From Candidatus Latescibacterota bacterium (GTDB lineage: Bacteria > Latescibacterota > UBA2968 > GCA-2709665), in NCBI GenBank assembly GCA_965116875.1, contig OZ220733.1:288001-352000 (forward strand): DNA of 64,000 nucleotides, given 5' to 3'. Positions 1 to 64,000 of the stretch are shown in pieces (within the stretch, counting starts at the first letter, position 1; each line of letters opens with the position of its first letter). The notes under the pieces were generated by a model, which worked only from the letters and a program-made list of their open reading frames with translations, was not told where the DNA came from and ran no database searches. The position numbers were made by a program, and so were the translations under genes.

Positions 1-539
1 CGAATCCATTCGAACACGATCTGAAAGATGCCCAGCCGGCCCGGTCCAATGATGGTCCGCGGACGAAGAATCAGGCTGGGCAACCCCTTTTGCGTTATTG
101 CCCGGACCTCCTGCTCCGCCGCGAGCTTCGCACGACCGTAATTCTCGACGGGCGCCGCCGGCGTGGCGCTCGTAATCGGACACGCGTCGGGGATGCCGAA
201 GACCGCGGAGGAGGACGTGTGGACGAACAGTCTGACGCCGGCCTCCAGAGCCGCGTCCGCAGCCGCCCGCGTGCCTCCGACGTTGACACTCCAAAATTCG
301 CGGCCTGCCTTCGCCAGAGGCACCAAGGCGACGTTGTGATGTACGAATTGCACACCCGTCATCGCATCCCGCACGCCGCGCCGGTCGCGAATATCGCACG
401 CAACGAACTCCGTGCCGCGAGGGCGGTCGGGCGAATCGATGACATCCAGCACCCTTACCCCCTCGCCCCGCGCGTGCAACCGCCGGACGATGTGGCTACC
501 CAGGAATCCCGACCCGCCCGTTACCAGGTGCATTGCCAT
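1..539 (-). CDS. NAD-dependent epimerase/dehydratase (extended SDR), partial, runs off window start
   Basis: Not in ORF track (no stop in window). Manual translation from ATG at 539: MAMHLVTGGSGFLGSHIV (TGxxGxxG)...HTSSSAVFG...YGRAK (YxxxK)...LRPRTIIGPG. Confidence 0.85.
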   Translation of the reverse strand, partial: MAMHLVTGGSGFLGSHIVRRLHARGEGVRVLDVIDSPDRPRGTEFVACDIRDRRGVRDAMTGVQFVHHNVALVPLAKAGREFWSVNVGGTRAAADAALEAGVRLFVHTSSSAVFGIPDACPITSATPAAPVENYGRAKLAAEQEVRAITQKGLPSLILRPRTIIGPGRLGIFQIVFEWI

Positions 540-582
540 ACGAATGACCTGCCTGCTCGATGTGTCCTCGACCGGAAGTTCC

Positions 583-1170
583 TCACCGTTCCCCCACCGA
601 TTCAGGTAACCTGGTTCCTGGCGAGAATACCTCGCAGCGAACGGCATCCCTCGACAGCGCCAGGATCTCGTAGACCAGGTGCGCGGGTTTGACCCGATAG
701 TACCAGAGTCGATCGACAACGCGCTCGCCGGTAAAGACCCTGAATGGCACCCGGTGGACCCGCGCAATCCGGTAGCCCGACCTGGCGAAACAGTAATGCG
801 CGCGGTAGGAGTGCGTGTGGGCGCAGACCAGGTCGATGGGGCCCGGCGGCCATCGATTCCGGTCGATGAGGTATTTTCGAAGCAGACGCGCATTGCCGAG
901 CGTATCGACGTATCCCTGCGCCGGATACATGGGACAGTGAATCTGCCGGCATGCCGACCTGACGGTGAGGTAAGCGTATGCCGCCTCCTGTTCATAGACT
1001 TCGCCGCCAAACCGATTCGCGGGGGCCAGATACACGACGGTAGCCGGCGTCGCTATTTTCGCGACATAGTCCAGGACCTGCCGGAAGACAAAACTGGGCT
1101 CGGGCAGGGTCTTTCCGCGGGCGCTCCTGGCCAATCCTTCCGGTACGACAACCAGGCGCCTTTCTTTCAC
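583..1170 (-). CDS. YdcF/DUF218 (ElyC/SanA)-like protein
   Basis: ORF 583..1278; likely GTG start at 1170 overlapping upstream TGA (GTGA). Motifs DTLGNA and LVCAHTHSYRA resemble DUF218 (sTxENA, vTsxxHxxRA); C-terminal YEILAL. Confidence 0.55.
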   Translation of the reverse strand: MKERRLVVVPEGLARSARGKTLPEPSFVFRQVLDYVAKIATPATVVYLAPANRFGGEVYEQEAAYAYLTVRSACRQIHCPMYPAQGYVDTLGNARLLRKYLIDRNRWPPGPIDLVCAHTHSYRAHYCFARSGYRIARVHRVPFRVFTGERVVDRLWYYRVKPAHLVYEILALSRDAVRCEVFSPGTRLPESVGER

Positions 1171-2210
1171 GGCAGGAATCCCCGATCGATACACCACCTG
1201 ATGGACCGCCGCATGCCCTCCTCCAGGCCGATTCGAGGACAATAGCCCAGTTCCCGTTCGGCCTTTTCGATGGAACACGCGATGGTCTTGTTCATTTCCG
1301 ACAGGACGTGCATCTCCTGCCAGTACAGTCCCGCGCGCTGGATGATCCAGTCGCAGGCCACGGCGAATTCACTGGCGATTCCCGGCAGTCTCATCCTCCT
1401 GTGCGCAACCGGCAGGTTGAATTCATGCTCCAGGAGTCTTTCGATCATGTCAACCGTTTCATTCATCGTGTAGGGCTTCCGATCTGCGATCCAGTAGGTC
1501 TGCCCGCGCGCTTTCTCGATATGACCGGCGAGCAGGATGGCCTGACAGAGATTGTCTATATACGTCATGGATCGTCTGTTCTCGCCCCCGCCGACGACGG
1601 GCACGCGCCCGTTCTGAATCATCTTGAAGAATCGTGTCTGACGCGGCGGTTGACCTGGACCGTAAAACCAGCATGGTCGAAGAATCGTGGCTTCGAGTTT
1701 TCCGGACGCGTGCGCCGCATTGACGAAGTCCTCCGCCAGCATTTTCGATTTTCCGTAGCTCATATACGGCCGATTCGGCGAATTCTCGTCGAAAAGGCGC
1801 CCGTTACCGGTGTGATGACCCGCCGGACTGTTGGACGAAATCATGACCATCCGCTCAACGCCGTACTCCACCGCGCAGTCCACGACGTTGCGGGCGCCGC
1901 CCGTATTCACGTCGTAGAAGTCCCTGACCCGCCTGGGATGAATGACGCCAATCAGGTGAAAAAGCGTGGCGCCTTCGGCATCTCTGAACAACGGCTCAAC
2001 CGATGCCCTGTCGCGCACGTCGCCCTCCACCACGCTTAGCTTCCGCGAAGAGCCGCGCAATTCCTCCGAGTTCACGCCGTTGAACACAAAACACCGTATG
2101 CGGCGATCCGCATACGGTTCCGTAAGCCACGGCATACCGGCACTGCCATTGACGATCGTATCGACCAGTCGGGTGCCCAGCCAACCGGGCGCACCGGTAA
2201 TCAGGATCAT
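1167..2210 (-). CDS. NAD-dependent epimerase/dehydratase (extended SDR)
   Basis: ITGAPGWLG Rossmann motif, SSNS, YGKSK, LRPCWFYGPG. Confidence 0.9.
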   Translation of the reverse strand: MILITGAPGWLGTRLVDTIVNGSAGMPWLTEPYADRRIRCFVFNGVNSEELRGSSRKLSVVEGDVRDRASVEPLFRDAEGATLFHLIGVIHPRRVRDFYDVNTGGARNVVDCAVEYGVERMVMISSNSPAGHHTGNGRLFDENSPNRPYMSYGKSKMLAEDFVNAAHASGKLEATILRPCWFYGPGQPPRQTRFFKMIQNGRVPVVGGGENRRSMTYIDNLCQAILLAGHIEKARGQTYWIADRKPYTMNETVDMIERLLEHEFNLPVAHRRMRLPGIASEFAVACDWIIQRAGLYWQEMHVLSEMNKTIACSIEKAERELGYCPRIGLEEGMRRSIRWCIDRGFLP

Positions 2211-2395
2211 GCGCGGAATATCCTTCCTTCCGTCGAATTTCGTCCGCTCGTCACAAGTCGCAGTTCAGAACGGCTCGTCGGTCACGACGTACGGCACGAA
2301 ATCCCCCGCCTCGATTCTCCGTGCCCGGCCTCGCCTGCCTGCCAGGACTTGACCTTGATTCGTCATTTTTCCGGGAGGTTAATTCGTAAATGTGT

Positions 2396-2418
2396 CAGTT
2401 AAAAAGGCGATTTAACTG
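2396..2418. promoter_or_regulatory. Inverted repeat, possible operator
   Basis: CAGTTAAA-N7-TTTAACTG in an AT-rich patch upstream of the SDR operon. Confidence 0.35.
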
Positions 2419-2553
2419 CTGATTACCAGGATACACCAGGACACTGGACGTGAACCGAAAAAATGTCCTTCATGACGACCCTTTCGGCCCGTTTCGAAAG
2501 GTTTCGTCGCGGTGCCGCGTTGCGGCTTGTGCGGAATTGAGGTTGACTGGCAG

Positions 2554-2586
2554 GCCTGCAGAGCAACTTTATCAACGGACTGCTAA
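2554..2586 (-). mobile_element. Partial copy (left end) of the MITE at 30008-30175
   Basis: Reverse complement TTAGCAGTCCGTTGATAAAGTTGCTCTGCAGGC matches 30008-30040 at 32/33 nt; its TAG is the stop codon of the VOC gene. Confidence 0.75.
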
Positions 2587-2999
2587 TCCACACGGGCCCC
2601 GACCCACTCGCTCCTGTTGCAGGTGACGTCTACGATATTTCCATCGGGGTCCAGGACCTTGAACGACACCGGAGGGCGCACGTCCGGATCGACGGGGTTA
2701 CGCTCTTTCACGTTTTCGCGCACGACCTCCGCTCCCCAGTCCATGATGCGGGTCCACGTCGCGTCCAGGTCTTCCACGACCACGCCGAAATGGATGAACT
2801 CATTCCCTTCTTCGAGGGGCGGTCGACTCGAATCCACGGGCTGCTGAATCAACGTAATGTTGTTCGTTCCGTCGCTCATGTCCAGGGCGTCGCCGTGTGC
2901 GCGGCGGGAGATGAAACGCCAGCCGATCACCTCTTCGTAGAACCGCCTGGACTCTTCCATATCGGCGCAGCGCAGCGCGAGATGCCTCAACAGGCCCAT
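2583..2999 (-). CDS. VOC family (glyoxalase/bleomycin resistance) protein
   Basis: LRHLALRCADMEESRRFY, HFGVVVEDL, DPDGNIVDV; RBS AGGAGG. Confidence 0.9.
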   Translation of the reverse strand: MGLLRHLALRCADMEESRRFYEEVIGWRFISRRAHGDALDMSDGTNNITLIQQPVDSSRPPLEEGNEFIHFGVVVEDLDATWTRIMDWGAEVVRENVKERNPVDPDVRPPVSFKVLDPDGNIVDVTCNRSEWVGARVD

Positions 3000-3058
3000 A
3001 GCTTCCTCCTTGATCGGGAATTCCCGGATTCCAGAACTGAACGACAGTGGACCGGCGC

Positions 3059-4042
3059 CTACAATACGCCCGCGGCGCGGAGAACCGTTTCCTGCACGAT
3101 CAATTCATGATCGAGTGACCGGACGGTCGGTCTCCGTCCCCTGATCTCGGCGACCATCGAGCGCAGGCTCCCGACGTACCTCGGTTCGTTCTCGACGGGT
3201 ACTACCTGCCAACCCTTGCTGAATCCGTCGCGAGCCTCGTCCAGGCAGAGGCGTACCACCGGATCCGGCTCCAGTGGCTCCATAATGACGCTCCCCCGCG
3301 TACCGTACACTTCGAACCGCCGCGACGGAAAAGCCGACACTTCCAGAGACGATGACTCAACGATCGCCAACGCGTTTTCGTACTCGAAGACCGCCGCGGT
3401 ATTGTCCCTGAAGGCGGGCACGATACCCCGCTCGTTCCTGAGGAACGACGTCACCCTGTCGGGCCGTCCCAGGACGGCCACGACGATGTCCATCAGATGA
3501 CACAACAACTCAAACAGAATGCCGCCCTTGTGAACAGCCAGATCCTTACGCCTGTCGTCGTCCACCAGCGTGGACATCCGCCCGCGGAGGGAGTAAACCT
3601 CCCCGAGTCTGCGGGATTTCACGCAGTCCAGGATAAACTGGAACCCGGCATTGTACCTGAACATGTACCCCAACTGGAGCAGCAGTCCCTTTTCCCCGGC
3701 CAGCGCGACCAGAGCCTGAAATTCCTCCCAGTTGTCTCCCGCCGGCTTGTCCAGCCAGACGTGCTTGCCGCGCTCCAGCGCCTCACGCGCGAATCCCAGA
3801 TTCTGCGCGATCGCGCCCTCCACCGCAATCGCCGCAATCGAGTCGTCGCCGAGCATCTCCTCCAGGGTATCGTACCAGTTGACGCCTTGGTACGCCTCCA
3901 GCCCGCACCGGGCCTTCCGTACGGCCGGATCCGGTTCAAAGACACCGCAGAAGCGAACGTCCGGGTTGGCCTTCAATACCGCCGCCTTTCCCGCCGCGTG
4001 AGAGTGCAGGATACCGTATTGTGCAAACCTGACTTTCATCAT
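3059..4042 (-). CDS. Gfo/Idh/MocA family oxidoreductase
   Basis: GKHVWLDKP, GYMFRY, GGILFELLCHLMD, EVYGTRG. Confidence 0.9.
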   Translation of the reverse strand: MMKVRFAQYGILHSHAAGKAAVLKANPDVRFCGVFEPDPAVRKARCGLEAYQGVNWYDTLEEMLGDDSIAAIAVEGAIAQNLGFAREALERGKHVWLDKPAGDNWEEFQALVALAGEKGLLLQLGYMFRYNAGFQFILDCVKSRRLGEVYSLRGRMSTLVDDDRRKDLAVHKGGILFELLCHLMDIVVAVLGRPDRVTSFLRNERGIVPAFRDNTAAVFEYENALAIVESSSLEVSAFPSRRFEVYGTRGSVIMEPLEPDPVVRLCLDEARDGFSKGWQVVPVENEPRYVGSLRSMVAEIRGRRPTVRSLDHELIVQETVLRAAGVL

Positions 4043-4134
4043 TCCTCCTGTCCCGTACCGGCCCAGGACGCCGTCCGTTCGGGATCACGTTGACCCGCTT
4101 TTCAAAGCGCGGAGTGCTCCGGGAGCACCAGGAT

Positions 4135-5166
4135 CTACGGCGCGATGGATTCCGGCGACGCGCCGTCTGTATCGTGCGGATCGAAATCGTCATGGAACGG
4201 TGTCTCCACGCCCAACTCCGCCGCGACCGCCGCCAGATCCCTCCGGTGATCCGGACCGATGGGTATGCCCGCTGAAGCCCAGCTTTGCTCCCGTTCCCAT
4301 TCCAGTGCGCCCGGAAGCAGCGCGCGGTCCTCGCCCGGAAACGGTTGAAGCCCTCGCACGGCGGCAATAAAGTCATCCATCTGTCGCCGAAAAGCTTCCC
4401 GCGGCGCAAAAGCGGCGACGTCCACGGCCAGGATGAACGATCCCTGGTTCACCGCCGGCCACAACGCTCCCTGCTCTTCTTGCGTCTGAATACCCGCCAG
4501 CAGACCTCCAAGCGCGTGACAGACGACGCCCAGGCCGAGACTCTTGAAAAACGTCGCCGGCATGCGTTGGAATATCGTCTCGAAATCCGCGCTCCCGGAA
4601 GGCGCGAGCGCCGTGGACATATCCAGGACCAGCGGATGCTCCCGGCCGGACGGAACCGCGAAACTCATCGGCGACGCGCCGTTGGCGGACATGATCCCCT
4701 GTTCGGGCGACAGGCGCCGGAGATGCGACGACACGACAAAGCCGGCCATACCCGCCCCTGAAATGATCCGGGAGTACTTGCCTGCGGCGCCGAAATGGAA
4801 ATGGTTGCGCGTGACGACAGCCGCCAGTCCCACTGCACCGGCCTTTTCCACGGCGAGGTGCGCCGCTCGCCAGGAAGCAAAATGACCCAGCCCCCCGTCG
4901 CCGTCGATCGCAGCCGTCGCCGGGGTCTGTTGCGCAATGGCGCTCTCCGGGTTCGGATTCAGTTCTCCATCGCGCAGGAGCCGCAGGTAGCGCGCCGACT
5001 GCCGCGTCCCGTGGCTGAACACGCCACGAACGTCGGTTCCCACGAGAAGTTCGGCCATCAGCCGCGACCGGTCCGCGGACATCCCCACCCTGCGATACAG
5101 TTCGAGCACGAACGATCGCATGGTATCCGGCATCACCCGTACGAATTCCACGGGAACGACGTTCAC
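4135..5166 (-). CDS. Ldh_2 family (type 2 malate/L-lactate dehydrogenase-like) oxidoreductase
   Basis: DVRGVFSHG, IDGDGGLGH, RNHFHFGAAG, LVLDMST, LLPGALE. Confidence 0.88.
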   Translation of the reverse strand: MNVVPVEFVRVMPDTMRSFVLELYRRVGMSADRSRLMAELLVGTDVRGVFSHGTRQSARYLRLLRDGELNPNPESAIAQQTPATAAIDGDGGLGHFASWRAAHLAVEKAGAVGLAAVVTRNHFHFGAAGKYSRIISGAGMAGFVVSSHLRRLSPEQGIMSANGASPMSFAVPSGREHPLVLDMSTALAPSGSADFETIFQRMPATFFKSLGLGVVCHALGGLLAGIQTQEEQGALWPAVNQGSFILAVDVAAFAPREAFRRQMDDFIAAVRGLQPFPGEDRALLPGALEWEREQSWASAGIPIGPDHRRDLAAVAAELGVETPFHDDFDPHDTDGASPESIAP

Positions 5167-5207
5167 GCCACGCTCCTCCCGAGACCGGTTGTAATGGGAT
5201 CGGGGAT

Positions 5208-5894
5208 CTACATAATCCCATAACGTTCAAACGCTTCACTCGCGGACATGCCTCGTTCGATGGCTTCACGAACACGGTTTTCGCCCCGCACCTTGTCCAG
5301 CGCCCGGTCAATGACGTCTGTCTCGGCGGCGGCGGGGACGATCACCACGCCGTCCAGGTCGCCGAACACGATATCCCCCGGTGACACACCGGCGCCGTTT
5401 GAGAGCGTCAACGTACAACGATAGTCGACCACGCGACCACGCACCCGCTGGTCCTGAGCGTACCGGCCGGCGCAGAACGTGGGAAAGTTCAATTGCAGAA
5501 TGCCCCGCGTGTCACGGCTGAATCCGTCCAGAACGGCGCCCGCCGCACCCAGCTTCATCGCTCGCGTACTCAACAGTTCGCCCCAGAGCGCGTACGTCGG
5601 CGAGGCGCCCGTGCAGATGTAAACTTCGTTCGGACGCAGATCATCGAGCGCCTCGAACATCAGGCCGAACGGCCCCTCGTCGTCCATGGAACCGCCGTCC
5701 CTGTCGGTCCAATCGGCCTCCAGGACCGGCATTGCACGGCCCGCCACGACCATATCGTCACGGAGGGGCTGAACCTCCGGCGGCAGGAACTGCCTGATCA
5801 GACCCACCTCGTCCATCACGTCACCCACCACGGCGGTGAACAGTTCACGCCGCATCAGCTCGAAAAGCCCGGCATCGTCGCGCCATTCGGCCAT
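5208..5894 (-). CDS. RraA family / HMG-CHA aldolase-like protein
   Basis: ALWGELLS, GAVLDGFSRD, VSPGDIVFGDLDGVVIVP; probable start ATG 5894 after GGAG. Confidence 0.85.
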   Translation of the reverse strand: MAEWRDDAGLFELMRRELFTAVVGDVMDEVGLIRQFLPPEVQPLRDDMVVAGRAMPVLEADWTDRDGGSMDDEGPFGLMFEALDDLRPNEVYICTGASPTYALWGELLSTRAMKLGAAGAVLDGFSRDTRGILQLNFPTFCAGRYAQDQRVRGRVVDYRCTLTLSNGAGVSPGDIVFGDLDGVVIVPAAAETDVIDRALDKVRGENRVREAIERGMSASEAFERYGIM

Positions 5895-5925
5895 ACTGTC
5901 TTTCTCCGGAGATATTAACATCCAC

Positions 5926-8895
5926 CTACCAACGGGCTTCGTACGTCCGTACCACGCGAAACTGGCGGCCGGCTTCAAAATCGTAGAGGAATCCCTTCGA
6001 ATAGTCCAGTTCGTCCACCATTCCCCGCACGAAATCCACGTTGCCCACGTCGATCAGCGTTCGGTCACCCTCCCGGCGGACCTCGCGAATCCGGTAGGTC
6101 GCATCGCGTTCGTTATCGTTCTCGATGGAAATAAACTCACCCTCGAGCGGGTCCTCAGGCGGGATTACGGACGTCCAGATCCGGCCCGGCTCGCAAGCTT
6201 CAACCCTGCCCCGCCATACGCCCGACGCCTTCCGGATACACCGTTCACGGGTGCCGAGTACCGTGCCTCCCGTCAGCACGGCCCAATGCGCGGACCCGTT
6301 CACTTCCGAATACACGCCCAGACTCCCGTCGAACATGATCCGTCCATCCACCTCCAAGATTGAATCTCCGTCGCCGAAAACCAACGTATCGACCCGGTCT
6401 CCCGGCAGATGCACTTTCAGCGCCCTGGCGGCGCCGGATACCTCAACTTCCTCCGCGGCGCTGACCACGGGAACGCCGTCGTAGGCTTCGATCAGACTCA
6501 GGAACGAGGAATCAAGGCTGTCGTTCCCCTCGTGCGAGGCGACCGCGTAGGTCAATCTCCTCGGGTTTCCAGGCTTGTTCTGCGGCGGGTCCCCGTGGCA
6601 CAGCGCCACCTCACCCGGCGGGCTGAACAGACGCCACCGCAGGTGTACGGCGGTCATCAGCGGTACGCCTTCAGCGCGGGACTCCGCTCTGACCTTCCAG
6701 GTGTCCCTCACCCTCCAGTCCACGGATACGACGCCTTCAGGCGAAGGACACCGTCTGACGTCGTACAGATATTGGAAGCCGCTTCCCATGTAACCGTCCA
6801 AATCCACAACGGAACCATCGTAGAACTCGCCGAAGCCGACGTCCTCGCCAGCGTAGGTGCCTCGAGCCTGTGGCTGCAAGACCATCCCCCCGGTCGTCAC
6901 GTCTCCTTCCGCCGCGTGGAACATGAAATGGTGTGAACTCCCGCCGGATACGCGGAACAGATCGACGACGTAGAAGTCCCTCTCCGATACCCGGACAAGG
7001 ACGCTGCACCGGCCGAAGGCGCGGCACTGCGGATAGACATCGGGGGACGACACGGAAACCGCCTTCACGTTCTCCGCGAATCCCGCGAAACCGACCTTGC
7101 CTGAATAGGTGCGCTTCTGGGGACTTCGATCCACCAGGACCGTATTGTGCGAAACCGTATGGTTCGTCCAGCCCGACCGCTTGGGCCACACCCGGGCGTG
7201 CTCGGGATATCCCAGGTCGGGCAACAGGTCCAGTCCGAAGCCGTAGAGTCCCAGATTGAGGCGATCCGCGTGTCCGTGGCCCCCATTGCGACCGTAATAC
7301 AACCACATCGTCCTTTCGAATCCACCCTCTCCGTCACGCAGCATCGCCAGACCGTATCCCGTCATCACATCGGATGCCAGCCGCAGCGGACCACACCTGC
7401 GGACCGTTTCCGCCACCCGGACCCGTATCGCCTCCGGGTCCGGATCCGTAATGGCGCCGTGTACTCCAGACAGATCACCGCCTGCCAGATGATCCGCGGC
7501 CTGCGCCAGTTCGTCGTCTCCGAACATTTCGAACCCGTACAGGCATTGCTCCAGATCCTGTCCGCCGAGCCCGGGACTTCCGGTGCTCCCGCTGTCTCCA
7601 ATGGAAGGCACATAACGATTCAGCGCCGTCACGCGCATGAACGCCAGGTACATCTGGCGGTATCCGGGAAAGTCGCGGATCAGGTAACGGGTATATGACG
7701 GTCGCGACCCGAGGATTATCTCGAGCGACCGCATTCCAAGGGGCCACCTCAGCCAACCCAGGCTGTATCCCGGAGCACCCTCCGATCCCACGCCGTCCCG
7801 ATCGATCTCGCGAGCGAAGAGCAGGGGAATGTGTCCCCCGGTCGGCCGGCGGCCGATGAGGAAACCCTCTCTGAAAATCCAATCCAGCCGGTCATCCGTC
7901 TGTTCGTCGTCGAGCGCGATCGCCAGCATGGCCATGGTGGCCTGGTCCCCCGGCTCGTTATGGTGGATATCCCCCTCAAGGATGGCGTCGATTCCTTCCC
8001 TCAGGATGTTGCGCTCGATATGCCGGCTCAACGCGTCCGCGTCGCCCTGCTCGACCAGGCCGTGCCGCAGCTGTTTTGCACGGAGAAACCGGAAGAGGTC
8101 GCCTTCGTCGTCCCAGGCCGCACGGACCAGATCGAAGCACTCGGTAAACGCCTTCAGCAGGCCGGGCTCCCAGATCCGGCCGTAGATCCGGCCCCTGCCG
8201 CTGAGTCCGTCGGAGTTGAAAAACCCCTGCCGCGCCCAGAACGACCAGTCCATATCGGGATAGACGTCCGCGATGCGGGCGAGCAGCACCCCCGCCTTGT
8301 GGGCGTAGACGCGGTCTCCCGTCAGCAGAAACGCTTCGCGGAACGCGGCGCACGCGGAGCTGATCTCCGACCAGATTCCATAGTGACCGTAGACCCCGAC
8401 CAGCTTGAACGATTCTCCCTCCTCATCGGTCCACCCCGTCCCGTCGTCTACGGCGAACATGTGCTCCGGATCGTCCGGATCGGGTCGTTCGGTATTGTAG
8501 AGCAACGATCGATCCGCCCGATCGGGGTCGAATACACCGTCTTCGGCGATCCCGCTCCGGTAATAGGCCTCGAAGTCATTGGTCGGAAATCGTCCGTTGC
8601 ACGAAGGACATCTGATCTTCCACGGGTCCGCCAGCACGTCAACGTCGAAGCGTCCGCCGTGCCTGTAGATTCCCTGGCCGCATTTCGGGCATCCCCCTTC
8701 AATGCTCGCATTGGTGCTGCGTCCGATCGTCTGGCCCGTGACCAGCGCCCAGAGCGCATCGTCGTCCAGGCGTACCCACCGCTTCGCCCTGTCGACGGCC
8801 GCATCCCGCCGGGCGGCCGCCCAATCGAACCGCGTCGCGTTCAACCGTGCGTATCTCACCTGCTCCGGCGTCAACAGCTGTGCGCCTTTACCCAA
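5926..8895 (-). CDS. Heparinase II/III-like protein with N-terminal 4-Cys motif
   Basis: 989 aa; GHGHADRLNL, LLPDLGYP, HTVSHNTVLVD (heparinase II/III C-terminal motifs); DRDGVGSEGAPGY; CPKC...CPSC near N-terminus. Confidence 0.8.
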   Translation of the reverse strand: MGKGAQLLTPEQVRYARLNATRFDWAAARRDAAVDRAKRWVRLDDDALWALVTGQTIGRSTNASIEGGCPKCGQGIYRHGGRFDVDVLADPWKIRCPSCNGRFPTNDFEAYYRSGIAEDGVFDPDRADRSLLYNTERPDPDDPEHMFAVDDGTGWTDEEGESFKLVGVYGHYGIWSEISSACAAFREAFLLTGDRVYAHKAGVLLARIADVYPDMDWSFWARQGFFNSDGLSGRGRIYGRIWEPGLLKAFTECFDLVRAAWDDEGDLFRFLRAKQLRHGLVEQGDADALSRHIERNILREGIDAILEGDIHHNEPGDQATMAMLAIALDDEQTDDRLDWIFREGFLIGRRPTGGHIPLLFAREIDRDGVGSEGAPGYSLGWLRWPLGMRSLEIILGSRPSYTRYLIRDFPGYRQMYLAFMRVTALNRYVPSIGDSGSTGSPGLGGQDLEQCLYGFEMFGDDELAQAADHLAGGDLSGVHGAITDPDPEAIRVRVAETVRRCGPLRLASDVMTGYGLAMLRDGEGGFERTMWLYYGRNGGHGHADRLNLGLYGFGLDLLPDLGYPEHARVWPKRSGWTNHTVSHNTVLVDRSPQKRTYSGKVGFAGFAENVKAVSVSSPDVYPQCRAFGRCSVLVRVSERDFYVVDLFRVSGGSSHHFMFHAAEGDVTTGGMVLQPQARGTYAGEDVGFGEFYDGSVVDLDGYMGSGFQYLYDVRRCPSPEGVVSVDWRVRDTWKVRAESRAEGVPLMTAVHLRWRLFSPPGEVALCHGDPPQNKPGNPRRLTYAVASHEGNDSLDSSFLSLIEAYDGVPVVSAAEEVEVSGAARALKVHLPGDRVDTLVFGDGDSILEVDGRIMFDGSLGVYSEVNGSAHWAVLTGGTVLGTRERCIRKASGVWRGRVEACEPGRIWTSVIPPEDPLEGEFISIENDNERDATYRIREVRREGDRTLIDVGNVDFVRGMVDELDYSKGFLYDFEAGRQFRVVRTYEARW

Positions 8896-9026
8896 AAGAG
8901 CCTCCCTGACAGACCGTCGGATACCCTGGCGACGTACGGAATGAGATCAAGATACGCGCGCCCCGCACGATGATCAACGGTTTTGTTTCCGCGCGTCTTG
9001 ACAGCCCGTAGCCCTGCCGATATGGG

Positions 9027-9055
9027 TTGACTTGGGGTGCCGTCCCGCCTATCAT
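9027..9055 (+). promoter_or_regulatory. Putative sigma70 promoter
   Basis: TTGACT-17bp-TATCAT upstream of GGAGG RBS and GTG at 9094. Confidence 0.5.
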
Positions 9056-9093
9056 ATCGCCCATGGATCGCTCAGTCCACGGAGGAGTCAAAC

Positions 9094-10497
9094 GTGCCGC
9101 ATGAGAGCATCTTTTCGTTCCGCACCCACGGCGGCGTCTGTGCCGGCGAGACATGGATCTACGATCGCGACGAGCCCATCGCGCGCCTCGAAGACAAGCG
9201 GATCGAACAGCCCGAACAGAACCTGCGTTATTTCAACGGCAACGCCAAGCCGGTCAACCTGCGTGACCTGAAACTGGCCCCGGGCGGCCGCCCGCTTGTG
9301 TGCGGCGTGCAGATGTACTGGGTGTTCCAACACCGCGTGCTGGCCACCACGGATCTGATCGACATTCAGGTCGCGGGCCAGGATACCGACTGCCTTGTAC
9401 TCACGGTGGTCACGGCGGACCCGGGTGGCGTAGCCACCTCGCGTCGCGTGCTCACGCTTACGTACGACGACGTTTCCAGGTCGTATATTTACGACTTCAG
9501 GGCCCACCTGGATATTCACAGCCCGGAAGCGCTGGACCGGGAAGAGACCGTGTCCTTCGAGTATTGCGATCCATGGTACAACGACGTCCCCGGACCCACC
9601 GTTGAATTCCCGGGGATGTGGCAAAAAAGATATTCGCATCTCCTGGCCGAAACCGGAGACGGCGCCGTCTGGCAGATGCCGCTGAATCACATGGCGACCG
9701 GCATCCCGGGCCCGCGGCCGCTGAAACGGGACGGCCTGTTCGTTCTGGCATACGACGAAGGAAACAACCCCGCCTTTGAATTTGTCGGCGACACTGCCGA
9801 TCGCACGACGCTGGGCGTGTGCAACTGGGGATACGACGTCCATTTCGCGGGTCACTACACGCGCGACGAACTCTACGCGCCGCTGTGCCCGCACTTTCGC
9901 ATCCGACTCTGTCCGGACGCAAGGGCGGCGCAGATGATGGCTCGCGCGGAGGCCGTTCCGCAGGTTACGTACAACGGTTTCGATATGCTCCCCGTTTACG
10001 AACGCAGGACCGGTTTTTCCAACGGTCTGAAGCTCAACAGACCCACCCCGTGCAACACCGATCCCTGGCCCTGGCTGCCGGAGGGGGAGGGGGCGGAATG
10101 GTGTCAGGATCACGGGCGCTCCGACTCATTCTCGCTCAAGATCGCCAAACCGACGGACGGCCCAACCGAATGGGTCATGGATCGTGAAAGCGATGGCGCC
10201 TGGACCGAACGCTGGACCCGGTCGACCGGCTTTCGCGTGACCGTATACGTCAAGACCGAAAACGTCCGGGGACGCGGCGCCTTCCTGGCCGTGCGCTGGG
10301 GCGTCTTTAACGAACCCGAAAAATATCCCTATATCTGTTCCAGAAAACTCGCGGGCACCAACGACTGGACACGGGTCAGCGTGGAGATCCACGGTCCGTC
10401 GCCGCCGGACAGCGGGGCCGTCTACCTCATCCTGCGCCAGGATGGCAGCGGCACAAGCTGGTTCGATGACCTGGAAGTCGAGCGCATCGGCGCCTGA
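9094..10497 (+). CDS. Hypothetical protein with C-terminal galactose-binding-like (CBM4/9-like) domain
   Basis: GGAGGAG RBS then GTG 9094; C-terminal GRSDSFSLKI...YVKTENVRG...GTNDWTRV...GTSWFDDL is typical of CBM-like beta-sandwiches. Confidence 0.6.
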   Translation: MPHESIFSFRTHGGVCAGETWIYDRDEPIARLEDKRIEQPEQNLRYFNGNAKPVNLRDLKLAPGGRPLVCGVQMYWVFQHRVLATTDLIDIQVAGQDTDCLVLTVVTADPGGVATSRRVLTLTYDDVSRSYIYDFRAHLDIHSPEALDREETVSFEYCDPWYNDVPGPTVEFPGMWQKRYSHLLAETGDGAVWQMPLNHMATGIPGPRPLKRDGLFVLAYDEGNNPAFEFVGDTADRTTLGVCNWGYDVHFAGHYTRDELYAPLCPHFRIRLCPDARAAQMMARAEAVPQVTYNGFDMLPVYERRTGFSNGLKLNRPTPCNTDPWPWLPEGEGAEWCQDHGRSDSFSLKIAKPTDGPTEWVMDRESDGAWTERWTRSTGFRVTVYVKTENVRGRGAFLAVRWGVFNEPEKYPYICSRKLAGTNDWTRVSVEIHGPSPPDSGAVYLILRQDGSGTSWFDDLEVERIGA

Positions 10498-10525
10498 GAC
10501 GTGGTACGCCAAACCGGGACAAGGT

Positions 10526-11443
10526 GTGGACAGAGCTCTCACGACGACGCCGGTGGGATTCATCGGCCTGGGGGAAATGGGCAGCGGAATGGCCCGCAAT
10601 CTGTTGAGGGCGGGATATCCTCTGTTCGCATACGACACGAACGGAGATGCATTGGACCGGATCGCCGGTTGCGGCGCGCGGAAGGCCGAGAGCGTAGCCG
10701 CGGTGGCCGGTATCTGCGAACGGATCATACTGATGCTGCCGGATACCCGTGTGGTCGAGGCCGTGCTTTTTGGGGGCGAAGGCCTTGCGCCTCGACTGGA
10801 GGCCGGGCACGTCATCATCGATTGCGGCACGACACATCCCGATTTTACACGCGAGGCGTCACGACGTCTCGCTGATCTCGGCGTACACTTCCTGGATGCG
10901 CCCGTTTCCGGGATGAGCAGCCGCGCGGCCGATGGAACCCTGACCCTGATGGTGGGCGGCGACAGGGACGCCTTTTGCGTTGTCGAGCCGCTTCTGAACG
11001 CCATGGGTTCATCCATTTGCTACATGGGCGGGTCCGGTAACGGACAGCTTGCCAAGATCGTCAACAATACACTCTTCAATATCTCCTGCGCCGCGCTGGC
11101 CGAGATGCTCCCACTCGCGGTCAGACTTGGCCTGGACGCGAAAAAAACGTGCGAAGCCGTGATGACCGGCAGCGGACAGAGTTACGGCTTCGACACGTTC
11201 GCGCCTCTGGTCCTCGAACGGAATTTCGGGCCCGGATATCCAATGGCGAACGCACGCAAGGATATCGACGCCATCACCGGGATACTGGAAGAAGAGGGCG
11301 TGGACCTGCCCGTGGTCTCCGCCGCCGCCGATACGTTTCGTGCGGCACTGGACCAGGGCATGGGGAACCTGAACAAAGGTGCGATGACGCGGGTCTGGGA
11401 GGCGGTCCTGGGAGTCGAAGTAAAACAGACGCCACACGGCTGA
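10526..11443 (+). CDS. Beta-hydroxyacid dehydrogenase (3-hydroxyisobutyrate dehydrogenase / tartronate semialdehyde reductase family)
   Basis: GFIGLGEMGSGMA, FLDAPVSG, GNGQLAKIVNN, KD motif; probable GTG start 10526. Confidence 0.9.
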   Translation: MDRALTTTPVGFIGLGEMGSGMARNLLRAGYPLFAYDTNGDALDRIAGCGARKAESVAAVAGICERIILMLPDTRVVEAVLFGGEGLAPRLEAGHVIIDCGTTHPDFTREASRRLADLGVHFLDAPVSGMSSRAADGTLTLMVGGDRDAFCVVEPLLNAMGSSICYMGGSGNGQLAKIVNNTLFNISCAALAEMLPLAVRLGLDAKKTCEAVMTGSGQSYGFDTFAPLVLERNFGPGYPMANARKDIDAITGILEEEGVDLPVVSAAADTFRAALDQGMGNLNKGAMTRVWEAVLGVEVKQTPHG

Positions 11444-11480
11444 TCCCCTGCCGGCGCCATCGGCCGACTGCGATGCGTGC

Positions 11481-12758
11481 ATGGATCCAATGACGAACAA
11501 CACCGATACCCTCATTATCGGCGGCGGCTCCATCGGCGTCTGCTGCGCCCACTATCTGTCGAAAGCGGGGAGGGACGTTGTCCTCGTTGACAAAGACGAC
11601 GTCTGCGCGGGCAGTTCGTACGGCAACCAGGGCCTGATCGTTCCCAGCCACAGCATTCCCCTTGCCGCTCCCGGCGTAATCGGCAAAGCTTTCAAATGGA
11701 TGTTCGATCCTGGAAGCCCGTTTTACATCAAGCCCCGTATGGATCTGGAACTCGCGAGGTGGCTGCTGGAATTTCAGGCGGCCTGTACCCGGGCGCGCAT
11801 GCAACGTTCCCTCCTGGCCCTGAGGGATCTCAGTCTCGCCAGCGTAGCGCTCTTCGAGGAAATCGCCGCCATCGACGGCCTGGATATCGGGTTTGAGAAA
11901 AAAGGCAGCCTGATGATTTACGGGACCGAAAAGGGGCTCGAGGGCGGAATCGAGGAGGCCGGCATCCTGTCTGAGAAGGGAATCCGGACCGAGATATTGA
12001 ATCCTGGCGACCTCAAAAAGCTGGATCCCGCTGCCCGCTACAACGCCGCGGGCGCCGTCTACTATCCGCAGGACGCCCACCTTGTTCCCGCGAAATTCGT
12101 GAGAGAACTCGCCCGTCACGTTGCCGGAAACGCCAAACACGTCAAGATACGTCCTTCGACGGAAGTGATCGGCTTCCGCCGGCGGGACAGCCGGGTCCGC
12201 ACGGTCGTTACCACGCGGGGAGAATTCAACGCGAACGAGGTCGTCCTCGCGGGGGGCGCCTGGTCGCCGGTCATCGCCGCGGAACTCGGCATGAAACTGC
12301 CCATACAGCCGGCCAAAGGCTACAGCGTCACCTTCGAACGCCCGGACCGCTGCCCTTCGGTTCCGGCCTCGCTCTCGGAGGCCAAGGTGGCCGTCACACC
12401 CATGGGCGATATGCTCCGCTTCGGCGGTACGCTGGAACTGGCGGGACTGGACCTTTCCATCAACAAACGAAGGGTGGCGGCCATTCTCAACGCAGTCCCG
12501 CGCTATCTGCCCGACCTGAATCCGAAGCGGCTGAGACACATCGAGACCTGGCGGGGCCTGCGGCCATGCACCCCGGACGGCCTTCCATTCCTGGGCCGCA
12601 GCCCGACTCTCGAAAACCTTACCGTCGCCGCCGGACACGCAATGATCGGGATCTCGCTCGGACCCGTTACCGGCAAGCTTGTCTCGCAGGTGGTCACACG
12701 TCAGACGCCTTCCATCGACATCGAACCCCTGCGCGTGGACAGGTTCGAAAAACCCTGA
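11481..12758 (+). CDS. FAD-dependent D-amino acid dehydrogenase (DadA-like)
   Basis: IIGGGSIG, GSSYGNQG, PAKGYS, WRGLRPCTPDGLP, GHAMIGISLGPVTG. Confidence 0.9.
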   Translation: MDPMTNNTDTLIIGGGSIGVCCAHYLSKAGRDVVLVDKDDVCAGSSYGNQGLIVPSHSIPLAAPGVIGKAFKWMFDPGSPFYIKPRMDLELARWLLEFQAACTRARMQRSLLALRDLSLASVALFEEIAAIDGLDIGFEKKGSLMIYGTEKGLEGGIEEAGILSEKGIRTEILNPGDLKKLDPAARYNAAGAVYYPQDAHLVPAKFVRELARHVAGNAKHVKIRPSTEVIGFRRRDSRVRTVVTTRGEFNANEVVLAGGAWSPVIAAELGMKLPIQPAKGYSVTFERPDRCPSVPASLSEAKVAVTPMGDMLRFGGTLELAGLDLSINKRRVAAILNAVPRYLPDLNPKRLRHIETWRGLRPCTPDGLPFLGRSPTLENLTVAAGHAMIGISLGPVTGKLVSQVVTRQTPSIDIEPLRVDRFEKP

Positions 12759-12760
12759 GA

Positions 12761-12961
12761 ACTACGAATTTACGATACTACGAAAGAGCGGAACTGCGAG
12801 AGTGCGAAACTACGAGAGTACGAAAGAGCGAATTTGCGAGAATACGAAACTACGAAAGTGCGAAACTGCGAGAGTACGAAGCTAAGATTGCACGATAGAG
12901 CGTGAATACATCATTCGTCTTCCGGTTTTCTCGTATCTTCGTATTCTCGTATCCTCGTTTT
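12761..12961. repeat. Degenerate 8-bp tandem array followed by an inverted set of the same unit
   Basis: 15 in-register 8-mers 12761-12880 (ACTACGAA, AGTGCGAA, ACTGCGAG, AGTACGAA...); reverse-orientation units CTCGTATC TTCGTATT CTCGTATC CTCGTTTT at 12930-12961. Confidence 0.9.
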
Positions 12962-12975
12962 ACGAAAGGACGCTT

Positions 12976-14454
12976 ATGCCTGAGTTCATCCGGTCCGACA
13001 AGCCCAATGTATTGATGATCTGCACGGATCACTGGAGTGGACTGCTCACCGGCGATGCGGGCCATCCCGTGGTCACCACGCCGACGATCGACCACCTCGC
13101 CCGGTGCGGCGTCAGTTACACCAATGCCTATTCGGCCTGTCCCTCCTGCATACCCGCCCGGCGCTCCCTGTTCACCGGCATGAGTCCGAAGGCGAACGGG
13201 ATGCGCTCATTTGTCGATGGCGTTGACTTCCCCGAAGTTCCCACCCTCGCCCAGTGCTTTCGTGACGCTGGTTATCAGGCGTATGCCGTGGGGAAACTGC
13301 ATGTCTACCCGCAACGCCACCGGATCGGCTTCGATGACGTCCTCGTGGAGGAGCAGGGGCGTCACGTTCACCACGACATCCCGGACGGAATGGCTGACGA
13401 CTATGAGCTCTTTCTGGCCGAGCAGGGCTACGGCGGGCAGGAATACGCCAGCGGCATGACGCAGAACGATTACATCGCCCGAGCATGGCACCTGCCCGAG
13501 TACTGCCATCCGATCAACTGGGCTGCGCGGGAGATGTGCAAAACCATTCGTCGACGGGACCCTCGCAAGCCCGGCTTCTGGTACCTCTCCTTTTCCGCGC
13601 CGCACCCGCCCAACACGCCGCTGCAGACATATATGGAACTCTACCGGGATGCGCCCCTCGACGAACCGGCCGAGGGCAACTGGTCGGCGAACTTCGATGA
13701 CCTGCCCTACCACATAAAGACGCTGAGCAACCCGGACAACCTCGCAATGGCGCGCGCAAAAGGCCACGAATGGGAATTCTCCAGGCGCGCCTATTACGCA
13801 ACGCTCACCCACATCGACCATCAGATCCGGACTGTCATCGGATACCTGCGGGAATGCGGGCTCCTGGACAACACCATCGTGGTCTTCACGAGCGACCACG
13901 GCCACATGGTCGGCGAACACGGACTCTGGTGCATGACGCCGTTTTACGAAATGTCCGCCAGGATTCCCCTGGTCGTCATGCCGGTAAAAGGCGACGAACG
14001 TCTTCCAGCCGGAACCCGGGACGACCGCCTGGCCGAATTCGCTGACATCATGCCCACCTTGCTGGACCTGACGGGCGTACCGATACCCGATCAGGTCGAC
14101 CGCCTTAGCCTGGCCGGCGACCGCCGCCGGGACGAACTGTACGGCGAACACGGCGAAGGGTCTGCGGCGATGCGCATGGTACACGACGGACGATTCAAGC
14201 TCATCTACTATCCGGTTGGAAACCAGGCGCAGCTTTTCGACGTCGACAACGACCCGCGTGAAACACGGGACCTCGCCGGTGACAGCGGCTTTGCCGACAC
14301 GCTGAACCGCCTCAAGAGCCGTCTGGTGGAACACCTCTACGGCGAGGATCTCAACTGGCTGAAAGACGGCGAACTCGTCGGTCTACCGGCCAGGCAATAC
14401 GTACCGTCGGCCAAACGCGCGATGCGAGGCCAGCGCGGCCTTCGGTTTATGTGA
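12976..14454 (+). CDS. Formylglycine-dependent sulfatase (S1 family, choline-sulfatase-like)
   Basis: PNVLMICTDH, CIPARRSLFTG (CxPxR), GKLH, PHPP, TSDHG. Confidence 0.93.
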   Translation: MPEFIRSDKPNVLMICTDHWSGLLTGDAGHPVVTTPTIDHLARCGVSYTNAYSACPSCIPARRSLFTGMSPKANGMRSFVDGVDFPEVPTLAQCFRDAGYQAYAVGKLHVYPQRHRIGFDDVLVEEQGRHVHHDIPDGMADDYELFLAEQGYGGQEYASGMTQNDYIARAWHLPEYCHPINWAAREMCKTIRRRDPRKPGFWYLSFSAPHPPNTPLQTYMELYRDAPLDEPAEGNWSANFDDLPYHIKTLSNPDNLAMARAKGHEWEFSRRAYYATLTHIDHQIRTVIGYLRECGLLDNTIVVFTSDHGHMVGEHGLWCMTPFYEMSARIPLVVMPVKGDERLPAGTRDDRLAEFADIMPTLLDLTGVPIPDQVDRLSLAGDRRRDELYGEHGEGSAAMRMVHDGRFKLIYYPVGNQAQLFDVDNDPRETRDLAGDSGFADTLNRLKSRLVEHLYGEDLNWLKDGELVGLPARQYVPSAKRAMRGQRGLRFM

Positions 14455-14509
14455 CCGACCACGCCCGGGCGGAATGCCCGCGTCGGCCCGCTGCAGGAAG
14501 GAGCGAATC

Positions 14510-16870
14510 ATGCCACCGTCCAAAACAGGATCGCCTGCCCGTGCGGTCACGGTCATGATCTACACCCGGTATGAATACCGCAAGGTGTACGCCCGTGTTC
14601 ACCTGCTCGGCGAAACCCATCTCGCCGATGGCGGCAAGGTGGAACTGGTCCTGTACAGCACACGCTCGGGGGATACGCGGGAAACCAGGGTCGTGGGCAA
14701 CATCGGACTCGAGGAAGTCGCCTTCGACACGGGGGACATCCCGTCGGGATGCTGTGACTTCCGCGCGACCTTTATCGACCGGTTCGGCGCCCGCTTCGCA
14801 ACGCGGACGCTTCAGGACAGGTGGCCCGGCGACTTTCCCTGGCTCGGGTCCCGCGCCGGAATCTCGCGCCGGGTACCCGATCCATGGACGCCGCTCAACG
14901 TTACGGAATCCGATAACGGCCTTGAGATTGCCTGTTGGGGAAGAACGTACACCTTTTCAACGACCGCATTCGCCACCCGGGCGACTTCATCCGGCAGCCA
15001 ACTCCTCGCCGGCCCACTGAGGCCGGTTGCCCGCGTAAACGGCAAGAAGGCACGCTGGACGGACGGCCATCTGGAACTGATCTCGGCGGAAAGAGAACAG
15101 GTGGTTTTCCATGTCCGTTTCGAGTCTCCAGCCGGCCTGTCCGTAACGGCCAGGGCCGAAATCGACTTCGACGGAATGGCGCGAATCGACTGGTCCGTCA
15201 CCGCCGACAGGATCCTGCGCCTCGACGCGCTCTGGCTTGAACTGCCCGTTCGCGGCAAACACTCCGGATACCTGTACCACTTTCCCGGAAGCTGGGGCGG
15301 AGTCCGAAACGTCGGCGCGCTGTCGCAGAACCGTCTCAAGATGGGGTTTCGCCCGTACGTCTGGCTGGGGGACGAGGAACGCGGTATCGCATTGTTTTCG
15401 GAATCGGACGCGGGCTTCCACAACCGTAACCCGCGGAAGGTCACAGAAATCGTCCGTCGAAAGAACCGGGTGCGGCTGCGTATCCACTGCGTCTCGACCC
15501 CGATCAAACTCCTTCCGGGCAGCAGGGAGGGCGGGCAATTCACGGGTTTCGGAACCGAGGACGCCAAACCGTTGAGGCCCGGCGGCGTCGTTACCGATGA
15601 ACTGCGATACACGTTCGGATTTCAGGCCACGCCGGTCAAGCCCGTCGTGGAGGACGCCTGGGACCAGCGCGTATTCTGCATCGGCCAATCCACCACCGGC
15701 TTCAGTCCACGATTGAACGTGTCCGACGATCTCCTTGACAGGTGCGTGGACTCCGGTGTCCGCGCCGTTGTCCTCTTCGAACACTGGGCGGACGCGGAAG
15801 CGTACACCCGCACGCCCCACGCCGACGAAGTCCGGAAGATCGTCAGGGCCTGCAAGGACCGCGGACTTCAGATCCTGCTCTATTTCGGCTTTCTCATCTC
15901 GGACGTCATCGACGAGTGGCAGGCCATCGGCAAAGACGCGCTCATTCTGCCCAAGGGCGGGTATCCCGTCTTCCACTACCAGCCACAGCCCGAACAGTCC
16001 GCCTGGCGGGTTTGTCTGAACAGTCCGTGGCAGGACCTGCTCACCGACGGCATCGCACGGGTTATGGATGAATTCGACGTCGACGGGGTCTACCTGGACG
16101 GGACGGAATATCCATTCGGCTGCTGCAACACGGAACACGGTTGCGGACATACAAGGTCCGACGGCAGCATCGCCCAGACCTTTCCCATTTTCAGCGCGCG
16201 CTCGGCGATGCGCCGCATCTACGAAATCGTAAAATCCCGCAGGAACAACGGCCACGTCAACGTGCATAACTCCACGTGCATGACCATGCCCACCCTGGGA
16301 TGGGCGACCGGGTACTGGGACGGAGAGCAATTCCAGGGGGTCGGCAGCGGCGTGGACGTTTCCCGGCTGTTGCCACTGGACGCCTTCCGCGCCGAATTCA
16401 TGGGCAGGCAGTGGGGGGTTCCCGCCGAATTCCTCCACGCGGGCGCCGCCTACACCTACGAACAGGCGTGGGCGTTTACGCTCCTGCACGACGTTCCCGT
16501 CCGACCGCACAATGCGGACGATGATCTGGACCTTGCCGCCAGGGTATGGCGCGCGATGGACGCGTTCGACCGCAGGAACGCCGAATGGTTACCCTATTGG
16601 CGAAACCGCCGATTTGTAAGCGTTTCTCCAAAGAACGCCTGCGCAAGCATCTATCGACACCCGGAAAACGGCGTTCTGGCCGTTGTTTCCAATATGAACG
16701 GCAAACGCAAGAACGTCACGGTAAAGTTAAACGTGAAGAAGCTTGGGCTCGGGACTGCCCCGAATGCGGAGGACATTCTCAAAAACAACGCCGTCCCGGT
16801 CAGGGACGGCGTATTGGAGTTTTCTCTTTCCAGTCTGGAGTGGAAACTCATCCACGTCCGCAATCGTTGA
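14510..16870 (+). CDS. DUF6067-like / putative glycoside hydrolase domain protein
   Basis: VPDPWTPL, WLGDEERG, FQATPVKP, DGVYLDG (TIM-barrel GH-like), DGEQ, LLHDV, WLPYWRN; RBS AAGGAG before ATG 14510. Confidence 0.65.
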   Translation: MPPSKTGSPARAVTVMIYTRYEYRKVYARVHLLGETHLADGGKVELVLYSTRSGDTRETRVVGNIGLEEVAFDTGDIPSGCCDFRATFIDRFGARFATRTLQDRWPGDFPWLGSRAGISRRVPDPWTPLNVTESDNGLEIACWGRTYTFSTTAFATRATSSGSQLLAGPLRPVARVNGKKARWTDGHLELISAEREQVVFHVRFESPAGLSVTARAEIDFDGMARIDWSVTADRILRLDALWLELPVRGKHSGYLYHFPGSWGGVRNVGALSQNRLKMGFRPYVWLGDEERGIALFSESDAGFHNRNPRKVTEIVRRKNRVRLRIHCVSTPIKLLPGSREGGQFTGFGTEDAKPLRPGGVVTDELRYTFGFQATPVKPVVEDAWDQRVFCIGQSTTGFSPRLNVSDDLLDRCVDSGVRAVVLFEHWADAEAYTRTPHADEVRKIVRACKDRGLQILLYFGFLISDVIDEWQAIGKDALILPKGGYPVFHYQPQPEQSAWRVCLNSPWQDLLTDGIARVMDEFDVDGVYLDGTEYPFGCCNTEHGCGHTRSDGSIAQTFPIFSARSAMRRIYEIVKSRRNNGHVNVHNSTCMTMPTLGWATGYWDGEQFQGVGSGVDVSRLLPLDAFRAEFMGRQWGVPAEFLHAGAAYTYEQAWAFTLLHDVPVRPHNADDDLDLAARVWRAMDAFDRRNAEWLPYWRNRRFVSVSPKNACASIYRHPENGVLAVVSNMNGKRKNVTVKLNVKKLGLGTAPNAEDILKNNAVPVRDGVLEFSLSSLEWKLIHVRNR

Positions 16871-16878
16871 ACGACTTC

Positions 16879-17859
16879 TCAGTTTTCGTTGACCGCCTGC
16901 AAGAGGGCGTGGATGTAGCCGTACGTATAGGCGAAGGCGACTTGAGCGGGTTCGGCGCCGGATATTCCGGGGACATGGTCGGGCATAATCATGTACTCGT
17001 AACCGACCTCATCGAACGTGCGCAGCGCTCTGAGCATTTCCACGTCCCCTTCGTCGGGAAACACCTCCACAAAGTCCCGGAAACCGCCCCGGATATTCCG
17101 AAAATGCAGATTGAAGATCTTCCTGCGCCGGCCGAACCAGCGGATAATGTCGTGAATCTCCTCGCCCGGGTTTTCAAGGCTCTCCGATATCGTTCCGAGA
17201 CAGAAATTCAGCCCGTTGTAAGGGCTGTCGTATAATTCGACGAACTTCTTGAGGCCGTCCACCATCCCCATTACACGGGCCACACCGCGGTACGTCTCGT
17301 CGCCAATCCCCGGATCGGACGGATGGCAGGCCATCTGAATGCGGTATTCTTCGGCCACCGGCATGATGCGTTCGAGCCAGTACTGAATTCGTTCCCACAT
17401 CGTATCGGCGTCGGCCGCCCCGCCTTCAAATTCCCCGATCGACTGGTCCAGCTTTGCGTATTCGAAAGAGGACAAACGCGCGCCGCCGCGACCGTAACGG
17501 GATTCGGTCCGCAGGTGACCCAATATGGTGATGTTGTAGTTGAGACCACGAAGCCCCGCCTCGGAGGCCATCCGGACGATTTCGCACAGCCGGTCGATCT
17601 GCCGGTCCCGCTCATCGCTCGGGGCAAGAAAAACGGCGCCGGCCGGGTTACTGAACGCGCTGCCCGAACTGAGCGGGATGTGAATCATCTCGAGATTGAT
17701 GCCGTGCCTGTCAAACCGTTCCCGCATCCGGATCAGCATCTCGACCGACCATTCGGTCCACGGCTCCGCGGGCGTCTGGTCCACATGGTACACGCCCAGT
17801 TGTGAAAGGACCTTTATATCCGTTTCATCACGACATCCCACCTGTGTCCCTATGTACAT
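16879..17859 (-). CDS. uxuA: Mannonate dehydratase-like protein
   Basis: MACHPSDP, NGLNFCLGT, LHFRNIRG, EVFPDEGDV, MPDHVP, AYTYGYI. Confidence 0.8.
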   Translation of the reverse strand: MYIGTQVGCRDETDIKVLSQLGVYHVDQTPAEPWTEWSVEMLIRMRERFDRHGINLEMIHIPLSSGSAFSNPAGAVFLAPSDERDRQIDRLCEIVRMASEAGLRGLNYNITILGHLRTESRYGRGGARLSSFEYAKLDQSIGEFEGGAADADTMWERIQYWLERIMPVAEEYRIQMACHPSDPGIGDETYRGVARVMGMVDGLKKFVELYDSPYNGLNFCLGTISESLENPGEEIHDIIRWFGRRRKIFNLHFRNIRGGFRDFVEVFPDEGDVEMLRALRTFDEVGYEYMIMPDHVPGISGAEPAQVAFAYTYGYIHALLQAVNEN

Positions 17860-17911
17860 TTCCTGGGCCTCTCAATGGATTCAACCGTTCGGGTGTTGGC
17901 GTCCGCCGGGT

Positions 17912-18790
17912 TTACAGTTGACCGATCGTGGGTCTGGAGGGTAGCGCCGCCGAAAACTGGGCGACGCTTTCCCACGGTGGCTTGAGCGCGTGCCTGGACG
18001 CGACGGGCTCAGGCTGACGATAACGCACGTGCACGGTATGCCTTGGACGCCGGGTGTGCCGGACGGACCCGCAGTGGTAGCTGCAATTGTTGAACACGAT
18101 CGCCGTACCCCCACTGCCGTATATGTCGACCCGACCCTTGCGCCGGGTCAGTTCCCGTCCGAAGGCGTCCACCCAGACGGGACACGCCGGGTCGACGTAC
18201 CCTACGTCGCCGTCGTCGATTCTGAGCCGGTCCCGTGCGCCCCAGCCGCTGCTCCCGGTGTGGGTTTTCGGCAGGTTTCGCTTGGTCTCGACGCTCTCGG
18301 GTATGATACTGAAGCAGTGGGACCCGGCGTCGACGTCTTCCATATAGAAGATCACCTGCAGCGCCGGCACGAAGTATTCGTTCCGCTGGGCGCCCTCCAC
18401 GTTGCCGCTGTCTTCACGATGCCACACGCGCGTGAGACACAGCGGGTCACCGCCGTCCAGATCTTCAGGAGGCTGCACGTCGCAGGGTTCGCGCCTGAGA
18501 AACGTCAGACCTGACATGGCGGCGCCCGGACCGAGAATGCTGCGGGCGAGCGGCGCGATGGACGGATGACAGGTCAGTCTGTCCAGGGCCTCGGTCCGGT
18601 GGAGGAGTTCGGGCGCGTCGCAGCCAACGGAAAGATGACCGGACGCGGTCGGCGACGGTTCCCAGTATTCCGGGTGCGCGGACCGGTCGGCTGCGATTCC
18701 GTCGTTAACCTCCGCGACCTCCTCATCCGTCAATGCGTCGGGCACGACGACGTAGCCGTTTTCCGCGAAGAACTCGAGTATTTCTTTCAT
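17912..18790 (-). CDS. Phytanoyl-CoA dioxygenase (PhyH) family 2OG/Fe(II) oxygenase
   Basis: FFAENGYVVVPDAL, WHRE facial-triad motif, IIPES, distal YHCG; start ATG 18790 after AAGGAG. Confidence 0.8.
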   Translation of the reverse strand: MKEILEFFAENGYVVVPDALTDEEVAEVNDGIAADRSAHPEYWEPSPTASGHLSVGCDAPELLHRTEALDRLTCHPSIAPLARSILGPGAAMSGLTFLRREPCDVQPPEDLDGGDPLCLTRVWHREDSGNVEGAQRNEYFVPALQVIFYMEDVDAGSHCFSIIPESVETKRNLPKTHTGSSGWGARDRLRIDDGDVGYVDPACPVWVDAFGRELTRRKGRVDIYGSGGTAIVFNNCSYHCGSVRHTRRPRHTVHVRYRQPEPVASRHALKPPWESVAQFSAALPSRPTIGQL

Positions 18791-19205
18791 GCTATTTCTC
18801 CTTCTGCCATCGGTTATGCAGGCAGGAACGCCTCGGCCAGCAGACAATTAGCAACCAACGCGCCACAAAAGTCAAGTCAAATTCCGCCGTTGGCGCTGCC
18901 GTGCGCGAGGGTGTTGCCGGGCGGCATGGCGATAGATATATTATGCCGTCGCCCGACCCGGCAAACCGGCATCTTCAACATATCCCGGAAGACCGGTTTA
19001 CAGCAGGCGCTCAAAGTGACCGGAGAAACAAAAAGCCGCGCACCCGCGGCAGGTCATTTTGAACGACCTCAATACTCCGTTTTCGCAACGCCACCTTCTG
19101 TGCTTTTTGTGGTAAATTAACGGTTGTCTTCTTTCGCATTGAGGCTAATTCAGGACAGCGACGCACGCGATGCCGAACGCCGGAACCCTAAAGAAAGGAC
19201 TCCCG

Positions 19206-20768
19206 ATGTCCAAACTCCGGGATGTCAACACGACCGATATTGTAGACGCCATCCGTCTGGGCTGCCGTACCATGTGCAACGTGTTCAACGCGGATGACGA
19301 CAACGTCCCCTTCTTCGGTTCCAGGGTACTCCCGGAAGCCCGGTTAAGCTTCAGTCCCGTCCATTCCGAGTCCCACGTTCCCGGTCGCCACCTCAACGCG
19401 TTGCTCAACGCCGAAAACGCAATCGGGATCGAACTGGACGAACGCTGCATTGACAACCACGCCAGCGCCGCCTTTCTGGCTTACAGCGGTCCGGTTGCCC
19501 TGCCGATCAACCGGGACGGTGTTGGCGGACCACGAGTCAACTTCACGCCGCACAACTGCCGGGAAGGATTTCATGCGTTGTATCCACTGGTACGTTTCCG
19601 GCACTCCGAACGCGCCCGCGAGATCGCGGAAGCCAGCATCCGCGAGATTCCGAAGCACTGGAATCCGGTTAACGGCTGGGATTACGACGTCCTGGAGGGC
19701 AAACTGGGACTCCGGGTCCATCGCTCCACCTTTGTCGTGGGGCTCGGACGATCCATCGGGCCGCTCGTGAAGTACTACAGGGCGACGGGGTACGGCGCCG
19801 CACTCGACCTGGCCCTGGTCCTTAAGGACAAAGCGCTGGAGTATTTCAATGAAAACGGCGACTACGATCGGGAGACCTTCGGGGCGCATACCCACTCCAC
19901 GACGTGCGTAATGTCTTCCCTGGCCCAGTTGGCCGAACTGACGTCGGACGGCCCCGTCATGAACCGTGTGAAAGCCTTCTACGACAACGGCCTCCGAGAG
20001 TTCAGCGATCCGCTCGGCTGGGTCATCGAGAACAGCGGTGACGAGGCGCCCGCCGACCGGGGAGAAATCAACAACTCGGGCGACATTCTCGAAACCGCGC
20101 TGATCCTGGGCAGGTGGGGATATGCCGGGTATTACGACGACGCCGAACGCATCCTGCGGTGCCACATTCTGCCTTCCCAACTGCGCGACGTTTCATTTAT
20201 CCACGATCCACCCGATCCCGGCGGCGATGACGGCAAACGGGACGTGGCCAACCGGCACCTGGGCGCTTTCGGTTTTCCGGCCCCCTACGGCCACCATCCG
20301 ATCGGCATGGAAACCGTGAGCTTCAACATGGACATCGTGGGGGGAGGGGTGGGCTCACTCTGCGAAGCGCACCGGGCGGTGGCGTTCAGTGACGAAGCGG
20401 GCCACCGTGTCAACCTGCTCTTCGACCACGAAACCCCGTCCATGAAAATTGAATCTCCCTATACGCATCCGGCGCTGCGCGTGAGGGTAAAGCGCGCCGG
20501 GCCGCTGTGGGTGCGCGTCCCTTCCTGGATGGAAGCGTCGAAGATCCGCATCCGGGGCGCGCGGGATGCGCTGCGCGAGGCGAACGGATATCTCTACGTC
20601 GCCCGTCCCCCGCTCAACCGTCCGATCACGTTCGAGTTCCCGCTCATCGAAAGGGAAATCGTCCTGCGTCACCGTACCCGGCGGATACGCGTCAGGCTGC
20701 GGGGAGACGAAGTGGCGGCGATGGACAACTTCGGCGCGGATCTGACGTTTTTCGAACCGTACGAATAA
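19206..20768 (+). CDS. Hypothetical (alpha/alpha)6-barrel protein, GH127/GH146-like
   Basis: HTHS, GEINNSGD, YYDDAERILRCH, VNLLF, VRVPSW and RLRGDEV resemble beta-L-arabinofuranosidase-like proteins. Confidence 0.5.
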   Translation: MSKLRDVNTTDIVDAIRLGCRTMCNVFNADDDNVPFFGSRVLPEARLSFSPVHSESHVPGRHLNALLNAENAIGIELDERCIDNHASAAFLAYSGPVALPINRDGVGGPRVNFTPHNCREGFHALYPLVRFRHSERAREIAEASIREIPKHWNPVNGWDYDVLEGKLGLRVHRSTFVVGLGRSIGPLVKYYRATGYGAALDLALVLKDKALEYFNENGDYDRETFGAHTHSTTCVMSSLAQLAELTSDGPVMNRVKAFYDNGLREFSDPLGWVIENSGDEAPADRGEINNSGDILETALILGRWGYAGYYDDAERILRCHILPSQLRDVSFIHDPPDPGGDDGKRDVANRHLGAFGFPAPYGHHPIGMETVSFNMDIVGGGVGSLCEAHRAVAFSDEAGHRVNLLFDHETPSMKIESPYTHPALRVRVKRAGPLWVRVPSWMEASKIRIRGARDALREANGYLYVARPPLNRPITFEFPLIEREIVLRHRTRRIRVRLRGDEVAAMDNFGADLTFFEPYE

Positions 20769-20856
20769 CCCGTCACGACGTCGACGAAAGACGACGATGA
20801 TAACCGCGTCAATCAGCAAGGTACGCACAGCGTCGAGCCACTGAAAGGAGCCGGGA

Positions 20857-21951
20857 TTGAAGATTACCCACGTCGAGGCCACCCCGATCCGCGTACCCCG
20901 ACCGCAGGCCTTTACCAGCAGTCTCGGGCGAAGCCAGGAAACCGAAAACGCGATCGTTGAGATCCGGACGGACGAAGGCATTACCGGAATCGGCGAAATC
21001 TGCAGCATCTGGGACCGCAAGGGCCGAGGTCAGGCCGAAGATATCAACGACCTGCTGGCAGGCGTCCTCACGGGACGGGACCCGTTCCGCATCGCGGAAA
21101 TCCACGCCCTGATGAACAGCCTGCTGCACCGCTCCGAACCCGCGAAGGCCGGCGTGGACATGGCCCTCTACGACATCGTCGGCAAGGCGCTGGACACCCC
21201 GGTTTACAACCTGCTGGGCGGCCTGGTCAGGAACCGTGTTCTGCTCAGCCATTCCCTTTCCATGGGCGAACCGGAAGAGATCGCCGAACAGGCGGCGTCT
21301 CTCGCCGGGCAGGGGTACAGAACGCTGAAGGCCAAGATCGGCATGGATCCGGAAGCGGATCTTGCCACCGTCGAGGCGGTCCGTGAACGCGTGGGGAACG
21401 ACGTCGTTCTGCGCGTGGACGCCAACATGGGCTGGCGCAATGCCAAAGAGGCCGTGCGCAACATCAGGTCCCTCGAGCCCTGCCGCATCGAACTGGTGGA
21501 ACAACCCCTTCACTTCAGCGACCTGGAGGGCCTGCGGCACATCAGGGATCACGTGGACACGCCCATCATGGCCGACGAAAGCGTCTGGACGCCCACCGAC
21601 GCCATGGCGTGCATCAGGGCCGGCGCCGTTGACGTCTTCAATGTCTACGTGGCCGAAGCCGGCGGCATTTACCCCGCCGCACAGATCTTCGCCATTGCCG
21701 AAGCCGTCCGCCTGCCGTGCATCATCGGCAGCATGCCCGAACTCGGCATCGGGACGTCCGCACAGGCCCATCTCGCCTTCGCCATGCGAAACCTGGGTTA
21801 TGCCAGCGACGTCAACGGCTTTGTCTATCACGCGGACGACGTCATCGTCGAAACCCTGCAAATCGAGGACGGTCATCTTCTACCGCCCCCCGGACCGGGG
21901 CTGGGCGTAAATCCGGACCGGGACAAGATCGACCGGTACCGCATCGCGTGA
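20857..21951 (+). CDS. Mandelate racemase/muconate lactonizing enzyme (enolase superfamily), MLE-like
   Basis: KAKIG (KxK), RVDANMGW, VEQP, MADES, PGLG. Confidence 0.9.
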   Translation: MKITHVEATPIRVPRPQAFTSSLGRSQETENAIVEIRTDEGITGIGEICSIWDRKGRGQAEDINDLLAGVLTGRDPFRIAEIHALMNSLLHRSEPAKAGVDMALYDIVGKALDTPVYNLLGGLVRNRVLLSHSLSMGEPEEIAEQAASLAGQGYRTLKAKIGMDPEADLATVEAVRERVGNDVVLRVDANMGWRNAKEAVRNIRSLEPCRIELVEQPLHFSDLEGLRHIRDHVDTPIMADESVWTPTDAMACIRAGAVDVFNVYVAEAGGIYPAAQIFAIAEAVRLPCIIGSMPELGIGTSAQAHLAFAMRNLGYASDVNGFVYHADDVIVETLQIEDGHLLPPPGPGLGVNPDRDKIDRYRIA

Positions 21952-21991
21952 ATCCGGCTGCGAAGTCCCCATTCATCCAACGGAGAAACTC

Positions 21992-23326
21992 ATGTCTACC
22001 GCCAGAGCCGGGTGGGCGGAAATTGAAACCACGCCGCCGCTCGGATTGCCCATGGGAGGGCGCGGCCCTCGCTTCACACCCGGAAGAGAAATCCTCGACC
22101 CACTCTTCGCGCAGGCCACCGTCCTGGAAGATGCCGAAGGCAGGCGTACACTCTGGATCTCCGTGGACCTTATCGGGCTTGCGCCGGTTGTCGCCGAACC
22201 TCTCAGGTATGACCTTTCCGCGCTCACCGGCATTCCGCTCGAAGCCGTCATCCTGAATTATTCTCACACCCACAGCGGTCCGATGGGCGGCTTCGAAGGC
22301 TATGCCACCCGATTGCCCAAACCGCGCGAACTCCACGCGTACGACGAGTCCCTGTGCCGAAACATCATTCAAGTCGCGCTTGCGGCGATGCATAACCTGC
22401 AGCCGGTTACGGTGACCGAATTCCGGGGAGAGTCGGCGGTAGGCATCAACCGTCGCCGAAAGGGCCCGTCAGGAGAGATGGGAATGGGTCCCAATCCGGA
22501 CGGAGCGCACAACCCGGACCTGTGGCTGCTCGACGTTGCCGCGCTGGAAGGCGGCGACCGGTGCGTGGTTTTCAGCTACGGATGTCACCCGGTGATCGTC
22601 TACGGCTACGCCTGGGACGGCATCTCGGCCGACTATCCGGGCGTATGCCGAAATGTGCTCAGATCCGAACTCGGCGCAAACGTCCAGTGCCAGTTCATCC
22701 AGGGCCTGGCCGGCAACGTCAGACCCCGTGCCCTGGCGGATCTGAGCCGTGGCAGGTTCCGAAAATCAACGCCCGCCGACACGGTTGCCGCAGGAACGAA
22801 ACTTGCCCGCGACGTTGCACGGACGCTTCGCGGCAAAGGCGGGAAGCTGGACCTCGACATCGCCGCGGCACAGGGTCGATTCCTCGCACCGCGCGATCAG
22901 GCGAAAATACCGCCCGCCGACCACTGGCGAACGCTGTCGGATTCGAATGACGAACTCAGCCGGAATCTGGGTAGCTACTGGGTCGAGCGGCTCGACAGCG
23001 GTATTCCGCCGGTGAAGGCGGTGCCCTGGCCCGTCGGCCTGATCCGCCTTGCCCGGGGGCGCCGGATCGCATGGATTGCCGGGGAGGTTCTCGCCGAATG
23101 GCTTGACCTCGTGAGAGACTGGCTTGACGACCCGGACCTGATCGCCTGGGGCTACTGCCAGGAAGGACGCGGTTATCTTCCTACCGACGAACTCCTGCCC
23201 GAAGGAGGTTACGAAGTGGACCGCGCCAACACGTACACGACCACCGGTCCGGGTCCCTTCGCCGAAGGACTCAACGCGTCGGCCCGCCAGACTTTTCTGT
23301 CGCTCGCCCGTCAACTCCAGGTCTGA
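21992..23326 (+). CDS. Neutral/alkaline ceramidase N-terminal-domain-like protein
   Basis: TPPLGLPMGG, SHTHSGP, INRR, YGCHP, SADYPG, QGLAGN, GYLPT...GGYE. Confidence 0.8.
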   Translation: MSTARAGWAEIETTPPLGLPMGGRGPRFTPGREILDPLFAQATVLEDAEGRRTLWISVDLIGLAPVVAEPLRYDLSALTGIPLEAVILNYSHTHSGPMGGFEGYATRLPKPRELHAYDESLCRNIIQVALAAMHNLQPVTVTEFRGESAVGINRRRKGPSGEMGMGPNPDGAHNPDLWLLDVAALEGGDRCVVFSYGCHPVIVYGYAWDGISADYPGVCRNVLRSELGANVQCQFIQGLAGNVRPRALADLSRGRFRKSTPADTVAAGTKLARDVARTLRGKGGKLDLDIAAAQGRFLAPRDQAKIPPADHWRTLSDSNDELSRNLGSYWVERLDSGIPPVKAVPWPVGLIRLARGRRIAWIAGEVLAEWLDLVRDWLDDPDLIAWGYCQEGRGYLPTDELLPEGGYEVDRANTYTTTGPGPFAEGLNASARQTFLSLARQLQV

Positions 23327-23354
23327 CGCGCCACCGGCAAGGACTCCGAAGTGC

Positions 23355-25103
23355 GTGTATCACCATTCATTCCCGCAGTCGTATACCCCTGAAGACACCG
23401 TCGATATGCCCGCAAATTGGCGCGACATGGCCGCCGCACCCTTTGAGGTACAGAAGCAGCCGGCAACCGGATCACGCGGCGTTGTTGCGGCCAACCACCC
23501 CATCGGCTCGGCAGCGGGTGCGCAGATGTTCGCCCTGGGCGGGAACGCCATCGACGCGGCGGTGGCGGCGCTCTTTGCCCTCAACGTCGTCGAGCCCCAG
23601 ATGGTGGGCCTCTACGGCGCGGGATGGATCAACATTCGCCTCGCCGACGGGACCCCCGTCATCCTCGACACCTATGCCTGTGCGCCCGCCGCGGCAACGC
23701 CAGACATGTATTCACCCGTCTCCGACACCTGGCCGGACTACATGCGGGTCGAAGACGATGCCAACAGGACCGGCCCGCTGGCCGTCGGCGTTCCGGGCGC
23801 GCTGAAGGGCTGGTGCGAGGCGCTCGCGCGATGGGGCGATCTGGACCTGAAGACCGTCATTCAACCCGCAATCCAGGTTGCCGAAAACGGCTTTCCCGTC
23901 AGCCGGTATCTGGCGGAGTCCGTGGCGCAGAATCGGCGGTATCTGAGCGGGTTTTCTGAGTCTGCCCGCATATTTCTTCCCGGCGGACGCCCGCTTGCCG
24001 AGGGTACCCGTCTGGTGCAACCCGATCTCGCCGCGTCCCTGCGCGACGTCGCGGATGGCGGGTCGGACGTACTCTACAAGGGCCCTCTCGGGGCGAAGGT
24101 CGTCGACCACGTCCAGGAATGCGGCGGCATTCTCACCATGGAAGATATGGGCGCCTATCGTGCGGTGCGGCGCAGAGCCATCCGGGGAAACTACCGGGGG
24201 TATGAACTCGCTGTGCCGTCTCCGCCCTGCTCCGGCGGCGTCCACGTCCTTCAGATCCTCAATCTGCTGGAAGGATTCAACGTCACGGAACTCGGATTCG
24301 GCACGGCGGACGGCATCCACGTCCTCGCCGAATGCTTCAAAATTGCCTTCGCCGACCGCACGAGTTGCATGGGCGACCCCGAGCAAATCGACGTACCGGT
24401 CGAATGGCTTACGTCGAAGACCTACGGTGCGCAACGACGCGCGGAGATCCGTCTCGCGGAAGCGGCCCCTATGGACCCGGGCATCCCGCCTTCAGCCGAA
24501 TCCGCCTGTACCACCCACGTGACCACCGCGGACGCGGCAGGCAACGTGGCGGCGATGACTCAGACCATCAATGAGGGATTCGGTTGTAAGGTCATTGCCC
24601 CGGGAACGGGTCTGCTGCTCAACAACACAATGGCCCTCTTCGACCCTCACCCGGGGATGGCCAACTCAGTCGGCCCAAAACGGCGGATGCTCAGCAGCAA
24701 CGCGCCCACCATTGTAACCAGAAACGGCGACCCCTGTTTCGCGCTGGGCACGCCCGGCGGCGTGCGCATCTTTCCCGCGGTCGTACAGGCGCTGGTCAAC
24801 CTCATCGACCACGGAATGACCCTGCAGGAAGCGGTTGAAGCCCCCAGGATCTGGACCCAGGGCCAGGAGCTGGAAGTCGAACCCGCGATCCCGGAGATCG
24901 TACGGACCCGGCTCAACCACCGGGGCCACGACATTCGCGAGGTTGACACCGTGGCCGGCGGGATGAACGGCATCGTCTGCGATCGCGCCGCCGGGACGAT
25001 CACGGCCGCCGCATGCTGGCGCGCCGACGGGTCTCCCGTTGCCGTCGCAGGCGGGCCGGCACGGCCCGGTATCCGGTTCAGACCGGCCGCCGGCCGCACG
25101 TAA
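23355..25103 (+). CDS. ggt: Gamma-glutamyltransferase (Ntn hydrolase)
   Basis: GGNAIDAAVA, VGVPG, catalytic TTH, TQTIN..FG, LLNNTM, LSSNAPT, GTPGG. Confidence 0.92.
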   Translation: MYHHSFPQSYTPEDTVDMPANWRDMAAAPFEVQKQPATGSRGVVAANHPIGSAAGAQMFALGGNAIDAAVAALFALNVVEPQMVGLYGAGWINIRLADGTPVILDTYACAPAAATPDMYSPVSDTWPDYMRVEDDANRTGPLAVGVPGALKGWCEALARWGDLDLKTVIQPAIQVAENGFPVSRYLAESVAQNRRYLSGFSESARIFLPGGRPLAEGTRLVQPDLAASLRDVADGGSDVLYKGPLGAKVVDHVQECGGILTMEDMGAYRAVRRRAIRGNYRGYELAVPSPPCSGGVHVLQILNLLEGFNVTELGFGTADGIHVLAECFKIAFADRTSCMGDPEQIDVPVEWLTSKTYGAQRRAEIRLAEAAPMDPGIPPSAESACTTHVTTADAAGNVAAMTQTINEGFGCKVIAPGTGLLLNNTMALFDPHPGMANSVGPKRRMLSSNAPTIVTRNGDPCFALGTPGGVRIFPAVVQALVNLIDHGMTLQEAVEAPRIWTQGQELEVEPAIPEIVRTRLNHRGHDIREVDTVAGGMNGIVCDRAAGTITAAACWRADGSPVAVAGGPARPGIRFRPAAGRT

Positions 25104-25215
25104 CATCGGGCATCGTGTCAATTCCCCGCCTCCGAACCCGGAAAGCCGCGGTTCCGGCGCCCGCAAGATCGCGTCAATCAATCCTCTGGAAGTTGAACGG
25201 GGAGATCCTTGCGTC

Positions 25216-27975
25216 ATGAATGACTGGCTGGAAACCTGGCACGGCGAATTCGATATCCCGGAGATGCTGGACCCCGGCCGGTGGCAACAATACCGGACTC
25301 ACGTCCGCCATCCCGCGACCATCTTTTCACGGAGCGATATCGGCCGCGCCAGGGAAAACGTCTCCGCCCGGCCGTGGGCGCTAACAGCCCTGGAAGCGCT
25401 TCTGAATAGAGTCGCTGCCGCCGGGACGGTCTCGCCGGAGTGGGCGCGAGTTTATGTACCGTCGACGACGCCCTACTCACCCCATTTTACCATGTGTCCA
25501 AAGTGCGAGTTTGCGCCCATGCACGGCGCGTACGACTGGAATCCGGGTGATCCGGAACACATCCGGTGCAAGGGTTGCCGCACCGTATTTCCAAACGACG
25601 AGTATCCCGAAGACGTGGTGTTCGAAAGCCGCTTCGACCCCAGGCAGAAAATCACCCTGTACGGCGGCCGGTCGTGGCAGGCCTACGGATATGCGGCCAT
25701 CCACTCCAGCTTCTCCGGGCATGCTCGCATCCACCGGTGCCGGCACGCGGCGAACACGGCCGAAGACCTGGCGCTGGCCTACGCGCTGACGGGAAAAAGG
25801 GACTACGCGTTTGGCGCCGCGAATATCCTGAAACGGTTTGCCGACGTCCATCCCGCGTATCTTGTACATTCCTCGTACGGCGACATTGCGGATTTCGATC
25901 CGAAGGTCGCAGCGACTCGGGTCGACAATCTGCCCGAAGACGAGTGGTGTCCGCCGGGCAATGTACCGAACCGAAAACTCCATCCCGGATACTGGGCCGC
26001 ACTGCGCTGGGGCTCCTCCGGAGGGATGGAGGGCACTTCACTTCAAAAACTCATCCTCGCCTACGATCTGGTCGCTGAAACCCTGTCAGACGCGGAAAAA
26101 CGGCATGTCGAGCATGACCTGCTCCTCGACGCGGCCGTAATGCTCTACTCGGACGATGTCATCAACAACAAAACGGGGATGAACCGCTGCGCCGTCGGCC
26201 TGATCGGAATCGTCTGCGGCGACCCGCTGCTGGTCCGTTTCGGCCTGGACGGCTTTGTGAGGGCCGTGCGGGACTGGTGGCTGCCCGATGGCGGAACACC
26301 GGAGTCCATCGGATACGCCGGTATGATGTTGTCCGGTATCTGGCGCATCGCAGAGGCCCTCAAACGCTATTCGGATCCGGCCGGCGTGGAGCTTCCGCCG
26401 GCTCGTCTGGACCGCGTGGACCTTTACACGTGGCCGCGCTACCGGGCGGTCTGGCAGAACATGGCCCGTCCCCTTCTGCCGGACCTGAACTATCCCCTGC
26501 TGGCCGACAACCGGCTTCCGTGCCACCTTTCCGCCATGTTTTCCGATATCCTCGCACGCAATTATCCGTCGGAAAACCACCGAATGCTTCAACGGGACAT
26601 CGCCGGGAAGGAACGGTGCTATGCCGGCCGCATCGCACAGTTCTGGTACGGCGGCAACCTGGACACCGCGGCCGCCTTTTACCGGCAGCCCTCCGCACCG
26701 CCGGAACAGCCGCCCCGGTTCAACGACGATCTCGGGCCCCACCTGAATATTGGTACCCAGCGCACTGGACACAGGGGGAACGGCAGCGCCGTCATCCTGT
26801 ACGGCGCGGACTTCAAGGGCCACCATCACCACGACCACCTCAATCTCTACTACTGGAAGGACGGTCGTGAACTGCTTACCGACCTCGGCTACCTGTGGGA
26901 TATGGAAGACCTCCGTTACGGCGTGAACCGTACCCTCGCTCACAATCTGGTGGTGGTTGACGGTGAAGAACAGGGAACCCGCGGCCGCCGGGCGACCTTT
27001 CACCTCTTTTCGGCAGGTCCGCGCGCGAAGGTGATGGAGGCCTCTTCCAACGTCTATCCGGACGCCTCGGTCTACCGCCGGACAATCGCCACCGTCGGCG
27101 GCGGACGGGATGAATACATCGTGGACGTCTTCCGCGTTGTGGGCGGCGGCCGGCACGACTGGGTCATGCACGGACCCGACCGCTCCCTTACGCTCTCCGG
27201 CATACGTACCGATTCAACAGACAAGGACATTTTCGACCTCACGCAAATACGCAACGGCCAGTCAGCATCACCCTGGTCTGCCGTGTGGTCGCCCGGCGAC
27301 GGGACGCCTTTCCGTGTACATTTCCCCGCGAACGAAGCGGAGCGGGTCTTTGTCGGCGAGGGGTTCGGGCAGCGCAAAGCCCGCGACATGGGCGCCACCG
27401 TACCTTACGTCGTGCGCCGAAGATACGACGGCGCCAGTACCTTCGTTACGGTGTATTCTGCTGGTGACGCCGTCAGGTCCGTGCGCGTCTCCTACCTGAA
27501 TCAGACCACCCTGGGCACGGTGGTTGAGGTTACCACGAACGCCGGGAAAGACACACTGATCAGCGCCGGCTGCGGACAGACACCTGAAGTTATTCGGCAC
27601 GACGAGCAACAGACGAGTTTCCATGGCCGGTTCGGTTTCATCTCGGGTGATCACGCCTGGCTGGTGGGAGGCACCCGTCTGCATCACGGTGATATCTCCC
27701 TCGAATACGACGTCGAGGCGCTGTCCGGTCCCGTTCTGGAAACCTTCGTGACCGACGGCGAATCCGGCCTCGTAACCAGCGGCGAAGCGACCGGGTTGCG
27801 TGAACTGGAGGGCAGACACGTCTTCGTCACCGACAGCCGCCGGATGACGCGTGCTTATCCGGTCCTCGAGTTGACCGAATCCGCAGGCAGGCCCGTGCTT
27901 GTCACTCGCCGAGGCGACAGAGGCTACGATATCCGCGCCGGAGAGACGTGGATGGCGTGGTCCGAGACCTCCTGA
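25216..27975 (+). CDS. Heparinase II/III-like protein with N-terminal 4-Cys motif
   Basis: PDGGTPESIGY, GHHHHDHLNL, LLTDLGY, TLAHNLVVVDG; CPKC...CKGC near N-terminus; ATG 25216 after GGAG. Confidence 0.8.
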   Translation: MNDWLETWHGEFDIPEMLDPGRWQQYRTHVRHPATIFSRSDIGRARENVSARPWALTALEALLNRVAAAGTVSPEWARVYVPSTTPYSPHFTMCPKCEFAPMHGAYDWNPGDPEHIRCKGCRTVFPNDEYPEDVVFESRFDPRQKITLYGGRSWQAYGYAAIHSSFSGHARIHRCRHAANTAEDLALAYALTGKRDYAFGAANILKRFADVHPAYLVHSSYGDIADFDPKVAATRVDNLPEDEWCPPGNVPNRKLHPGYWAALRWGSSGGMEGTSLQKLILAYDLVAETLSDAEKRHVEHDLLLDAAVMLYSDDVINNKTGMNRCAVGLIGIVCGDPLLVRFGLDGFVRAVRDWWLPDGGTPESIGYAGMMLSGIWRIAEALKRYSDPAGVELPPARLDRVDLYTWPRYRAVWQNMARPLLPDLNYPLLADNRLPCHLSAMFSDILARNYPSENHRMLQRDIAGKERCYAGRIAQFWYGGNLDTAAAFYRQPSAPPEQPPRFNDDLGPHLNIGTQRTGHRGNGSAVILYGADFKGHHHHDHLNLYYWKDGRELLTDLGYLWDMEDLRYGVNRTLAHNLVVVDGEEQGTRGRRATFHLFSAGPRAKVMEASSNVYPDASVYRRTIATVGGGRDEYIVDVFRVVGGGRHDWVMHGPDRSLTLSGIRTDSTDKDIFDLTQIRNGQSASPWSAVWSPGDGTPFRVHFPANEAERVFVGEGFGQRKARDMGATVPYVVRRRYDGASTFVTVYSAGDAVRSVRVSYLNQTTLGTVVEVTTNAGKDTLISAGCGQTPEVIRHDEQQTSFHGRFGFISGDHAWLVGGTRLHHGDISLEYDVEALSGPVLETFVTDGESGLVTSGEATGLRELEGRHVFVTDSRRMTRAYPVLELTESAGRPVLVTRRGDRGYDIRAGETWMAWSETS

Positions 27976-28117
27976 CCTCCGCCGCGGGCCGTCGAGGCAA
28001 CGTGCCGGAAATGGCTGGAGGGCACGCCGCGCCGATTCCGGGAACTCCGAACCTGCAGGAGCGTCTCAAGGTTATCCACTGCTATTTTCCCACCATCTTC
28101 CGCCGGAGACCCTGGCG

Positions 28118-28528
28118 ATGCCCGGCATTGTCTTCCGCACCCTTTCGGTTGTTGCCTCAGTGCTTTTTTTCACGGAACCTGCGGTCGGTGTGTCGCCGGC
28201 GCCGGCCGATTCGCTGAAGATTCGGCCGCCACAAGGCGCGAATGGCCCTTCCAGCCTTGAAAGGTTGAAGGGGTTACGACAGAGGCTCAATCGAAAACGG
28301 CAAATCGAGAAGCAGCCATTGGTCATCGCGCTTGAGAGGCTGTTGGTACCGAGGTCACCGATGGATAACATGCCCATCGTCAACCCGGGCGCCGGCTTTG
28401 CGTTCAACATGCCGATCGCCAGACCGGACCCCAACATCGACTACAAGCTGCGTATACTCGGAATGGAATCCGTCCCTACCGTCATCGAGTCCATCCGGTC
28501 CGAATCGCGAAAAATCAAGCCGAAGTAA
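28118..28528 (+). CDS. Small secreted hypothetical protein with duplicated NMPI motif
   Basis: GGAG RBS, signal-peptide-like N-terminus (MPGIVFRTLSVVASVLFFTEPAVG), DNMPIVNP...FNMPIARP; followed by terminator. Confidence 0.6.
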   Translation: MPGIVFRTLSVVASVLFFTEPAVGVSPAPADSLKIRPPQGANGPSSLERLKGLRQRLNRKRQIEKQPLVIALERLLVPRSPMDNMPIVNPGAGFAFNMPIARPDPNIDYKLRILGMESVPTVIESIRSESRKIKPK

Positions 28529-28555
28529 CGACACCGGGTACATACCGATCATAAA

Positions 28556-28590
28556 CAAAAAGGCTCCGGGTTCTTCCCGAAGCCTTTTTG
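28556..28590. terminator. Bidirectional rho-independent terminator
   Basis: CAAAAAGGCTCCGGG-TTCTT-CCCGAAGCCTTTTTG between convergent genes. Confidence 0.85.
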
Positions 28591-28649
28591 CTGTCGAATT
28601 CGAAAGGATTTCCGGGCGAAGACAACCCGGATCCTAATTCGCACCCCTG

Positions 28650-29945
28650 CTACCCGAGGGTAAGCGCCGCATCGATCAATCTCTTTCCTGCTTCCCACGT
28701 CATCGGCGCGGGCAGATCGGAATTGAACATGAAAGCGGAACGGACCTCGTAACCTCCCCCATCCCATCCCGCCTTCGACGGGAAATAGCCGGCATGCACG
28801 TTCGACTGATTTACGATAAACAAACGATCGTCGGGCCAGCGACGCCTGAGTTCGAGTCCCCACGAACCGAACAGCTGTCCTGGAAAACACGCCAGGTAGA
28901 CATCCCCGATCCGAAACCCCTGCACCTCCAGCTGCACCGCGTTGGGTACCGCGTCACCGCCCGCCCGCATCGCCAGTTGATCCCGGGCCCAGCCGGCCTG
29001 GTACGAATCAGGTCCGGCGCGCGCCAACTGTTTCTTCAGGTCCGCGTCTGTCGGCAGTGTATCCAGCGGACACGTGCAACAAAGCCGCTGCGCGTCGAGC
29101 CGGGAGTCGTCTGTCTGATTGATGTCCACTGCCAGTCTCCGCACTGAACCTGCCAACCCGCCGCCGACCTTACTGACCTCAGCAAAGTTCTGCTCCGGTC
29201 GGTAGGGTCCCACGTCGCCCAGGCAACCGTTGAAAAAAGCAGCCGTTCCGCCCCACGCTTCTTCCAGTTCCTTACAGACCACACCGGGAAAGTCAGGCGA
29301 CCAATGGAGATTGGTCCCGGTCAGGATGGTCGGATGGCAGCCGTAGTTCACCCACGCGGCCACGGCGCGCCCGTCCTCACCCGAAAAGCGCACCAGACCG
29401 AGCATCGAATCGATCGGTTGACCGTCCTTGCGCCGGTTGTGGTGAAATCCGGATTCCCGCGTCTGCGCGAAACCGACCGTCACCGGCTGCAGGTTTTCTG
29501 ATGCTCTGATCACAGCATCGACGATCCGTTCCTTCAGGTCCGCCATATACGACGGGTCGGGTGCGTTGTCGCGGAACCGGGTGGTAACCGGTCCCGAGTG
29601 GGTGTGTGTTGTCGCAACGAGAATTCCGTCGGTTGCAATTCCTGTCCGTTCCCGGATCGCATCCCTTATCCGTTCCGTCGTGTCTTCGCTGAATCCAACC
29701 GTGTCCACGACGACGAGCGCGACCCTCATCGCTCCCTGTTCGCACACAAAGGCCCTCGCCCACAGCGGAAGATGGACACCGACGGCCGGGCTCGCGCGAC
29801 CAGCGTACCCGGCCATGGACAGTCCGATCGGCGGCGTCACATCGACTTTCGAGGCGCCCATCCGCAGCTTGTGCGGCATGTCGTCATCGGGGAGTCGCAA
29901 TTGATCCGTTGCAGCGGCTTTCACAGGATTATCCTTGACAGGCAT
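28650..29945 (-). CDS. Neutral/alkaline ceramidase N-terminal-domain-like protein
   Basis: DVTPPIGLSMAGY, THTHSGP, HNRR, NYGCHPT, SPDFPG, GCLGDV, GGYE; true start may be 29879. Confidence 0.82.
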   Translation of the reverse strand: MPVKDNPVKAAATDQLRLPDDDMPHKLRMGASKVDVTPPIGLSMAGYAGRASPAVGVHLPLWARAFVCEQGAMRVALVVVDTVGFSEDTTERIRDAIRERTGIATDGILVATTHTHSGPVTTRFRDNAPDPSYMADLKERIVDAVIRASENLQPVTVGFAQTRESGFHHNRRKDGQPIDSMLGLVRFSGEDGRAVAAWVNYGCHPTILTGTNLHWSPDFPGVVCKELEEAWGGTAAFFNGCLGDVGPYRPEQNFAEVSKVGGGLAGSVRRLAVDINQTDDSRLDAQRLCCTCPLDTLPTDADLKKQLARAGPDSYQAGWARDQLAMRAGGDAVPNAVQLEVQGFRIGDVYLACFPGQLFGSWGLELRRRWPDDRLFIVNQSNVHAGYFPSKAGWDGGGYEVRSAFMFNSDLPAPMTWEAGKRLIDAALTLG

Positions 29946-29963
29946 GCGCCGATTCTGTATTTT
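29935..29963 (+). promoter_or_regulatory. Putative sigma70 promoter for tRNA-Thr
   Basis: TTGACA-17bp-TATTTT upstream of the MITE and tRNA. Confidence 0.55.
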
Positions 29964-30007
29964 AAACGGATCGTATTTTGGATGATAATGGTGTGTTTTT
30001 CATTGCT

Positions 30008-30174
30008 TTAGCAGTCCGTTGATAAAGTCGCTCTGCAGGCGAGGCCGAGCCATTGCGGTCGAAGACAAGGCGCGCGACCGAGTCCCATCCTGCGATTCGG
30101 CGAGGGAGCGCAACGCAGTATTTCGACCGAAAGGGCCGGCCGCAGCCCGGATGGACTTTTTCAACGGGCTGTTA

Positions 30175-30175
<1 letters not shown>
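30008..30175. mobile_element. MITE (non-autonomous inverted-repeat element)
   Basis: Imperfect terminal inverted repeats CAGTCCGTTGATAAAGTC / GACTTTTTCAACGGGCTG flanked by TTAG direct repeats (30008-30011, 30172-30175); no transposase; second partial copy at 2554-2586. Confidence 0.8.
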
Positions 30176-30250
<75 letters not shown>

Positions 30251-30258
30251 TCAACAGG

Positions 30259-30295
30259 AAAGGGCCTGTGTGACAGGATACTCAGGCCCTTTTTC
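30259..30295 (+). terminator. Rho-independent terminator after tRNA (likely bidirectional with tal)
   Basis: AAAGGGCCTG...CAGGCCCTTTTT. Confidence 0.75.
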
Positions 30296-30331
30296 ATTTC
30301 CCCGCGCATCCGCCGGCCGGGAATCGGCGAC

Positions 30332-31000
30332 CTATACCACGACCGTCTCCCTCTGGTTTTCCTTCCACTCGTTCCAGTCGCTCAGGAAGCGCGCCAGGCC
30401 GTCGTCGGTGAGTGGATGCGCCAGCAGCTTCTTCAATACGTCGGGCGGCAACGTGGACACATCCGCTCCGGCGCAGGCGGCGTCAATGACGTGGAGGGGG
30501 TGCCGCAGGCTGGCCGCAAGAACCTGAGTCGTGAATCCGTAATTGTCATAAATCTGTCGAATGGTCTTGATCAATTCCATTCCGACATGACCGATATCGT
30601 CCAGGCGCCCGAGAAAGGGGCTGATATAGGCCGCTCCGGCCTTCGCCGCAAGCAGCGCCTGGTTCGGGGAGAAGCACAGCGTCACGTTGGTGCGGATCCC
30701 TTCATCGCTGCAGGCCTTGATCGCTTTCAGCCCGTCCAGCGTGATGGGAACCTTGACGACCACGTTGTCGTGTATGCTTGCCAGATGGCGTGCCTCCTCA
30801 AGCATCAGCCTCCACTCGGTGCTCACGACCTCGGCGCTGACCGGCCCGTCCACCAACTCGCAAATCTCGACTATGATCTGCTCGAACGTGCCTTCTTCCT
30901 TCGAAACATGCGTCGGATTGGTTGTCACACCATCCAGAACACCCATCTCGCTGGCCTCACGGATCTCATCCAGATTGGCCGTGTCAATAAAGAACTTCAT
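30332..31000 (-). CDS. tal: Transaldolase (TalC/Fsa family)
   Basis: [21 protein letters not shown] (Schiff-base Lys), [27 protein letters not shown]. Confidence 0.95.
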
Positions 31001-31120
31001 CGCTCGCCCTCCTGATTTTGTCGTGATCGAGGGAGATTCTCTATCTGGTGGAAACGGAGAAATATCAGATTTCCATCTGCAGCAATCCGCAGATGATACA
31101 GGACGCGGGACAAGGATGAC

Positions 31121-32188
31121 TCAGAATGCTCTGTCTACGAGAAAACTGCACATCTCCCGCATCGTTTCCCGGGCGTCGGAGGCAGGAATCTCGTTCAGAT
31201 GCGACTCCGCGTCCGCCGCCCACGCCCGACACGCGTCTTCCGCCCGTTCGATTGAACCATAGTGTTCCATCAGTGCGATCGTCCTTTCCACCTCGTCCGT
31301 CCCCGTCCGGGACCGGTCCCGATTCAGGATTTCCCGCACCCATCCCTGCTCATCCGGCGAACATCTGTGGAACAGATCGATCACCATCAGGGTCCGTTTT
31401 CCCTCCGCGATGTCTCCGCCGCGTTCCTTTCCGTAGCCTCCGGAGGTGGTCGCCGGGGCCTGATGAGCATCTTCGGCGCGAACCGTCAGATTCAGCAGAT
31501 CGTCCTTGATTTGAAACGCCACCGCCATTCGCTCGCCGAACGCGCCCACTGCCTGTCTGCAATCCGGGGATGCGCCCGCGACGATCGCACCCGCGGTACA
31601 TGGACCCCTCCCGCTGTACCAGCCCGTTTTCAGGCGCAGCATTTCCAGAAAAACCTCTACTTCCGGGACCTCGCCCGACTCGATCCAGCCGATGTCGTAC
31701 GCCTGTCCTTCAAACGTGCGCTGAGCGCCGTAGAGCATCTCCTGAATCAGATCAAGCGCCACGGCGTCGCCGAGAATCTCCCGGTTGCTGGCAAGTATCT
31801 CGAACACCTTCGAATGCAGCGCGTCGCCTGCATTGACGCTTAGCGGAACACCATGAAGATGGTGCAGACATGGCTTGCCTCTGCGCATTTCCGAACCGTC
31901 TTCGATGTCGTCGTGAACAAGCGCGAAAGACTGGAACATCTCAAACGCAGCCGCCGTACGCAACGCCTTCTCCACCGCGCCGCCCAATCCCTCACATGCC
32001 AGCAGCACAAGTGCGGAACGAAACCGTTTTCCGCCTCGAATCGGGTAATCCCGCATCGGTTCGTACAGGTATCCGAATGGCTCGGCCCGAGGCAGAAACC
32101 TGAAAAGCTCCGCATCGATGAGGGGTACAAAGGACTCGAGATAAGACTTCAGGCGATCGTTCACCGTCAGGTCCCTCGCGCTCTTCAC
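31121..32188 (-). CDS. Polyprenyl diphosphate synthase (short-chain, GGPP synthase-like)
   Basis: GGKRFR, FARM FALVHDDIEDGSEMRRG, GQAYD, KT, SARM FQIKDDLLN, GDIAEGKRT. Confidence 0.92.
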   Translation of the reverse strand: MKSARDLTVNDRLKSYLESFVPLIDAELFRFLPRAEPFGYLYEPMRDYPIRGGKRFRSALVLLACEGLGGAVEKALRTAAAFEMFQSFALVHDDIEDGSEMRRGKPCLHHLHGVPLSVNAGDALHSKVFEILASNREILGDAVALDLIQEMLYGAQRTFEGQAYDIGWIESGEVPEVEVFLEMLRLKTGWYSGRGPCTAGAIVAGASPDCRQAVGAFGERMAVAFQIKDDLLNLTVRAEDAHQAPATTSGGYGKERGGDIAEGKRTLMVIDLFHRCSPDEQGWVREILNRDRSRTGTDEVERTIALMEHYGSIERAEDACRAWAADAESHLNEIPASDARETMREMCSFLVDRAF

Positions 32189-32469
32189 CGGGATGTTGAT
32201 TCCAACTTTTTTCCCGGGGTGTTATCCGTGCGGCAAGACGCCCGTTGTCTACGCAATACGCCGGAGGCAATCCTGACCGCTGCGTGGAGGAAACGGTACC
32301 TCGCGGGTTCTGATTCCGGGTAGCGAGATGAGCAGGATTGCTACGCAGGAAGGAGGAGGTTGGGGAGGAAGTTGCCCGGAAATATAGCGACAAGCCTGCA
32401 TGCGGTCAACAGTTTTTGGAATTCATCCGGAAACGCGGCGAACCGGTCCCCGAACGGCGAGGGGACGCA

Positions 32470-33420
32470 TCAGAGCGCCGTGTGCAAGCAGCGATAGGCA
32501 TCGAATACGATCCCCAGATCCCGTCTGGCTTTCGAATAGTTCGAATACGGCTCGAGGCTCCGGTCTTCCAGGCAGCGCAGAAAGTCCCGCGACATCTCCC
32601 GATACCCCATCAGATCCGAAATCCCCGGAAAGTACATTCGGACGCCTCGAGGTCCCTTGTGGAGTACATACAGGCCATTGCTCTCAAAGACGATCTGTCC
32701 GCGCGTTCCATGAATCCGGGAGTGCTGAAAGACGCCGTTCGTGCGGCTGTTCGTGTTCCACGAATACCTTAATTCAGCCGTCACGTTTCCGGGATAGGTC
32801 AATTCAACAACCGACGTCCGCTCCGGGTCTCCGTCGCGACGTCCTGGAAACCGTCCAACGACGCGTTCCGGCGCACACTCGAACATCGCGGAAATCAGCG
32901 CGACAAAATGGATACCCCCTTCGAGCAACGCCCCGTACTTGCGTTTCCAGCCGGCCGCCGTCTGCGTGAACATCTTCTTCACGTGGATCGACCTGATGTC
33001 TCCAATCCATTGCCGTGCGGTCAATGTCCTGATTCTCTCGAGCAATGGCTTGTAGTAGTAGTTTTCGGCCACCATCAACAGCGCTTCCGGTTGCGAAGCC
33101 ACCGCGGCGCCGACCGCTTCCACCTCCTCCGGATTTACGCACATCGGTTTTTCGACCATCACGTGCTTGCCCGCCGTGAGTGCGCGTATCACCTGGTCCT
33201 TGTGGAACTCGGGCGGGGATGCAATGACCACCGCGTCGATAACGGGAGATGCCAGCGCATCCTCCACGCGCGGGAAGCTGCCGCTGCCCCGAAACTCACT
33301 GTTGAAACGCCGGGCGCTCTGTTCGGATCGACTGCAGAAAAAGAGCTCGGCTGCGCCCGATAGATTCTTCGCGTGCAGGCGGGCGATGGTCCCGCAGCCC
33401 ACCAGACAGATTTTTTTCAT
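32470..33420 (-). CDS. Gfo/Idh/MocA family oxidoreductase
   Basis: LVGCGTIA, GKHVMVEKP, AENYYY, GALLEGGIHFV. Confidence 0.9.
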   Translation of the reverse strand: MKKICLVGCGTIARLHAKNLSGAAELFFCSRSEQSARRFNSEFRGSGSFPRVEDALASPVIDAVVIASPPEFHKDQVIRALTAGKHVMVEKPMCVNPEEVEAVGAAVASQPEALLMVAENYYYKPLLERIRTLTARQWIGDIRSIHVKKMFTQTAAGWKRKYGALLEGGIHFVALISAMFECAPERVVGRFPGRRDGDPERTSVVELTYPGNVTAELRYSWNTNSRTNGVFQHSRIHGTRGQIVFESNGLYVLHKGPRGVRMYFPGISDLMGYREMSRDFLRCLEDRSLEPYSNYSKARRDLGIVFDAYRCLHTAL

Positions 33421-33479
33421 TTCACCGATTCCCGGGAGGCAACGTCCTGTTTTCCCGACAACGGACCGGGAGCAGGTGT

Positions 33480-34976
33480 CTATCCATGTTCCGCGTGAAT
33501 GACGTCCGCAACGCGTAACGCGTTGGCTGCGATCGTAAGGCTCGGATTGACCCCTCCCGAAGTGGGCATAAAACTGCCGTCGAGTACGAACAGATTGTCG
33601 ATGCCGCGAAACCTGCAGGACTCATCCAGAACGCTTTCCCGGGCGAGGTTTCCGAAACGCAGGGACCCCACCGCGTGAGAAAACGTCTCCAGGTTGTAAA
33701 TGCGGTGATACAGTCCGCCTGCCTGCTTCAAAACGCGCCTCGCCCTGTCTGTCAGATATTTCCTTCGGAGGCGGTCCCGTTCCGAATATCGATGAACGAC
33801 GCCGGTAACCGCGACTCCGTAGTCGTCCAGTCGAGAGGTCAGATGCACCCGGTTTTCATATTGGGGTTCGTCCTCCGCAATACAAAGCAGATTCTGAAGA
33901 TAACGCGCCATAAAGGCGGTCAGATTCCCGTATCCGAAGGGCGCGAAGTGCTTCAGCACCTCCGGCGCGGGGGTGTAGATGTCCTGAATGGTTCCCACCG
34001 ATGTCCCCAATCGGTCCCTCAGGTCTTCGTAGAAATCCGTAAAGCACAATTGCTTGTGAAAAATGCGGTCGGGATTGGTCGCAAAGGGAAAGAGTCCGGT
34101 CACCACGGCGTTGCAGTGCCGCATCAAAAAGCGACCGATCAGGCGGTGATTGTCGAGTCGATCCAGACCGGAACGCAACAGAATGGCCGGGCTCTGCAGT
34201 GCCCCGGCGCTGAGAATCACAATCTTCGCGCTGAAATCGACCGCCCGGTTTGATGCTCCGTCCAGACACCGGACCCGTACGACCCTGCCGTTACGGGTTT
34301 CCAGCTGCAGGACGATTATCCCGGGCATGACTGCCAGGTCGAATGTCTGTGCCTTTGCCAGAAGTGTCTTGGCCACGTCGTTCTTGGCTTCGATGCGGCA
34401 TGGAAATCCGTCGCAGGTGGAACACCGGATGCAGACCGGCCGGTCTTTGTTCGTGAAATTCAGCGCCAGCGGAATCTTGAAGGGCCGGTGCCCGAGCGTC
34501 TTCGCGGCCTCGTAGATCCGCTTCGCCGGGGGCGTGAGTTCAATCCCTCCGAAACGATATTTCCCGGATCTCGGCGGCTCGTGCATATCCGCCCCCGCCT
34601 GACCATGCACCTCCAGGAGATGCTCCGCCTTCGTATAATATGGCTCCATTGCCGCGTAATCGACCGGCCAGTTGGAGAAATCCTTCTCGCGCAATCGCAG
34701 GGACGCCCCGCCGTAAAATACCGACATGCCGCCGACCGCTTCGTTCGGAAAGACGGTCTGAAGGCCCCCCTCGCCTTCTACCTCCATCGGCGAACGGCTT
34801 CTGTACCGCTGATCGATCAGGATCCCGCGCGGGTCCCAGTCCAGCGAATCCCGCTTCACCCACCCGCCTCGTTCGAGCAGAAGCGTCCGAAAACCCGCCC
34901 GGCTGAGCGCAAACGCCGCAGCGCCGCCGCCGAGACCCGAACCAATCACGATGGCTTCATAGGGTCGTGAGCTCAT
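33480..34976 (-). CDS. GMC family oxidoreductase
   Basis: VIGSGLGG, LLLERG, VGGMSVFYGG, CIRCSTCDGFPC, SHAVGSLRFG, PTSGGVNPSLTI; start ATG 34976. Confidence 0.92.
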   Translation of the reverse strand: MSSRPYEAIVIGSGLGGGAAAFALSRAGFRTLLLERGGWVKRDSLDWDPRGILIDQRYRSRSPMEVEGEGGLQTVFPNEAVGGMSVFYGGASLRLREKDFSNWPVDYAAMEPYYTKAEHLLEVHGQAGADMHEPPRSGKYRFGGIELTPPAKRIYEAAKTLGHRPFKIPLALNFTNKDRPVCIRCSTCDGFPCRIEAKNDVAKTLLAKAQTFDLAVMPGIIVLQLETRNGRVVRVRCLDGASNRAVDFSAKIVILSAGALQSPAILLRSGLDRLDNHRLIGRFLMRHCNAVVTGLFPFATNPDRIFHKQLCFTDFYEDLRDRLGTSVGTIQDIYTPAPEVLKHFAPFGYGNLTAFMARYLQNLLCIAEDEPQYENRVHLTSRLDDYGVAVTGVVHRYSERDRLRRKYLTDRARRVLKQAGGLYHRIYNLETFSHAVGSLRFGNLARESVLDESCRFRGIDNLFVLDGSFMPTSGGVNPSLTIAANALRVADVIHAEHG

Positions 34977-35757
34977 AGACGTACAGAACCGCCAATCCAA
35001 CGATAATGATCCACGCCATATAGTGGTATTTCTCGCGTGTCTCAATGTATCGTGTTATACGCGGCAGGTCCGGCCTGAACTTGCCGGACATCGTGCGTTG
35101 CACGTAGGTCTTGTAGTACTCGACCAGGAATCGTTCCAGTCCGCCGTTCATGAAGATCAGGTAGCCGATTGGTACCGGCGACGTCGGATCGTTCGAGTAA
35201 AAGAAAACGGGTGAACAGATGGCGAGCACGATGGACGAACGGAAGAATTTCAGGGGCGCGAATCCCTCGAAGGGAGCGTCTTTGTATGCGCCTCCAAGAG
35301 AAACCAGCATTCCCGTGGCAAAAGCGACGGCCGCGAATACCGCGAAGTCGACGATTCGCAATGAGAGAAACAGAATGGAGAATACCGCCGAAACCAGTAC
35401 AACGCCCGAGAAGAGGCGCAACGGCTCGCAGGTCACCGGCCGGCCGAAGAAAGTGATTCTGGATGGCACCGCGTATTTCGACTGATCCTCGGATCTGAAG
35501 AATCCCTTGTACAGCTCCGCGAGGAACCGCTCCAGGCCCATGACGACGAAGAAAACCTGAAACAGGTTCAATTGGCGGAAATTCCCGGAAAAAAAGGGCA
35601 GCCAATAGAGCGCGCAGAAAATCACGGCATGAAAATAGACGCTGCGGGGAAACGTGCGGCGTTTCAGGCCCTCAAAGGGGGAGTCCTTGAATGCGCCCCA
35701 CAACGAGGTGTACAGACCTGAAACCAGACTGACGAAAAACGGGATCCAAAAACCCAT
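34957..35757 (-). CDS. Hypothetical integral membrane protein with internal duplication
   Basis: Hydrophobic helices; repeated WGAFKDSPFEG..FPRS / GGAYKDAPFEG..FFRS and GLERFLAELYK / GLERFLVEYYK. Confidence 0.75.
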   Translation of the reverse strand: MGFWIPFFVSLVSGLYTSLWGAFKDSPFEGLKRRTFPRSVYFHAVIFCALYWLPFFSGNFRQLNLFQVFFVVMGLERFLAELYKGFFRSEDQSKYAVPSRITFFGRPVTCEPLRLFSGVVLVSAVFSILFLSLRIVDFAVFAAVAFATGMLVSLGGAYKDAPFEGFAPLKFFRSSIVLAICSPVFFYSNDPTSPVPIGYLIFMNGGLERFLVEYYKTYVQRTMSGKFRPDLPRITRYIETREKYHYMAWIIIVGLAVLYVYELTTL

Positions 35758-35806
35758 AAGCTACCGCCCTGCCTGCCGGAGAGTCGGGAACAATCCACGA
35801 ACGGAT

Positions 35807-35835
35807 AAGATAAATCCTCACGTGCGACCCGTCAA
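35807..35835 (-). promoter_or_regulatory. Putative sigma70 promoter for membrane protein-GMC-Gfo operon
   Basis: Minus strand TTGACG-17bp-TATCTT about 50 bp upstream of ATG 35757. Confidence 0.5.
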
Positions 35836-35955
35836 GACGCAGGCAAAAAAAGGACAGAACACGTGAAGGCGCGCGTATTCTGTCTTCGAGGCAATTGCGT
35901 TCCAGTCGGGAAGATCAGGATCTTCGAGCCAGCGGGACCCCGGCCTGCCAACGGG

Positions 35956-38403
35956 TTACGGCCGCGCACTTCCTGCTTTGACCGGTCCCCCCCTCCGCTT
36001 GAATCGATCCAGAATCTCGAGGACGGCGGGCAGGACAACCACGGCCGCGACAAAACAGGTCAGAAGGCCGATTACGGCCAGCTTTCCAATGGAGTTCAAG
36101 CCGGGATGTCTGGCGGTGATCAAGCCGAAAAAGCCGATCATCGTCGTCATCATCGATACAAGCATCGCGCCGCCGGTATTCCGGAGGATCACCGGTATCG
36201 AGTCCGCGCCCTCTTCCTGAAACCTGTGGAACAGATGCACACCGTTATCGATGCCCATCCCGATGATGGTGGGCAAGGCCACCATATTGTAGAAATTCAA
36301 TTTCATCCCGGTCAGGAACATGCTTCCACACATCCAGATGGCGCCGCAAATCAGCGGCAACATGACCAGCAGCCCGTTTCGGATGCTTCTGAAATCGATG
36401 AAAACGATCAGGAAGACGACCAGAAGCGTGATGCCGATCGCCCACCTGCTGTCACGGATCATCAATTTAAGCATATCCGCGAAAATGATACTGGAACTGG
36501 ACGAATAAAACGCCCTTCCGGATTCGGTCGTGATCAGGTGCGTGTCGTTCGCGAACTCGATCGCCTGTCGTCCGTCTCGAAGTTGCACGCTGGGATAGAT
36601 GAAGGCGAAATGGGCACGGCTGCCGTCGACGGTTGCGAATTTTCGCAGGATGTTCTTCGGAAGGTCGTCCACATGCAGTTTCTTCACGTCCATCAATTCC
36701 CGCAACTCGTCCACTCGCTCCTTCTGCTCGCCTTTCAGCAATTTCGCGCCTTCGCCGTCCACCAGTTCGCGCAGTTCGGCGATCAACGCCAGTTTCTCGT
36801 CCTCCTGCCGGGGAAGGAAGGACCAGAGCGTCCTGATCTTGTCAATTGTCGGCGTCGGATCGTCGGAATCGATCTTGCCGTTTACAGTATCGACGACTTC
36901 ATCCAGCTCTTCCTTGCTGTCGGCCAGTACGACGCTTGGTGAATGCGACTCGCCCCTGAACTTCGAGAGCGAATTGATCTTGTCTTTCACCTCTTTCGAA
37001 GTGGCGAGATTGGAACGCAGGTTGGTGAAATCATACTCAAACTGGATCCGGTCGAGATTGAAGGCCAGGTAGACCGTGCCGGCGATTGCAACCACGAACA
37101 CAACCGGCGCCAGGGGAAACCGGCCCTTTCCGGAGCCCCGGTGGTGTCCAAGCACATACCGCATTCGCACCAGCTTCAGGCGTTCGTCGGCAAGAACGAG
37201 AAAGGCCGGAAGTACCACGGTCATTGACACCAGAGACATGACGATCCCCGTGCCAACGATAAAACCGAATTCCGAAAACCCCTTGAAATCCGTAATCGTA
37301 AGCGAATAGAACGCCATCGAGGTGGTCAGCGCGGCCGTCAGGATGGCCTGGCCCGTCTGGATCAGCATGGTCTCGACCGATTGCCTGACATCCATATTCG
37401 CCATTCGATCTTCCAGGTACCGGGAGAACATGTGAATGCCGAAATCGATTCCCAGACCGAACAGGATCACGAACAGGAATCCGGTCATCGTGTTCAGATT
37501 GCCGATCACCCAATAGGTGATGGCAAAAGCCCACGTCAGCCCCATGACGAGCGGAATGGCAACAAAAAAAGCAGCCAGTGGCTGCCTGAAATAGAACGTG
37601 AGAAGCAGGACGACACCGATGAATCCGAATATGACCGTCGACTTGATATCGTCCAGAATGACGTTATATTCATCGATCTTGTTCTTGTACGAACCTCCAA
37701 TGGAGACGATCATCCCCGGATGGTAGGATCCCGGATCGAGCGTCTGAACGGCGTTCCGGATGACGCCGTACATCTCTTTGGCGAATCCTATATTGCTCAC
37801 CGTTCCCGATGCCATCACCTCAACCGCAACGATCGTACTGTCCGCGTTGGTATAGTATACTTCGTGCCCGCGGTCTCCATTCTCCTTGTACTTCGACTCG
37901 ATATCCGAAAAATCCAGCGGCTCGTCGTCTTCGCCGTCGTCCAGACTGAAGAACAACGGGGATAACTTCAGCTTCTCCTGCCGGATACGATCGTCAATTC
38001 GCAGCTGGATGTCCTCGAGGTCATCGAGATCCATATACAGCAGCGCGTTTTCCTTGAAAAAATCCACTTCACGCTTGAAATCAACGTAATTTACGTATTT
38101 CCAGTACTTTTCGGCCTTCAGTTCAACAAACAGGTCTTCCACGAATCTTCTGGACGCCGAGAAATCCCCGCATTCCGCCAGAACAACCAGGCTTCCCACG
38201 CCGCCCAGCCGCGCCTTGATATCTTCGAGCGTCTTCACGCTGGGATAGTGTTCCGGGATCAGGGCCGCGATATCCGTCTCGAGGCGCTGGATCAGACGAT
38301 AGACAAAAAAACTGCAAAAAATCGAAAGAAGAGTCGAAACAATAACAATAACGGCGTGTCGTCGATAGACAAAGTCCGCCAGAAACCTCAACCTATCCTG
38401 CAT
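35956..38403 (-). CDS. MMPL/RND family lipid transporter (HpnN-like)
   Basis: 815 aa; two halves with GLGIDFGIH and GMGIDNGVH; AALTTSMAF / SMMTTMIGF; FKGFSEFG / HPGLNSIG. Confidence 0.9.
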   Translation of the reverse strand: MQDRLRFLADFVYRRHAVIVIVSTLLSIFCSFFVYRLIQRLETDIAALIPEHYPSVKTLEDIKARLGGVGSLVVLAECGDFSASRRFVEDLFVELKAEKYWKYVNYVDFKREVDFFKENALLYMDLDDLEDIQLRIDDRIRQEKLKLSPLFFSLDDGEDDEPLDFSDIESKYKENGDRGHEVYYTNADSTIVAVEVMASGTVSNIGFAKEMYGVIRNAVQTLDPGSYHPGMIVSIGGSYKNKIDEYNVILDDIKSTVIFGFIGVVLLLTFYFRQPLAAFFVAIPLVMGLTWAFAITYWVIGNLNTMTGFLFVILFGLGIDFGIHMFSRYLEDRMANMDVRQSVETMLIQTGQAILTAALTTSMAFYSLTITDFKGFSEFGFIVGTGIVMSLVSMTVVLPAFLVLADERLKLVRMRYVLGHHRGSGKGRFPLAPVVFVVAIAGTVYLAFNLDRIQFEYDFTNLRSNLATSKEVKDKINSLSKFRGESHSPSVVLADSKEELDEVVDTVNGKIDSDDPTPTIDKIRTLWSFLPRQEDEKLALIAELRELVDGEGAKLLKGEQKERVDELRELMDVKKLHVDDLPKNILRKFATVDGSRAHFAFIYPSVQLRDGRQAIEFANDTHLITTESGRAFYSSSSSIIFADMLKLMIRDSRWAIGITLLVVFLIVFIDFRSIRNGLLVMLPLICGAIWMCGSMFLTGMKLNFYNMVALPTIIGMGIDNGVHLFHRFQEEGADSIPVILRNTGGAMLVSMMTTMIGFFGLITARHPGLNSIGKLAVIGLLTCFVAAVVVLPAVLEILDRFKRRGGPVKAGSARP

Positions 38404-38406
38404 GAA

Positions 38407-39030
38407 TCATTCCTTCCCTTTCCCGTCTGCCTCGTCCTCATTCAGCTTGTCTCTGAGTTTCTTTACAAGACCCTCGTACGACGACTTGCGGATCTCCTTG
38501 TAGAACTGAGATCGATTGTTTCTGGCAACGCTCAGATCGTCAATCACCATATCGTACACCAGCCACTTTCCATTGACCGGGTGGAGCTTGTAGTCGATAT
38601 CGCTCTGCTCATCCTTATAGTGTACGATTGTCCGGACAACACCTTCCGTACTGTCGACCTCCGAGCCCACGTACTCAATTCTCTCGGATTTCGTATACAG
38701 CTTCGGATCCGCGTAATTCCTGACGATCAGACGCCGGCACAGGTCTGCAAACTCAGCCTTCTCCGCCTCATTGCGCCGCTGCCAGTGGCGGCCCAATGCG
38801 ACCTTGCCGAACCGGTGAAAATCGAACATGCCTTCCACGATCGCCTTCAGCTGTTCCCGCTCTTCCGCTGTTTCTCCCGCAGTTTCCGAATTGACGATTG
38901 CCTTTATCGAACTGTCCCGTTCCTTCATCGACCGGAGCAACTGTTCAGCCTGGTCCGCACCCTGTGCGAAGGCCCCGCCCAAAAACCCAACAAGGGCATA
39001 AAACACAATAATATACGACAATATTCTCAT
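38407..39030 (-). CDS. MlaC/Ttg2D (HpnM-like) periplasmic lipid-binding protein
   Basis: Signal peptide; FDFHRFGKVALGRHW, IDYKL, WLVYDMVIDDLSVARNNRSQF. Confidence 0.88.
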   Translation of the reverse strand: MRILSYIIVFYALVGFLGGAFAQGADQAEQLLRSMKERDSSIKAIVNSETAGETAEEREQLKAIVEGMFDFHRFGKVALGRHWQRRNEAEKAEFADLCRRLIVRNYADPKLYTKSERIEYVGSEVDSTEGVVRTIVHYKDEQSDIDYKLHPVNGKWLVYDMVIDDLSVARNNRSQFYKEIRKSSYEGLVKKLRDKLNEDEADGKGKE

Positions 39031-39145
39031 TTTATCCAGTTCCTTTTTCGGCCGGAAACAAAACGACCCGGCACAGGAACACCACTCCGGCCGGTTCGAT
39101 ACCCGTTCGCTGCTTCCGATAATTTCCCTGCCAGCATCTTGCTCT

Positions 39146-40585
39146 TCAATCCGCCTTTCCCGAAACCAGCTTCCCGGCTTCCGTGGCGCGGGTCCGCATG
39201 ATGTGCCCGATGAATCCGAAAACGGCGCTCACGACAAGGCCGGACCCGAGCACGAAAATCCAGAAAATCGCCTCAAGACAGTTCAAAACCGCCAGAACAC
39301 AGAACAGTGCGGCGAAAAAGTCCCGGCGACACGCGAATTTCAGTCCGCAGTAGACGCGGTGCAGATATCCGCGGCGTTCTTCCGGCACTTCGCTTGAGAA
39401 ACCCATGTTGAAGCTTACGATACTGCCCGATCCGCTCTGCTTCAGGTAGACGCAAATGAGCAGGACCGCAAGCACATTCAACGCAAGGGCGATGAAACCC
39501 AGCGCGATGACAACTGGTTCCGTTGTCAGTCTGTACATCCCGAAAATGACGCCTGAGAAGAATCCAAGATAGGATACGTTGTCCGCGACCGTATCCAACC
39601 ATTCCCCAAAGCGGGATCCCGCGAACTTCAGCGTGGCGACCTCGCCGTCGCAGCCGTCGACAACAGACGCAAACTGAAAGAGCAGCCCTCCCAGCGCGAC
39701 GTAGAAATGGCTCCCCTCCGCCATCGCCCAGCCTGCCAGAAACGTGATCATCATTGCGGCGATTGAAATCTGGTTGGGCGTCACCGGCGTTTTTACCAGG
39801 AATCCGGAAATCCAGGAGGAAATCTTCCTGTTGAAATGGCGCGACACAATCCCGTCAGTCGGCTTGCCCAACTGACCGAACAATGCCGTTTCTCCCTGGC
39901 GCAATGCTTCCGGCGTATCCACGTCCTGCCAGAACATGCCATCGATGTCAACCGCCCTCATGTTTCCTCGCGACGCGATGATCCGGACGCCGCCCGAGAG
40001 CGTTTCGTCGCCGCCGGCAGCGGCAAGCTCAAGGCCGTCGAACAGCGCCTGACTGCAGAGAAAGATACCCGTATCCACCGCGTCGTATTCTCTCAGCGCC
40101 TTGCCGATCTTCCGGATCCGGTCGCCTTCGAGGACGACTTTGGTCGCGTCATCCAGATCCTGTATCCGGTCCAGCCGCGTGTCTATGCACAACGCCGACT
40201 CGCCCGCGCCCAGCAACAGACCCCGCATGAGGGTGATTACCTTCGGCTCGAACAGATGGTCCGCCATCAACAGAAGAAACGTGCCATCCACGTAATCACG
40301 CGCTTTCAGAACGGAAAGGCCATTTCCCCGCTTCCAATCCGGGTTTTCAATCCAATCTATATTCACGTCGATCTGCGGGTCATTTGCGATGGCTTCGCGT
40401 ATTTCATCGCCCCGATAGCCAATGACGATGGCAAACTCCGAGATCCCCGCTCTTCTTGCGGTCAGAATGGCCCTCTTCAACAACCCCACGCCGGCGACTT
40501 TGACAAGCGGCTTCGGTCTGCCACATCCTTGTCCGTTCAGGCGGCTGCCCATACCGGCAGCAATAATCACCGCCTTTTTTACCAT
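39146..40585 (-). CDS. Bifunctional nucleotidyltransferase / CDP-alcohol phosphotransferase (IPCT/DIPPS-like)
   Basis: N-terminal AVIIAAGMGSRL..PKPL, MADH, DATKV, DTGIF, WQDVDTPE; C-terminal DGIVSRHFNRKIS, TPNQIS, DGCDGEVA..GEWLDTVAD; start ATG 40585. Confidence 0.9.
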   Translation of the reverse strand: MVKKAVIIAAGMGSRLNGQGCGRPKPLVKVAGVGLLKRAILTARRAGISEFAIVIGYRGDEIREAIANDPQIDVNIDWIENPDWKRGNGLSVLKARDYVDGTFLLLMADHLFEPKVITLMRGLLLGAGESALCIDTRLDRIQDLDDATKVVLEGDRIRKIGKALREYDAVDTGIFLCSQALFDGLELAAAGGDETLSGGVRIIASRGNMRAVDIDGMFWQDVDTPEALRQGETALFGQLGKPTDGIVSRHFNRKISSWISGFLVKTPVTPNQISIAAMMITFLAGWAMAEGSHFYVALGGLLFQFASVVDGCDGEVATLKFAGSRFGEWLDTVADNVSYLGFFSGVIFGMYRLTTEPVVIALGFIALALNVLAVLLICVYLKQSGSGSIVSFNMGFSSEVPEERRGYLHRVYCGLKFACRRDFFAALFCVLAVLNCLEAIFWIFVLGSGLVVSAVFGFIGHIMRTRATEAGKLVSGKAD

Positions 40586-41943
40586 GACACCCTCCCGGTA
40601 CCCTCCAGTATCGAAGTTCCCGTCGCGCGCTGCAGTGCCATCCAGGCGAGATTGAACTCCAATACAGCCTGGTAGTACTTGGCGCGAATTATGCCGTACT
40701 CTTTCACTGCATCGACCATTTCTCCCGCCTCCTCCAGCCCCGCATTGAACCCGTCTCTCGCCGACACAAACCACCGCCGGGTTGCGCGGCGGGCCTTTCG
40801 AGCCGCCTCGATATTGGCTTTCGCTTCGATGAGCGAAAGATAGGCGCTCTCGATCTCAAGCCTGGCGCCCTGCGCCGCCAGCTGAGCCTGATAGCCGAGT
40901 TTTTCGTAGGACAGACGGGCTTCTTTCACCTTTGCTCTTGTACTTGCGAATGACAATGACTGCCGGAAGCCCAGCACGGCGCCCAACTCAGTCACGTTGA
41001 ACTCGTCTTTCAGAAACGGGTTCCGCTGGCGGTCCCTGTTCGGCGCAAAACCGTATTTGAACCGGCCGGCCAGGAAAACCTGTGGAAACAGGTCTGTTCG
41101 GACGGCGCGCACCTGCGCCGACCGCACCCGCAGAACTTCCCGAAGCTGCCCCAGATCCGGGCGCCCCTCGACGCGCGACAGATAAGTTTCCAGTGGACGG
41201 ATCTGAACGTCAACCGGCCTCAGAATTCCTTCCGCCAGAACAAGGGAATCGGACTCAGAAAGCCCAATGAGAGTCCGGAGCGCCGAACGTGCGATCCCCT
41301 GACTCTTGACAACCCTGTTTGCATTCTCCTCCACGTCGAAAACAAACCTGTCAATACGGTGCAGATCGGTATACGTAAAATCCCCCGTATCGGCATCCAG
41401 CTTTTCGACGATCGTTCGCCGCGCCCTGTCGATTTCCCCACGGGACTCGAGCGCCAGTTCCCGAAGCTGATTCGCCAAAAGCAGCAGATAGTAGGCCCTC
41501 GCGACCTCTTGCTCCAGGTCGAATCGGGATCTGGTCAGACCGGCGCGCTGCGCTTCGATACCCCCGGATGCAGCTTCCACCGCGGCATTGAGCTTTCCAA
41601 AGGTGAAGAGTGGCTGAACCAGCGACAATTCGGTCCTTGTAAACACACTCATCCGCCGCCAGTTGCTCTCCCCGGTAAGCGCGTCGCCTCGAGCCTCAGG
41701 CGATGGCCCGACCGTCCACGTGAAATCCAGCCCTGGAAGAAATCGCGCGGCATGCACCTGCCGGAGCCTGTTCTCCGCGATGTGCAGATCCGCCCTGGCG
41801 GCCTGAATGGATGGACTCGACGCAAATGCCATCCGAACGCACCCGGCGAGATCGTATTGGGGCTGTCCGGATTCGGAATCGCACGGACGGATGCCGATCA
41901 CGACAGCGAAGACCATGACAATTGAAGCAGGATACTTTGTCAT
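40579..41943 (-). CDS. TolC family outer membrane efflux protein
   Basis: ARFLP, LVQPLFTFGK, EVARAYY, RPDL, DLFP, two OEP repeats; probable start ATG 41943. Confidence 0.88.
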   Translation of the reverse strand: MTKYPASIVMVFAVVIGIRPCDSESGQPQYDLAGCVRMAFASSPSIQAARADLHIAENRLRQVHAARFLPGLDFTWTVGPSPEARGDALTGESNWRRMSVFTRTELSLVQPLFTFGKLNAAVEAASGGIEAQRAGLTRSRFDLEQEVARAYYLLLLANQLRELALESRGEIDRARRTIVEKLDADTGDFTYTDLHRIDRFVFDVEENANRVVKSQGIARSALRTLIGLSESDSLVLAEGILRPVDVQIRPLETYLSRVEGRPDLGQLREVLRVRSAQVRAVRTDLFPQVFLAGRFKYGFAPNRDRQRNPFLKDEFNVTELGAVLGFRQSLSFASTRAKVKEARLSYEKLGYQAQLAAQGARLEIESAYLSLIEAKANIEAARKARRATRRWFVSARDGFNAGLEEAGEMVDAVKEYGIIRAKYYQAVLEFNLAWMALQRATGTSILEGTGRVSW

Positions 41944-42107
41944 GTGTGAATTTTTACGACACGTGTGGGAAAATTGCAACGCCTCCCCCGTTAACCTCCC
42001 GGACAAACGGCGAATGGATTCAAGCGGAAAAAGCAGAAGGATGTTCGGATATATCAATGCAACCTTCACTCGAAACCTGATTTTCTATACGAAATCAGTA
42101 CATTAAA

Positions 42108-42123
42108 AGCGAAATTCGTGCCA
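42108..42123 (-). promoter_or_regulatory. Putative sigma54 (-24/-12) promoter
   Basis: Minus strand TGGCACGAATTTCGCT: GG-N10-GC with TGGCACG intact, about 165 bp upstream of tolC. Confidence 0.6.
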
Positions 42124-42149
42124 CAAGACTGTGAATCTGCAACACATAC

Positions 42150-43406
42150 TCAGGCACTCAACGCTTCGACGATAATGGTCTGAACACGCCGGGCCACTTC
42201 GACAGCGTCATGCCGTTGCACGGCTGAAACCCGGGCGGCCGAACCCATTCGTCGTCGCAATTCCCTGTTCTCAATCATTTTGATGATGGTATCCGCGAGG
42301 CCGGAGACGTCGTTCGGCTTCACCAGGAATCCATTGTAACCATCCCTGATCAACTCCGGTACACCGCCTGTTGCAGATCCGACCACCGGAGTTCCAAGTG
42401 CCAGAGATTCGATAACGCTTCTGGGACAGGGGTCGGGCGCCACGGATGGTACCAGCGTGACGTCCATGTCTTTCAAATACGGTCGGACGTCCGTCCGGAA
42501 TCCCGTAAACAGAACCCGTCCGGAGTACCGTCCGTTGGCCACTTCGCGACGATAGCGATCCAAAAGGTTCGATGACCGCTGCGGGCACCCGCCTACAACC
42601 ACCAGAACCACGTCGTCACGCTTCGCCAGCACCCGCTTCATTGCCGACAACAGGGTGCCGATCCCCTTCCACTCTACAATTCGTCCGACAAAGCCCAGAA
42701 CCACCTCGTCCGGTCCGATTCGGTACATCCTGCGCACGCACCCCTGAACGGTTTCCGGATTGAAACTGACCAGGTCCGCGCCATTGTACACAACCTGAAC
42801 CTTGTCCTTTGCCGACGGAAAATTGCCTGCGCACGCCTCGGATACCGCGACAATTCTTGCCACGCTGGCAGACCGCGCGAGTTGGTCGAAGAACCAACCT
42901 CTGAAGCTCTTTCCGTAAAGGGTGCGGCAGTGCCAGATGACCGGTGTGCCGCACACCATACCCGCCACGGTGCCCATGAACTTCACCATCATCTGGTTGC
43001 AGTAAATCAGCCCGACGTTTTCCTGGGCGACCACGCGAACCAGATCGAACGTAAACCGTATGCTGTCGATCGCGTTCAGGACCACCGACGCCATTGTGCA
43101 GATGCGGTTCCGGCCCCTGAAGCGCATCTCCGCGAGACGCTCCTTCAACCGGGGTTCGATTCGGTACGGGACGCGTATCTCCTCAAGCCTGCTCTTCAAC
43201 ACCCCTTCGTTGGGCATGACGACCAGGGGCTCCAGCACACCGCGATCGAGATGTTTCAACAGGTAAAACAGACTGTTTCCTGCCCCTCCACGCCCCGTAC
43301 AACCCGTCAGAAAGAGTACCTTGATCTTTCCGGCGCCCTCTTCCGGGCACAAAACTGGCGACGATTCACCTGCCTCGTCGCCCCTTCCAACGAAACGACC
43401 GGTCAT
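42150..43406 (-). CDS. Glycosyltransferase family 4
   Basis: GGAGNSL, VSEA, VVYNGAD, FVGRIVEWKG, FTGFRTDV, PSVAPDPCPRSVIESLALGTPVV. Confidence 0.92.
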   Translation of the reverse strand: MTGRFVGRGDEAGESSPVLCPEEGAGKIKVLFLTGCTGRGGAGNSLFYLLKHLDRGVLEPLVVMPNEGVLKSRLEEIRVPYRIEPRLKERLAEMRFRGRNRICTMASVVLNAIDSIRFTFDLVRVVAQENVGLIYCNQMMVKFMGTVAGMVCGTPVIWHCRTLYGKSFRGWFFDQLARSASVARIVAVSEACAGNFPSAKDKVQVVYNGADLVSFNPETVQGCVRRMYRIGPDEVVLGFVGRIVEWKGIGTLLSAMKRVLAKRDDVVLVVVGGCPQRSSNLLDRYRREVANGRYSGRVLFTGFRTDVRPYLKDMDVTLVPSVAPDPCPRSVIESLALGTPVVGSATGGVPELIRDGYNGFLVKPNDVSGLADTIIKMIENRELRRRMGSAARVSAVQRHDAVEVARRVQTIIVEALSA

Positions 43407-45037
43407 CAGTTCAGCCGCCTGATAATGTGATACCCCAGGGGTGTCTGAACGACCCCGCTGGTCTCACCCACCCGCAACTTCAGCACCGCTTCCTCGAACG
43501 CCGGATTCAGATCGCCTGGTGAAAAAAACCCCAGGTCGCCCCCGGTCTCCGCAGAGGTATCGCTGGAGTGCTGACGCGCAAGTACTCTGAAATCCTCGCC
43601 CGCCTCGAGTTTGTTCAGGATTTCCTGCGCCTCGACTTCGGTTTCCACGAGAATATGGTACACCCAGAGTTTTCCTGACTGTATCCCATCGATTTCATCT
43701 ATCTTCATCTGTGCCGCACCCGCGATTTCTTCGTTCGGGCTGTATACGATGGCTTTTTCGAAGGCACGCCTGGCTTGATCGAACGCCCGCCTCGAAGTCA
43801 GGGCGAGACCGATATTGAAGAGAACGCCAGCGTTCGTGGAATCCACCGCTAAAGCCCTGTTGTAGACCACGAGGGCCGAGTCCAGATCTTGCTGACCCGC
43901 GTAGATCAAGGCAAGATCACCGTATGGCTCGAGGACGTTCGGGTTCGAACGGATCGTTGCTTCCAGCGCCGACTTTGCCTGCGCGATGTCTCCCTTCTGC
44001 AGGTAAACCTGCGCCACACCGTTCTCGAGACGCGCGCGTTGCGATTCAGGCGCAATCTCCATAAGCAAACGATACTCGTTCAGCGCGAGGTCCCATTTCT
44101 GCTGAACCGTATACAGGCGTGCAAGCGCTGAGCGGGTATCCAGATCCCGAGGTTCCAGCCGAGACACCTTCTCCCACGCTTTCCGCGCAATCTCCAGTGA
44201 GTCCACCTCAGCCGCCATCTGACCCATGGAACGATGCACCTCGGGATCGTCCGGCGCCAGCGAAGCTGCCTGCCGGTATGCGGCGAAGGCTGCCTCGGTC
44301 CGGCGCATCGAATGATAGATGGCGCCCTTGTTCACCAGCAGGGAGACGTCGTTCGGACTCTTCTCGAGTTCCTTCTCCAGAACCGAAATTGCCCGTTCGT
44401 ACAACCGGTTCGCATCCTGAGGTTTACCCAAAGCGCCGTAGATCTGACCCTGATTAATCATCAGGACCACACTTTCAGGGTTGTTCTTCAGTCCCTCATC
44501 AAAAACCGAAAGCGCTTTGTTGGGGTCTTTCAGCGCGACGTGTACGCCAGCCAGGGACTGGTAGGCTTCTATATTTCCGGGATCCAGGGAAATCGCGGCC
44601 CTGAGGTCCTGAACCGCCAGCCCGGGATTCCCGGCCTCCTGATAGAGTATCGCCCTGTCCATCAGCAGGAGTACGGAATTCGGAATCTGCGTTATTCCGC
44701 GGTTCAATACGTCCAGCGCCTCGCGTCCCCTGTTGAGCTGTGCATGAATCCTGAATAGCGCATCGTAAGGCGCTTCAAGATCCGGCCCCAGCTCAATCGC
44801 CGTTTCAAAGGCTTCGATTGCGCCTGCCGGCTGTCCCAACTGTGCGTACACCATGCCGAGGACGCCGTGAGCGTTCGCGCTGTCAGGAAATGTCTTTGCG
44901 AACAGTTGAGCCGTTACGAGCGCGGAATCGGCTCGTCCGTGAGCGCCATGCGCGCCGATTTCCGCCAGGAAGTCCCTGGCGGTCGCGCCCTCACACCAGA
45001 GAACCAGGCAACACAAGACAACAATCGTCCGTTTCAA
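43406..45037 (-). CDS. Exported TPR-repeat protein with C-terminal parvulin (PpiC) PPIase domain
   Basis: Signal peptide, many TPRs, HILV...F..LARQHSSD...GGDLGFF...FEEA..L..GE.SG.VQTPLGYHII. Confidence 0.88.
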   Translation of the reverse strand: MKRTIVVLCCLVLWCEGATARDFLAEIGAHGAHGRADSALVTAQLFAKTFPDSANAHGVLGMVYAQLGQPAGAIEAFETAIELGPDLEAPYDALFRIHAQLNRGREALDVLNRGITQIPNSVLLLMDRAILYQEAGNPGLAVQDLRAAISLDPGNIEAYQSLAGVHVALKDPNKALSVFDEGLKNNPESVVLMINQGQIYGALGKPQDANRLYERAISVLEKELEKSPNDVSLLVNKGAIYHSMRRTEAAFAAYRQAASLAPDDPEVHRSMGQMAAEVDSLEIARKAWEKVSRLEPRDLDTRSALARLYTVQQKWDLALNEYRLLMEIAPESQRARLENGVAQVYLQKGDIAQAKSALEATIRSNPNVLEPYGDLALIYAGQQDLDSALVVYNRALAVDSTNAGVLFNIGLALTSRRAFDQARRAFEKAIVYSPNEEIAGAAQMKIDEIDGIQSGKLWVYHILVETEVEAQEILNKLEAGEDFRVLARQHSSDTSAETGGDLGFFSPGDLNPAFEEAVLKLRVGETSGVVQTPLGYHIIRRLN

Positions 45038-45122
45038 CCGACCGCCTCCATTTTAAAGAGTTATTTCCAGGTTTCTTCCCGATTACCACAGATCGCTCCG
45101 GTTCCGTTCGCCCTCGAAACCC

Positions 45123-45151
45123 TTGACATGCCACTGGAATCCCTTTATTAT
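45123..45151 (+). promoter_or_regulatory. Putative sigma70 promoter
   Basis: TTGACA-17bp-TATTAT in the divergent intergenic region. Confidence 0.6.
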
Positions 45152-45332
45152 GCCGTGGATTTCGACTCGCCCGGCACGGCGCGACGGGTTGCGATTTCAG
45201 GGTGCGCAAGCCGCGCAGCACGTCGACCCGTCAAACTCACGGCGACGATAAAGTCCGGGCCGCCAAAGGTGACTTCCAACCGGAATCCCCGGCCCGCGAC
45301 GACCACGCCCCCCAACGCACGGTTCTCCCAGA

Positions 45333-45956
45333 ATGAGCGTCCTTCAACGGGACCCCATTGCCGCCATCCTTCTCGCGTTTCTGGCGAGCTATCTGGCCTA
45401 CGACCATCTTCCGGAACGGATACCGGTACACTGGAACGCGTTCGGACGGATCGACGCTGAGTTGAACAAACGCGTGGGCGTTTTTCTGCATCCCGGCGCA
45501 ATGACTCTCGTCTATGTGTTCTTTCGTCTGATCCCTTTTGTTGACAGGAACCGCGTGCGCCAATTGAAAGACGTCGGTCTCTACGATCCATTCCGAAACG
45601 GAGCGGTCCTCCTGTTCGGCTACAGCCATCTCCTGTTGTTGGGCATCGGCCTCGGGTGGATAGACCGCGGGGCGAACCTCTTTGCCGGCCTGCTTTCACT
45701 CGCCGCCATCCTGGCGGGAAATCACGTCAAGAGCATACGCCCCGCCCGGTTCGATCGTCTCCTTCACGGGATCGGCGTTTCCAGCGCTCCACCCGCGCCG
45801 GCTTACGTCTGCAACGTCCTGATCCTGAGCGGAGTGATCGGGCAGGCAGGCACTGCAACGGGCACGCTGCAACTGCCGTGGTTTCTTGTACCGCTGGCCG
45901 TCGGATACGTTCTCTTACGCCGCCGCTTCCCCACCGACCGGACACCGGCGCCGTGA
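45333..45956 (+). CDS. DUF1648/SdpI-like membrane protein
   Basis: YDHLPERIPVHWNAFGRID motif, hydrophobic helices, GN motif. Confidence 0.8.
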   Translation: MSVLQRDPIAAILLAFLASYLAYDHLPERIPVHWNAFGRIDAELNKRVGVFLHPGAMTLVYVFFRLIPFVDRNRVRQLKDVGLYDPFRNGAVLLFGYSHLLLLGIGLGWIDRGANLFAGLLSLAAILAGNHVKSIRPARFDRLLHGIGVSSAPPAPAYVCNVLILSGVIGQAGTATGTLQLPWFLVPLAVGYVLLRRRFPTDRTPAP

Positions 45957-46840
45957 ACGTGCTTAACGAACGCCTGACCCTCCAGGCGGCCGGCCTCGCC
46001 CTGATAACCGCCATCCTGTGGGGCGGCAACTCCATCGCGATTAAAATCGCCCTGGACGGCCTGCCTCCGCTGGCCCTGGCGGCCGCCCGCTTTCTTCTGG
46101 GCGGGCTGGCTGTCGTCCCGTGGGCGCTTTTCTCCGGCGTCCCGCTCCGGCCCGAAACCGGCGAAAGGCGAGGTCTGTTCCAGCTGGTTCTGCTCTTCGT
46201 CGCGCAAATCTACCTGCTCAATGCCGGCACGAATATCACGACGGCCGGCCGGTCGACCGTCTTTATATCCACGTATCCGTTTTTTACAGCCGTCTTCGCC
46301 CACCTGTTCATGCCTGGAGACCGGCTGAGCGGCCTCAAGATTGCAGGAATGACCCTCTCTTTTGCGGGTGTCGTGCTCGTCTTTGTGGACAGCCTGACCG
46401 GTGGACGCATGGGCTATCTGCCGGGAGACGTGATGGTTCTGATGAGCGGTCTGCTGCTTGGCGCCCGGCAGGTCTACACCAAGAAGCTCACCCAGACCAT
46501 CCATCCCGCCCGTCTTCTGTTATGGCAGGCTGCGCTCAGCCTGCCGGTGTTTATTCTGCTGAGCGCCCTGCTGGAAGACCTGAATACCACCGGCATCAGG
46601 CCGGGCATCGTCGGTGCAATCTTCTACCAGGGCCTGGTGGTTGCCGGCTTCTGTTTTCTGGTATCCGTAACGCTCCTGCGACGCTTCAGAGCCAGTCGCC
46701 TCGGGGCGTTCGGTTTCGTCACGCCCGTTGTTGGCGTTGTGTTCAGCAACCTGCTGCTGGGAGAGGTGATCTCGGCGACACTTCTCATCAGCGTCCTGCT
46801 GGTCGGGATCGGCGTTGCCATTGTCAATACGGAGACCTGA
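45953..46840 (+). CDS. DMT/EamA family transporter
   Basis: LWGGNSIAIK, PPLALAAARF, PFFTA, TPVVGV..LLGE; GTG start overlaps upstream TGA. Confidence 0.9.
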   Translation: MNVLNERLTLQAAGLALITAILWGGNSIAIKIALDGLPPLALAAARFLLGGLAVVPWALFSGVPLRPETGERRGLFQLVLLFVAQIYLLNAGTNITTAGRSTVFISTYPFFTAVFAHLFMPGDRLSGLKIAGMTLSFAGVVLVFVDSLTGGRMGYLPGDVMVLMSGLLLGARQVYTKKLTQTIHPARLLLWQAALSLPVFILLSALLEDLNTTGIRPGIVGAIFYQGLVVAGFCFLVSVTLLRRFRASRLGAFGFVTPVVGVVFSNLLLGEVISATLLISVLLVGIGVAIVNTET

Positions 46841-46905
46841 AGCCGGTCATTGGCTGAGCTTCCACGATTCACGTTCCTGACCCGGCCTGATGGCGTTTCA
46901 ACCGC

Positions 46906-48249
46906 TTACGCCGCACCTACCATGACGAACGCCACGTCGGCGACGTTGGTTCCCGTGGGACCGGTCATCACCAGATCGTCCAGCGGCTGGAAGAAGTGGT
47001 ACGAGTCGTTGTTCTTCAACGATTCGATCGCGGAGAGCCCCGCTGACTCCGCGCGTGTGACCGTTCCGGCATCCGCGATCGCCCCGGCCGCGTCTGTCGG
47101 GCCGTCGGTTCCATCCGTCCCGCCGCTGAACAGCACCGTCCCCTCCCATCCGGACAGATGCATGGCGCCCGCGAGCACCAGTTCCTGGTTCCGCCCTCCC
47201 TTGCCGTTGCCCCGAACGGTAACCGTCGTCTCGCCGCCCGCAATCACGCAGGCAGGAGCCGCCACAGGCGCCCCCGACGTGAGAATCTCCTTGCCGATTG
47301 CCGAATAGACGTGCGCCACCTCGCGAGCCTCGCCCTCCAGGCGCGTTGACAGCACCAGCGTATTGTACCCCAGATCCCGGGCACGGCCGGCTGCGGCAGC
47401 CACCGCCAGGCCGTTGCTGCCGACGATGACGTTGTGACATCGCTCCAGCACGGCGTCTCCAGGTTTCGGGGTTTCCGGAATCTCACCCGCCAGGCCCGCT
47501 TCGAACCGCTTCCGCACCGCTTCCGGCAGGCGATTCGAAACTTCGTATTTGTGAATGATCTCAACGCAGTTCTTGAACGTGGACGTGTCGGGCACGGTCG
47601 GACCCGACGCGATGACGTCCATAGGATCGCCGATGACGTCCGACAACATGAGGGACACGACCGTGGCCGGGAACGCAACGCGGGCGAGACCCCCACCTTT
47701 TACGCGGGATAGATGTTTACGAACCGCGTTCAACTCCACGATATTGGCGCCGCACTCGAGAAGCAGCCGGGTTGTGTCCTGTTTCTCGTGCAGCGATATG
47801 CCCTCGGATGGCGCAGGCATCAGCGCCGACCCCCCGCCGGAAATCAGGCATATCACCAGCGTCCGGTCGTCAGCACCCTCGAGGGCGGCGAGGATTTCCC
47901 CCGTGCCCCTGACACCCGCCTCGTCGGGAACGGGATGGCCGCATTCAACGATGCGAATCCTGTCCAGGGGCTCCGCATGCCCGTACTTGGTATTGATGAC
48001 TCCGTCCGAAATCCGGTCGCCCAACTCCGCCTCGAGCGCGACACCCATCCGCGGCGATGCCTTTCCGGTGCCAACGACGAGCACGCGCTCGAAGGACTCC
48101 AGGTTGTAGGCCGCGCCCCCGATCCGAAGCATCCGCCCATCCAGTCTCACGAAACGCTTCAGGCACTCCTGCGCGTCCACGGCAGCCACCGCCGATTCAA
48201 AGATCGACGCCGCGTCGGCGCGCATACGGGCAACCGTGAACTCGCACAT
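46906..48249 (-). CDS. Glycerate 2-kinase (DUF4147/MOFRL family)
   Basis: GTGKAS, GHPVPD, LISGGGSAL, KHLSRVKGG, SDVIGD..IASGPT, GGETTV, GGRNQE, TDGTDG, GPTGTNVAD. Confidence 0.93.
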   Translation of the reverse strand: MCEFTVARMRADAASIFESAVAAVDAQECLKRFVRLDGRMLRIGGAAYNLESFERVLVVGTGKASPRMGVALEAELGDRISDGVINTKYGHAEPLDRIRIVECGHPVPDEAGVRGTGEILAALEGADDRTLVICLISGGGSALMPAPSEGISLHEKQDTTRLLLECGANIVELNAVRKHLSRVKGGGLARVAFPATVVSLMLSDVIGDPMDVIASGPTVPDTSTFKNCVEIIHKYEVSNRLPEAVRKRFEAGLAGEIPETPKPGDAVLERCHNVIVGSNGLAVAAAAGRARDLGYNTLVLSTRLEGEAREVAHVYSAIGKEILTSGAPVAAPACVIAGGETTVTVRGNGKGGRNQELVLAGAMHLSGWEGTVLFSGGTDGTDGPTDAAGAIADAGTVTRAESAGLSAIESLKNNDSYHFFQPLDDLVMTGPTGTNVADVAFVMVGAA

Positions 48250-48297
48250 ATCGAATGCTCCTCGAATCCGCAGACCAGCCTGTTCCGGGGCCGGCGG

Positions 48298-50649
48298 CTA
48301 TTGCCGTATGTCGAAAGTGATGGCCGCCCTGCCCGACTGCCCGCTGTTTTCGTCGGTTACCGTAATCCTCAGCATCTGCCTTCCCGGAACAGTCGCTCCC
48401 ATGTCCAGCTCGAGGTACGCCGGTTCATCCGTCCGGGTTCCGACATGCTCGTATTCGATGCTGATGACATTGCCGTCCTCTCGCTGCCCGATCAACCGCC
48501 CCAGCCCACTCAATATCCGTGCACCCACGTCTGTCCTGCGCAAGGACCGAATCTGGTACGAAATGCGATATCGCGTCGCCCCGAATTCGTCTCGTGCGAG
48601 GTTGTAAATTTCGTAATAGATGAACACCGGTTCGCCAGGCCGGTACGCCCGGGACGCCATAGGAATGACTTCGATATCGCCCTTTACGAAACGTCCGCGA
48701 TCGGCCACGTCGATTCGCGCGCCCATTTCCACTTCACTCAGTGAAAGCGGCCCCGCGGGGTACGCCTTCAGAATGCGATCTTCCCTGTATATCTGAGTCC
48801 TGCCCGAATTGCGGTCCATCACCTGCACGTCCACCCGGTAGGCGCCCGGCGGCAACAGCACGCGATCGATCTCCGGAATAAATACCCCGGCAGAGGTATC
48901 CACGACCCCGGAAGCCCGCAGGACCATCTCGGCGTCGGAACGATGTACGAGCCTGTTGTCGCCGTCGTAGACTGCAACGCCCCGGACGAGGTTCGCCAGC
49001 CGCCCGGCGACGCCATCGAGAAACGCAAGATCCCGGGTTGGAATCCCGTAATAGACCTCCATCGCCGACTTGTCGTCCTCACCCCGAAACGAGGCCGTAT
49101 AGAAAAAGAAATCCAGCGGTCCCGTCGCAAAGGTGGGCCGGTAGGCGGTCGGCTGCCGGGCCACCTGATTGAGCAATACGGTCTTCGGGTTCATTCTCTG
49201 CCAGATTCTTGTGATCCGACCGGTGCCCAGCGGCATTCTGGCGAACTCGTACGGTCCGGGAAAATTGGGCTGCACGAATGTCATTTCGATTCCCGATCCT
49301 ACGTTGACGTAGATCCAGTACTCCCATATTCCGCTAACAGGATACACCGGCCGACCCAGTATGGATGACTTGGCCACGTCCCCAAGGGATCGGGCTTCGT
49401 CTTTCATCAGCTTTGCCCCCGCTGCCCCTGCCGACACAGTCAGGCGATCCTTCACAACCAGCACCCGGGGGTCCGTCTCGAACCTGACGTCTCCGGACCG
49501 GCTGACGTGATCCGGTTCCCCGAAACGCACGTATACTTCCCCGCGATCGTCCCACGGGAACTTGTGCTTTCCATGGTTCTCCCGCGCCACGGCCACGCGG
49601 CGGTAGTGCTCGACCAGCCGCTCGTTTGCCGCGGATGCCGGCGCCGGGTCCTGCCAGACCCAGAATTCCTCAGCCGCAGCCTTGAGTTCGTCCAGAGATT
49701 CGGCGCCGGAATCGTCTGCGGCATTGGATACCAGGCTCAGGTCGTAATACAGCCGCTGCTCGTCAGGTTCCAGACGGTTGATATAGGCTTCGAACAACGC
49801 CTGCGACCGTTCGAAGTCCCGGCGCCTCTGGTGAATATTCGCCAGTTCCAGAACCGCCCGTCGCTCGTGGCGGTTCGGTTTCTGGACAACCGGTCTCAAT
49901 TCAACAATGGCCCGGTCGGTTCGGCCCTGCATTTTGAGGACGATCCCAAGCCGTAACCGGGCCTCGTAGTGGTGTGGATTCACCGAAATCTGACTCAGGA
50001 ATGCCTTTTCGGCCTTCCCGTACTCGCCCTTCGCTTCTTCAATCACGCCGATCCGAAACAGCGCGTCCGGGTGGCCGGAATCCATCTTGACAACCTTGCG
50101 GTAGGCGCCGAGCGTCTCACTGCTGCCGAATCGCCGATACGTCTCCGCCAGATTGTACTGCGCTTCGACATAGGCTTTATCCGCCCGCAGCGCATTACGG
50201 AACGCATCGATCGCCCGGCGAAGCGATTTTGGCCGGCGCCCCAGAACGAGGCCCAGGCCGTTGAAGGCGGGAGCAAAACGTTTCTTCTTGCGAAGCGCCT
50301 GCCGGAACATTGCTTCCGCGGCATCCAGGTCACCCCGTGCAAGATGGATGTGCCCGAGGCCCACATAGGAAGGCGCGTGTTTGTTGTATGCGTTTATGGC
50401 CGACTGGAACAGTTCGGCCGCTTGCCCGGATGCCCCTTCCGCCTCCTTTGCGACAGCCTGGCTGTAAAGCGCCTCGGCGCGGGCAAGGGCTTCGTTGTCT
50501 TTGGCTTGCATCTGCGCCGGGCCGGCAAGCGTAAAAGACACGCACAACACGAGCAGCCATCCCTGTCGTTTCACCACCCGCCCCCATGGCGCTATGACAC
50601 GTGTGAAGGGGATCTGCATGATTTCAGTGCCCGGAAGTTGCGTACTCAT
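48298..50649 (-). CDS. GWxTD-domain protein with N-terminal TPR repeats
   Basis: FW..QDP.P....NERLVEHYRRV...WDDRGEVYVRFGEPD; N-terminal TPRs; start uncertain. Confidence 0.82.
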   Translation of the reverse strand: MSTQLPGTEIMQIPFTRVIAPWGRVVKRQGWLLVLCVSFTLAGPAQMQAKDNEALARAEALYSQAVAKEAEGASGQAAELFQSAINAYNKHAPSYVGLGHIHLARGDLDAAEAMFRQALRKKKRFAPAFNGLGLVLGRRPKSLRRAIDAFRNALRADKAYVEAQYNLAETYRRFGSSETLGAYRKVVKMDSGHPDALFRIGVIEEAKGEYGKAEKAFLSQISVNPHHYEARLRLGIVLKMQGRTDRAIVELRPVVQKPNRHERRAVLELANIHQRRRDFERSQALFEAYINRLEPDEQRLYYDLSLVSNAADDSGAESLDELKAAAEEFWVWQDPAPASAANERLVEHYRRVAVARENHGKHKFPWDDRGEVYVRFGEPDHVSRSGDVRFETDPRVLVVKDRLTVSAGAAGAKLMKDEARSLGDVAKSSILGRPVYPVSGIWEYWIYVNVGSGIEMTFVQPNFPGPYEFARMPLGTGRITRIWQRMNPKTVLLNQVARQPTAYRPTFATGPLDFFFYTASFRGEDDKSAMEVYYGIPTRDLAFLDGVAGRLANLVRGVAVYDGDNRLVHRSDAEMVLRASGVVDTSAGVFIPEIDRVLLPPGAYRVDVQVMDRNSGRTQIYREDRILKAYPAGPLSLSEVEMGARIDVADRGRFVKGDIEVIPMASRAYRPGEPVFIYYEIYNLARDEFGATRYRISYQIRSLRRTDVGARILSGLGRLIGQREDGNVISIEYEHVGTRTDEPAYLELDMGATVPGRQMLRITVTDENSGQSGRAAITFDIRQ

Positions 50650-50944
50650 ATGCAGGGAAACCGAACGCCGGGTTTAGCGGCCGGGAATGCGGTTCCTCGT
50701 ACGGATTGCTTTTCGTGCCTTGCAGCCGGCGCCGAACAATGCCGCCGCCGCGGGCTAATGATACAAAAAATCCTCGGAAAACACAAGCTCGGCCCCCCGC
50801 AATATCGTACTGCGTCTGCCTGTTCAATACGTTCGTGCAGGTTCCGAATTATTCCCGGTCCACTGCATTGCGCGGAGGTTTGACCCGTCGATGAGCGCGA
50901 CTCGCATCCATAGCGTCAGTCCCCCTGGAACCGCCAGCCGCAGG

Positions 50945-51874
50945 CTACCGCGAAACGCCACGGCCCGCTCCTTCATGTATGCGAAGTCCGATCGTTTCCA
51001 GATGTATCTCCAGGAATCTCATAAACGCCGCGGCCGCCCGTGAGAGACGCCCCCCGTCGCGGCGCACCATACCCACCCGGCGCACCGGAAGCCCCGTCAC
51101 TCGAATCGCGGTCAACCTGCCCGATCTCACCTCATCGCGAACCGATACTTCGGGTACGACTGCGACTCCAAGGCCGATTTCAACGAAGCGCTTGATCACT
51201 TCAATGCTGCCCAGTTCCATGATGACGTGCGGCTGGAGTCCCTCCGCTGCGAACATCCGGTCCATCAGACCTCTGCTGGTACTGCCTCGCTCCAGCATCA
51301 ACATCGCACAGTCGCCGAGCTCATGCAGATCGACCGTTTCCGCCGACGCCAGACGATGCGCCGCACTGGAAATGGCTACGTCTTCTCTGATGAACAGCGG
51401 CCGCGTCCGCACCCTTGGTTCCGTTACCGGAAGCGTTGCCAGTCCGAAATCCACAGCGCCCTCCAGTACCAGCCGCACCACCTCAGGGGACATACGGTCG
51501 GTGAGGCGGATTTCGACTCCCGGATGTGCCTGTCGGAAGGCTTTAACGGCGGGCGGCAGGACATAGGCGCAGTTCGTATCGCTGGTTCCAATGCTCAGTC
51601 GCCCCGTGCGAAGCTGCCCGATGTCCGCCATGTCCTGACGGATCCGATCGGCCATTTCCAGAATGGCCTCGGCACGCGCGAACAGAAGCCGACCCGCCTC
51701 GGTCAACAGAATCTGCTTGCCGCGCCGTTCGAACAGGGCTTCGCCGAGTTCGTCTTCAAGCGCCTTCACCTGAAGACTCACCGCCGGCTGCGTCAGGAAC
51801 AGCTTCTCCGCTGCTCGAGTGAAGCTCTTTTCGCGCGCGGTTTCGACAAATCCCCTAAGCCGATCCAGATCCAT
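50945..51874 (-). CDS. LysR family transcriptional regulator
   Basis: SFTRAAEKLFLTQPAVSLQVKALEDELG HTH, LTEAG, substrate-binding domain. Confidence 0.95.
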   Translation of the reverse strand: MDLDRLRGFVETAREKSFTRAAEKLFLTQPAVSLQVKALEDELGEALFERRGKQILLTEAGRLLFARAEAILEMADRIRQDMADIGQLRTGRLSIGTSDTNCAYVLPPAVKAFRQAHPGVEIRLTDRMSPEVVRLVLEGAVDFGLATLPVTEPRVRTRPLFIREDVAISSAAHRLASAETVDLHELGDCAMLMLERGSTSRGLMDRMFAAEGLQPHVIMELGSIEVIKRFVEIGLGVAVVPEVSVRDEVRSGRLTAIRVTGLPVRRVGMVRRDGGRLSRAAAAFMRFLEIHLETIGLRIHEGAGRGVSR

Positions 51875-51958
51875 CTGTCAGTACCCCACAGTGCTGCGGA
51901 GACAAATCGCAAAAAGCAGGTGGCTTTGCCTTCCCGCCGTGAGACCTTGCAAGATTGC

Positions 51959-52024
51959 ATAAAAATATAATATAATAAAAATAATATTAATAAATTTTTT
52001 TTATCTTAAGAGATCTGTTATGGT
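51959..52024. promoter_or_regulatory. LysR operator (two T-N11-A boxes) and extended -10 for purA
   Basis: AT-only patch: ATAAAAATATAATAT (51959-51973), ATAAATTTTTTTTAT (51990-52004), then TGTTATGGT. Confidence 0.65.
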
Positions 52025-52101
52025 TTACCCGGCCCGCCTATCCATACGGAACGGGTCAATTCAATAGATTCCAGGGACCATGCCCGATATGGAGGTGCAA
52101 T

Positions 52102-53112
52102 GTGAGCGCAACCCTCGTTGTAGACGCGTTCTGGGGAGATTCCGGCAAAGGAAAAATCGCCGCCTTTACCGCCCTCAAACAGGAAGCCGCCTTCTGTGTA
52201 CGCGCAGGAACCGGCACCAACGCCGGCCACAGCATATACTTCGAAGACGGCTCTGAAATCCGTACGCATCAACTGTGCTGCGGTTGGTTACACCCTCGCA
52301 CGCAGCTTCGGATAGGTAGTGGCGTCGCGTTAGACCCTGAAATATTCCTCCGTGAAATCCACAGATACGAACTCGCCGACCGTGCCCGCGTGGATCTGCG
52401 GTGTCCGGTGATCGCGCCCGAACATCGGGCACGCGAGGCACGGGACACGCATCTTGCCGTCAACGTGGGCAGCGTATGCAGCGGCAGCGGCGCCGCCAGA
52501 GCCGACTTTGTCAAACGCAGGGCGCGGCAGGCCAGAGACATCCCCGAACTGAAGGATTACCTCACCGACGTACCGCGAGAGATCAACACGGCATGCACGG
52601 AGGGTCGCGCTGTTGTCATCGAATCCAGCCAGGGAACCCACCTGTCCCTTTCGCTGACTGCCGACTACCCGTTCTGCACGTCCGGCAATTGCACCGCCGT
52701 CGCCGCAGCGGACGATTCAGGCCTTAACTGGCAGTACATAAAGGACGTCATCCTGGTGGTCAAGGCGGTACCCAGCCGGGTAGGGGCGGGCCCGTTGCCG
52801 TTTGAGATTTCTGAAGCTGAACAGGACCGGCTTGGTATCGTCGAATACGGCGTCACGACCGGGCGGCGCCGCAGAAAAGCCCACCGCATTTCTTGGCGGC
52901 ACCTTGAAGAGGCAGCAATGCTTAATGGTCCCACGCAGATTGCCCTCACGTTCTGCGACCACCTTGATCCTGACGTGCGGGGCGCCCGCACCAGGGACGC
53001 CCTCACGGATCCCGTGTGGAAGTTGATTCGTGATGTTGAATCGCACACCGGCGTACCGGTAACGACTGCTGAAACGGGCAAGTTTTTCGGTGATATCGTA
53101 GACCTGACCTGA
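52102..53112 (+). CDS. purA: Adenylosuccinate synthetase, short archaeal-type, divergent
   Basis: WGDSGKGK, GTNAGHS, SQG, YPFCTS, RVGAGP, EYGVTTGRRRR; 336 aa; RBS GGAGG. Confidence 0.85.
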   Translation: MSATLVVDAFWGDSGKGKIAAFTALKQEAAFCVRAGTGTNAGHSIYFEDGSEIRTHQLCCGWLHPRTQLRIGSGVALDPEIFLREIHRYELADRARVDLRCPVIAPEHRAREARDTHLAVNVGSVCSGSGAARADFVKRRARQARDIPELKDYLTDVPREINTACTEGRAVVIESSQGTHLSLSLTADYPFCTSGNCTAVAAADDSGLNWQYIKDVILVVKAVPSRVGAGPLPFEISEAEQDRLGIVEYGVTTGRRRRKAHRISWRHLEEAAMLNGPTQIALTFCDHLDPDVRGARTRDALTDPVWKLIRDVESHTGVPVTTAETGKFFGDIVDLT

Positions 53113-53222
53113 TTACGCGACGATTGTACTCAAAACAGGGGGCGGGTTTCCAATGGAAGATCCGCTCCATAGCGCTCCGGACCTTGACTTCGTGCGTGAT
53201 CAACACGGGTGGCGGGCGGGAA

Positions 53223-53519
53223 TCAAACTGCACTGTCACGCGCGCTGCGGATGATTTCCAGCCAGGTCGATTCATAGTCTGCAAGCGCCCCATGCCAGGC
53301 GTCTTGATTTCCGGCGCCACGCCGGAAATCCAATGCCAGACTGTCGACAGTCCGCTCGGCCGCGTCTATGCTGGCCAGTCGCTCCGCATCCAGTGCAGGC
53401 GAGGCGAGGCCGTTGATTTCGGTCTGTATGCGTTTCACAACCCGTCGAAAGTCGTCGCTCAAGCGCGTGAACGCCGCCCCGCCGGTGAACCCTTCGTTCC
53501 TCCCAACGCGATTTGACAT
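53223..53519 (-). CDS. Small helical hypothetical protein (98 aa)
   Basis: AGGAGG RBS before ATG 53519; amphipathic helical sequence. Confidence 0.6.
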   Translation of the reverse strand: MSNRVGRNEGFTGGAAFTRLSDDFRRVVKRIQTEINGLASPALDAERLASIDAAERTVDSLALDFRRGAGNQDAWHGALADYESTWLEIIRSARDSAV

Positions 53520-53837
53520 TTGGGACCTCCTGGTATGGATCCTGAAATATGACCTCGTTTCCGCACTCTTGTATAATCGATGCATAATAAACAAATGTGC
53601 AGTTGTCAATGGAGGGCAAGACGCCTGTTCGCGGTTGGTAAGCGGCAGTTTTCAGTTCCCCATTGGTCGTGCGCCGGCCGGCCAACGGGAGCGATTCTGC
53701 ATACTCATGTGAATTAACTTTACAGCGGCTGATTCTCTCCCATATATTGGATGTCTGACGAGGCGCGTCTTTGGCGGGGCAGGAACTGAAATCGTATGGG
53801 CCGTACGAGAAATGCAATTCGTGAAAGGAGACGTGTG

Positions 53838-55358
53838 ATGTTCAGCCTGACTCGCAGTTGGTTCATCCTATCGATCGCGGCGGGACTGGCGTGGGGCTGC
53901 GCCGGCGAACGCCTGACCCCCTCGTCCAACCCTCCGCCAGAGCAGAATGCGGGAGAGCGTCTGGGCAAACTGGCAGTCAATGGTAACGTGGCATCGGCGA
54001 TCGCGGTCGCCCGTCTCCGGCAGGACCGGACTCCGGTAAACGGCGCCACCGTTTCGTTCTCACGGTCGGTCTCGGGAAAGAGCGCCAACTTCGAGTGGAC
54101 CGGTACGACGGATGGACGCGGGCAGGCGCGAGTGACGCTCGAAGAGACACAATCGGGCGGATACTATCGCGCGGAGGCACGGAAGGGCGGGTTCCTGATT
54201 GGATCCTGGTCGAGCATCCCGATAAACCGCGGCTTCCAGGTCACCGTTGAACTGCAGGCAGGCGAAAAAGCACGCGTCACGGGCGCAACCGTACTGACGA
54301 CAGGCGGTCTTCCGGAAGAAATCGAAATTGGCGTCGTTGCGCCCCTCACGGTCAGGCAGACACAATACGGTGTGGGCATTGAAAGCGGCCTGGCGCTCGC
54401 ACTCGGCGAAATCAACAGCACATCGATGCTCGGGGGCGCGAGAATCGTGTTCAAGACGGAGGACTCCCAAGGCATGGCGCAGGGCGCCGTCGACGCGTTC
54501 AACAAGCTCATTTTTCACGATTACGTGCCCGTCATCCTTGGCCCCGCTCTCTCCACCGAAGCCAGAGAGGCATTTCCACTCGCGCAGCAGAACCATGTCG
54601 TCGCATTCAGTACGACCTCTGCCGCTTCCGGCCTGAGCGCGATTGGCGACTTTATCTTCCGCGCCAGTCTGAGTGTCGACGTACTTATCCCCGGAGGCGT
54701 TTCGCTTACTCGCGAGAAGCTGCGATACGGGCGGGTGGCCCTGATGGTCGACTCCACGGACGTCTTTTCCAAAAGCAGCGACGATGCGCTGCAAGGCGCC
54801 CTCGCCAGGGAGGGTGTCGAAGTTTTGGCGAGAGAAACGTTCGGGACGGACGATACGTCGTTTGTCGATCAACTGGCAAGAATAAGGGCTTTGAATCCGC
54901 ATGCGGTCTTCGTTTCCGCCCTGTCCCGGCAACGCGTTCAGAGTCTGGTCCAGGGCCGTCGTGGGGGCATTCCGGGCAACATTCCCTTTATCGTTCCGGG
55001 TCTGACCCAGGACGAAGTCCGGGATGCCGGCGATGCCGCCGAGGGTGCGATCGCCATTACCGGCTGGACGGCTGCGGCAACCACATCGGGGAATCAATCC
55101 TTCGTTGACGATTATCTCACGAAATTCGGTTCGGAACCGAATCGGTGGGCCGCGCAGTCGTACGCCGCGCTATATGTACTCACCGAGGCGATTGCAAAGG
55201 CCGGGTCCACGGATCCCGGCGCCATTCGGGACGCGATGGCCGGCGTTTCGGATCTGGATACCGTTCTGGGTCGATTCTCATTCGACCGCAACGGGGACGC
55301 GGTCTACGACCCTGTCGTTCTGGTCGTGAGAAACGGTACGTTCGAGGTTTACGAGTGA
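53838..55358 (+). CDS. Lipoprotein: N-terminal beta-sandwich domain fused to LivJ/LivK-type ABC substrate-binding domain
   Basis: Lipobox LAWGC; IEIGVVAPLT, LGPALS, GDFIFRAS, AAQSYAA, LGRFSFDRNGDA; RBS AAGGAG. Confidence 0.85.
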   Translation: MFSLTRSWFILSIAAGLAWGCAGERLTPSSNPPPEQNAGERLGKLAVNGNVASAIAVARLRQDRTPVNGATVSFSRSVSGKSANFEWTGTTDGRGQARVTLEETQSGGYYRAEARKGGFLIGSWSSIPINRGFQVTVELQAGEKARVTGATVLTTGGLPEEIEIGVVAPLTVRQTQYGVGIESGLALALGEINSTSMLGGARIVFKTEDSQGMAQGAVDAFNKLIFHDYVPVILGPALSTEAREAFPLAQQNHVVAFSTTSAASGLSAIGDFIFRASLSVDVLIPGGVSLTREKLRYGRVALMVDSTDVFSKSSDDALQGALAREGVEVLARETFGTDDTSFVDQLARIRALNPHAVFVSALSRQRVQSLVQGRRGGIPGNIPFIVPGLTQDEVRDAGDAAEGAIAITGWTAAATTSGNQSFVDDYLTKFGSEPNRWAAQSYAALYVLTEAIAKAGSTDPGAIRDAMAGVSDLDTVLGRFSFDRNGDAVYDPVVLVVRNGTFEVYE

Positions 55359-55387
55359 AACGAACGATTTGCAGGAGGGGAGAGACG

Positions 55388-56212
55388 ATGAGCGAGATGC
55401 CGATCGGCGTCATGATGAGCGCAGGATGGACCCTCGACCAGCTCAGACAGGTGCGGGACCTGGGCTTCGACAACGTGCAGATTCACGCACCGCATGAGGA
55501 CGTCCTGGAAGATTCACACGGTCGTGCCGCGCTGATAAGGGACATACACTCCGTGGGCATTCAGATAACCACCGTATTCGCGGGATTTTCAGGAGAGAGT
55601 TACGCCGATATTCCCACGGTCCGGGATACGGTGGGATATCTCAATCCGTCCCTGAGAGAAGAACGCATGAAGATCACCGAGCGTATCTCCGACTTCGCGG
55701 CTGCGCTCGGCGTTGACAAGGTGGCCGCGCATATCGGCTTCGTCCCGGAAGATTCGGATCACCCGGACCACCACGCAATGGTCCAGTGTGTACAAAGGCT
55801 GGCCGACTATTGCGGACGAAACGGGCAGCACTTCTGCCTGGAAACCGGCCAGGAGACGGCCGACGCGCTGCGCCACTTTCTCGAAACGCTGAATCGCGAT
55901 AACGTAGGCGTCAACTTCGACCCCGCGAATATGATCCTCTACGGAAGCGGCGAGCCGATCGAGGCCCTGGGAATTGTGGCCGGTTACGTCGTCAGTGTTC
56001 ATGCGAAAGATGGCAAGTGGCCGCCGGGAGAAGGGCAACTGGGCACGGAATTCCCCCTGGGAAGCGGCGACGTGGGCATGGACCGCTTCATTGCCAAACT
56101 CAAACAGATCGGTTATCGAGGTCCGATCACGATGGAACGGGAAATTCCGGACTGGGACCGGAAGGTGAGGGATCTGGTTCAGGGAAGAAATCTCCTGAAG
56201 TGCCTGATTTAG
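55388..56212 (+). CDS. Sugar phosphate isomerase/epimerase (xylose isomerase-like TIM barrel)
   Basis: LETGQE, VNFDPAN, VHAKDG, LGSGDV, YRGPITMERE. Confidence 0.88.
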   Translation: MSEMPIGVMMSAGWTLDQLRQVRDLGFDNVQIHAPHEDVLEDSHGRAALIRDIHSVGIQITTVFAGFSGESYADIPTVRDTVGYLNPSLREERMKITERISDFAAALGVDKVAAHIGFVPEDSDHPDHHAMVQCVQRLADYCGRNGQHFCLETGQETADALRHFLETLNRDNVGVNFDPANMILYGSGEPIEALGIVAGYVVSVHAKDGKWPPGEGQLGTEFPLGSGDVGMDRFIAKLKQIGYRGPITMEREIPDWDRKVRDLVQGRNLLKCLI

Positions 56213-56461
56213 TGTTCTGTCCCCAAAAACCCTCACCAGTCGACCGCCGACGTCCTGCACGCGCGCCCGCAAAAACGCCCTCTCTCCGCGGAGTAACCTT
56301 TTGGTGGGAGGGAAGGTCCAAAAGGACAACGACGGCAGAAAGGGCGTTTCTGTGTAGGTATACGTCTGCGCGAGGCCAAAGTTTCAATATAAAGCGTCTG
56401 CCGACGGAATGACCGTCCGGGTCGTTTCCCGCCGTCGTATCGTACCTCTTGCCGAACAGGT

Positions 56462-57631
56462 CTACGGCGTGACGACAAGGATCCGATCGTCGTCCGTACG
56501 CGGCTGACCGCGCCCGTCCCGGTTGCTGGTGGCGAGGTATACTTCGCCCCGCGGTCCTACCAGCACGTCCCGCAGCCGACCGAAACGACCATTGAACAGA
56601 TTCTCGCGGCTTGTCGCACGCAGACCGTCTGATGAAAGGCCAATACGCCAGAGCGCCTGCCCCTTCAGCGTCGTGAACAGAAGGCTGCCTTTCCAGGCCG
56701 GAATCAGGTCCCTGGTGTATATATCCGCGCCCGCAGGCGCGATTGTCGGTGTCCATACCGCGAGCGGTTCCACGACATTGTTTGACGAGCAAAATGCGGT
56801 CTCCCCCGTCAATACGTCATTGTCACAGAGCCCTCGCACATTCGGCCAGCCGTAATTCCCTCCCCGCACGATCAGGTTTACTTCGTCGTTATCCAGTGGG
56901 CCGTGTTCCGTACTGTAGAGTCTCCCGCTCGACGGGTGAAACACGAGGCCCTGAGGATTCCGGTGTCCCAGGGAATAAACCTCCGTGCCGAACGGATTAT
57001 CCTCGGCTGGTTTTCCATCCAGGTCCAGTCGCAGAACTTTCCCCGCCAGAGAATGAAGATCCTGCGCGAGAACCGGCGATTGCGCGTCGCCGGTTGTGAG
57101 ATACAGCAGGTTGTCGGGACCGAACGCGAGGCGCGAGCCGTCGTGATTGGGTGCTCCCGGTATGCCATTCAACAGGACTTCAGGCTGGGCAAGCTCCGTT
57201 CCGTCATATCCCATCCGAACCAGGCGGTTTCGAATTCCGTCGCCCGTATTGTACGAATAAACCGCAAACAAGAATGGCTGACTCTCGAAATCCGGGTGGA
57301 AGGCGATCCCCATCAACCCGCTCTCGCTCAACTCGAACGCGCCGATTTGTCCTGCACGGACGATTGCGCCCGTCGTCGTATCCACCCTGGAAATCGTACC
57401 CGCGCGTTCACTCACCCAGATGTGGTCGTCCGGCCCCCAGGCCAGGTCCCAGGGCGTGTCCAGGCCGGTAGCCAGCGTCCGAACCGTGAACCCATCCACC
57501 CTGTTGTCGGGCGCCGGCCCGCCGCCGTTGTCGGTGACTGGACTCTCCGGCTGGGAATCGTTGGCGCCCCTTCCACATCCCGCAATCACAGATATCGCGA
57601 GCAATACCGCTGTGATTCGGCGACCCGCCAT
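56462..57631 (-). CDS. PQQ-dependent glucose/sorbosone dehydrogenase family lipoprotein
   Basis: Lipobox IAGC; LDTPW, GLMGIAFHPDF, HDGSRLAFGPD, GHRNPQGL, EHGP, NYGWP, GRLRDV. Confidence 0.92.
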   Translation of the reverse strand: MAGRRITAVLLAISVIAGCGRGANDSQPESPVTDNGGGPAPDNRVDGFTVRTLATGLDTPWDLAWGPDDHIWVSERAGTISRVDTTTGAIVRAGQIGAFELSESGLMGIAFHPDFESQPFLFAVYSYNTGDGIRNRLVRMGYDGTELAQPEVLLNGIPGAPNHDGSRLAFGPDNLLYLTTGDAQSPVLAQDLHSLAGKVLRLDLDGKPAEDNPFGTEVYSLGHRNPQGLVFHPSSGRLYSTEHGPLDNDEVNLIVRGGNYGWPNVRGLCDNDVLTGETAFCSSNNVVEPLAVWTPTIAPAGADIYTRDLIPAWKGSLLFTTLKGQALWRIGLSSDGLRATSRENLFNGRFGRLRDVLVGPRGEVYLATSNRDGRGQPRTDDDRILVVTP

Positions 57632-57697
57632 CTTGCGTCTCTTTTCCCGTCGTGCACAACCCTTTCGACCACAAGGTGCGCGGTCTGAATGGGTACG

Positions 57698-60600
57698 TTA
57701 GAACAACCCGGTGAAGTCGATCGAGAAATATTGCTTGGGGTGGCCCGTCTCAGCAAAATCGGTGGGCCACGCCAGGTCGTAGCGAAACAGTGCCAGCCCC
57801 ATATTCACCCGAACACCCAGGCCGTAGCCCGCTTTCAGGTCCCTTAGCTCGAACCCGCCGTCCCGGGCCTCCCACGGTTCGAAACTGTCTCGATTGAACG
57901 CACTTCCAACGTCAAGGAACAATTCACCCTGTACATTCTGAAAGAACAGGGGAAGCGGCCAGCCCATCACCAACTGCCTCAGTAACGGGAAGCGAAACGC
58001 GACGTTGGCCAGCGCATACGAGTCCCCGGCCATCTCGAACACGTCGGCGCCGCGCAGGGGCCATACAAAACTGGAGAAAAAGATGCGCTGCCGGTCGACT
58101 GACGCAAACGTGGCAAAATTAGGATTGATTGAATTGTTCACCCCACCCAGGAAAAAGACCTGGCTGTTCCGGCCGAAACTGGTGCCGCCGGACATACGTA
58201 CGGCGAAAGTGTACTCGTCCAGCATTGGAATATACTTTCTGTAGTCGGCCTGCACCGTTCCGTATTGCATTCCCGCCCAACTGCCCCGCACAGACAACCT
58301 CGCCCGTCTTCCCTTCGTGGGCCCATAAAGGGAATACAGCGCGTTGTCATCGACGAGTTCCAGGCTGTTGATAATGGCTTTGTTGCTGGAAACCGGCGTA
58401 CCGCTCCCCCGGATGACCCTGCCGGTATAGCCGCCGCGGAGATACTGGCTCTGATATGAGCCGAGGTTTTCGCGCGAGATGTTTATCGCCTGCATGCTCG
58501 TTTCGAGCCGTGTAAATCGATTGAATGGCCGTTGGAAGACAGCCCCGCCACCGAAGATGCGATCGGCTACGACCTGACCGTTTGAAATGAAGAAGTTTCG
58601 TGTGTGCAGTGCGCTGAGGTAATAGTTGGTCTGGTGTTTGAGGTTCTGGTATCCGAGGAAGAGGTCGCTGTCCTTGAGGGAGAAGCTCAGGCCGGTCTGA
58701 ACAACGACGCGGTGGTCGCCCATCACGTCCGTCAGCGACAACTGCAGGAGGCTGCTCACGCCGTAGAAGGTGTCGAAGCCCGCGTTGGCCCCAAAGGACT
58801 CCGGTTTGAGTTTCACGCGGTACTTGTTCACGGTGAATTCCCTGTTCCAGTCGCGCAGCGTCAGTTCCCTGTCGCCGTTGCCGTCCAGCGTGTCGGCATC
58901 GGCCGTGGCCTCCTCGTCATCGCCCCGCGCCTCCGCGGCGGCCAGCGCCATCTGGTCCGACATCCACGTCTCCACCTTCCGGTCCGCCGCCGCCGCCACC
59001 GCCGCTGCCGTGTCCTCCTGCGCAGCCACCGCCCCGCTGTCGGCCTCCGCCGTCGCGGCAACCTTCTGCTCCTGCCGCCGGTCGCGCTGCAACTCCACGA
59101 ACGGCCGGTCCTCGATGCCCGCCAGACGCTTCGCATAGCGCGTCAGCGGCAGATCCTCCATGCTCCGCTTCCGCTTGAGCGGGTCCTTCATCACGAAGAT
59201 GTCGTATCCCCCCGGTGGAACGTCGTGAACGCCAGCTTCCTGCCGTCCGCGCTCCAGTCGATATACCGCGCCCCCGACAACAGATTGCTGATCGGATACA
59301 CCTGCGAGCCGTCCACGTGCGCGATGTAGACGTTGCCCACGCCCGTCCTGTCCGACACGAACGCCAGCGTCTGCGAGTCCGGACCCCACGTGGGATGGCT
59401 GTCGTTCACCTCGCTTTCCACCACCCGCCGGATCTCGCTCCCGTCCGCCTTCAGCACGAACACGTCATACACCCCGAACTCGAAGTCCTTCGTCCCGTCA
59501 TACGAAAGGTCCGCCGACGGACGGTCCGAACTGATCGCGATCCATTCCCCGTCCGGAGACCAGTCCAGGTGCTTCTCGTCATACGGATCACGCGTCATCC
59601 GGCGCAGCGACTCGTCCGCCACGTCCACCACGTACACGTCCGACCACCCGTCCTTCAGTCCCACGATCGCGATCTGTTTCCCGTCCGGCGACCACGTGGG
59701 CTCGAACAACCCGTCCAGATCGAACTTGAAGCGCTTCGTCACACGCTTCTTCCTCACGTCCAGCGTATACAGCGTGTTCTTGTTGCGCGACTTCGCCGCA
59801 AACGCGATCTGCTTCCCGTCCGGCGACCACGTGATGCCAGGCCGCAGCACGAACAACCCCTCGAAGTCCGACGATCGCTCCCCCTCCACCAGCCGCCCCA
59901 GATCCTGACCGTCGATCGCCGACATCAAATAGATGTCGAACGTACCCTGGCGCTCCGTCACATACGCGATCTTGTCGCCCTGAGGTGAAAACGACGGCGC
60001 AATGTTGTAAAAACCACGGCCCGCGCCCGCCTCCGTCAGCTGCTTCGCCACCTCCTCCGACGGATGGTGCAGGTTGATCTCGTTCCAATACTGCCGCTTC
60101 AACCACAACTGCCACTTCTCGTCCAGTTCCTCCACACCCTCACCGATCGACGCCTTCAGCGCCTTGTCGACAGACCGCGCGGAACGGAACGAAGAGATGA
60201 ACTCCGCCACCTTGTCCTTGCCATACTCCTCCTCGATCATCACGAAGACGGACTGACCCCCCTTATACGCGAACGCACCGCTCAACGACGTCATCCCCGG
60301 CACAAAACCCGTGATCGTCGCGTGACGCATGAAATTGTCGCCCTCGCGGTCCCATCCACCCTGCGACAGATACTCCGCCACGCCCTCCGCGATCCACAAC
60401 GGCGGCAGCGACGCCGTCTGCGTCATCATCGCGCCCAGCCATCCACCGCCCGTCCACATCTCCAGCGTCACCACGTGCACCAGCTCGTGGTGAATCACGT
60501 GACGGAAGTCGGCATACGAACCCGTATACGGAATCACCACGCGTCCCTGCGCGAACTCCGTAAACCCGCCCGTGAACTCCGACTGCTCCGTCGGCGTGAT

Positions 60601-60897
60601 GTTCGTTACCGAAAACCCGTTGTGCGAGTTGTAGATCACAATCGGATACCGGTCCTTCAGCGTATACTTCAAGTCCTTCTCCAGACGCACCAGCGCACGC
60701 TCCGCCTCCTTCGCCGCAAACTCCGCGGCAGGCTGCGACGCCTTGTCGAAGTAGATCTTGAAATGCTCCGTCTCCAGAAAATGCCAGTCGTAATCGTCAT
60801 ACGTCACCTTGTTCTTCCCGAAATACTCCTGGCCGCCCGCTATGCCGCACGTGAACAGACTGATGAGAATCGCTGACGTCAACTGGCGCCCGATCAT
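57698..60897 (-). pseudogene. Gluzincin peptidase + PD40/WD40 beta-propeller + Omp85 (BamA/TamA) barrel protein, split by a one-base deletion at a G6 run (59208-59213)
   Basis: N-part: signal peptide, FGKNKV, HELVH, WIAEGVAEY, multiple WSPDG repeats; C-part: PLRGA loop-6-like motif, FLDVGSA, terminal F. One extra G restores FHRGGYDIF and a single ORF of about 1066 aa; could be a sequencing error. Confidence 0.8.
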
Positions 60898-61339
60898 AAT
60901 TGACCTCCTTACCTGAGCGGGAGTTGCGGGGGCCGGCGACAACGATTGGATCACCGCCCCCCACATCTCGACCTGTCGGCGTTTTTCGCGATCGTACAAC
61001 GACGATGGGGTGGGGGTCGGCCGCCGGGATTTTACCGCCCCCACCCCGCTCCCGCAAGACATCTGCGGGAAAAACTCAATGGCCTGATGATACGCTTTCT
61101 TCCCCAGGGACATCTGCCGCCCGTCCCTCGTGCTTCACCATTTAGAACGACGGTGAGACAAAATCGTTCCCCCGATTTTTCCAATGACTTCCGCGATCTC
61201 TTCCATATATTACCGGAACGGGAAGGCCGCCGTGCGCGTGGAATCCCGCTTCCGGAACCGCAGCGTCCTCCATGCCGTTGAACCCCGTTTGTACCAGTCC
61301 TGCCGCGACCGCGCGCCATGTCACCGCGGATATTATACG

Positions 61340-62527
61340 ATGGAAAAAATCAGAGTCGGCGTACTTGGTCTGCGACGGGGCATTGCCCATCTGCGCAACT
61401 TCCTGGCACTGGATCAGGCCGAAGTCGTTGCCGCCTGCGACCGTTTTCCCTATTACCGGGATCAGGCGCGCGAGCTTGTGGGCAGACATGGTTCGTCAAC
61501 CGAACTGCTGGTCGAGTATGAGGAACTGCTGGAACGCAAGCCGGACGCCGTGGTCGTCGCCAGCAACGGCAGACACCAGGTTGAACACGCCTGCATGGCG
61601 CTGGAGGCCGGCTGTCACGTTCTCTCGGAAGTCCCGGGTGCGGACACGGAACACGAACTGATTCGCCTCCGCGACACCGTGGAACGCACCGGATTGACGT
61701 ACATGCTTGCCGAAAACGCCTGTTACGCCGGATTCGTGCCGTATTGGCGCAAGTGGGTCCTGGAAGACCGCTTCGGCCCCATCTCAATCGCAGAAGCCGA
61801 ATACCTTCACTACCTGCCTCAAACGCTTTTCACACCCGACGGGAAACGCCTGTCGCCAAACGAGGCGCAGTCCGCTGGAGCCGTGAATGCGAAACCAATA
61901 TGGCGGGCAGACCAGCCTCCAATCCAGTATCTGACCCACGACCTGGGCCCGCTTCTGGAAATCCTGGACGACCGCGCCATTTCAGTTACCTGTCTGAGCG
62001 CCCCCTGGCGCTGCAGGGAAGCGCCACTGAGATCCGACGGACAGATCGCCCTGTTTCACACACAGAAGGGCACCCTGATCAAAATCATGGTTACCCTCAA
62101 CACAATTCGTCCTTCCGAGCACCGCTACAGGCTCTTCGGAACCGCAGGGAGCGCGGAGATGTTTACGTATGAAGAATGCACCCGTTATTTCGACAGCGGT
62201 TGCAGTCACCGTGAGGGTTGGAGAGTTCTGCCGGTCAGCAGGTCCGCCGTTGACGACGCAACCGGCGGCCACGGGGGAACGGATTTGAAAATCGCCGGGA
62301 TATTCACGGACAACCTTCTGAACGATCGACCCGCTTCAATCGACGTCTACCGTGCAATCGAATATACCCTGCCGGGCATCATCGCGGCACGCTCGTCGGA
62401 TCTGGGCGGCGCCCCTATTGCAATTCCCGATCTGAGACGAGCTCCGTTTACCGGGACAGACTTCTGGGACACACTGCAGATTCCGGAATCCGAGCCCGCC
62501 TCCGTCAACTACAGGCCGCCGCTGTAG
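61340..62527 (+). CDS. Gfo/Idh/MocA family oxidoreductase
   Basis: IRVGVLGL, HVLSEVP, YMLAEN, AEAEYLH, YLTHDLGP, GGHGGTD; start ATG 61340. Confidence 0.88.
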   Translation: MEKIRVGVLGLRRGIAHLRNFLALDQAEVVAACDRFPYYRDQARELVGRHGSSTELLVEYEELLERKPDAVVVASNGRHQVEHACMALEAGCHVLSEVPGADTEHELIRLRDTVERTGLTYMLAENACYAGFVPYWRKWVLEDRFGPISIAEAEYLHYLPQTLFTPDGKRLSPNEAQSAGAVNAKPIWRADQPPIQYLTHDLGPLLEILDDRAISVTCLSAPWRCREAPLRSDGQIALFHTQKGTLIKIMVTLNTIRPSEHRYRLFGTAGSAEMFTYEECTRYFDSGCSHREGWRVLPVSRSAVDDATGGHGGTDLKIAGIFTDNLLNDRPASIDVYRAIEYTLPGIIAARSSDLGGAPIAIPDLRRAPFTGTDFWDTLQIPESEPASVNYRPPL

Positions 62528-62580
62528 TATATCCGCCATCGTCCAGAGCCCCGCAGGCCCGACTCGCCCTTCACCTGCCA

Positions 62581-64000
62581 ATGACAATGACACACACATC
62601 CGTCGAACTCCAGCTATTGAAGAACAGGCTGGAGTCCATCGTGGACGACATGGCGCTCACGGTCGTTCGCACGGCCTATTCGACCATTCTCAGAAACTCG
62701 ATGGATTTTTCCACCGGCTTCTGCGATCCTGACGGCCGGCTGGTCGCACAGGGCCTCTGTCTTCCCCTGCATCTGGGCAGCCTTCCGGACGGGCTTGCCG
62801 CCGTACTGAGCCGGTATGGCGACGCCATTGACGAAGGCGATGTTTTTCTACTCAACGACCCGTATGATGGCGGCACCCACCTGCCTGACATCTACGTCTA
62901 CAAACCTGTTTTCGTCGACTCCCGCCTGCTTGGATTCACGACCGCCATCGCGCATCACACCGATATCGGCGGCCGGGTCGCAGGGGGAAACGCCTGCGAC
63001 TCCACGGAGATCTTTCAGGAAGGCCTGCGGATCCCGCCGCTCAAACTCTACGCCGCCGGCCGCCCCGTGCAAGCCATCTTCGACCTGATCGAGCGGAACG
63101 TCCGCGTTCCCCGAAACACCCTTGGTGACCTTCGCGCCCAGTTGTCCGCCTGCCATATCGGCGAAAGAGCGGTCGTCGCACTCGCGGAGGAACAGGGCTA
63201 CGATCGCCTCCAAAGCGGGTTTTCCGAACTTCTGGATTATGCCGAGCGCCTCACGCGAGCAGAAATCGACGCTCTTCCTGACGGGCGCTTCACGTTTACG
63301 GACGTACTCGACGACGACGGTATCGACCCTGATGAGATCCCCATCACCGTCACGGTCGAGGTCGCCGGCAGCGCGCTTTCGGTGGACTTCAGCGGCACAG
63401 CGCCCCAGGTCAAGGGCGCCATCAACTGTGTCGCTTCATTTACCAGGTCGGCGGTCTACGCCTGTCTGCGCTGTCTCATGCGTGCGGACGTCCCCACCAA
63501 CTCCGGATTCTTCCGTGCCATTGACGTCCGCGTCCCCTCCGCGACGATTGCCAACCCGGTGCCGCCCGCTCCCGTAGCCGCCCGCGGCCTCACCGGCTTT
63601 CGATTGGCCAACGCGATTATGGGCGCGCTCGCTCCGCTGGCGCCGCATATCGTGCCGGCGTGCGAAGTCGGAGGAGATACCGGAATTTCGATTGGCGGAT
63701 ACCATTCTGACGGGACGCCTTTTGTCTTTCTCGAGTTTCTCTTCTGCGGCTGGGGAGGTCGTCCGGACCGGGACGGGATCGACGGGTGCGCCAGTATTGT
63801 GGTCAATTTTTCCAATAACCCCGCCGAAGTCGTCGAAGCCGAATATCCGCTCCAGATCCTTGAATACGGATTCCTGACCGACACCGGCGGCGCAGGAAAA
63901 TATCGCGGTTGCTGCTCCATAGTGCGCGAGTACCGCTTTGCTGAAACGCAAGCAACCCTTCAGATCCGCTCGGATCGCCATAATTCGCGGCCCTACGGCC
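62581..64000 (+). CDS. hyuB: Hydantoinase B / 5-oxoprolinase subunit, partial (runs off window end)
   Basis: Not in ORF track; manual translation from 62581: LESIVDDMALTVVRTAYS...DFSTG...LHLG...NDPYDGGTHLPD...HHTDIGG...EIFQEGLRIPP. Confidence 0.9.
   Translation, partial: MTMTHTSVELQLLKNRLESIVDDMALTVVRTAYSTILRNSMDFSTGFCDPDGRLVAQGLCLPLHLGSLPDGLAAVLSRYGDAIDEGDVFLLNDPYDGGTHLPDIYVYKPVFVDSRLLGFTTAIAHHTDIGGRVAGGNACDSTEIFQEGLRIPPLKLYAAGRPVQAIFDLIERNVRVPRNTLGDLRAQLSACHIGERAVVALAEEQGYDRLQSGFSELLDYAERLTRAEIDALPDGRFTFTDVLDDDGIDPDEIPITVTVEVAGSALSVDFSGTAPQVKGAINCVASFTRSAVYACLRCLMRADVPTNSGFFRAIDVRVPSATIANPVPPAPVAARGLTGFRLANAIMGALAPLAPHIVPACEVGGDTGISIGGYHSDGTPFVFLEFLFCGWGGRPDRDGIDGCASIVVNFSNNPAEVVEAEYPLQILEYGFLTDTGGAGKYRGCCSIVREYRFAETQATLQIRSDRHNSRPYG

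Follow-up and report, generated by a model that had tools for sequence, protein, structure and literature searches.

Organization of the operon

In the window, i.e. the whole 64-kb stretch of Latescibacterota DNA that was analyzed, four genes lie together on the minus strand. Read along that strand, the order is promoter, tolC, fused enzyme gene, mlaC, MMPL gene, and terminator-like hairpin. The features of the operon and its flanks are as follows.

42150-43406, minus strand: GT4 glycosyltransferase gene (PF00534, 125.5 bits), directly upstream of the promoter; we do not claim it as a member of the unit
42108-42123, minus strand: sigma-54-type -24/-12 element TGGCAC-N5-TCGC with GG-N10-GC spacing, sequence TGGCACGAATTTCGCT
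40579-41943, minus strand: TolC-family gene (Pfam OEP, PF02321), 454 aa, P0002
39146-40585, minus strand: fused IPCT/CDP-alcohol phosphotransferase gene (NTP_transf_3, NTP_transferase, and CDP-OH_P_transf), 479 aa, P0001
38407-39030, minus strand: MlaC-family gene (PF05494), 207 aa, P0003
35956-38403, minus strand: HpnN-like MMPL/HAE3 RND gene (PF03176), 815 aa, P0004
35845-35884, minus strand: terminator-like hairpin, 11-bp stem followed by U7, about 70 nt after the MMPL stop codon
34957-35757, minus strand: gene for a polytopic membrane protein of 266 aa with no Pfam family, downstream of the operon
33480-35045, minus strand: GMC oxidoreductase gene, downstream of the operon

The tolC stop codon and the start ATG of the enzyme gene overlap by 7 nt (ATGGTAA), and 3 nt separate mlaC from the MMPL gene; an overlap at the first junction and the 3-bp spacing at the second had been described in an earlier reading made without database searches (the sequence-only reading). 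As judged from their sequence, tolC and the enzyme gene would be translationally coupled. These two junctions, the sigma-54-type motif upstream, and the terminator-like hairpin downstream (fold -17.3 kcal/mol, z -1.83) bear out the view that the four genes form one conserved unit.

The GC of the -12 element lies at 42109-42110 (minus strand). The pattern TGGCACN5TYGCW has a single match in the 64-kb window, the element at 42108-42123 itself, with 0.11 matches expected from shuffles and at least one match in 11 of 100 shuffles. Genome-wide, a relaxed pattern gives 27 matches, barely above the 21.3 expected from base composition. We call the promoter because the motif is conserved across orthologous upstream regions: TGGCA[CT]-N4-TTCGC is invariant in all 17 of them, while the spacer and flanks have diverged. 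At loci L028-L034 the motif directly follows an upstream terminator-like hairpin. The -24/-12 motif seen in the sequence-only reading is thus confirmed by its spacing, by its conservation, and by the presence of rpoN in the genome. No sigma-54 activator gene was found among the scanned ORFs of the window.

Encoded proteins

The TolC-family protein matches PF02321 (136.1 bits) in two stretches, i.e. it has two OEP repeats, and it does not reach the TIGR01844 and TIGR01845 subfamily cut-offs. Its start ATG at 41943 is backed by full-length tblastn alignments. The AlphaFold2 model (mean pLDDT 87.9) has the canonical strand and long-helix pattern of the TolC protomer fold, with strands at 71-113 and 288-327 and long helices at 117-184, 191-226, 332-400, and 406-441. 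There are seven other OEP genes in the genome, at least five of them having other RND-type matches no more than a few kb away, which suggests that the TolC of the operon is a specialized paralogue.

The N-terminal part of the fused enzyme is a nucleotidyltransferase (IPCT) domain (PF12804, 49.2 bits; PF00483, 34.6 bits) related to the IPCT structure 2xme (E 2.7e-30), and residues 3-416 of the protein align with PDB 4mnd (E 9e-53). A longer, GTG-started ORF (39146-40774) would add 63 residues upstream of the start that is common to relatives; we used 39146-40585. The best NCBIfam match is IPCT/DIPPS, NF041135 (254.8 bits, E 1.5e-75), which does not reach the cut-off of 580 and covers model positions 1-343 of 419, the C-terminal part beyond 343 being unmatched. 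The CDP-alcohol signature DxxDGxxAR...GxxxDxxxD is incomplete and reads DGCDGEVATLKFAGSRFGEWLDTVAD (DGCDGEVATL...GEWLDTVAD): the four Asp and two Gly residues are all present, and Thr stands at the position of Arg. The earlier description of an IPCT/DIPPS-like fusion stands as regards the two-domain architecture, but neither the equivalog cut-off nor the complete signature is reached. Since the signature Arg is Thr, the activity of the enzyme may be altered.

The carrier scores 115.4 bits with PF05494 (gathering score 26) and has a hydrophobic, signal-like segment at its N-terminus, so that it combines the MlaC domain with an apparent export signal. It does not reach the HpnM equivalog cut-off (67.3 vs. 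160.1 bits). This is the sole MlaC match in the genome.

The MMPL protein matches PF03176 (139.7 bits) in two stretches, corresponding to two MMPL-type transmembrane and periplasmic repeats. Its scores are 321.5 bits with TIGR03480 HpnN (cut-off 751.85), 207.9 bits with NF052374 HpnN (cut-off 1100), 202.3 bits with TIGR00921 HAE3 (cut-off 351.9), and 18 bits with ACR_tran, all below the cut-offs. By sequence this RND protein appears to be of the HpnN/HAE3 lipid-transporter type, not of the AcrB type. A membrane-fusion (adaptor) protein was found neither in the operon nor among the scanned window ORFs, and no Mla permease gene was found among these ORFs. The sequence-only reading had stated that both an adaptor and MlaFEDB are missing; this holds for the scanned ORFs of the window, but mlaE, an ABC ATPase gene (mlaF), and mlaD are present elsewhere, at C1 about 4.78 Mb. 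No match to MlaA was detected in the genome, which is estimated to be 97.7% complete. Parts of a Mla pathway are divided between the operon (MlaC) and the distant mlaE, ATPase, and mlaD genes, with MlaA not found.

A prediction of the carrier:TolC complex, for which the sequence-only reading had called, gave an interface with a score of 0.67, the best of three controls scoring 0.00; the model contained a single TolC protomer instead of the trimer, and of 157 solved complexes 116 attain the same mark, as do 2 of 215 mismatched pairs. At least 96% of the contacts are common to the runs, and the partner pLDDT is at least 83. The TolC-like protein contributes residues 186 and 385-404, which are located at the H3/H4 and H7/H8 turns in its model, and the predicted contacts include the subfamily-conserved residues W391 and F399 (TolC-like) and F176 and K195 (MlaC). 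The model supports docking of MlaC on the periplasmic tip of the TolC-like protomer. The periplasmic tip of TolC is the region used by adaptors in efflux pumps.

Conservation of the operon and its parts

Of the 80 IPCT-family loci examined, 16 have the order TolC-enzyme-MlaC-MMPL, at enzyme identities as low as 57%, so the search for synteny proposed earlier did recover the four-gene unit. All 16 loci belong to Latescibacterota-type relatives, and a full-length close homologue (E <=2.6e-128) is present in 18/18 and 30/30 sampled genomes of the two nearest families. Seven further loci, from KSB1 and from MAGs titled Gemmatimonadota or "bacterium", have the enzyme, TolC, and MlaC genes; MMPL was not seen in the stretch retrieved around each, and it is not obligatory for loci of this composition.

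The flanking genes differ in their persistence. The pair of genes for the 266-aa membrane protein and the GMC oxidoreductase, which sits behind the terminator-like hairpin, occurs in 15 of the 16 four-gene loci. The GT4 gene keeps its position upstream of the promoter in the closest relatives only (7/80 loci), and in L030 a different GT4 gene lies between the enzyme gene and mlaC.

The genes for the TolC subfamily and MlaC travel together much more widely. Of 80 loci with a member of the TolC subfamily, drawn from several phyla, 73 have an adjoining MlaC gene. In 25 of the 80 the pair lies directly behind mlaE-F-D and no enzyme is found there; examples of the order mlaE-(mlaF)-mlaD-tolC-like-mlaC are Nitrospira japonica (L195), Geobacter hydrogenophilus (L160), and Pelotalea chapellei (L174). 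In 50 of the 80 an IPCT-HMM match lies within 8 kb of the pair, and in the stretch retrieved around each of these 50 neither mlaE nor mlaD was seen (0/50). The TolC/MlaC pair is therefore a widespread two-gene module which is not peculiar to the four-gene operon.

The enzymes linked to this module are a distinct clade. They lie on one 29-row side of the tree, which holds 25 linked rows (SH-aLRT 94), and none of 500 label shuffles was as clustered (quick tree). All 24 TolC/MlaC-linked loci encode K, S, T, V, or Q at the position of the signature Arg, which is kept in every IPCT-type row from the non-linked loci except L035 (Lys), with 55 Arg rows in total. This clade is distinct from the MIPS-linked IPCT/DIPPS-type clade, which keeps the Arg. 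Close homologues of the genome's own MIPS, or long-type MIPS, adjoin members of the enzyme family in 21 of 80 loci. In the genome studied here ino1 (MIPS) is present and unlinked to the operon; ino1 and rpoN are among the genes whose presence the sequence-only reading had proposed to check. The genome further encodes a PcrB-like protein and an IdsA-like prenyl synthase.

Proposed mechanism and alternative explanations

The operon points to a so far undescribed intermembrane route for a special lipid. We see about even chances that this sigma-54-dependent four-gene operon links the production of a special phospholipid with transport of that lipid between the membranes. The cytoplasmic N-terminal domain of the fused enzyme would activate a polyol phosphate with CTP, most likely myo-inositol-1-phosphate from the genome's MIPS. 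With the CDP-alcohol as donor, the membrane domain would then attach the phospho-alcohol to a lipid alcohol of the membrane, for which diacylglycerol, dialkylglycerol, or a ceramide-like lipid are candidates, giving an inositol-phosphate lipid at the inner membrane. The HpnN-like RND protein may pull this lipid from the inner membrane by means of the proton gradient, the MlaC-family protein would ferry it across the periplasm, and the dedicated TolC-family protein would be the outer-membrane end of this putatively outward route, with MlaC docking on its periplasmic tip where adaptors dock in efflux pumps. An ABC (Mla) feeder is as plausible for this route as the RND feeder, because the genome has mlaEFD elsewhere and only one MlaC.

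A general role in the envelope has to be weighed against such a special one. The TolC-like protein and MlaC could be the outer-membrane and periplasmic half of a general Mla pathway with MlaFED encoded elsewhere, the TolC-like protein replacing the missing MlaA, the enzyme and MMPL genes being co-transcribed for regulation only, and no dedicated lipid being exported. Since the MlaC is the sole one in the genome, mlaEFD lies at a distance, and the pair follows mlaEFD in the 25 subfamily loci, it may serve bulk phospholipid traffic; the lack of any MlaA match agrees with this, as does the tolC homologue placed directly after mlaEFD in Negativicutes, as the cited part of that work reports (PMC10665443). 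As a full explanation it nevertheless seems unlikely to us: the 50 loci with a nearby IPCT-HMM match have neither mlaE nor mlaD in the retrieved stretch, the linked enzymes group on a single side of the tree and carry an altered catalytic signature, translational coupling of tolC to the enzyme gene is predicted, and a sigma-54 promoter would be unusual for a housekeeping pathway.

Other explanations detach the enzyme or the transporter from lipid export. Expulsion of small hydrophobic molecules such as solvents or drugs by the RND pump and TolC, with the MlaC/Ttg2D-type protein as a tolerance factor, would suit the OEP and RND families, which are efflux pump parts, and the first name of the MlaC family, toluene-tolerance proteins, according to the family description quoted in PMC12324291. 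It is very unlikely, as neither the operon nor the scanned window ORFs include a membrane-fusion adaptor, the RND protein is of HpnN/HAE3 type, the TolC subfamily travels with MlaC and with Mla or lipid-headgroup genes rather than adaptors, and other OEP genes stand beside other RND genes in the genome. We give slightly less credence still to a true IPCT/DIPPS making soluble di-myo-inositol phosphate (DIP) beside unrelated envelope genes. NF041135 and 4mnd are indeed the best matches, MIPS is present, and IPCT/DIPPS genes of mesophilic marine archaea have been interpreted, in the portion of the literature consulted, as serving solute synthesis; but the score is below the equivalog cut-off, the Arg is lost in exactly the TolC/MlaC-linked clade and kept in the MIPS-adjacent one, the linkage to lipid-carrier genes persists across phyla, and DIP is known mainly from (hyper)thermophiles. 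A transporter for hopanoids of the kind found in Burkholderia or Rhodopseudomonas (HpnN with HpnM) has almost no probability left: HpnN and HpnM are the best NCBIfam names, and at L068 an MMPL-MlaC pair adjoins a squalene-hopene cyclase gene and a MIPS-IPCT pair, but both scores are far below the cut-offs, and the genome shows no squalene-hopene cyclase apart from a partial match of 25 bits in a frame of 289 aa.

A wider form of the special-lipid route seems possible to us rather than probable. A TolC-family protein with an MlaC carrier would be a widespread, unrecognized outer-membrane lipid terminus in MlaA-less bacteria, the carrier replacing the adaptor at the TolC tip and being fed by MlaFED (Desulfuromonadales, Nitrospirota) or by an HpnN-like RND protein. 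Latescibacterota, KSB1, Calditrichaceae, and related lineages would have recruited this pair to the new Arg-less clade of CDP-alcohol enzymes, whose product would be a hitherto unknown inositol-phosphate lipid destined for the outer membrane. This lipid might have an ether or isoprenoid backbone, because the PcrB-like gene and the IdsA-like prenyl synthase are present.

Comparison with known systems

Except in a handful of model Proteobacteria, the delivery of phospholipids and special lipids to the outer membrane is still poorly understood. CDP-inositol-type lipid synthesis has, to our knowledge, been described in very few bacteria. Most phyla lack MlaA according to the part of PMC10665443 drawn on here. 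New are the MlaC-linked TolC subfamily, the Arg-less enzyme clade on one side of the tree, and the predicted MlaC:TolC docking. If the proposal is true, a TolC-family protein receiving an MlaC carrier is a new use of the TolC scaffold and a testable answer for MlaA-less lineages, including the culturable Geobacter, Pelotalea, and Nitrospira with mlaEFD-tolC-like-mlaC, and the linked clade extends CDP-inositol-type lipid synthesis to a whole order of uncultured Latescibacterota.

The enzyme shares its two-domain architecture and all signature Asp and Gly residues with the bifunctional Archaeoglobus fulgidus IPCT/DIPPS (4mnd; NF041135), but it differs in the score (254.8 bits against 580), in the change of Arg to Thr, in the unmatched C-terminal part, and in being accompanied by lipid-transport genes instead of MIPS. 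The dialkylether glycerophosphoinositol synthase of Rhodothermus marinus reportedly carries out CDP-inositol-dependent inositol lipid synthesis; the enzyme of the operon would work in a like manner, with a head group transferred from CDP-inositol to a lipid alcohol. Such synthesis has also been proposed for Bacteroidetes (Bacteroides vulgatus-type cluster), where separate NTP-transferase, phosphotransferase, and HAD genes lie beside MIPS, unlike in our operon, and where no TolC, MlaC, or MMPL genes are described in the part of the source cited (PMC9246714). An LPG_synthase_TM gene is found repeatedly beside both kinds of cluster (L030 and L079).

Among the transport systems close to the operon is HpnN-HpnM-HpnS, in which an HpnN-type RND protein and an MlaC-family carrier are likewise encoded beside lipid biosynthesis genes. 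An RND protein working with an MlaC-like carrier and no adaptor has already been proposed there for hopanoids, as a predicted model only, which qualifies the sequence-only reading of RND, carrier, and TolC without adaptor as an uncharacterized system; in the available account hopanoid is the cargo and an MlaA-like lipoprotein acts as partner at the outer membrane (PMC12324291). The operon has instead a TolC-family partner and a head-group transferase as the neighboring enzyme, and neither MlaA nor a full cyclase was found in the genome.

The Mla pathway (MlaFEDB-MlaC-MlaA/OmpC) has the MlaC carrier in common with the operon, but in E. coli MlaC docks on MlaA. In Veillonella a tolC homologue lies directly after mlaEFD, within the mlaEFD-tolC-tamB cluster of Negativicutes; Veillonella lacks MlaC and has a long MlaD in use, and the TolC homologue serves as an outer-membrane marker and is given no lipid-transport role in the sections consulted (PMC10665443). 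Compared with both, the TolC-like protein and MlaC of the operon are encoded adjacently, are predicted to bind, and are detached from mlaEFD in this lineage. Finally, pumps of the AcrAB-TolC type also combine an RND protein with a TolC-family protein, and the predicted MlaC contact lies at the periplasmic tip of TolC. The operon differs from them in having no adaptor gene, in the HAE3/HpnN-like kind of its RND protein, and in placing a soluble lipid carrier where the adaptor would be.

Composition of the Operon

The candidate system consists of four co-directional genes:

40579–41943, minus strand: TolC-family gene (Pfam OEP, 136 bits, in two stretches)
39146–40585, minus strand: fused nucleotidyltransferase/CDP-alcohol phosphotransferase gene, assigned by family searches
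38407–39030, minus strand: MlaC-family gene (115 bits)
35956–38403, minus strand: MMPL/RND gene (139.7 bits)

The sequence-only reading had described this gene set, its order and its upstream motif, and we confirmed all three, on the minus strand. The unit looks like a four-gene operon because two of the gene junctions are tight, a motif lies upstream, and an 11-bp hairpin with a run of seven U after it stands about 70 nt past the MMPL stop. With the start that its relatives share, the ATG at 40585, the enzyme gene has a 7-nt overlap with the tolC stop, and 3 nt separate the mlaC stop from the MMPL start. As had also been stated, membrane fusion protein and MlaFEDB genes are missing from the locus: neither an adaptor nor an Mla permease gene was present among the window ORFs scanned.

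The top NCBIfam name for the enzyme was IPCT/DIPPS (the fused CDP-inositol-forming and di-myo-inositol phosphate phosphate-forming enzyme), with 254.8 bits, below the cut-off of 580. Against the solved A. fulgidus IPCT/DIPPS (4mnd) it aligned over residues 3–416 with an E value of 9e-53. The top names for transporter and carrier were HpnN and HpnM, each under its family cut-off.

Other genes of the window are as follows:

34957–35757, minus strand: polytopic membrane protein of 266 aa, with no Pfam or NCBIfam family
33480–35045, minus strand: GMC oxidoreductase, after the 266-aa gene
32470–33420, minus strand: IolG-like GFO/IDH/MocA dehydrogenase, after the GMC oxidoreductase
31121–32188, minus strand: IdsA/GGPP-synthase-like prenyl synthase, 4 kb downstream of the operon
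28650–29945, minus strand: 431-aa ORF with a weak match (66 bits) to neutral/alkaline ceramidase, in its N-terminal part
5926–8895 and 12976–16870: heparinase II/III-like, sulfatase and GH123-like genes

The last group suggests degradation of sulfated glycans. Two copies of an internal repeat, GAxKDxPFEG ... GLERFL, occur in the 266-aa protein, which in the protein atlas fell into unnamed clusters only.

Conservation and Promoter Region

An enzyme-family alignment, scanned against species-representative genomes, gave 566 relatives, of which the best 80 loci were kept. Among the ORFs of these loci, profile searches detected TolC-like genes (24 loci), MlaC (25) and MMPL (20). The four-gene order, for which the sequence-only reading had proposed a synteny search, is kept in 16 of the 80 (L019–L034), with enzyme identity down to 57%; the titles of these loci are mostly Candidatus Latescibacterota, with a few Gemmatimonadota. 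In three of the 16 the enzyme gene and mlaC are separated by insertions, among them a GT4 gene in L030 and a transposase in L033, and in 15 of the 16 the genes for the 266-aa protein and the GMC oxidoreductase lie directly behind the operon. Among 151 sampled genomes of the phylum, all those of the two nearest families (18/18 and 30/30) have a close homologue of full length; more distant families yielded only weaker or partial matches.

The motif TGGCACGAATTTCGCT (42108–42123) lies inside a 206-nt gap (41944–42149) behind the upstream GT4 gene; TGGCACN5TYGCW matches the window nowhere else, with 0.11 matches expected. The form TGGCA[CT]-N4-TTCGC is present in the window and in all 16 orthologous loci, 218–306 nt before the end of the extracted upstream stretches, which extended 45 nt into the tolC match. 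Its four spacer bases and its flanks vary among lineages, and in seven four-gene loci (L028–L034) it stands immediately 3′ of the terminator-like hairpin of the preceding gene. The conservation of this putative promoter motif is a phylogenetic footprint. Genome-wide enrichment of a relaxed pattern was not informative (27 matches versus 21.3 expected from base composition). The rpoN gene, which was to be looked for in the genome, is there. No sigma-54 activator gene was found among the window ORFs; activators are encoded elsewhere in the genome, for example beside the ino1 region and near the PcrB/GGGPS-family gene (region L201), and nothing ties them to the operon.

The Enzyme and Its Putative Substrate

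The enzyme family falls into two parts. The full signature DxxDGxxAR is kept with its Arg in 55 rows of the family alignment, including many loci with a gene for MIPS, the ino1 product, directly upstream. MIPS neighbours occur in 21 of the 80 loci, most of them close homologues of the window genome's own ino1. At all 24 loci with a TolC-like neighbour the Arg position holds K, S, T, V or Q (Thr in the window), and L035, a locus without TolC or MlaC neighbours, has Lys there. In a quick maximum-likelihood tree the 25 rows linked to TolC or MlaC genes fall within one side of 29 rows (SH-aLRT 94), whose other four members are three radical-SAM-linked genes and L079, where MlaC and MMPL adjoin. 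The linked label changes twice on this tree, and none of 500 shuffles was as low. We infer an enzyme with altered substrate handling, probably active because all four catalytic Asp are kept.

Inositol-1-phosphate is supported as the putative substrate by the similarity of the IPCT domain to 2xme (E 2.7e-30), by the synteny of family members with MIPS genes, and by the ino1 gene, which was sought in the genome and found there, unlinked to the operon. No lipid genes were found in the ino1 neighbourhood.

Several related loci have other companions. In L013, L014, L015 (about 8391–9389) and L050 (8977–9978), a radical SAM gene of ~320 aa directly follows the IPCT-like gene, and these belong to a sister group of the enzyme clade; Pfam scans covered L013, L014 and L050, the last with a SPASM domain. 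In two lineages (L030:5471–6418 and L079:9302–10357), LPG_synthase_TM (AglD/HpnL-type) genes adjoin the enzyme gene or the promoter, and this family is reported beside Bacteroides inositol-lipid clusters in the available text of PMC9246714. A Methylomirabilota MAG locus (L068:69–9401) contains an MMPL-MlaC pair, squalene-hopene cyclase, MIPS and an Arg-keeping IPCT-like gene within 10 kb.

The TolC-Like/MlaC Module

The main new point is a TolC-like/MlaC module, broader and more interesting than the sequence-only reading had seen. A scan with the alignment of TolC-like proteins gave 536 relatives via one conserved peptide, and in 73 of the 80 loci kept an MlaC gene adjoins the TolC-like gene. 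Five of the other seven are truncated at a contig end shortly past the TolC or enzyme gene; the remaining two (L141, L165) are full-length. In Calditrichaceae loci an MMPL gene directly precedes the module. DUF3047 occurs in 25 of the 80 loci, either by itself or in a fusion where it follows an MlaC-like domain (examples are L036:14678–15532, L052:9729–10988, L050:10290–11585 and L184:6628–7890); in the window's genome there are two DUF3047 genes, both unlinked, at positions 2648496 and 4930387 of its contig C1.

The proposed complex prediction of carrier with TolC was run for MlaC and one TolC-like protomer on paired 50-row alignments, and it scored 0.67 versus 0.00 for the best of three controls. 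Of 157 solved complexes, 116 score at least this high, as do 2 of 215 mismatched pairs; with custom alignments these counts are only rough. At least 96% of contacts are shared between runs, and partner pLDDT is at least 83. To our knowledge no TolC-MlaC complex has been solved, so the model is unlikely to have reproduced a known one. On the TolC-like protein, modelled as a single protomer and not a trimer, the confident predicted contacts are residues 186, 240, 242, 385–404 and 420; across the subfamily W391 does not vary and F399 hardly does. In the AlphaFold2 model of the TolC-like protein (mean pLDDT 87.9), residues 185–190 and 401–405 are turns between long helices, the predicted periplasmic tip.

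Possible Role of the Operon

The most economical account has two parts, lipid synthesis and an intermembrane route. A lipid derived from a CDP-alcohol, most likely one with an inositol-phosphate head group, would be made at the inner membrane by the sigma-54-controlled operon. Synthesis of inositol lipids through CDP-inositol is reportedly described in a Rhodothermus study. Between the membranes, the lipid would pass from the HpnN-like RND protein at the inner membrane to the MlaC carrier, with the TolC-like protein as outer-membrane docking site. The sequence-only interpretation is supported in part: the analysis shows the gene identities, linkage, conservation and predicted contact, and product, acceptor, MMPL role and transport direction are what we infer.

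The strongest rival takes the TolC-like/MlaC pair as the outer half of the general Mla pathway, serving MlaFED encoded elsewhere. The order mlaE-(mlaF)-mlaD-tolC-like-mlaC is present in 25 of the 80 module loci, titled Geobacter, Pelotalea, Desulfuromonadales, Nitrospirota or Nitrospinota, with cultured strains among them. In the window's genome, mlaE, an ATPase gene and mlaD lie at about 4.78 Mb, and the single MlaC is that of the operon; MlaA had no match in this genome (completeness 97.7%), and at least five of its seven other OEP genes are close to other RND-type matches. A further 50 loci have an IPCT-profile match within 8 kb and neither mlaE nor mlaD within the stretch fetched; their other companions are a second CDP-alcohol transferase, a Wzx-type flippase, a methyltransferase, and DUF3047 or an MlaC-DUF3047 fusion. 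The general Mla role and the dedicated lipid route are mutually compatible.

Two other lipids were considered. The hopanoid reading was rejected because the genome has no squalene-hopene cyclase beyond a 25-bit fragment. For ether lipids, whose genes were also to be sought, the prenyl synthase together with a PcrB/GGGPS-family gene (132 bits, C1:5064334–5064990, or L201:8296–9042) hints at polyprenyl-glycerol ether lipids. The latter gene is lone and adjoins alaS, and the nearby CDP-alcohol transferase is PgsA-type, with pgpA, which leaves no cluster of ether-lipid genes to connect with the operon.

Comparison with Known Systems

We found no description of the TolC-MlaC pair or the four-gene operon in the literature covered, which includes few subscription journals. 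In the available text of a Latescibacterota genome paper, myo-inositol synthesis is the only related mention (PMC12993501). A CDP-inositol route to inositol lipids has been proposed in Bacteroidetes, and the same paper cites one for Rhodothermus (PMC9246714, available text). Negativicutes, which are without MlaC, have a tolC homologue after mlaEFD, according to the part of PMC10665443 available. An RND protein with an MlaC-like carrier and no adaptor has already been proposed for hopanoids; in that model, as far as the accessible text of PMC12324291 goes, the outer partner is MlaA-like, whereas the putative outer partner in the operon is TolC-like. The unit is built from known families, in a new variant.
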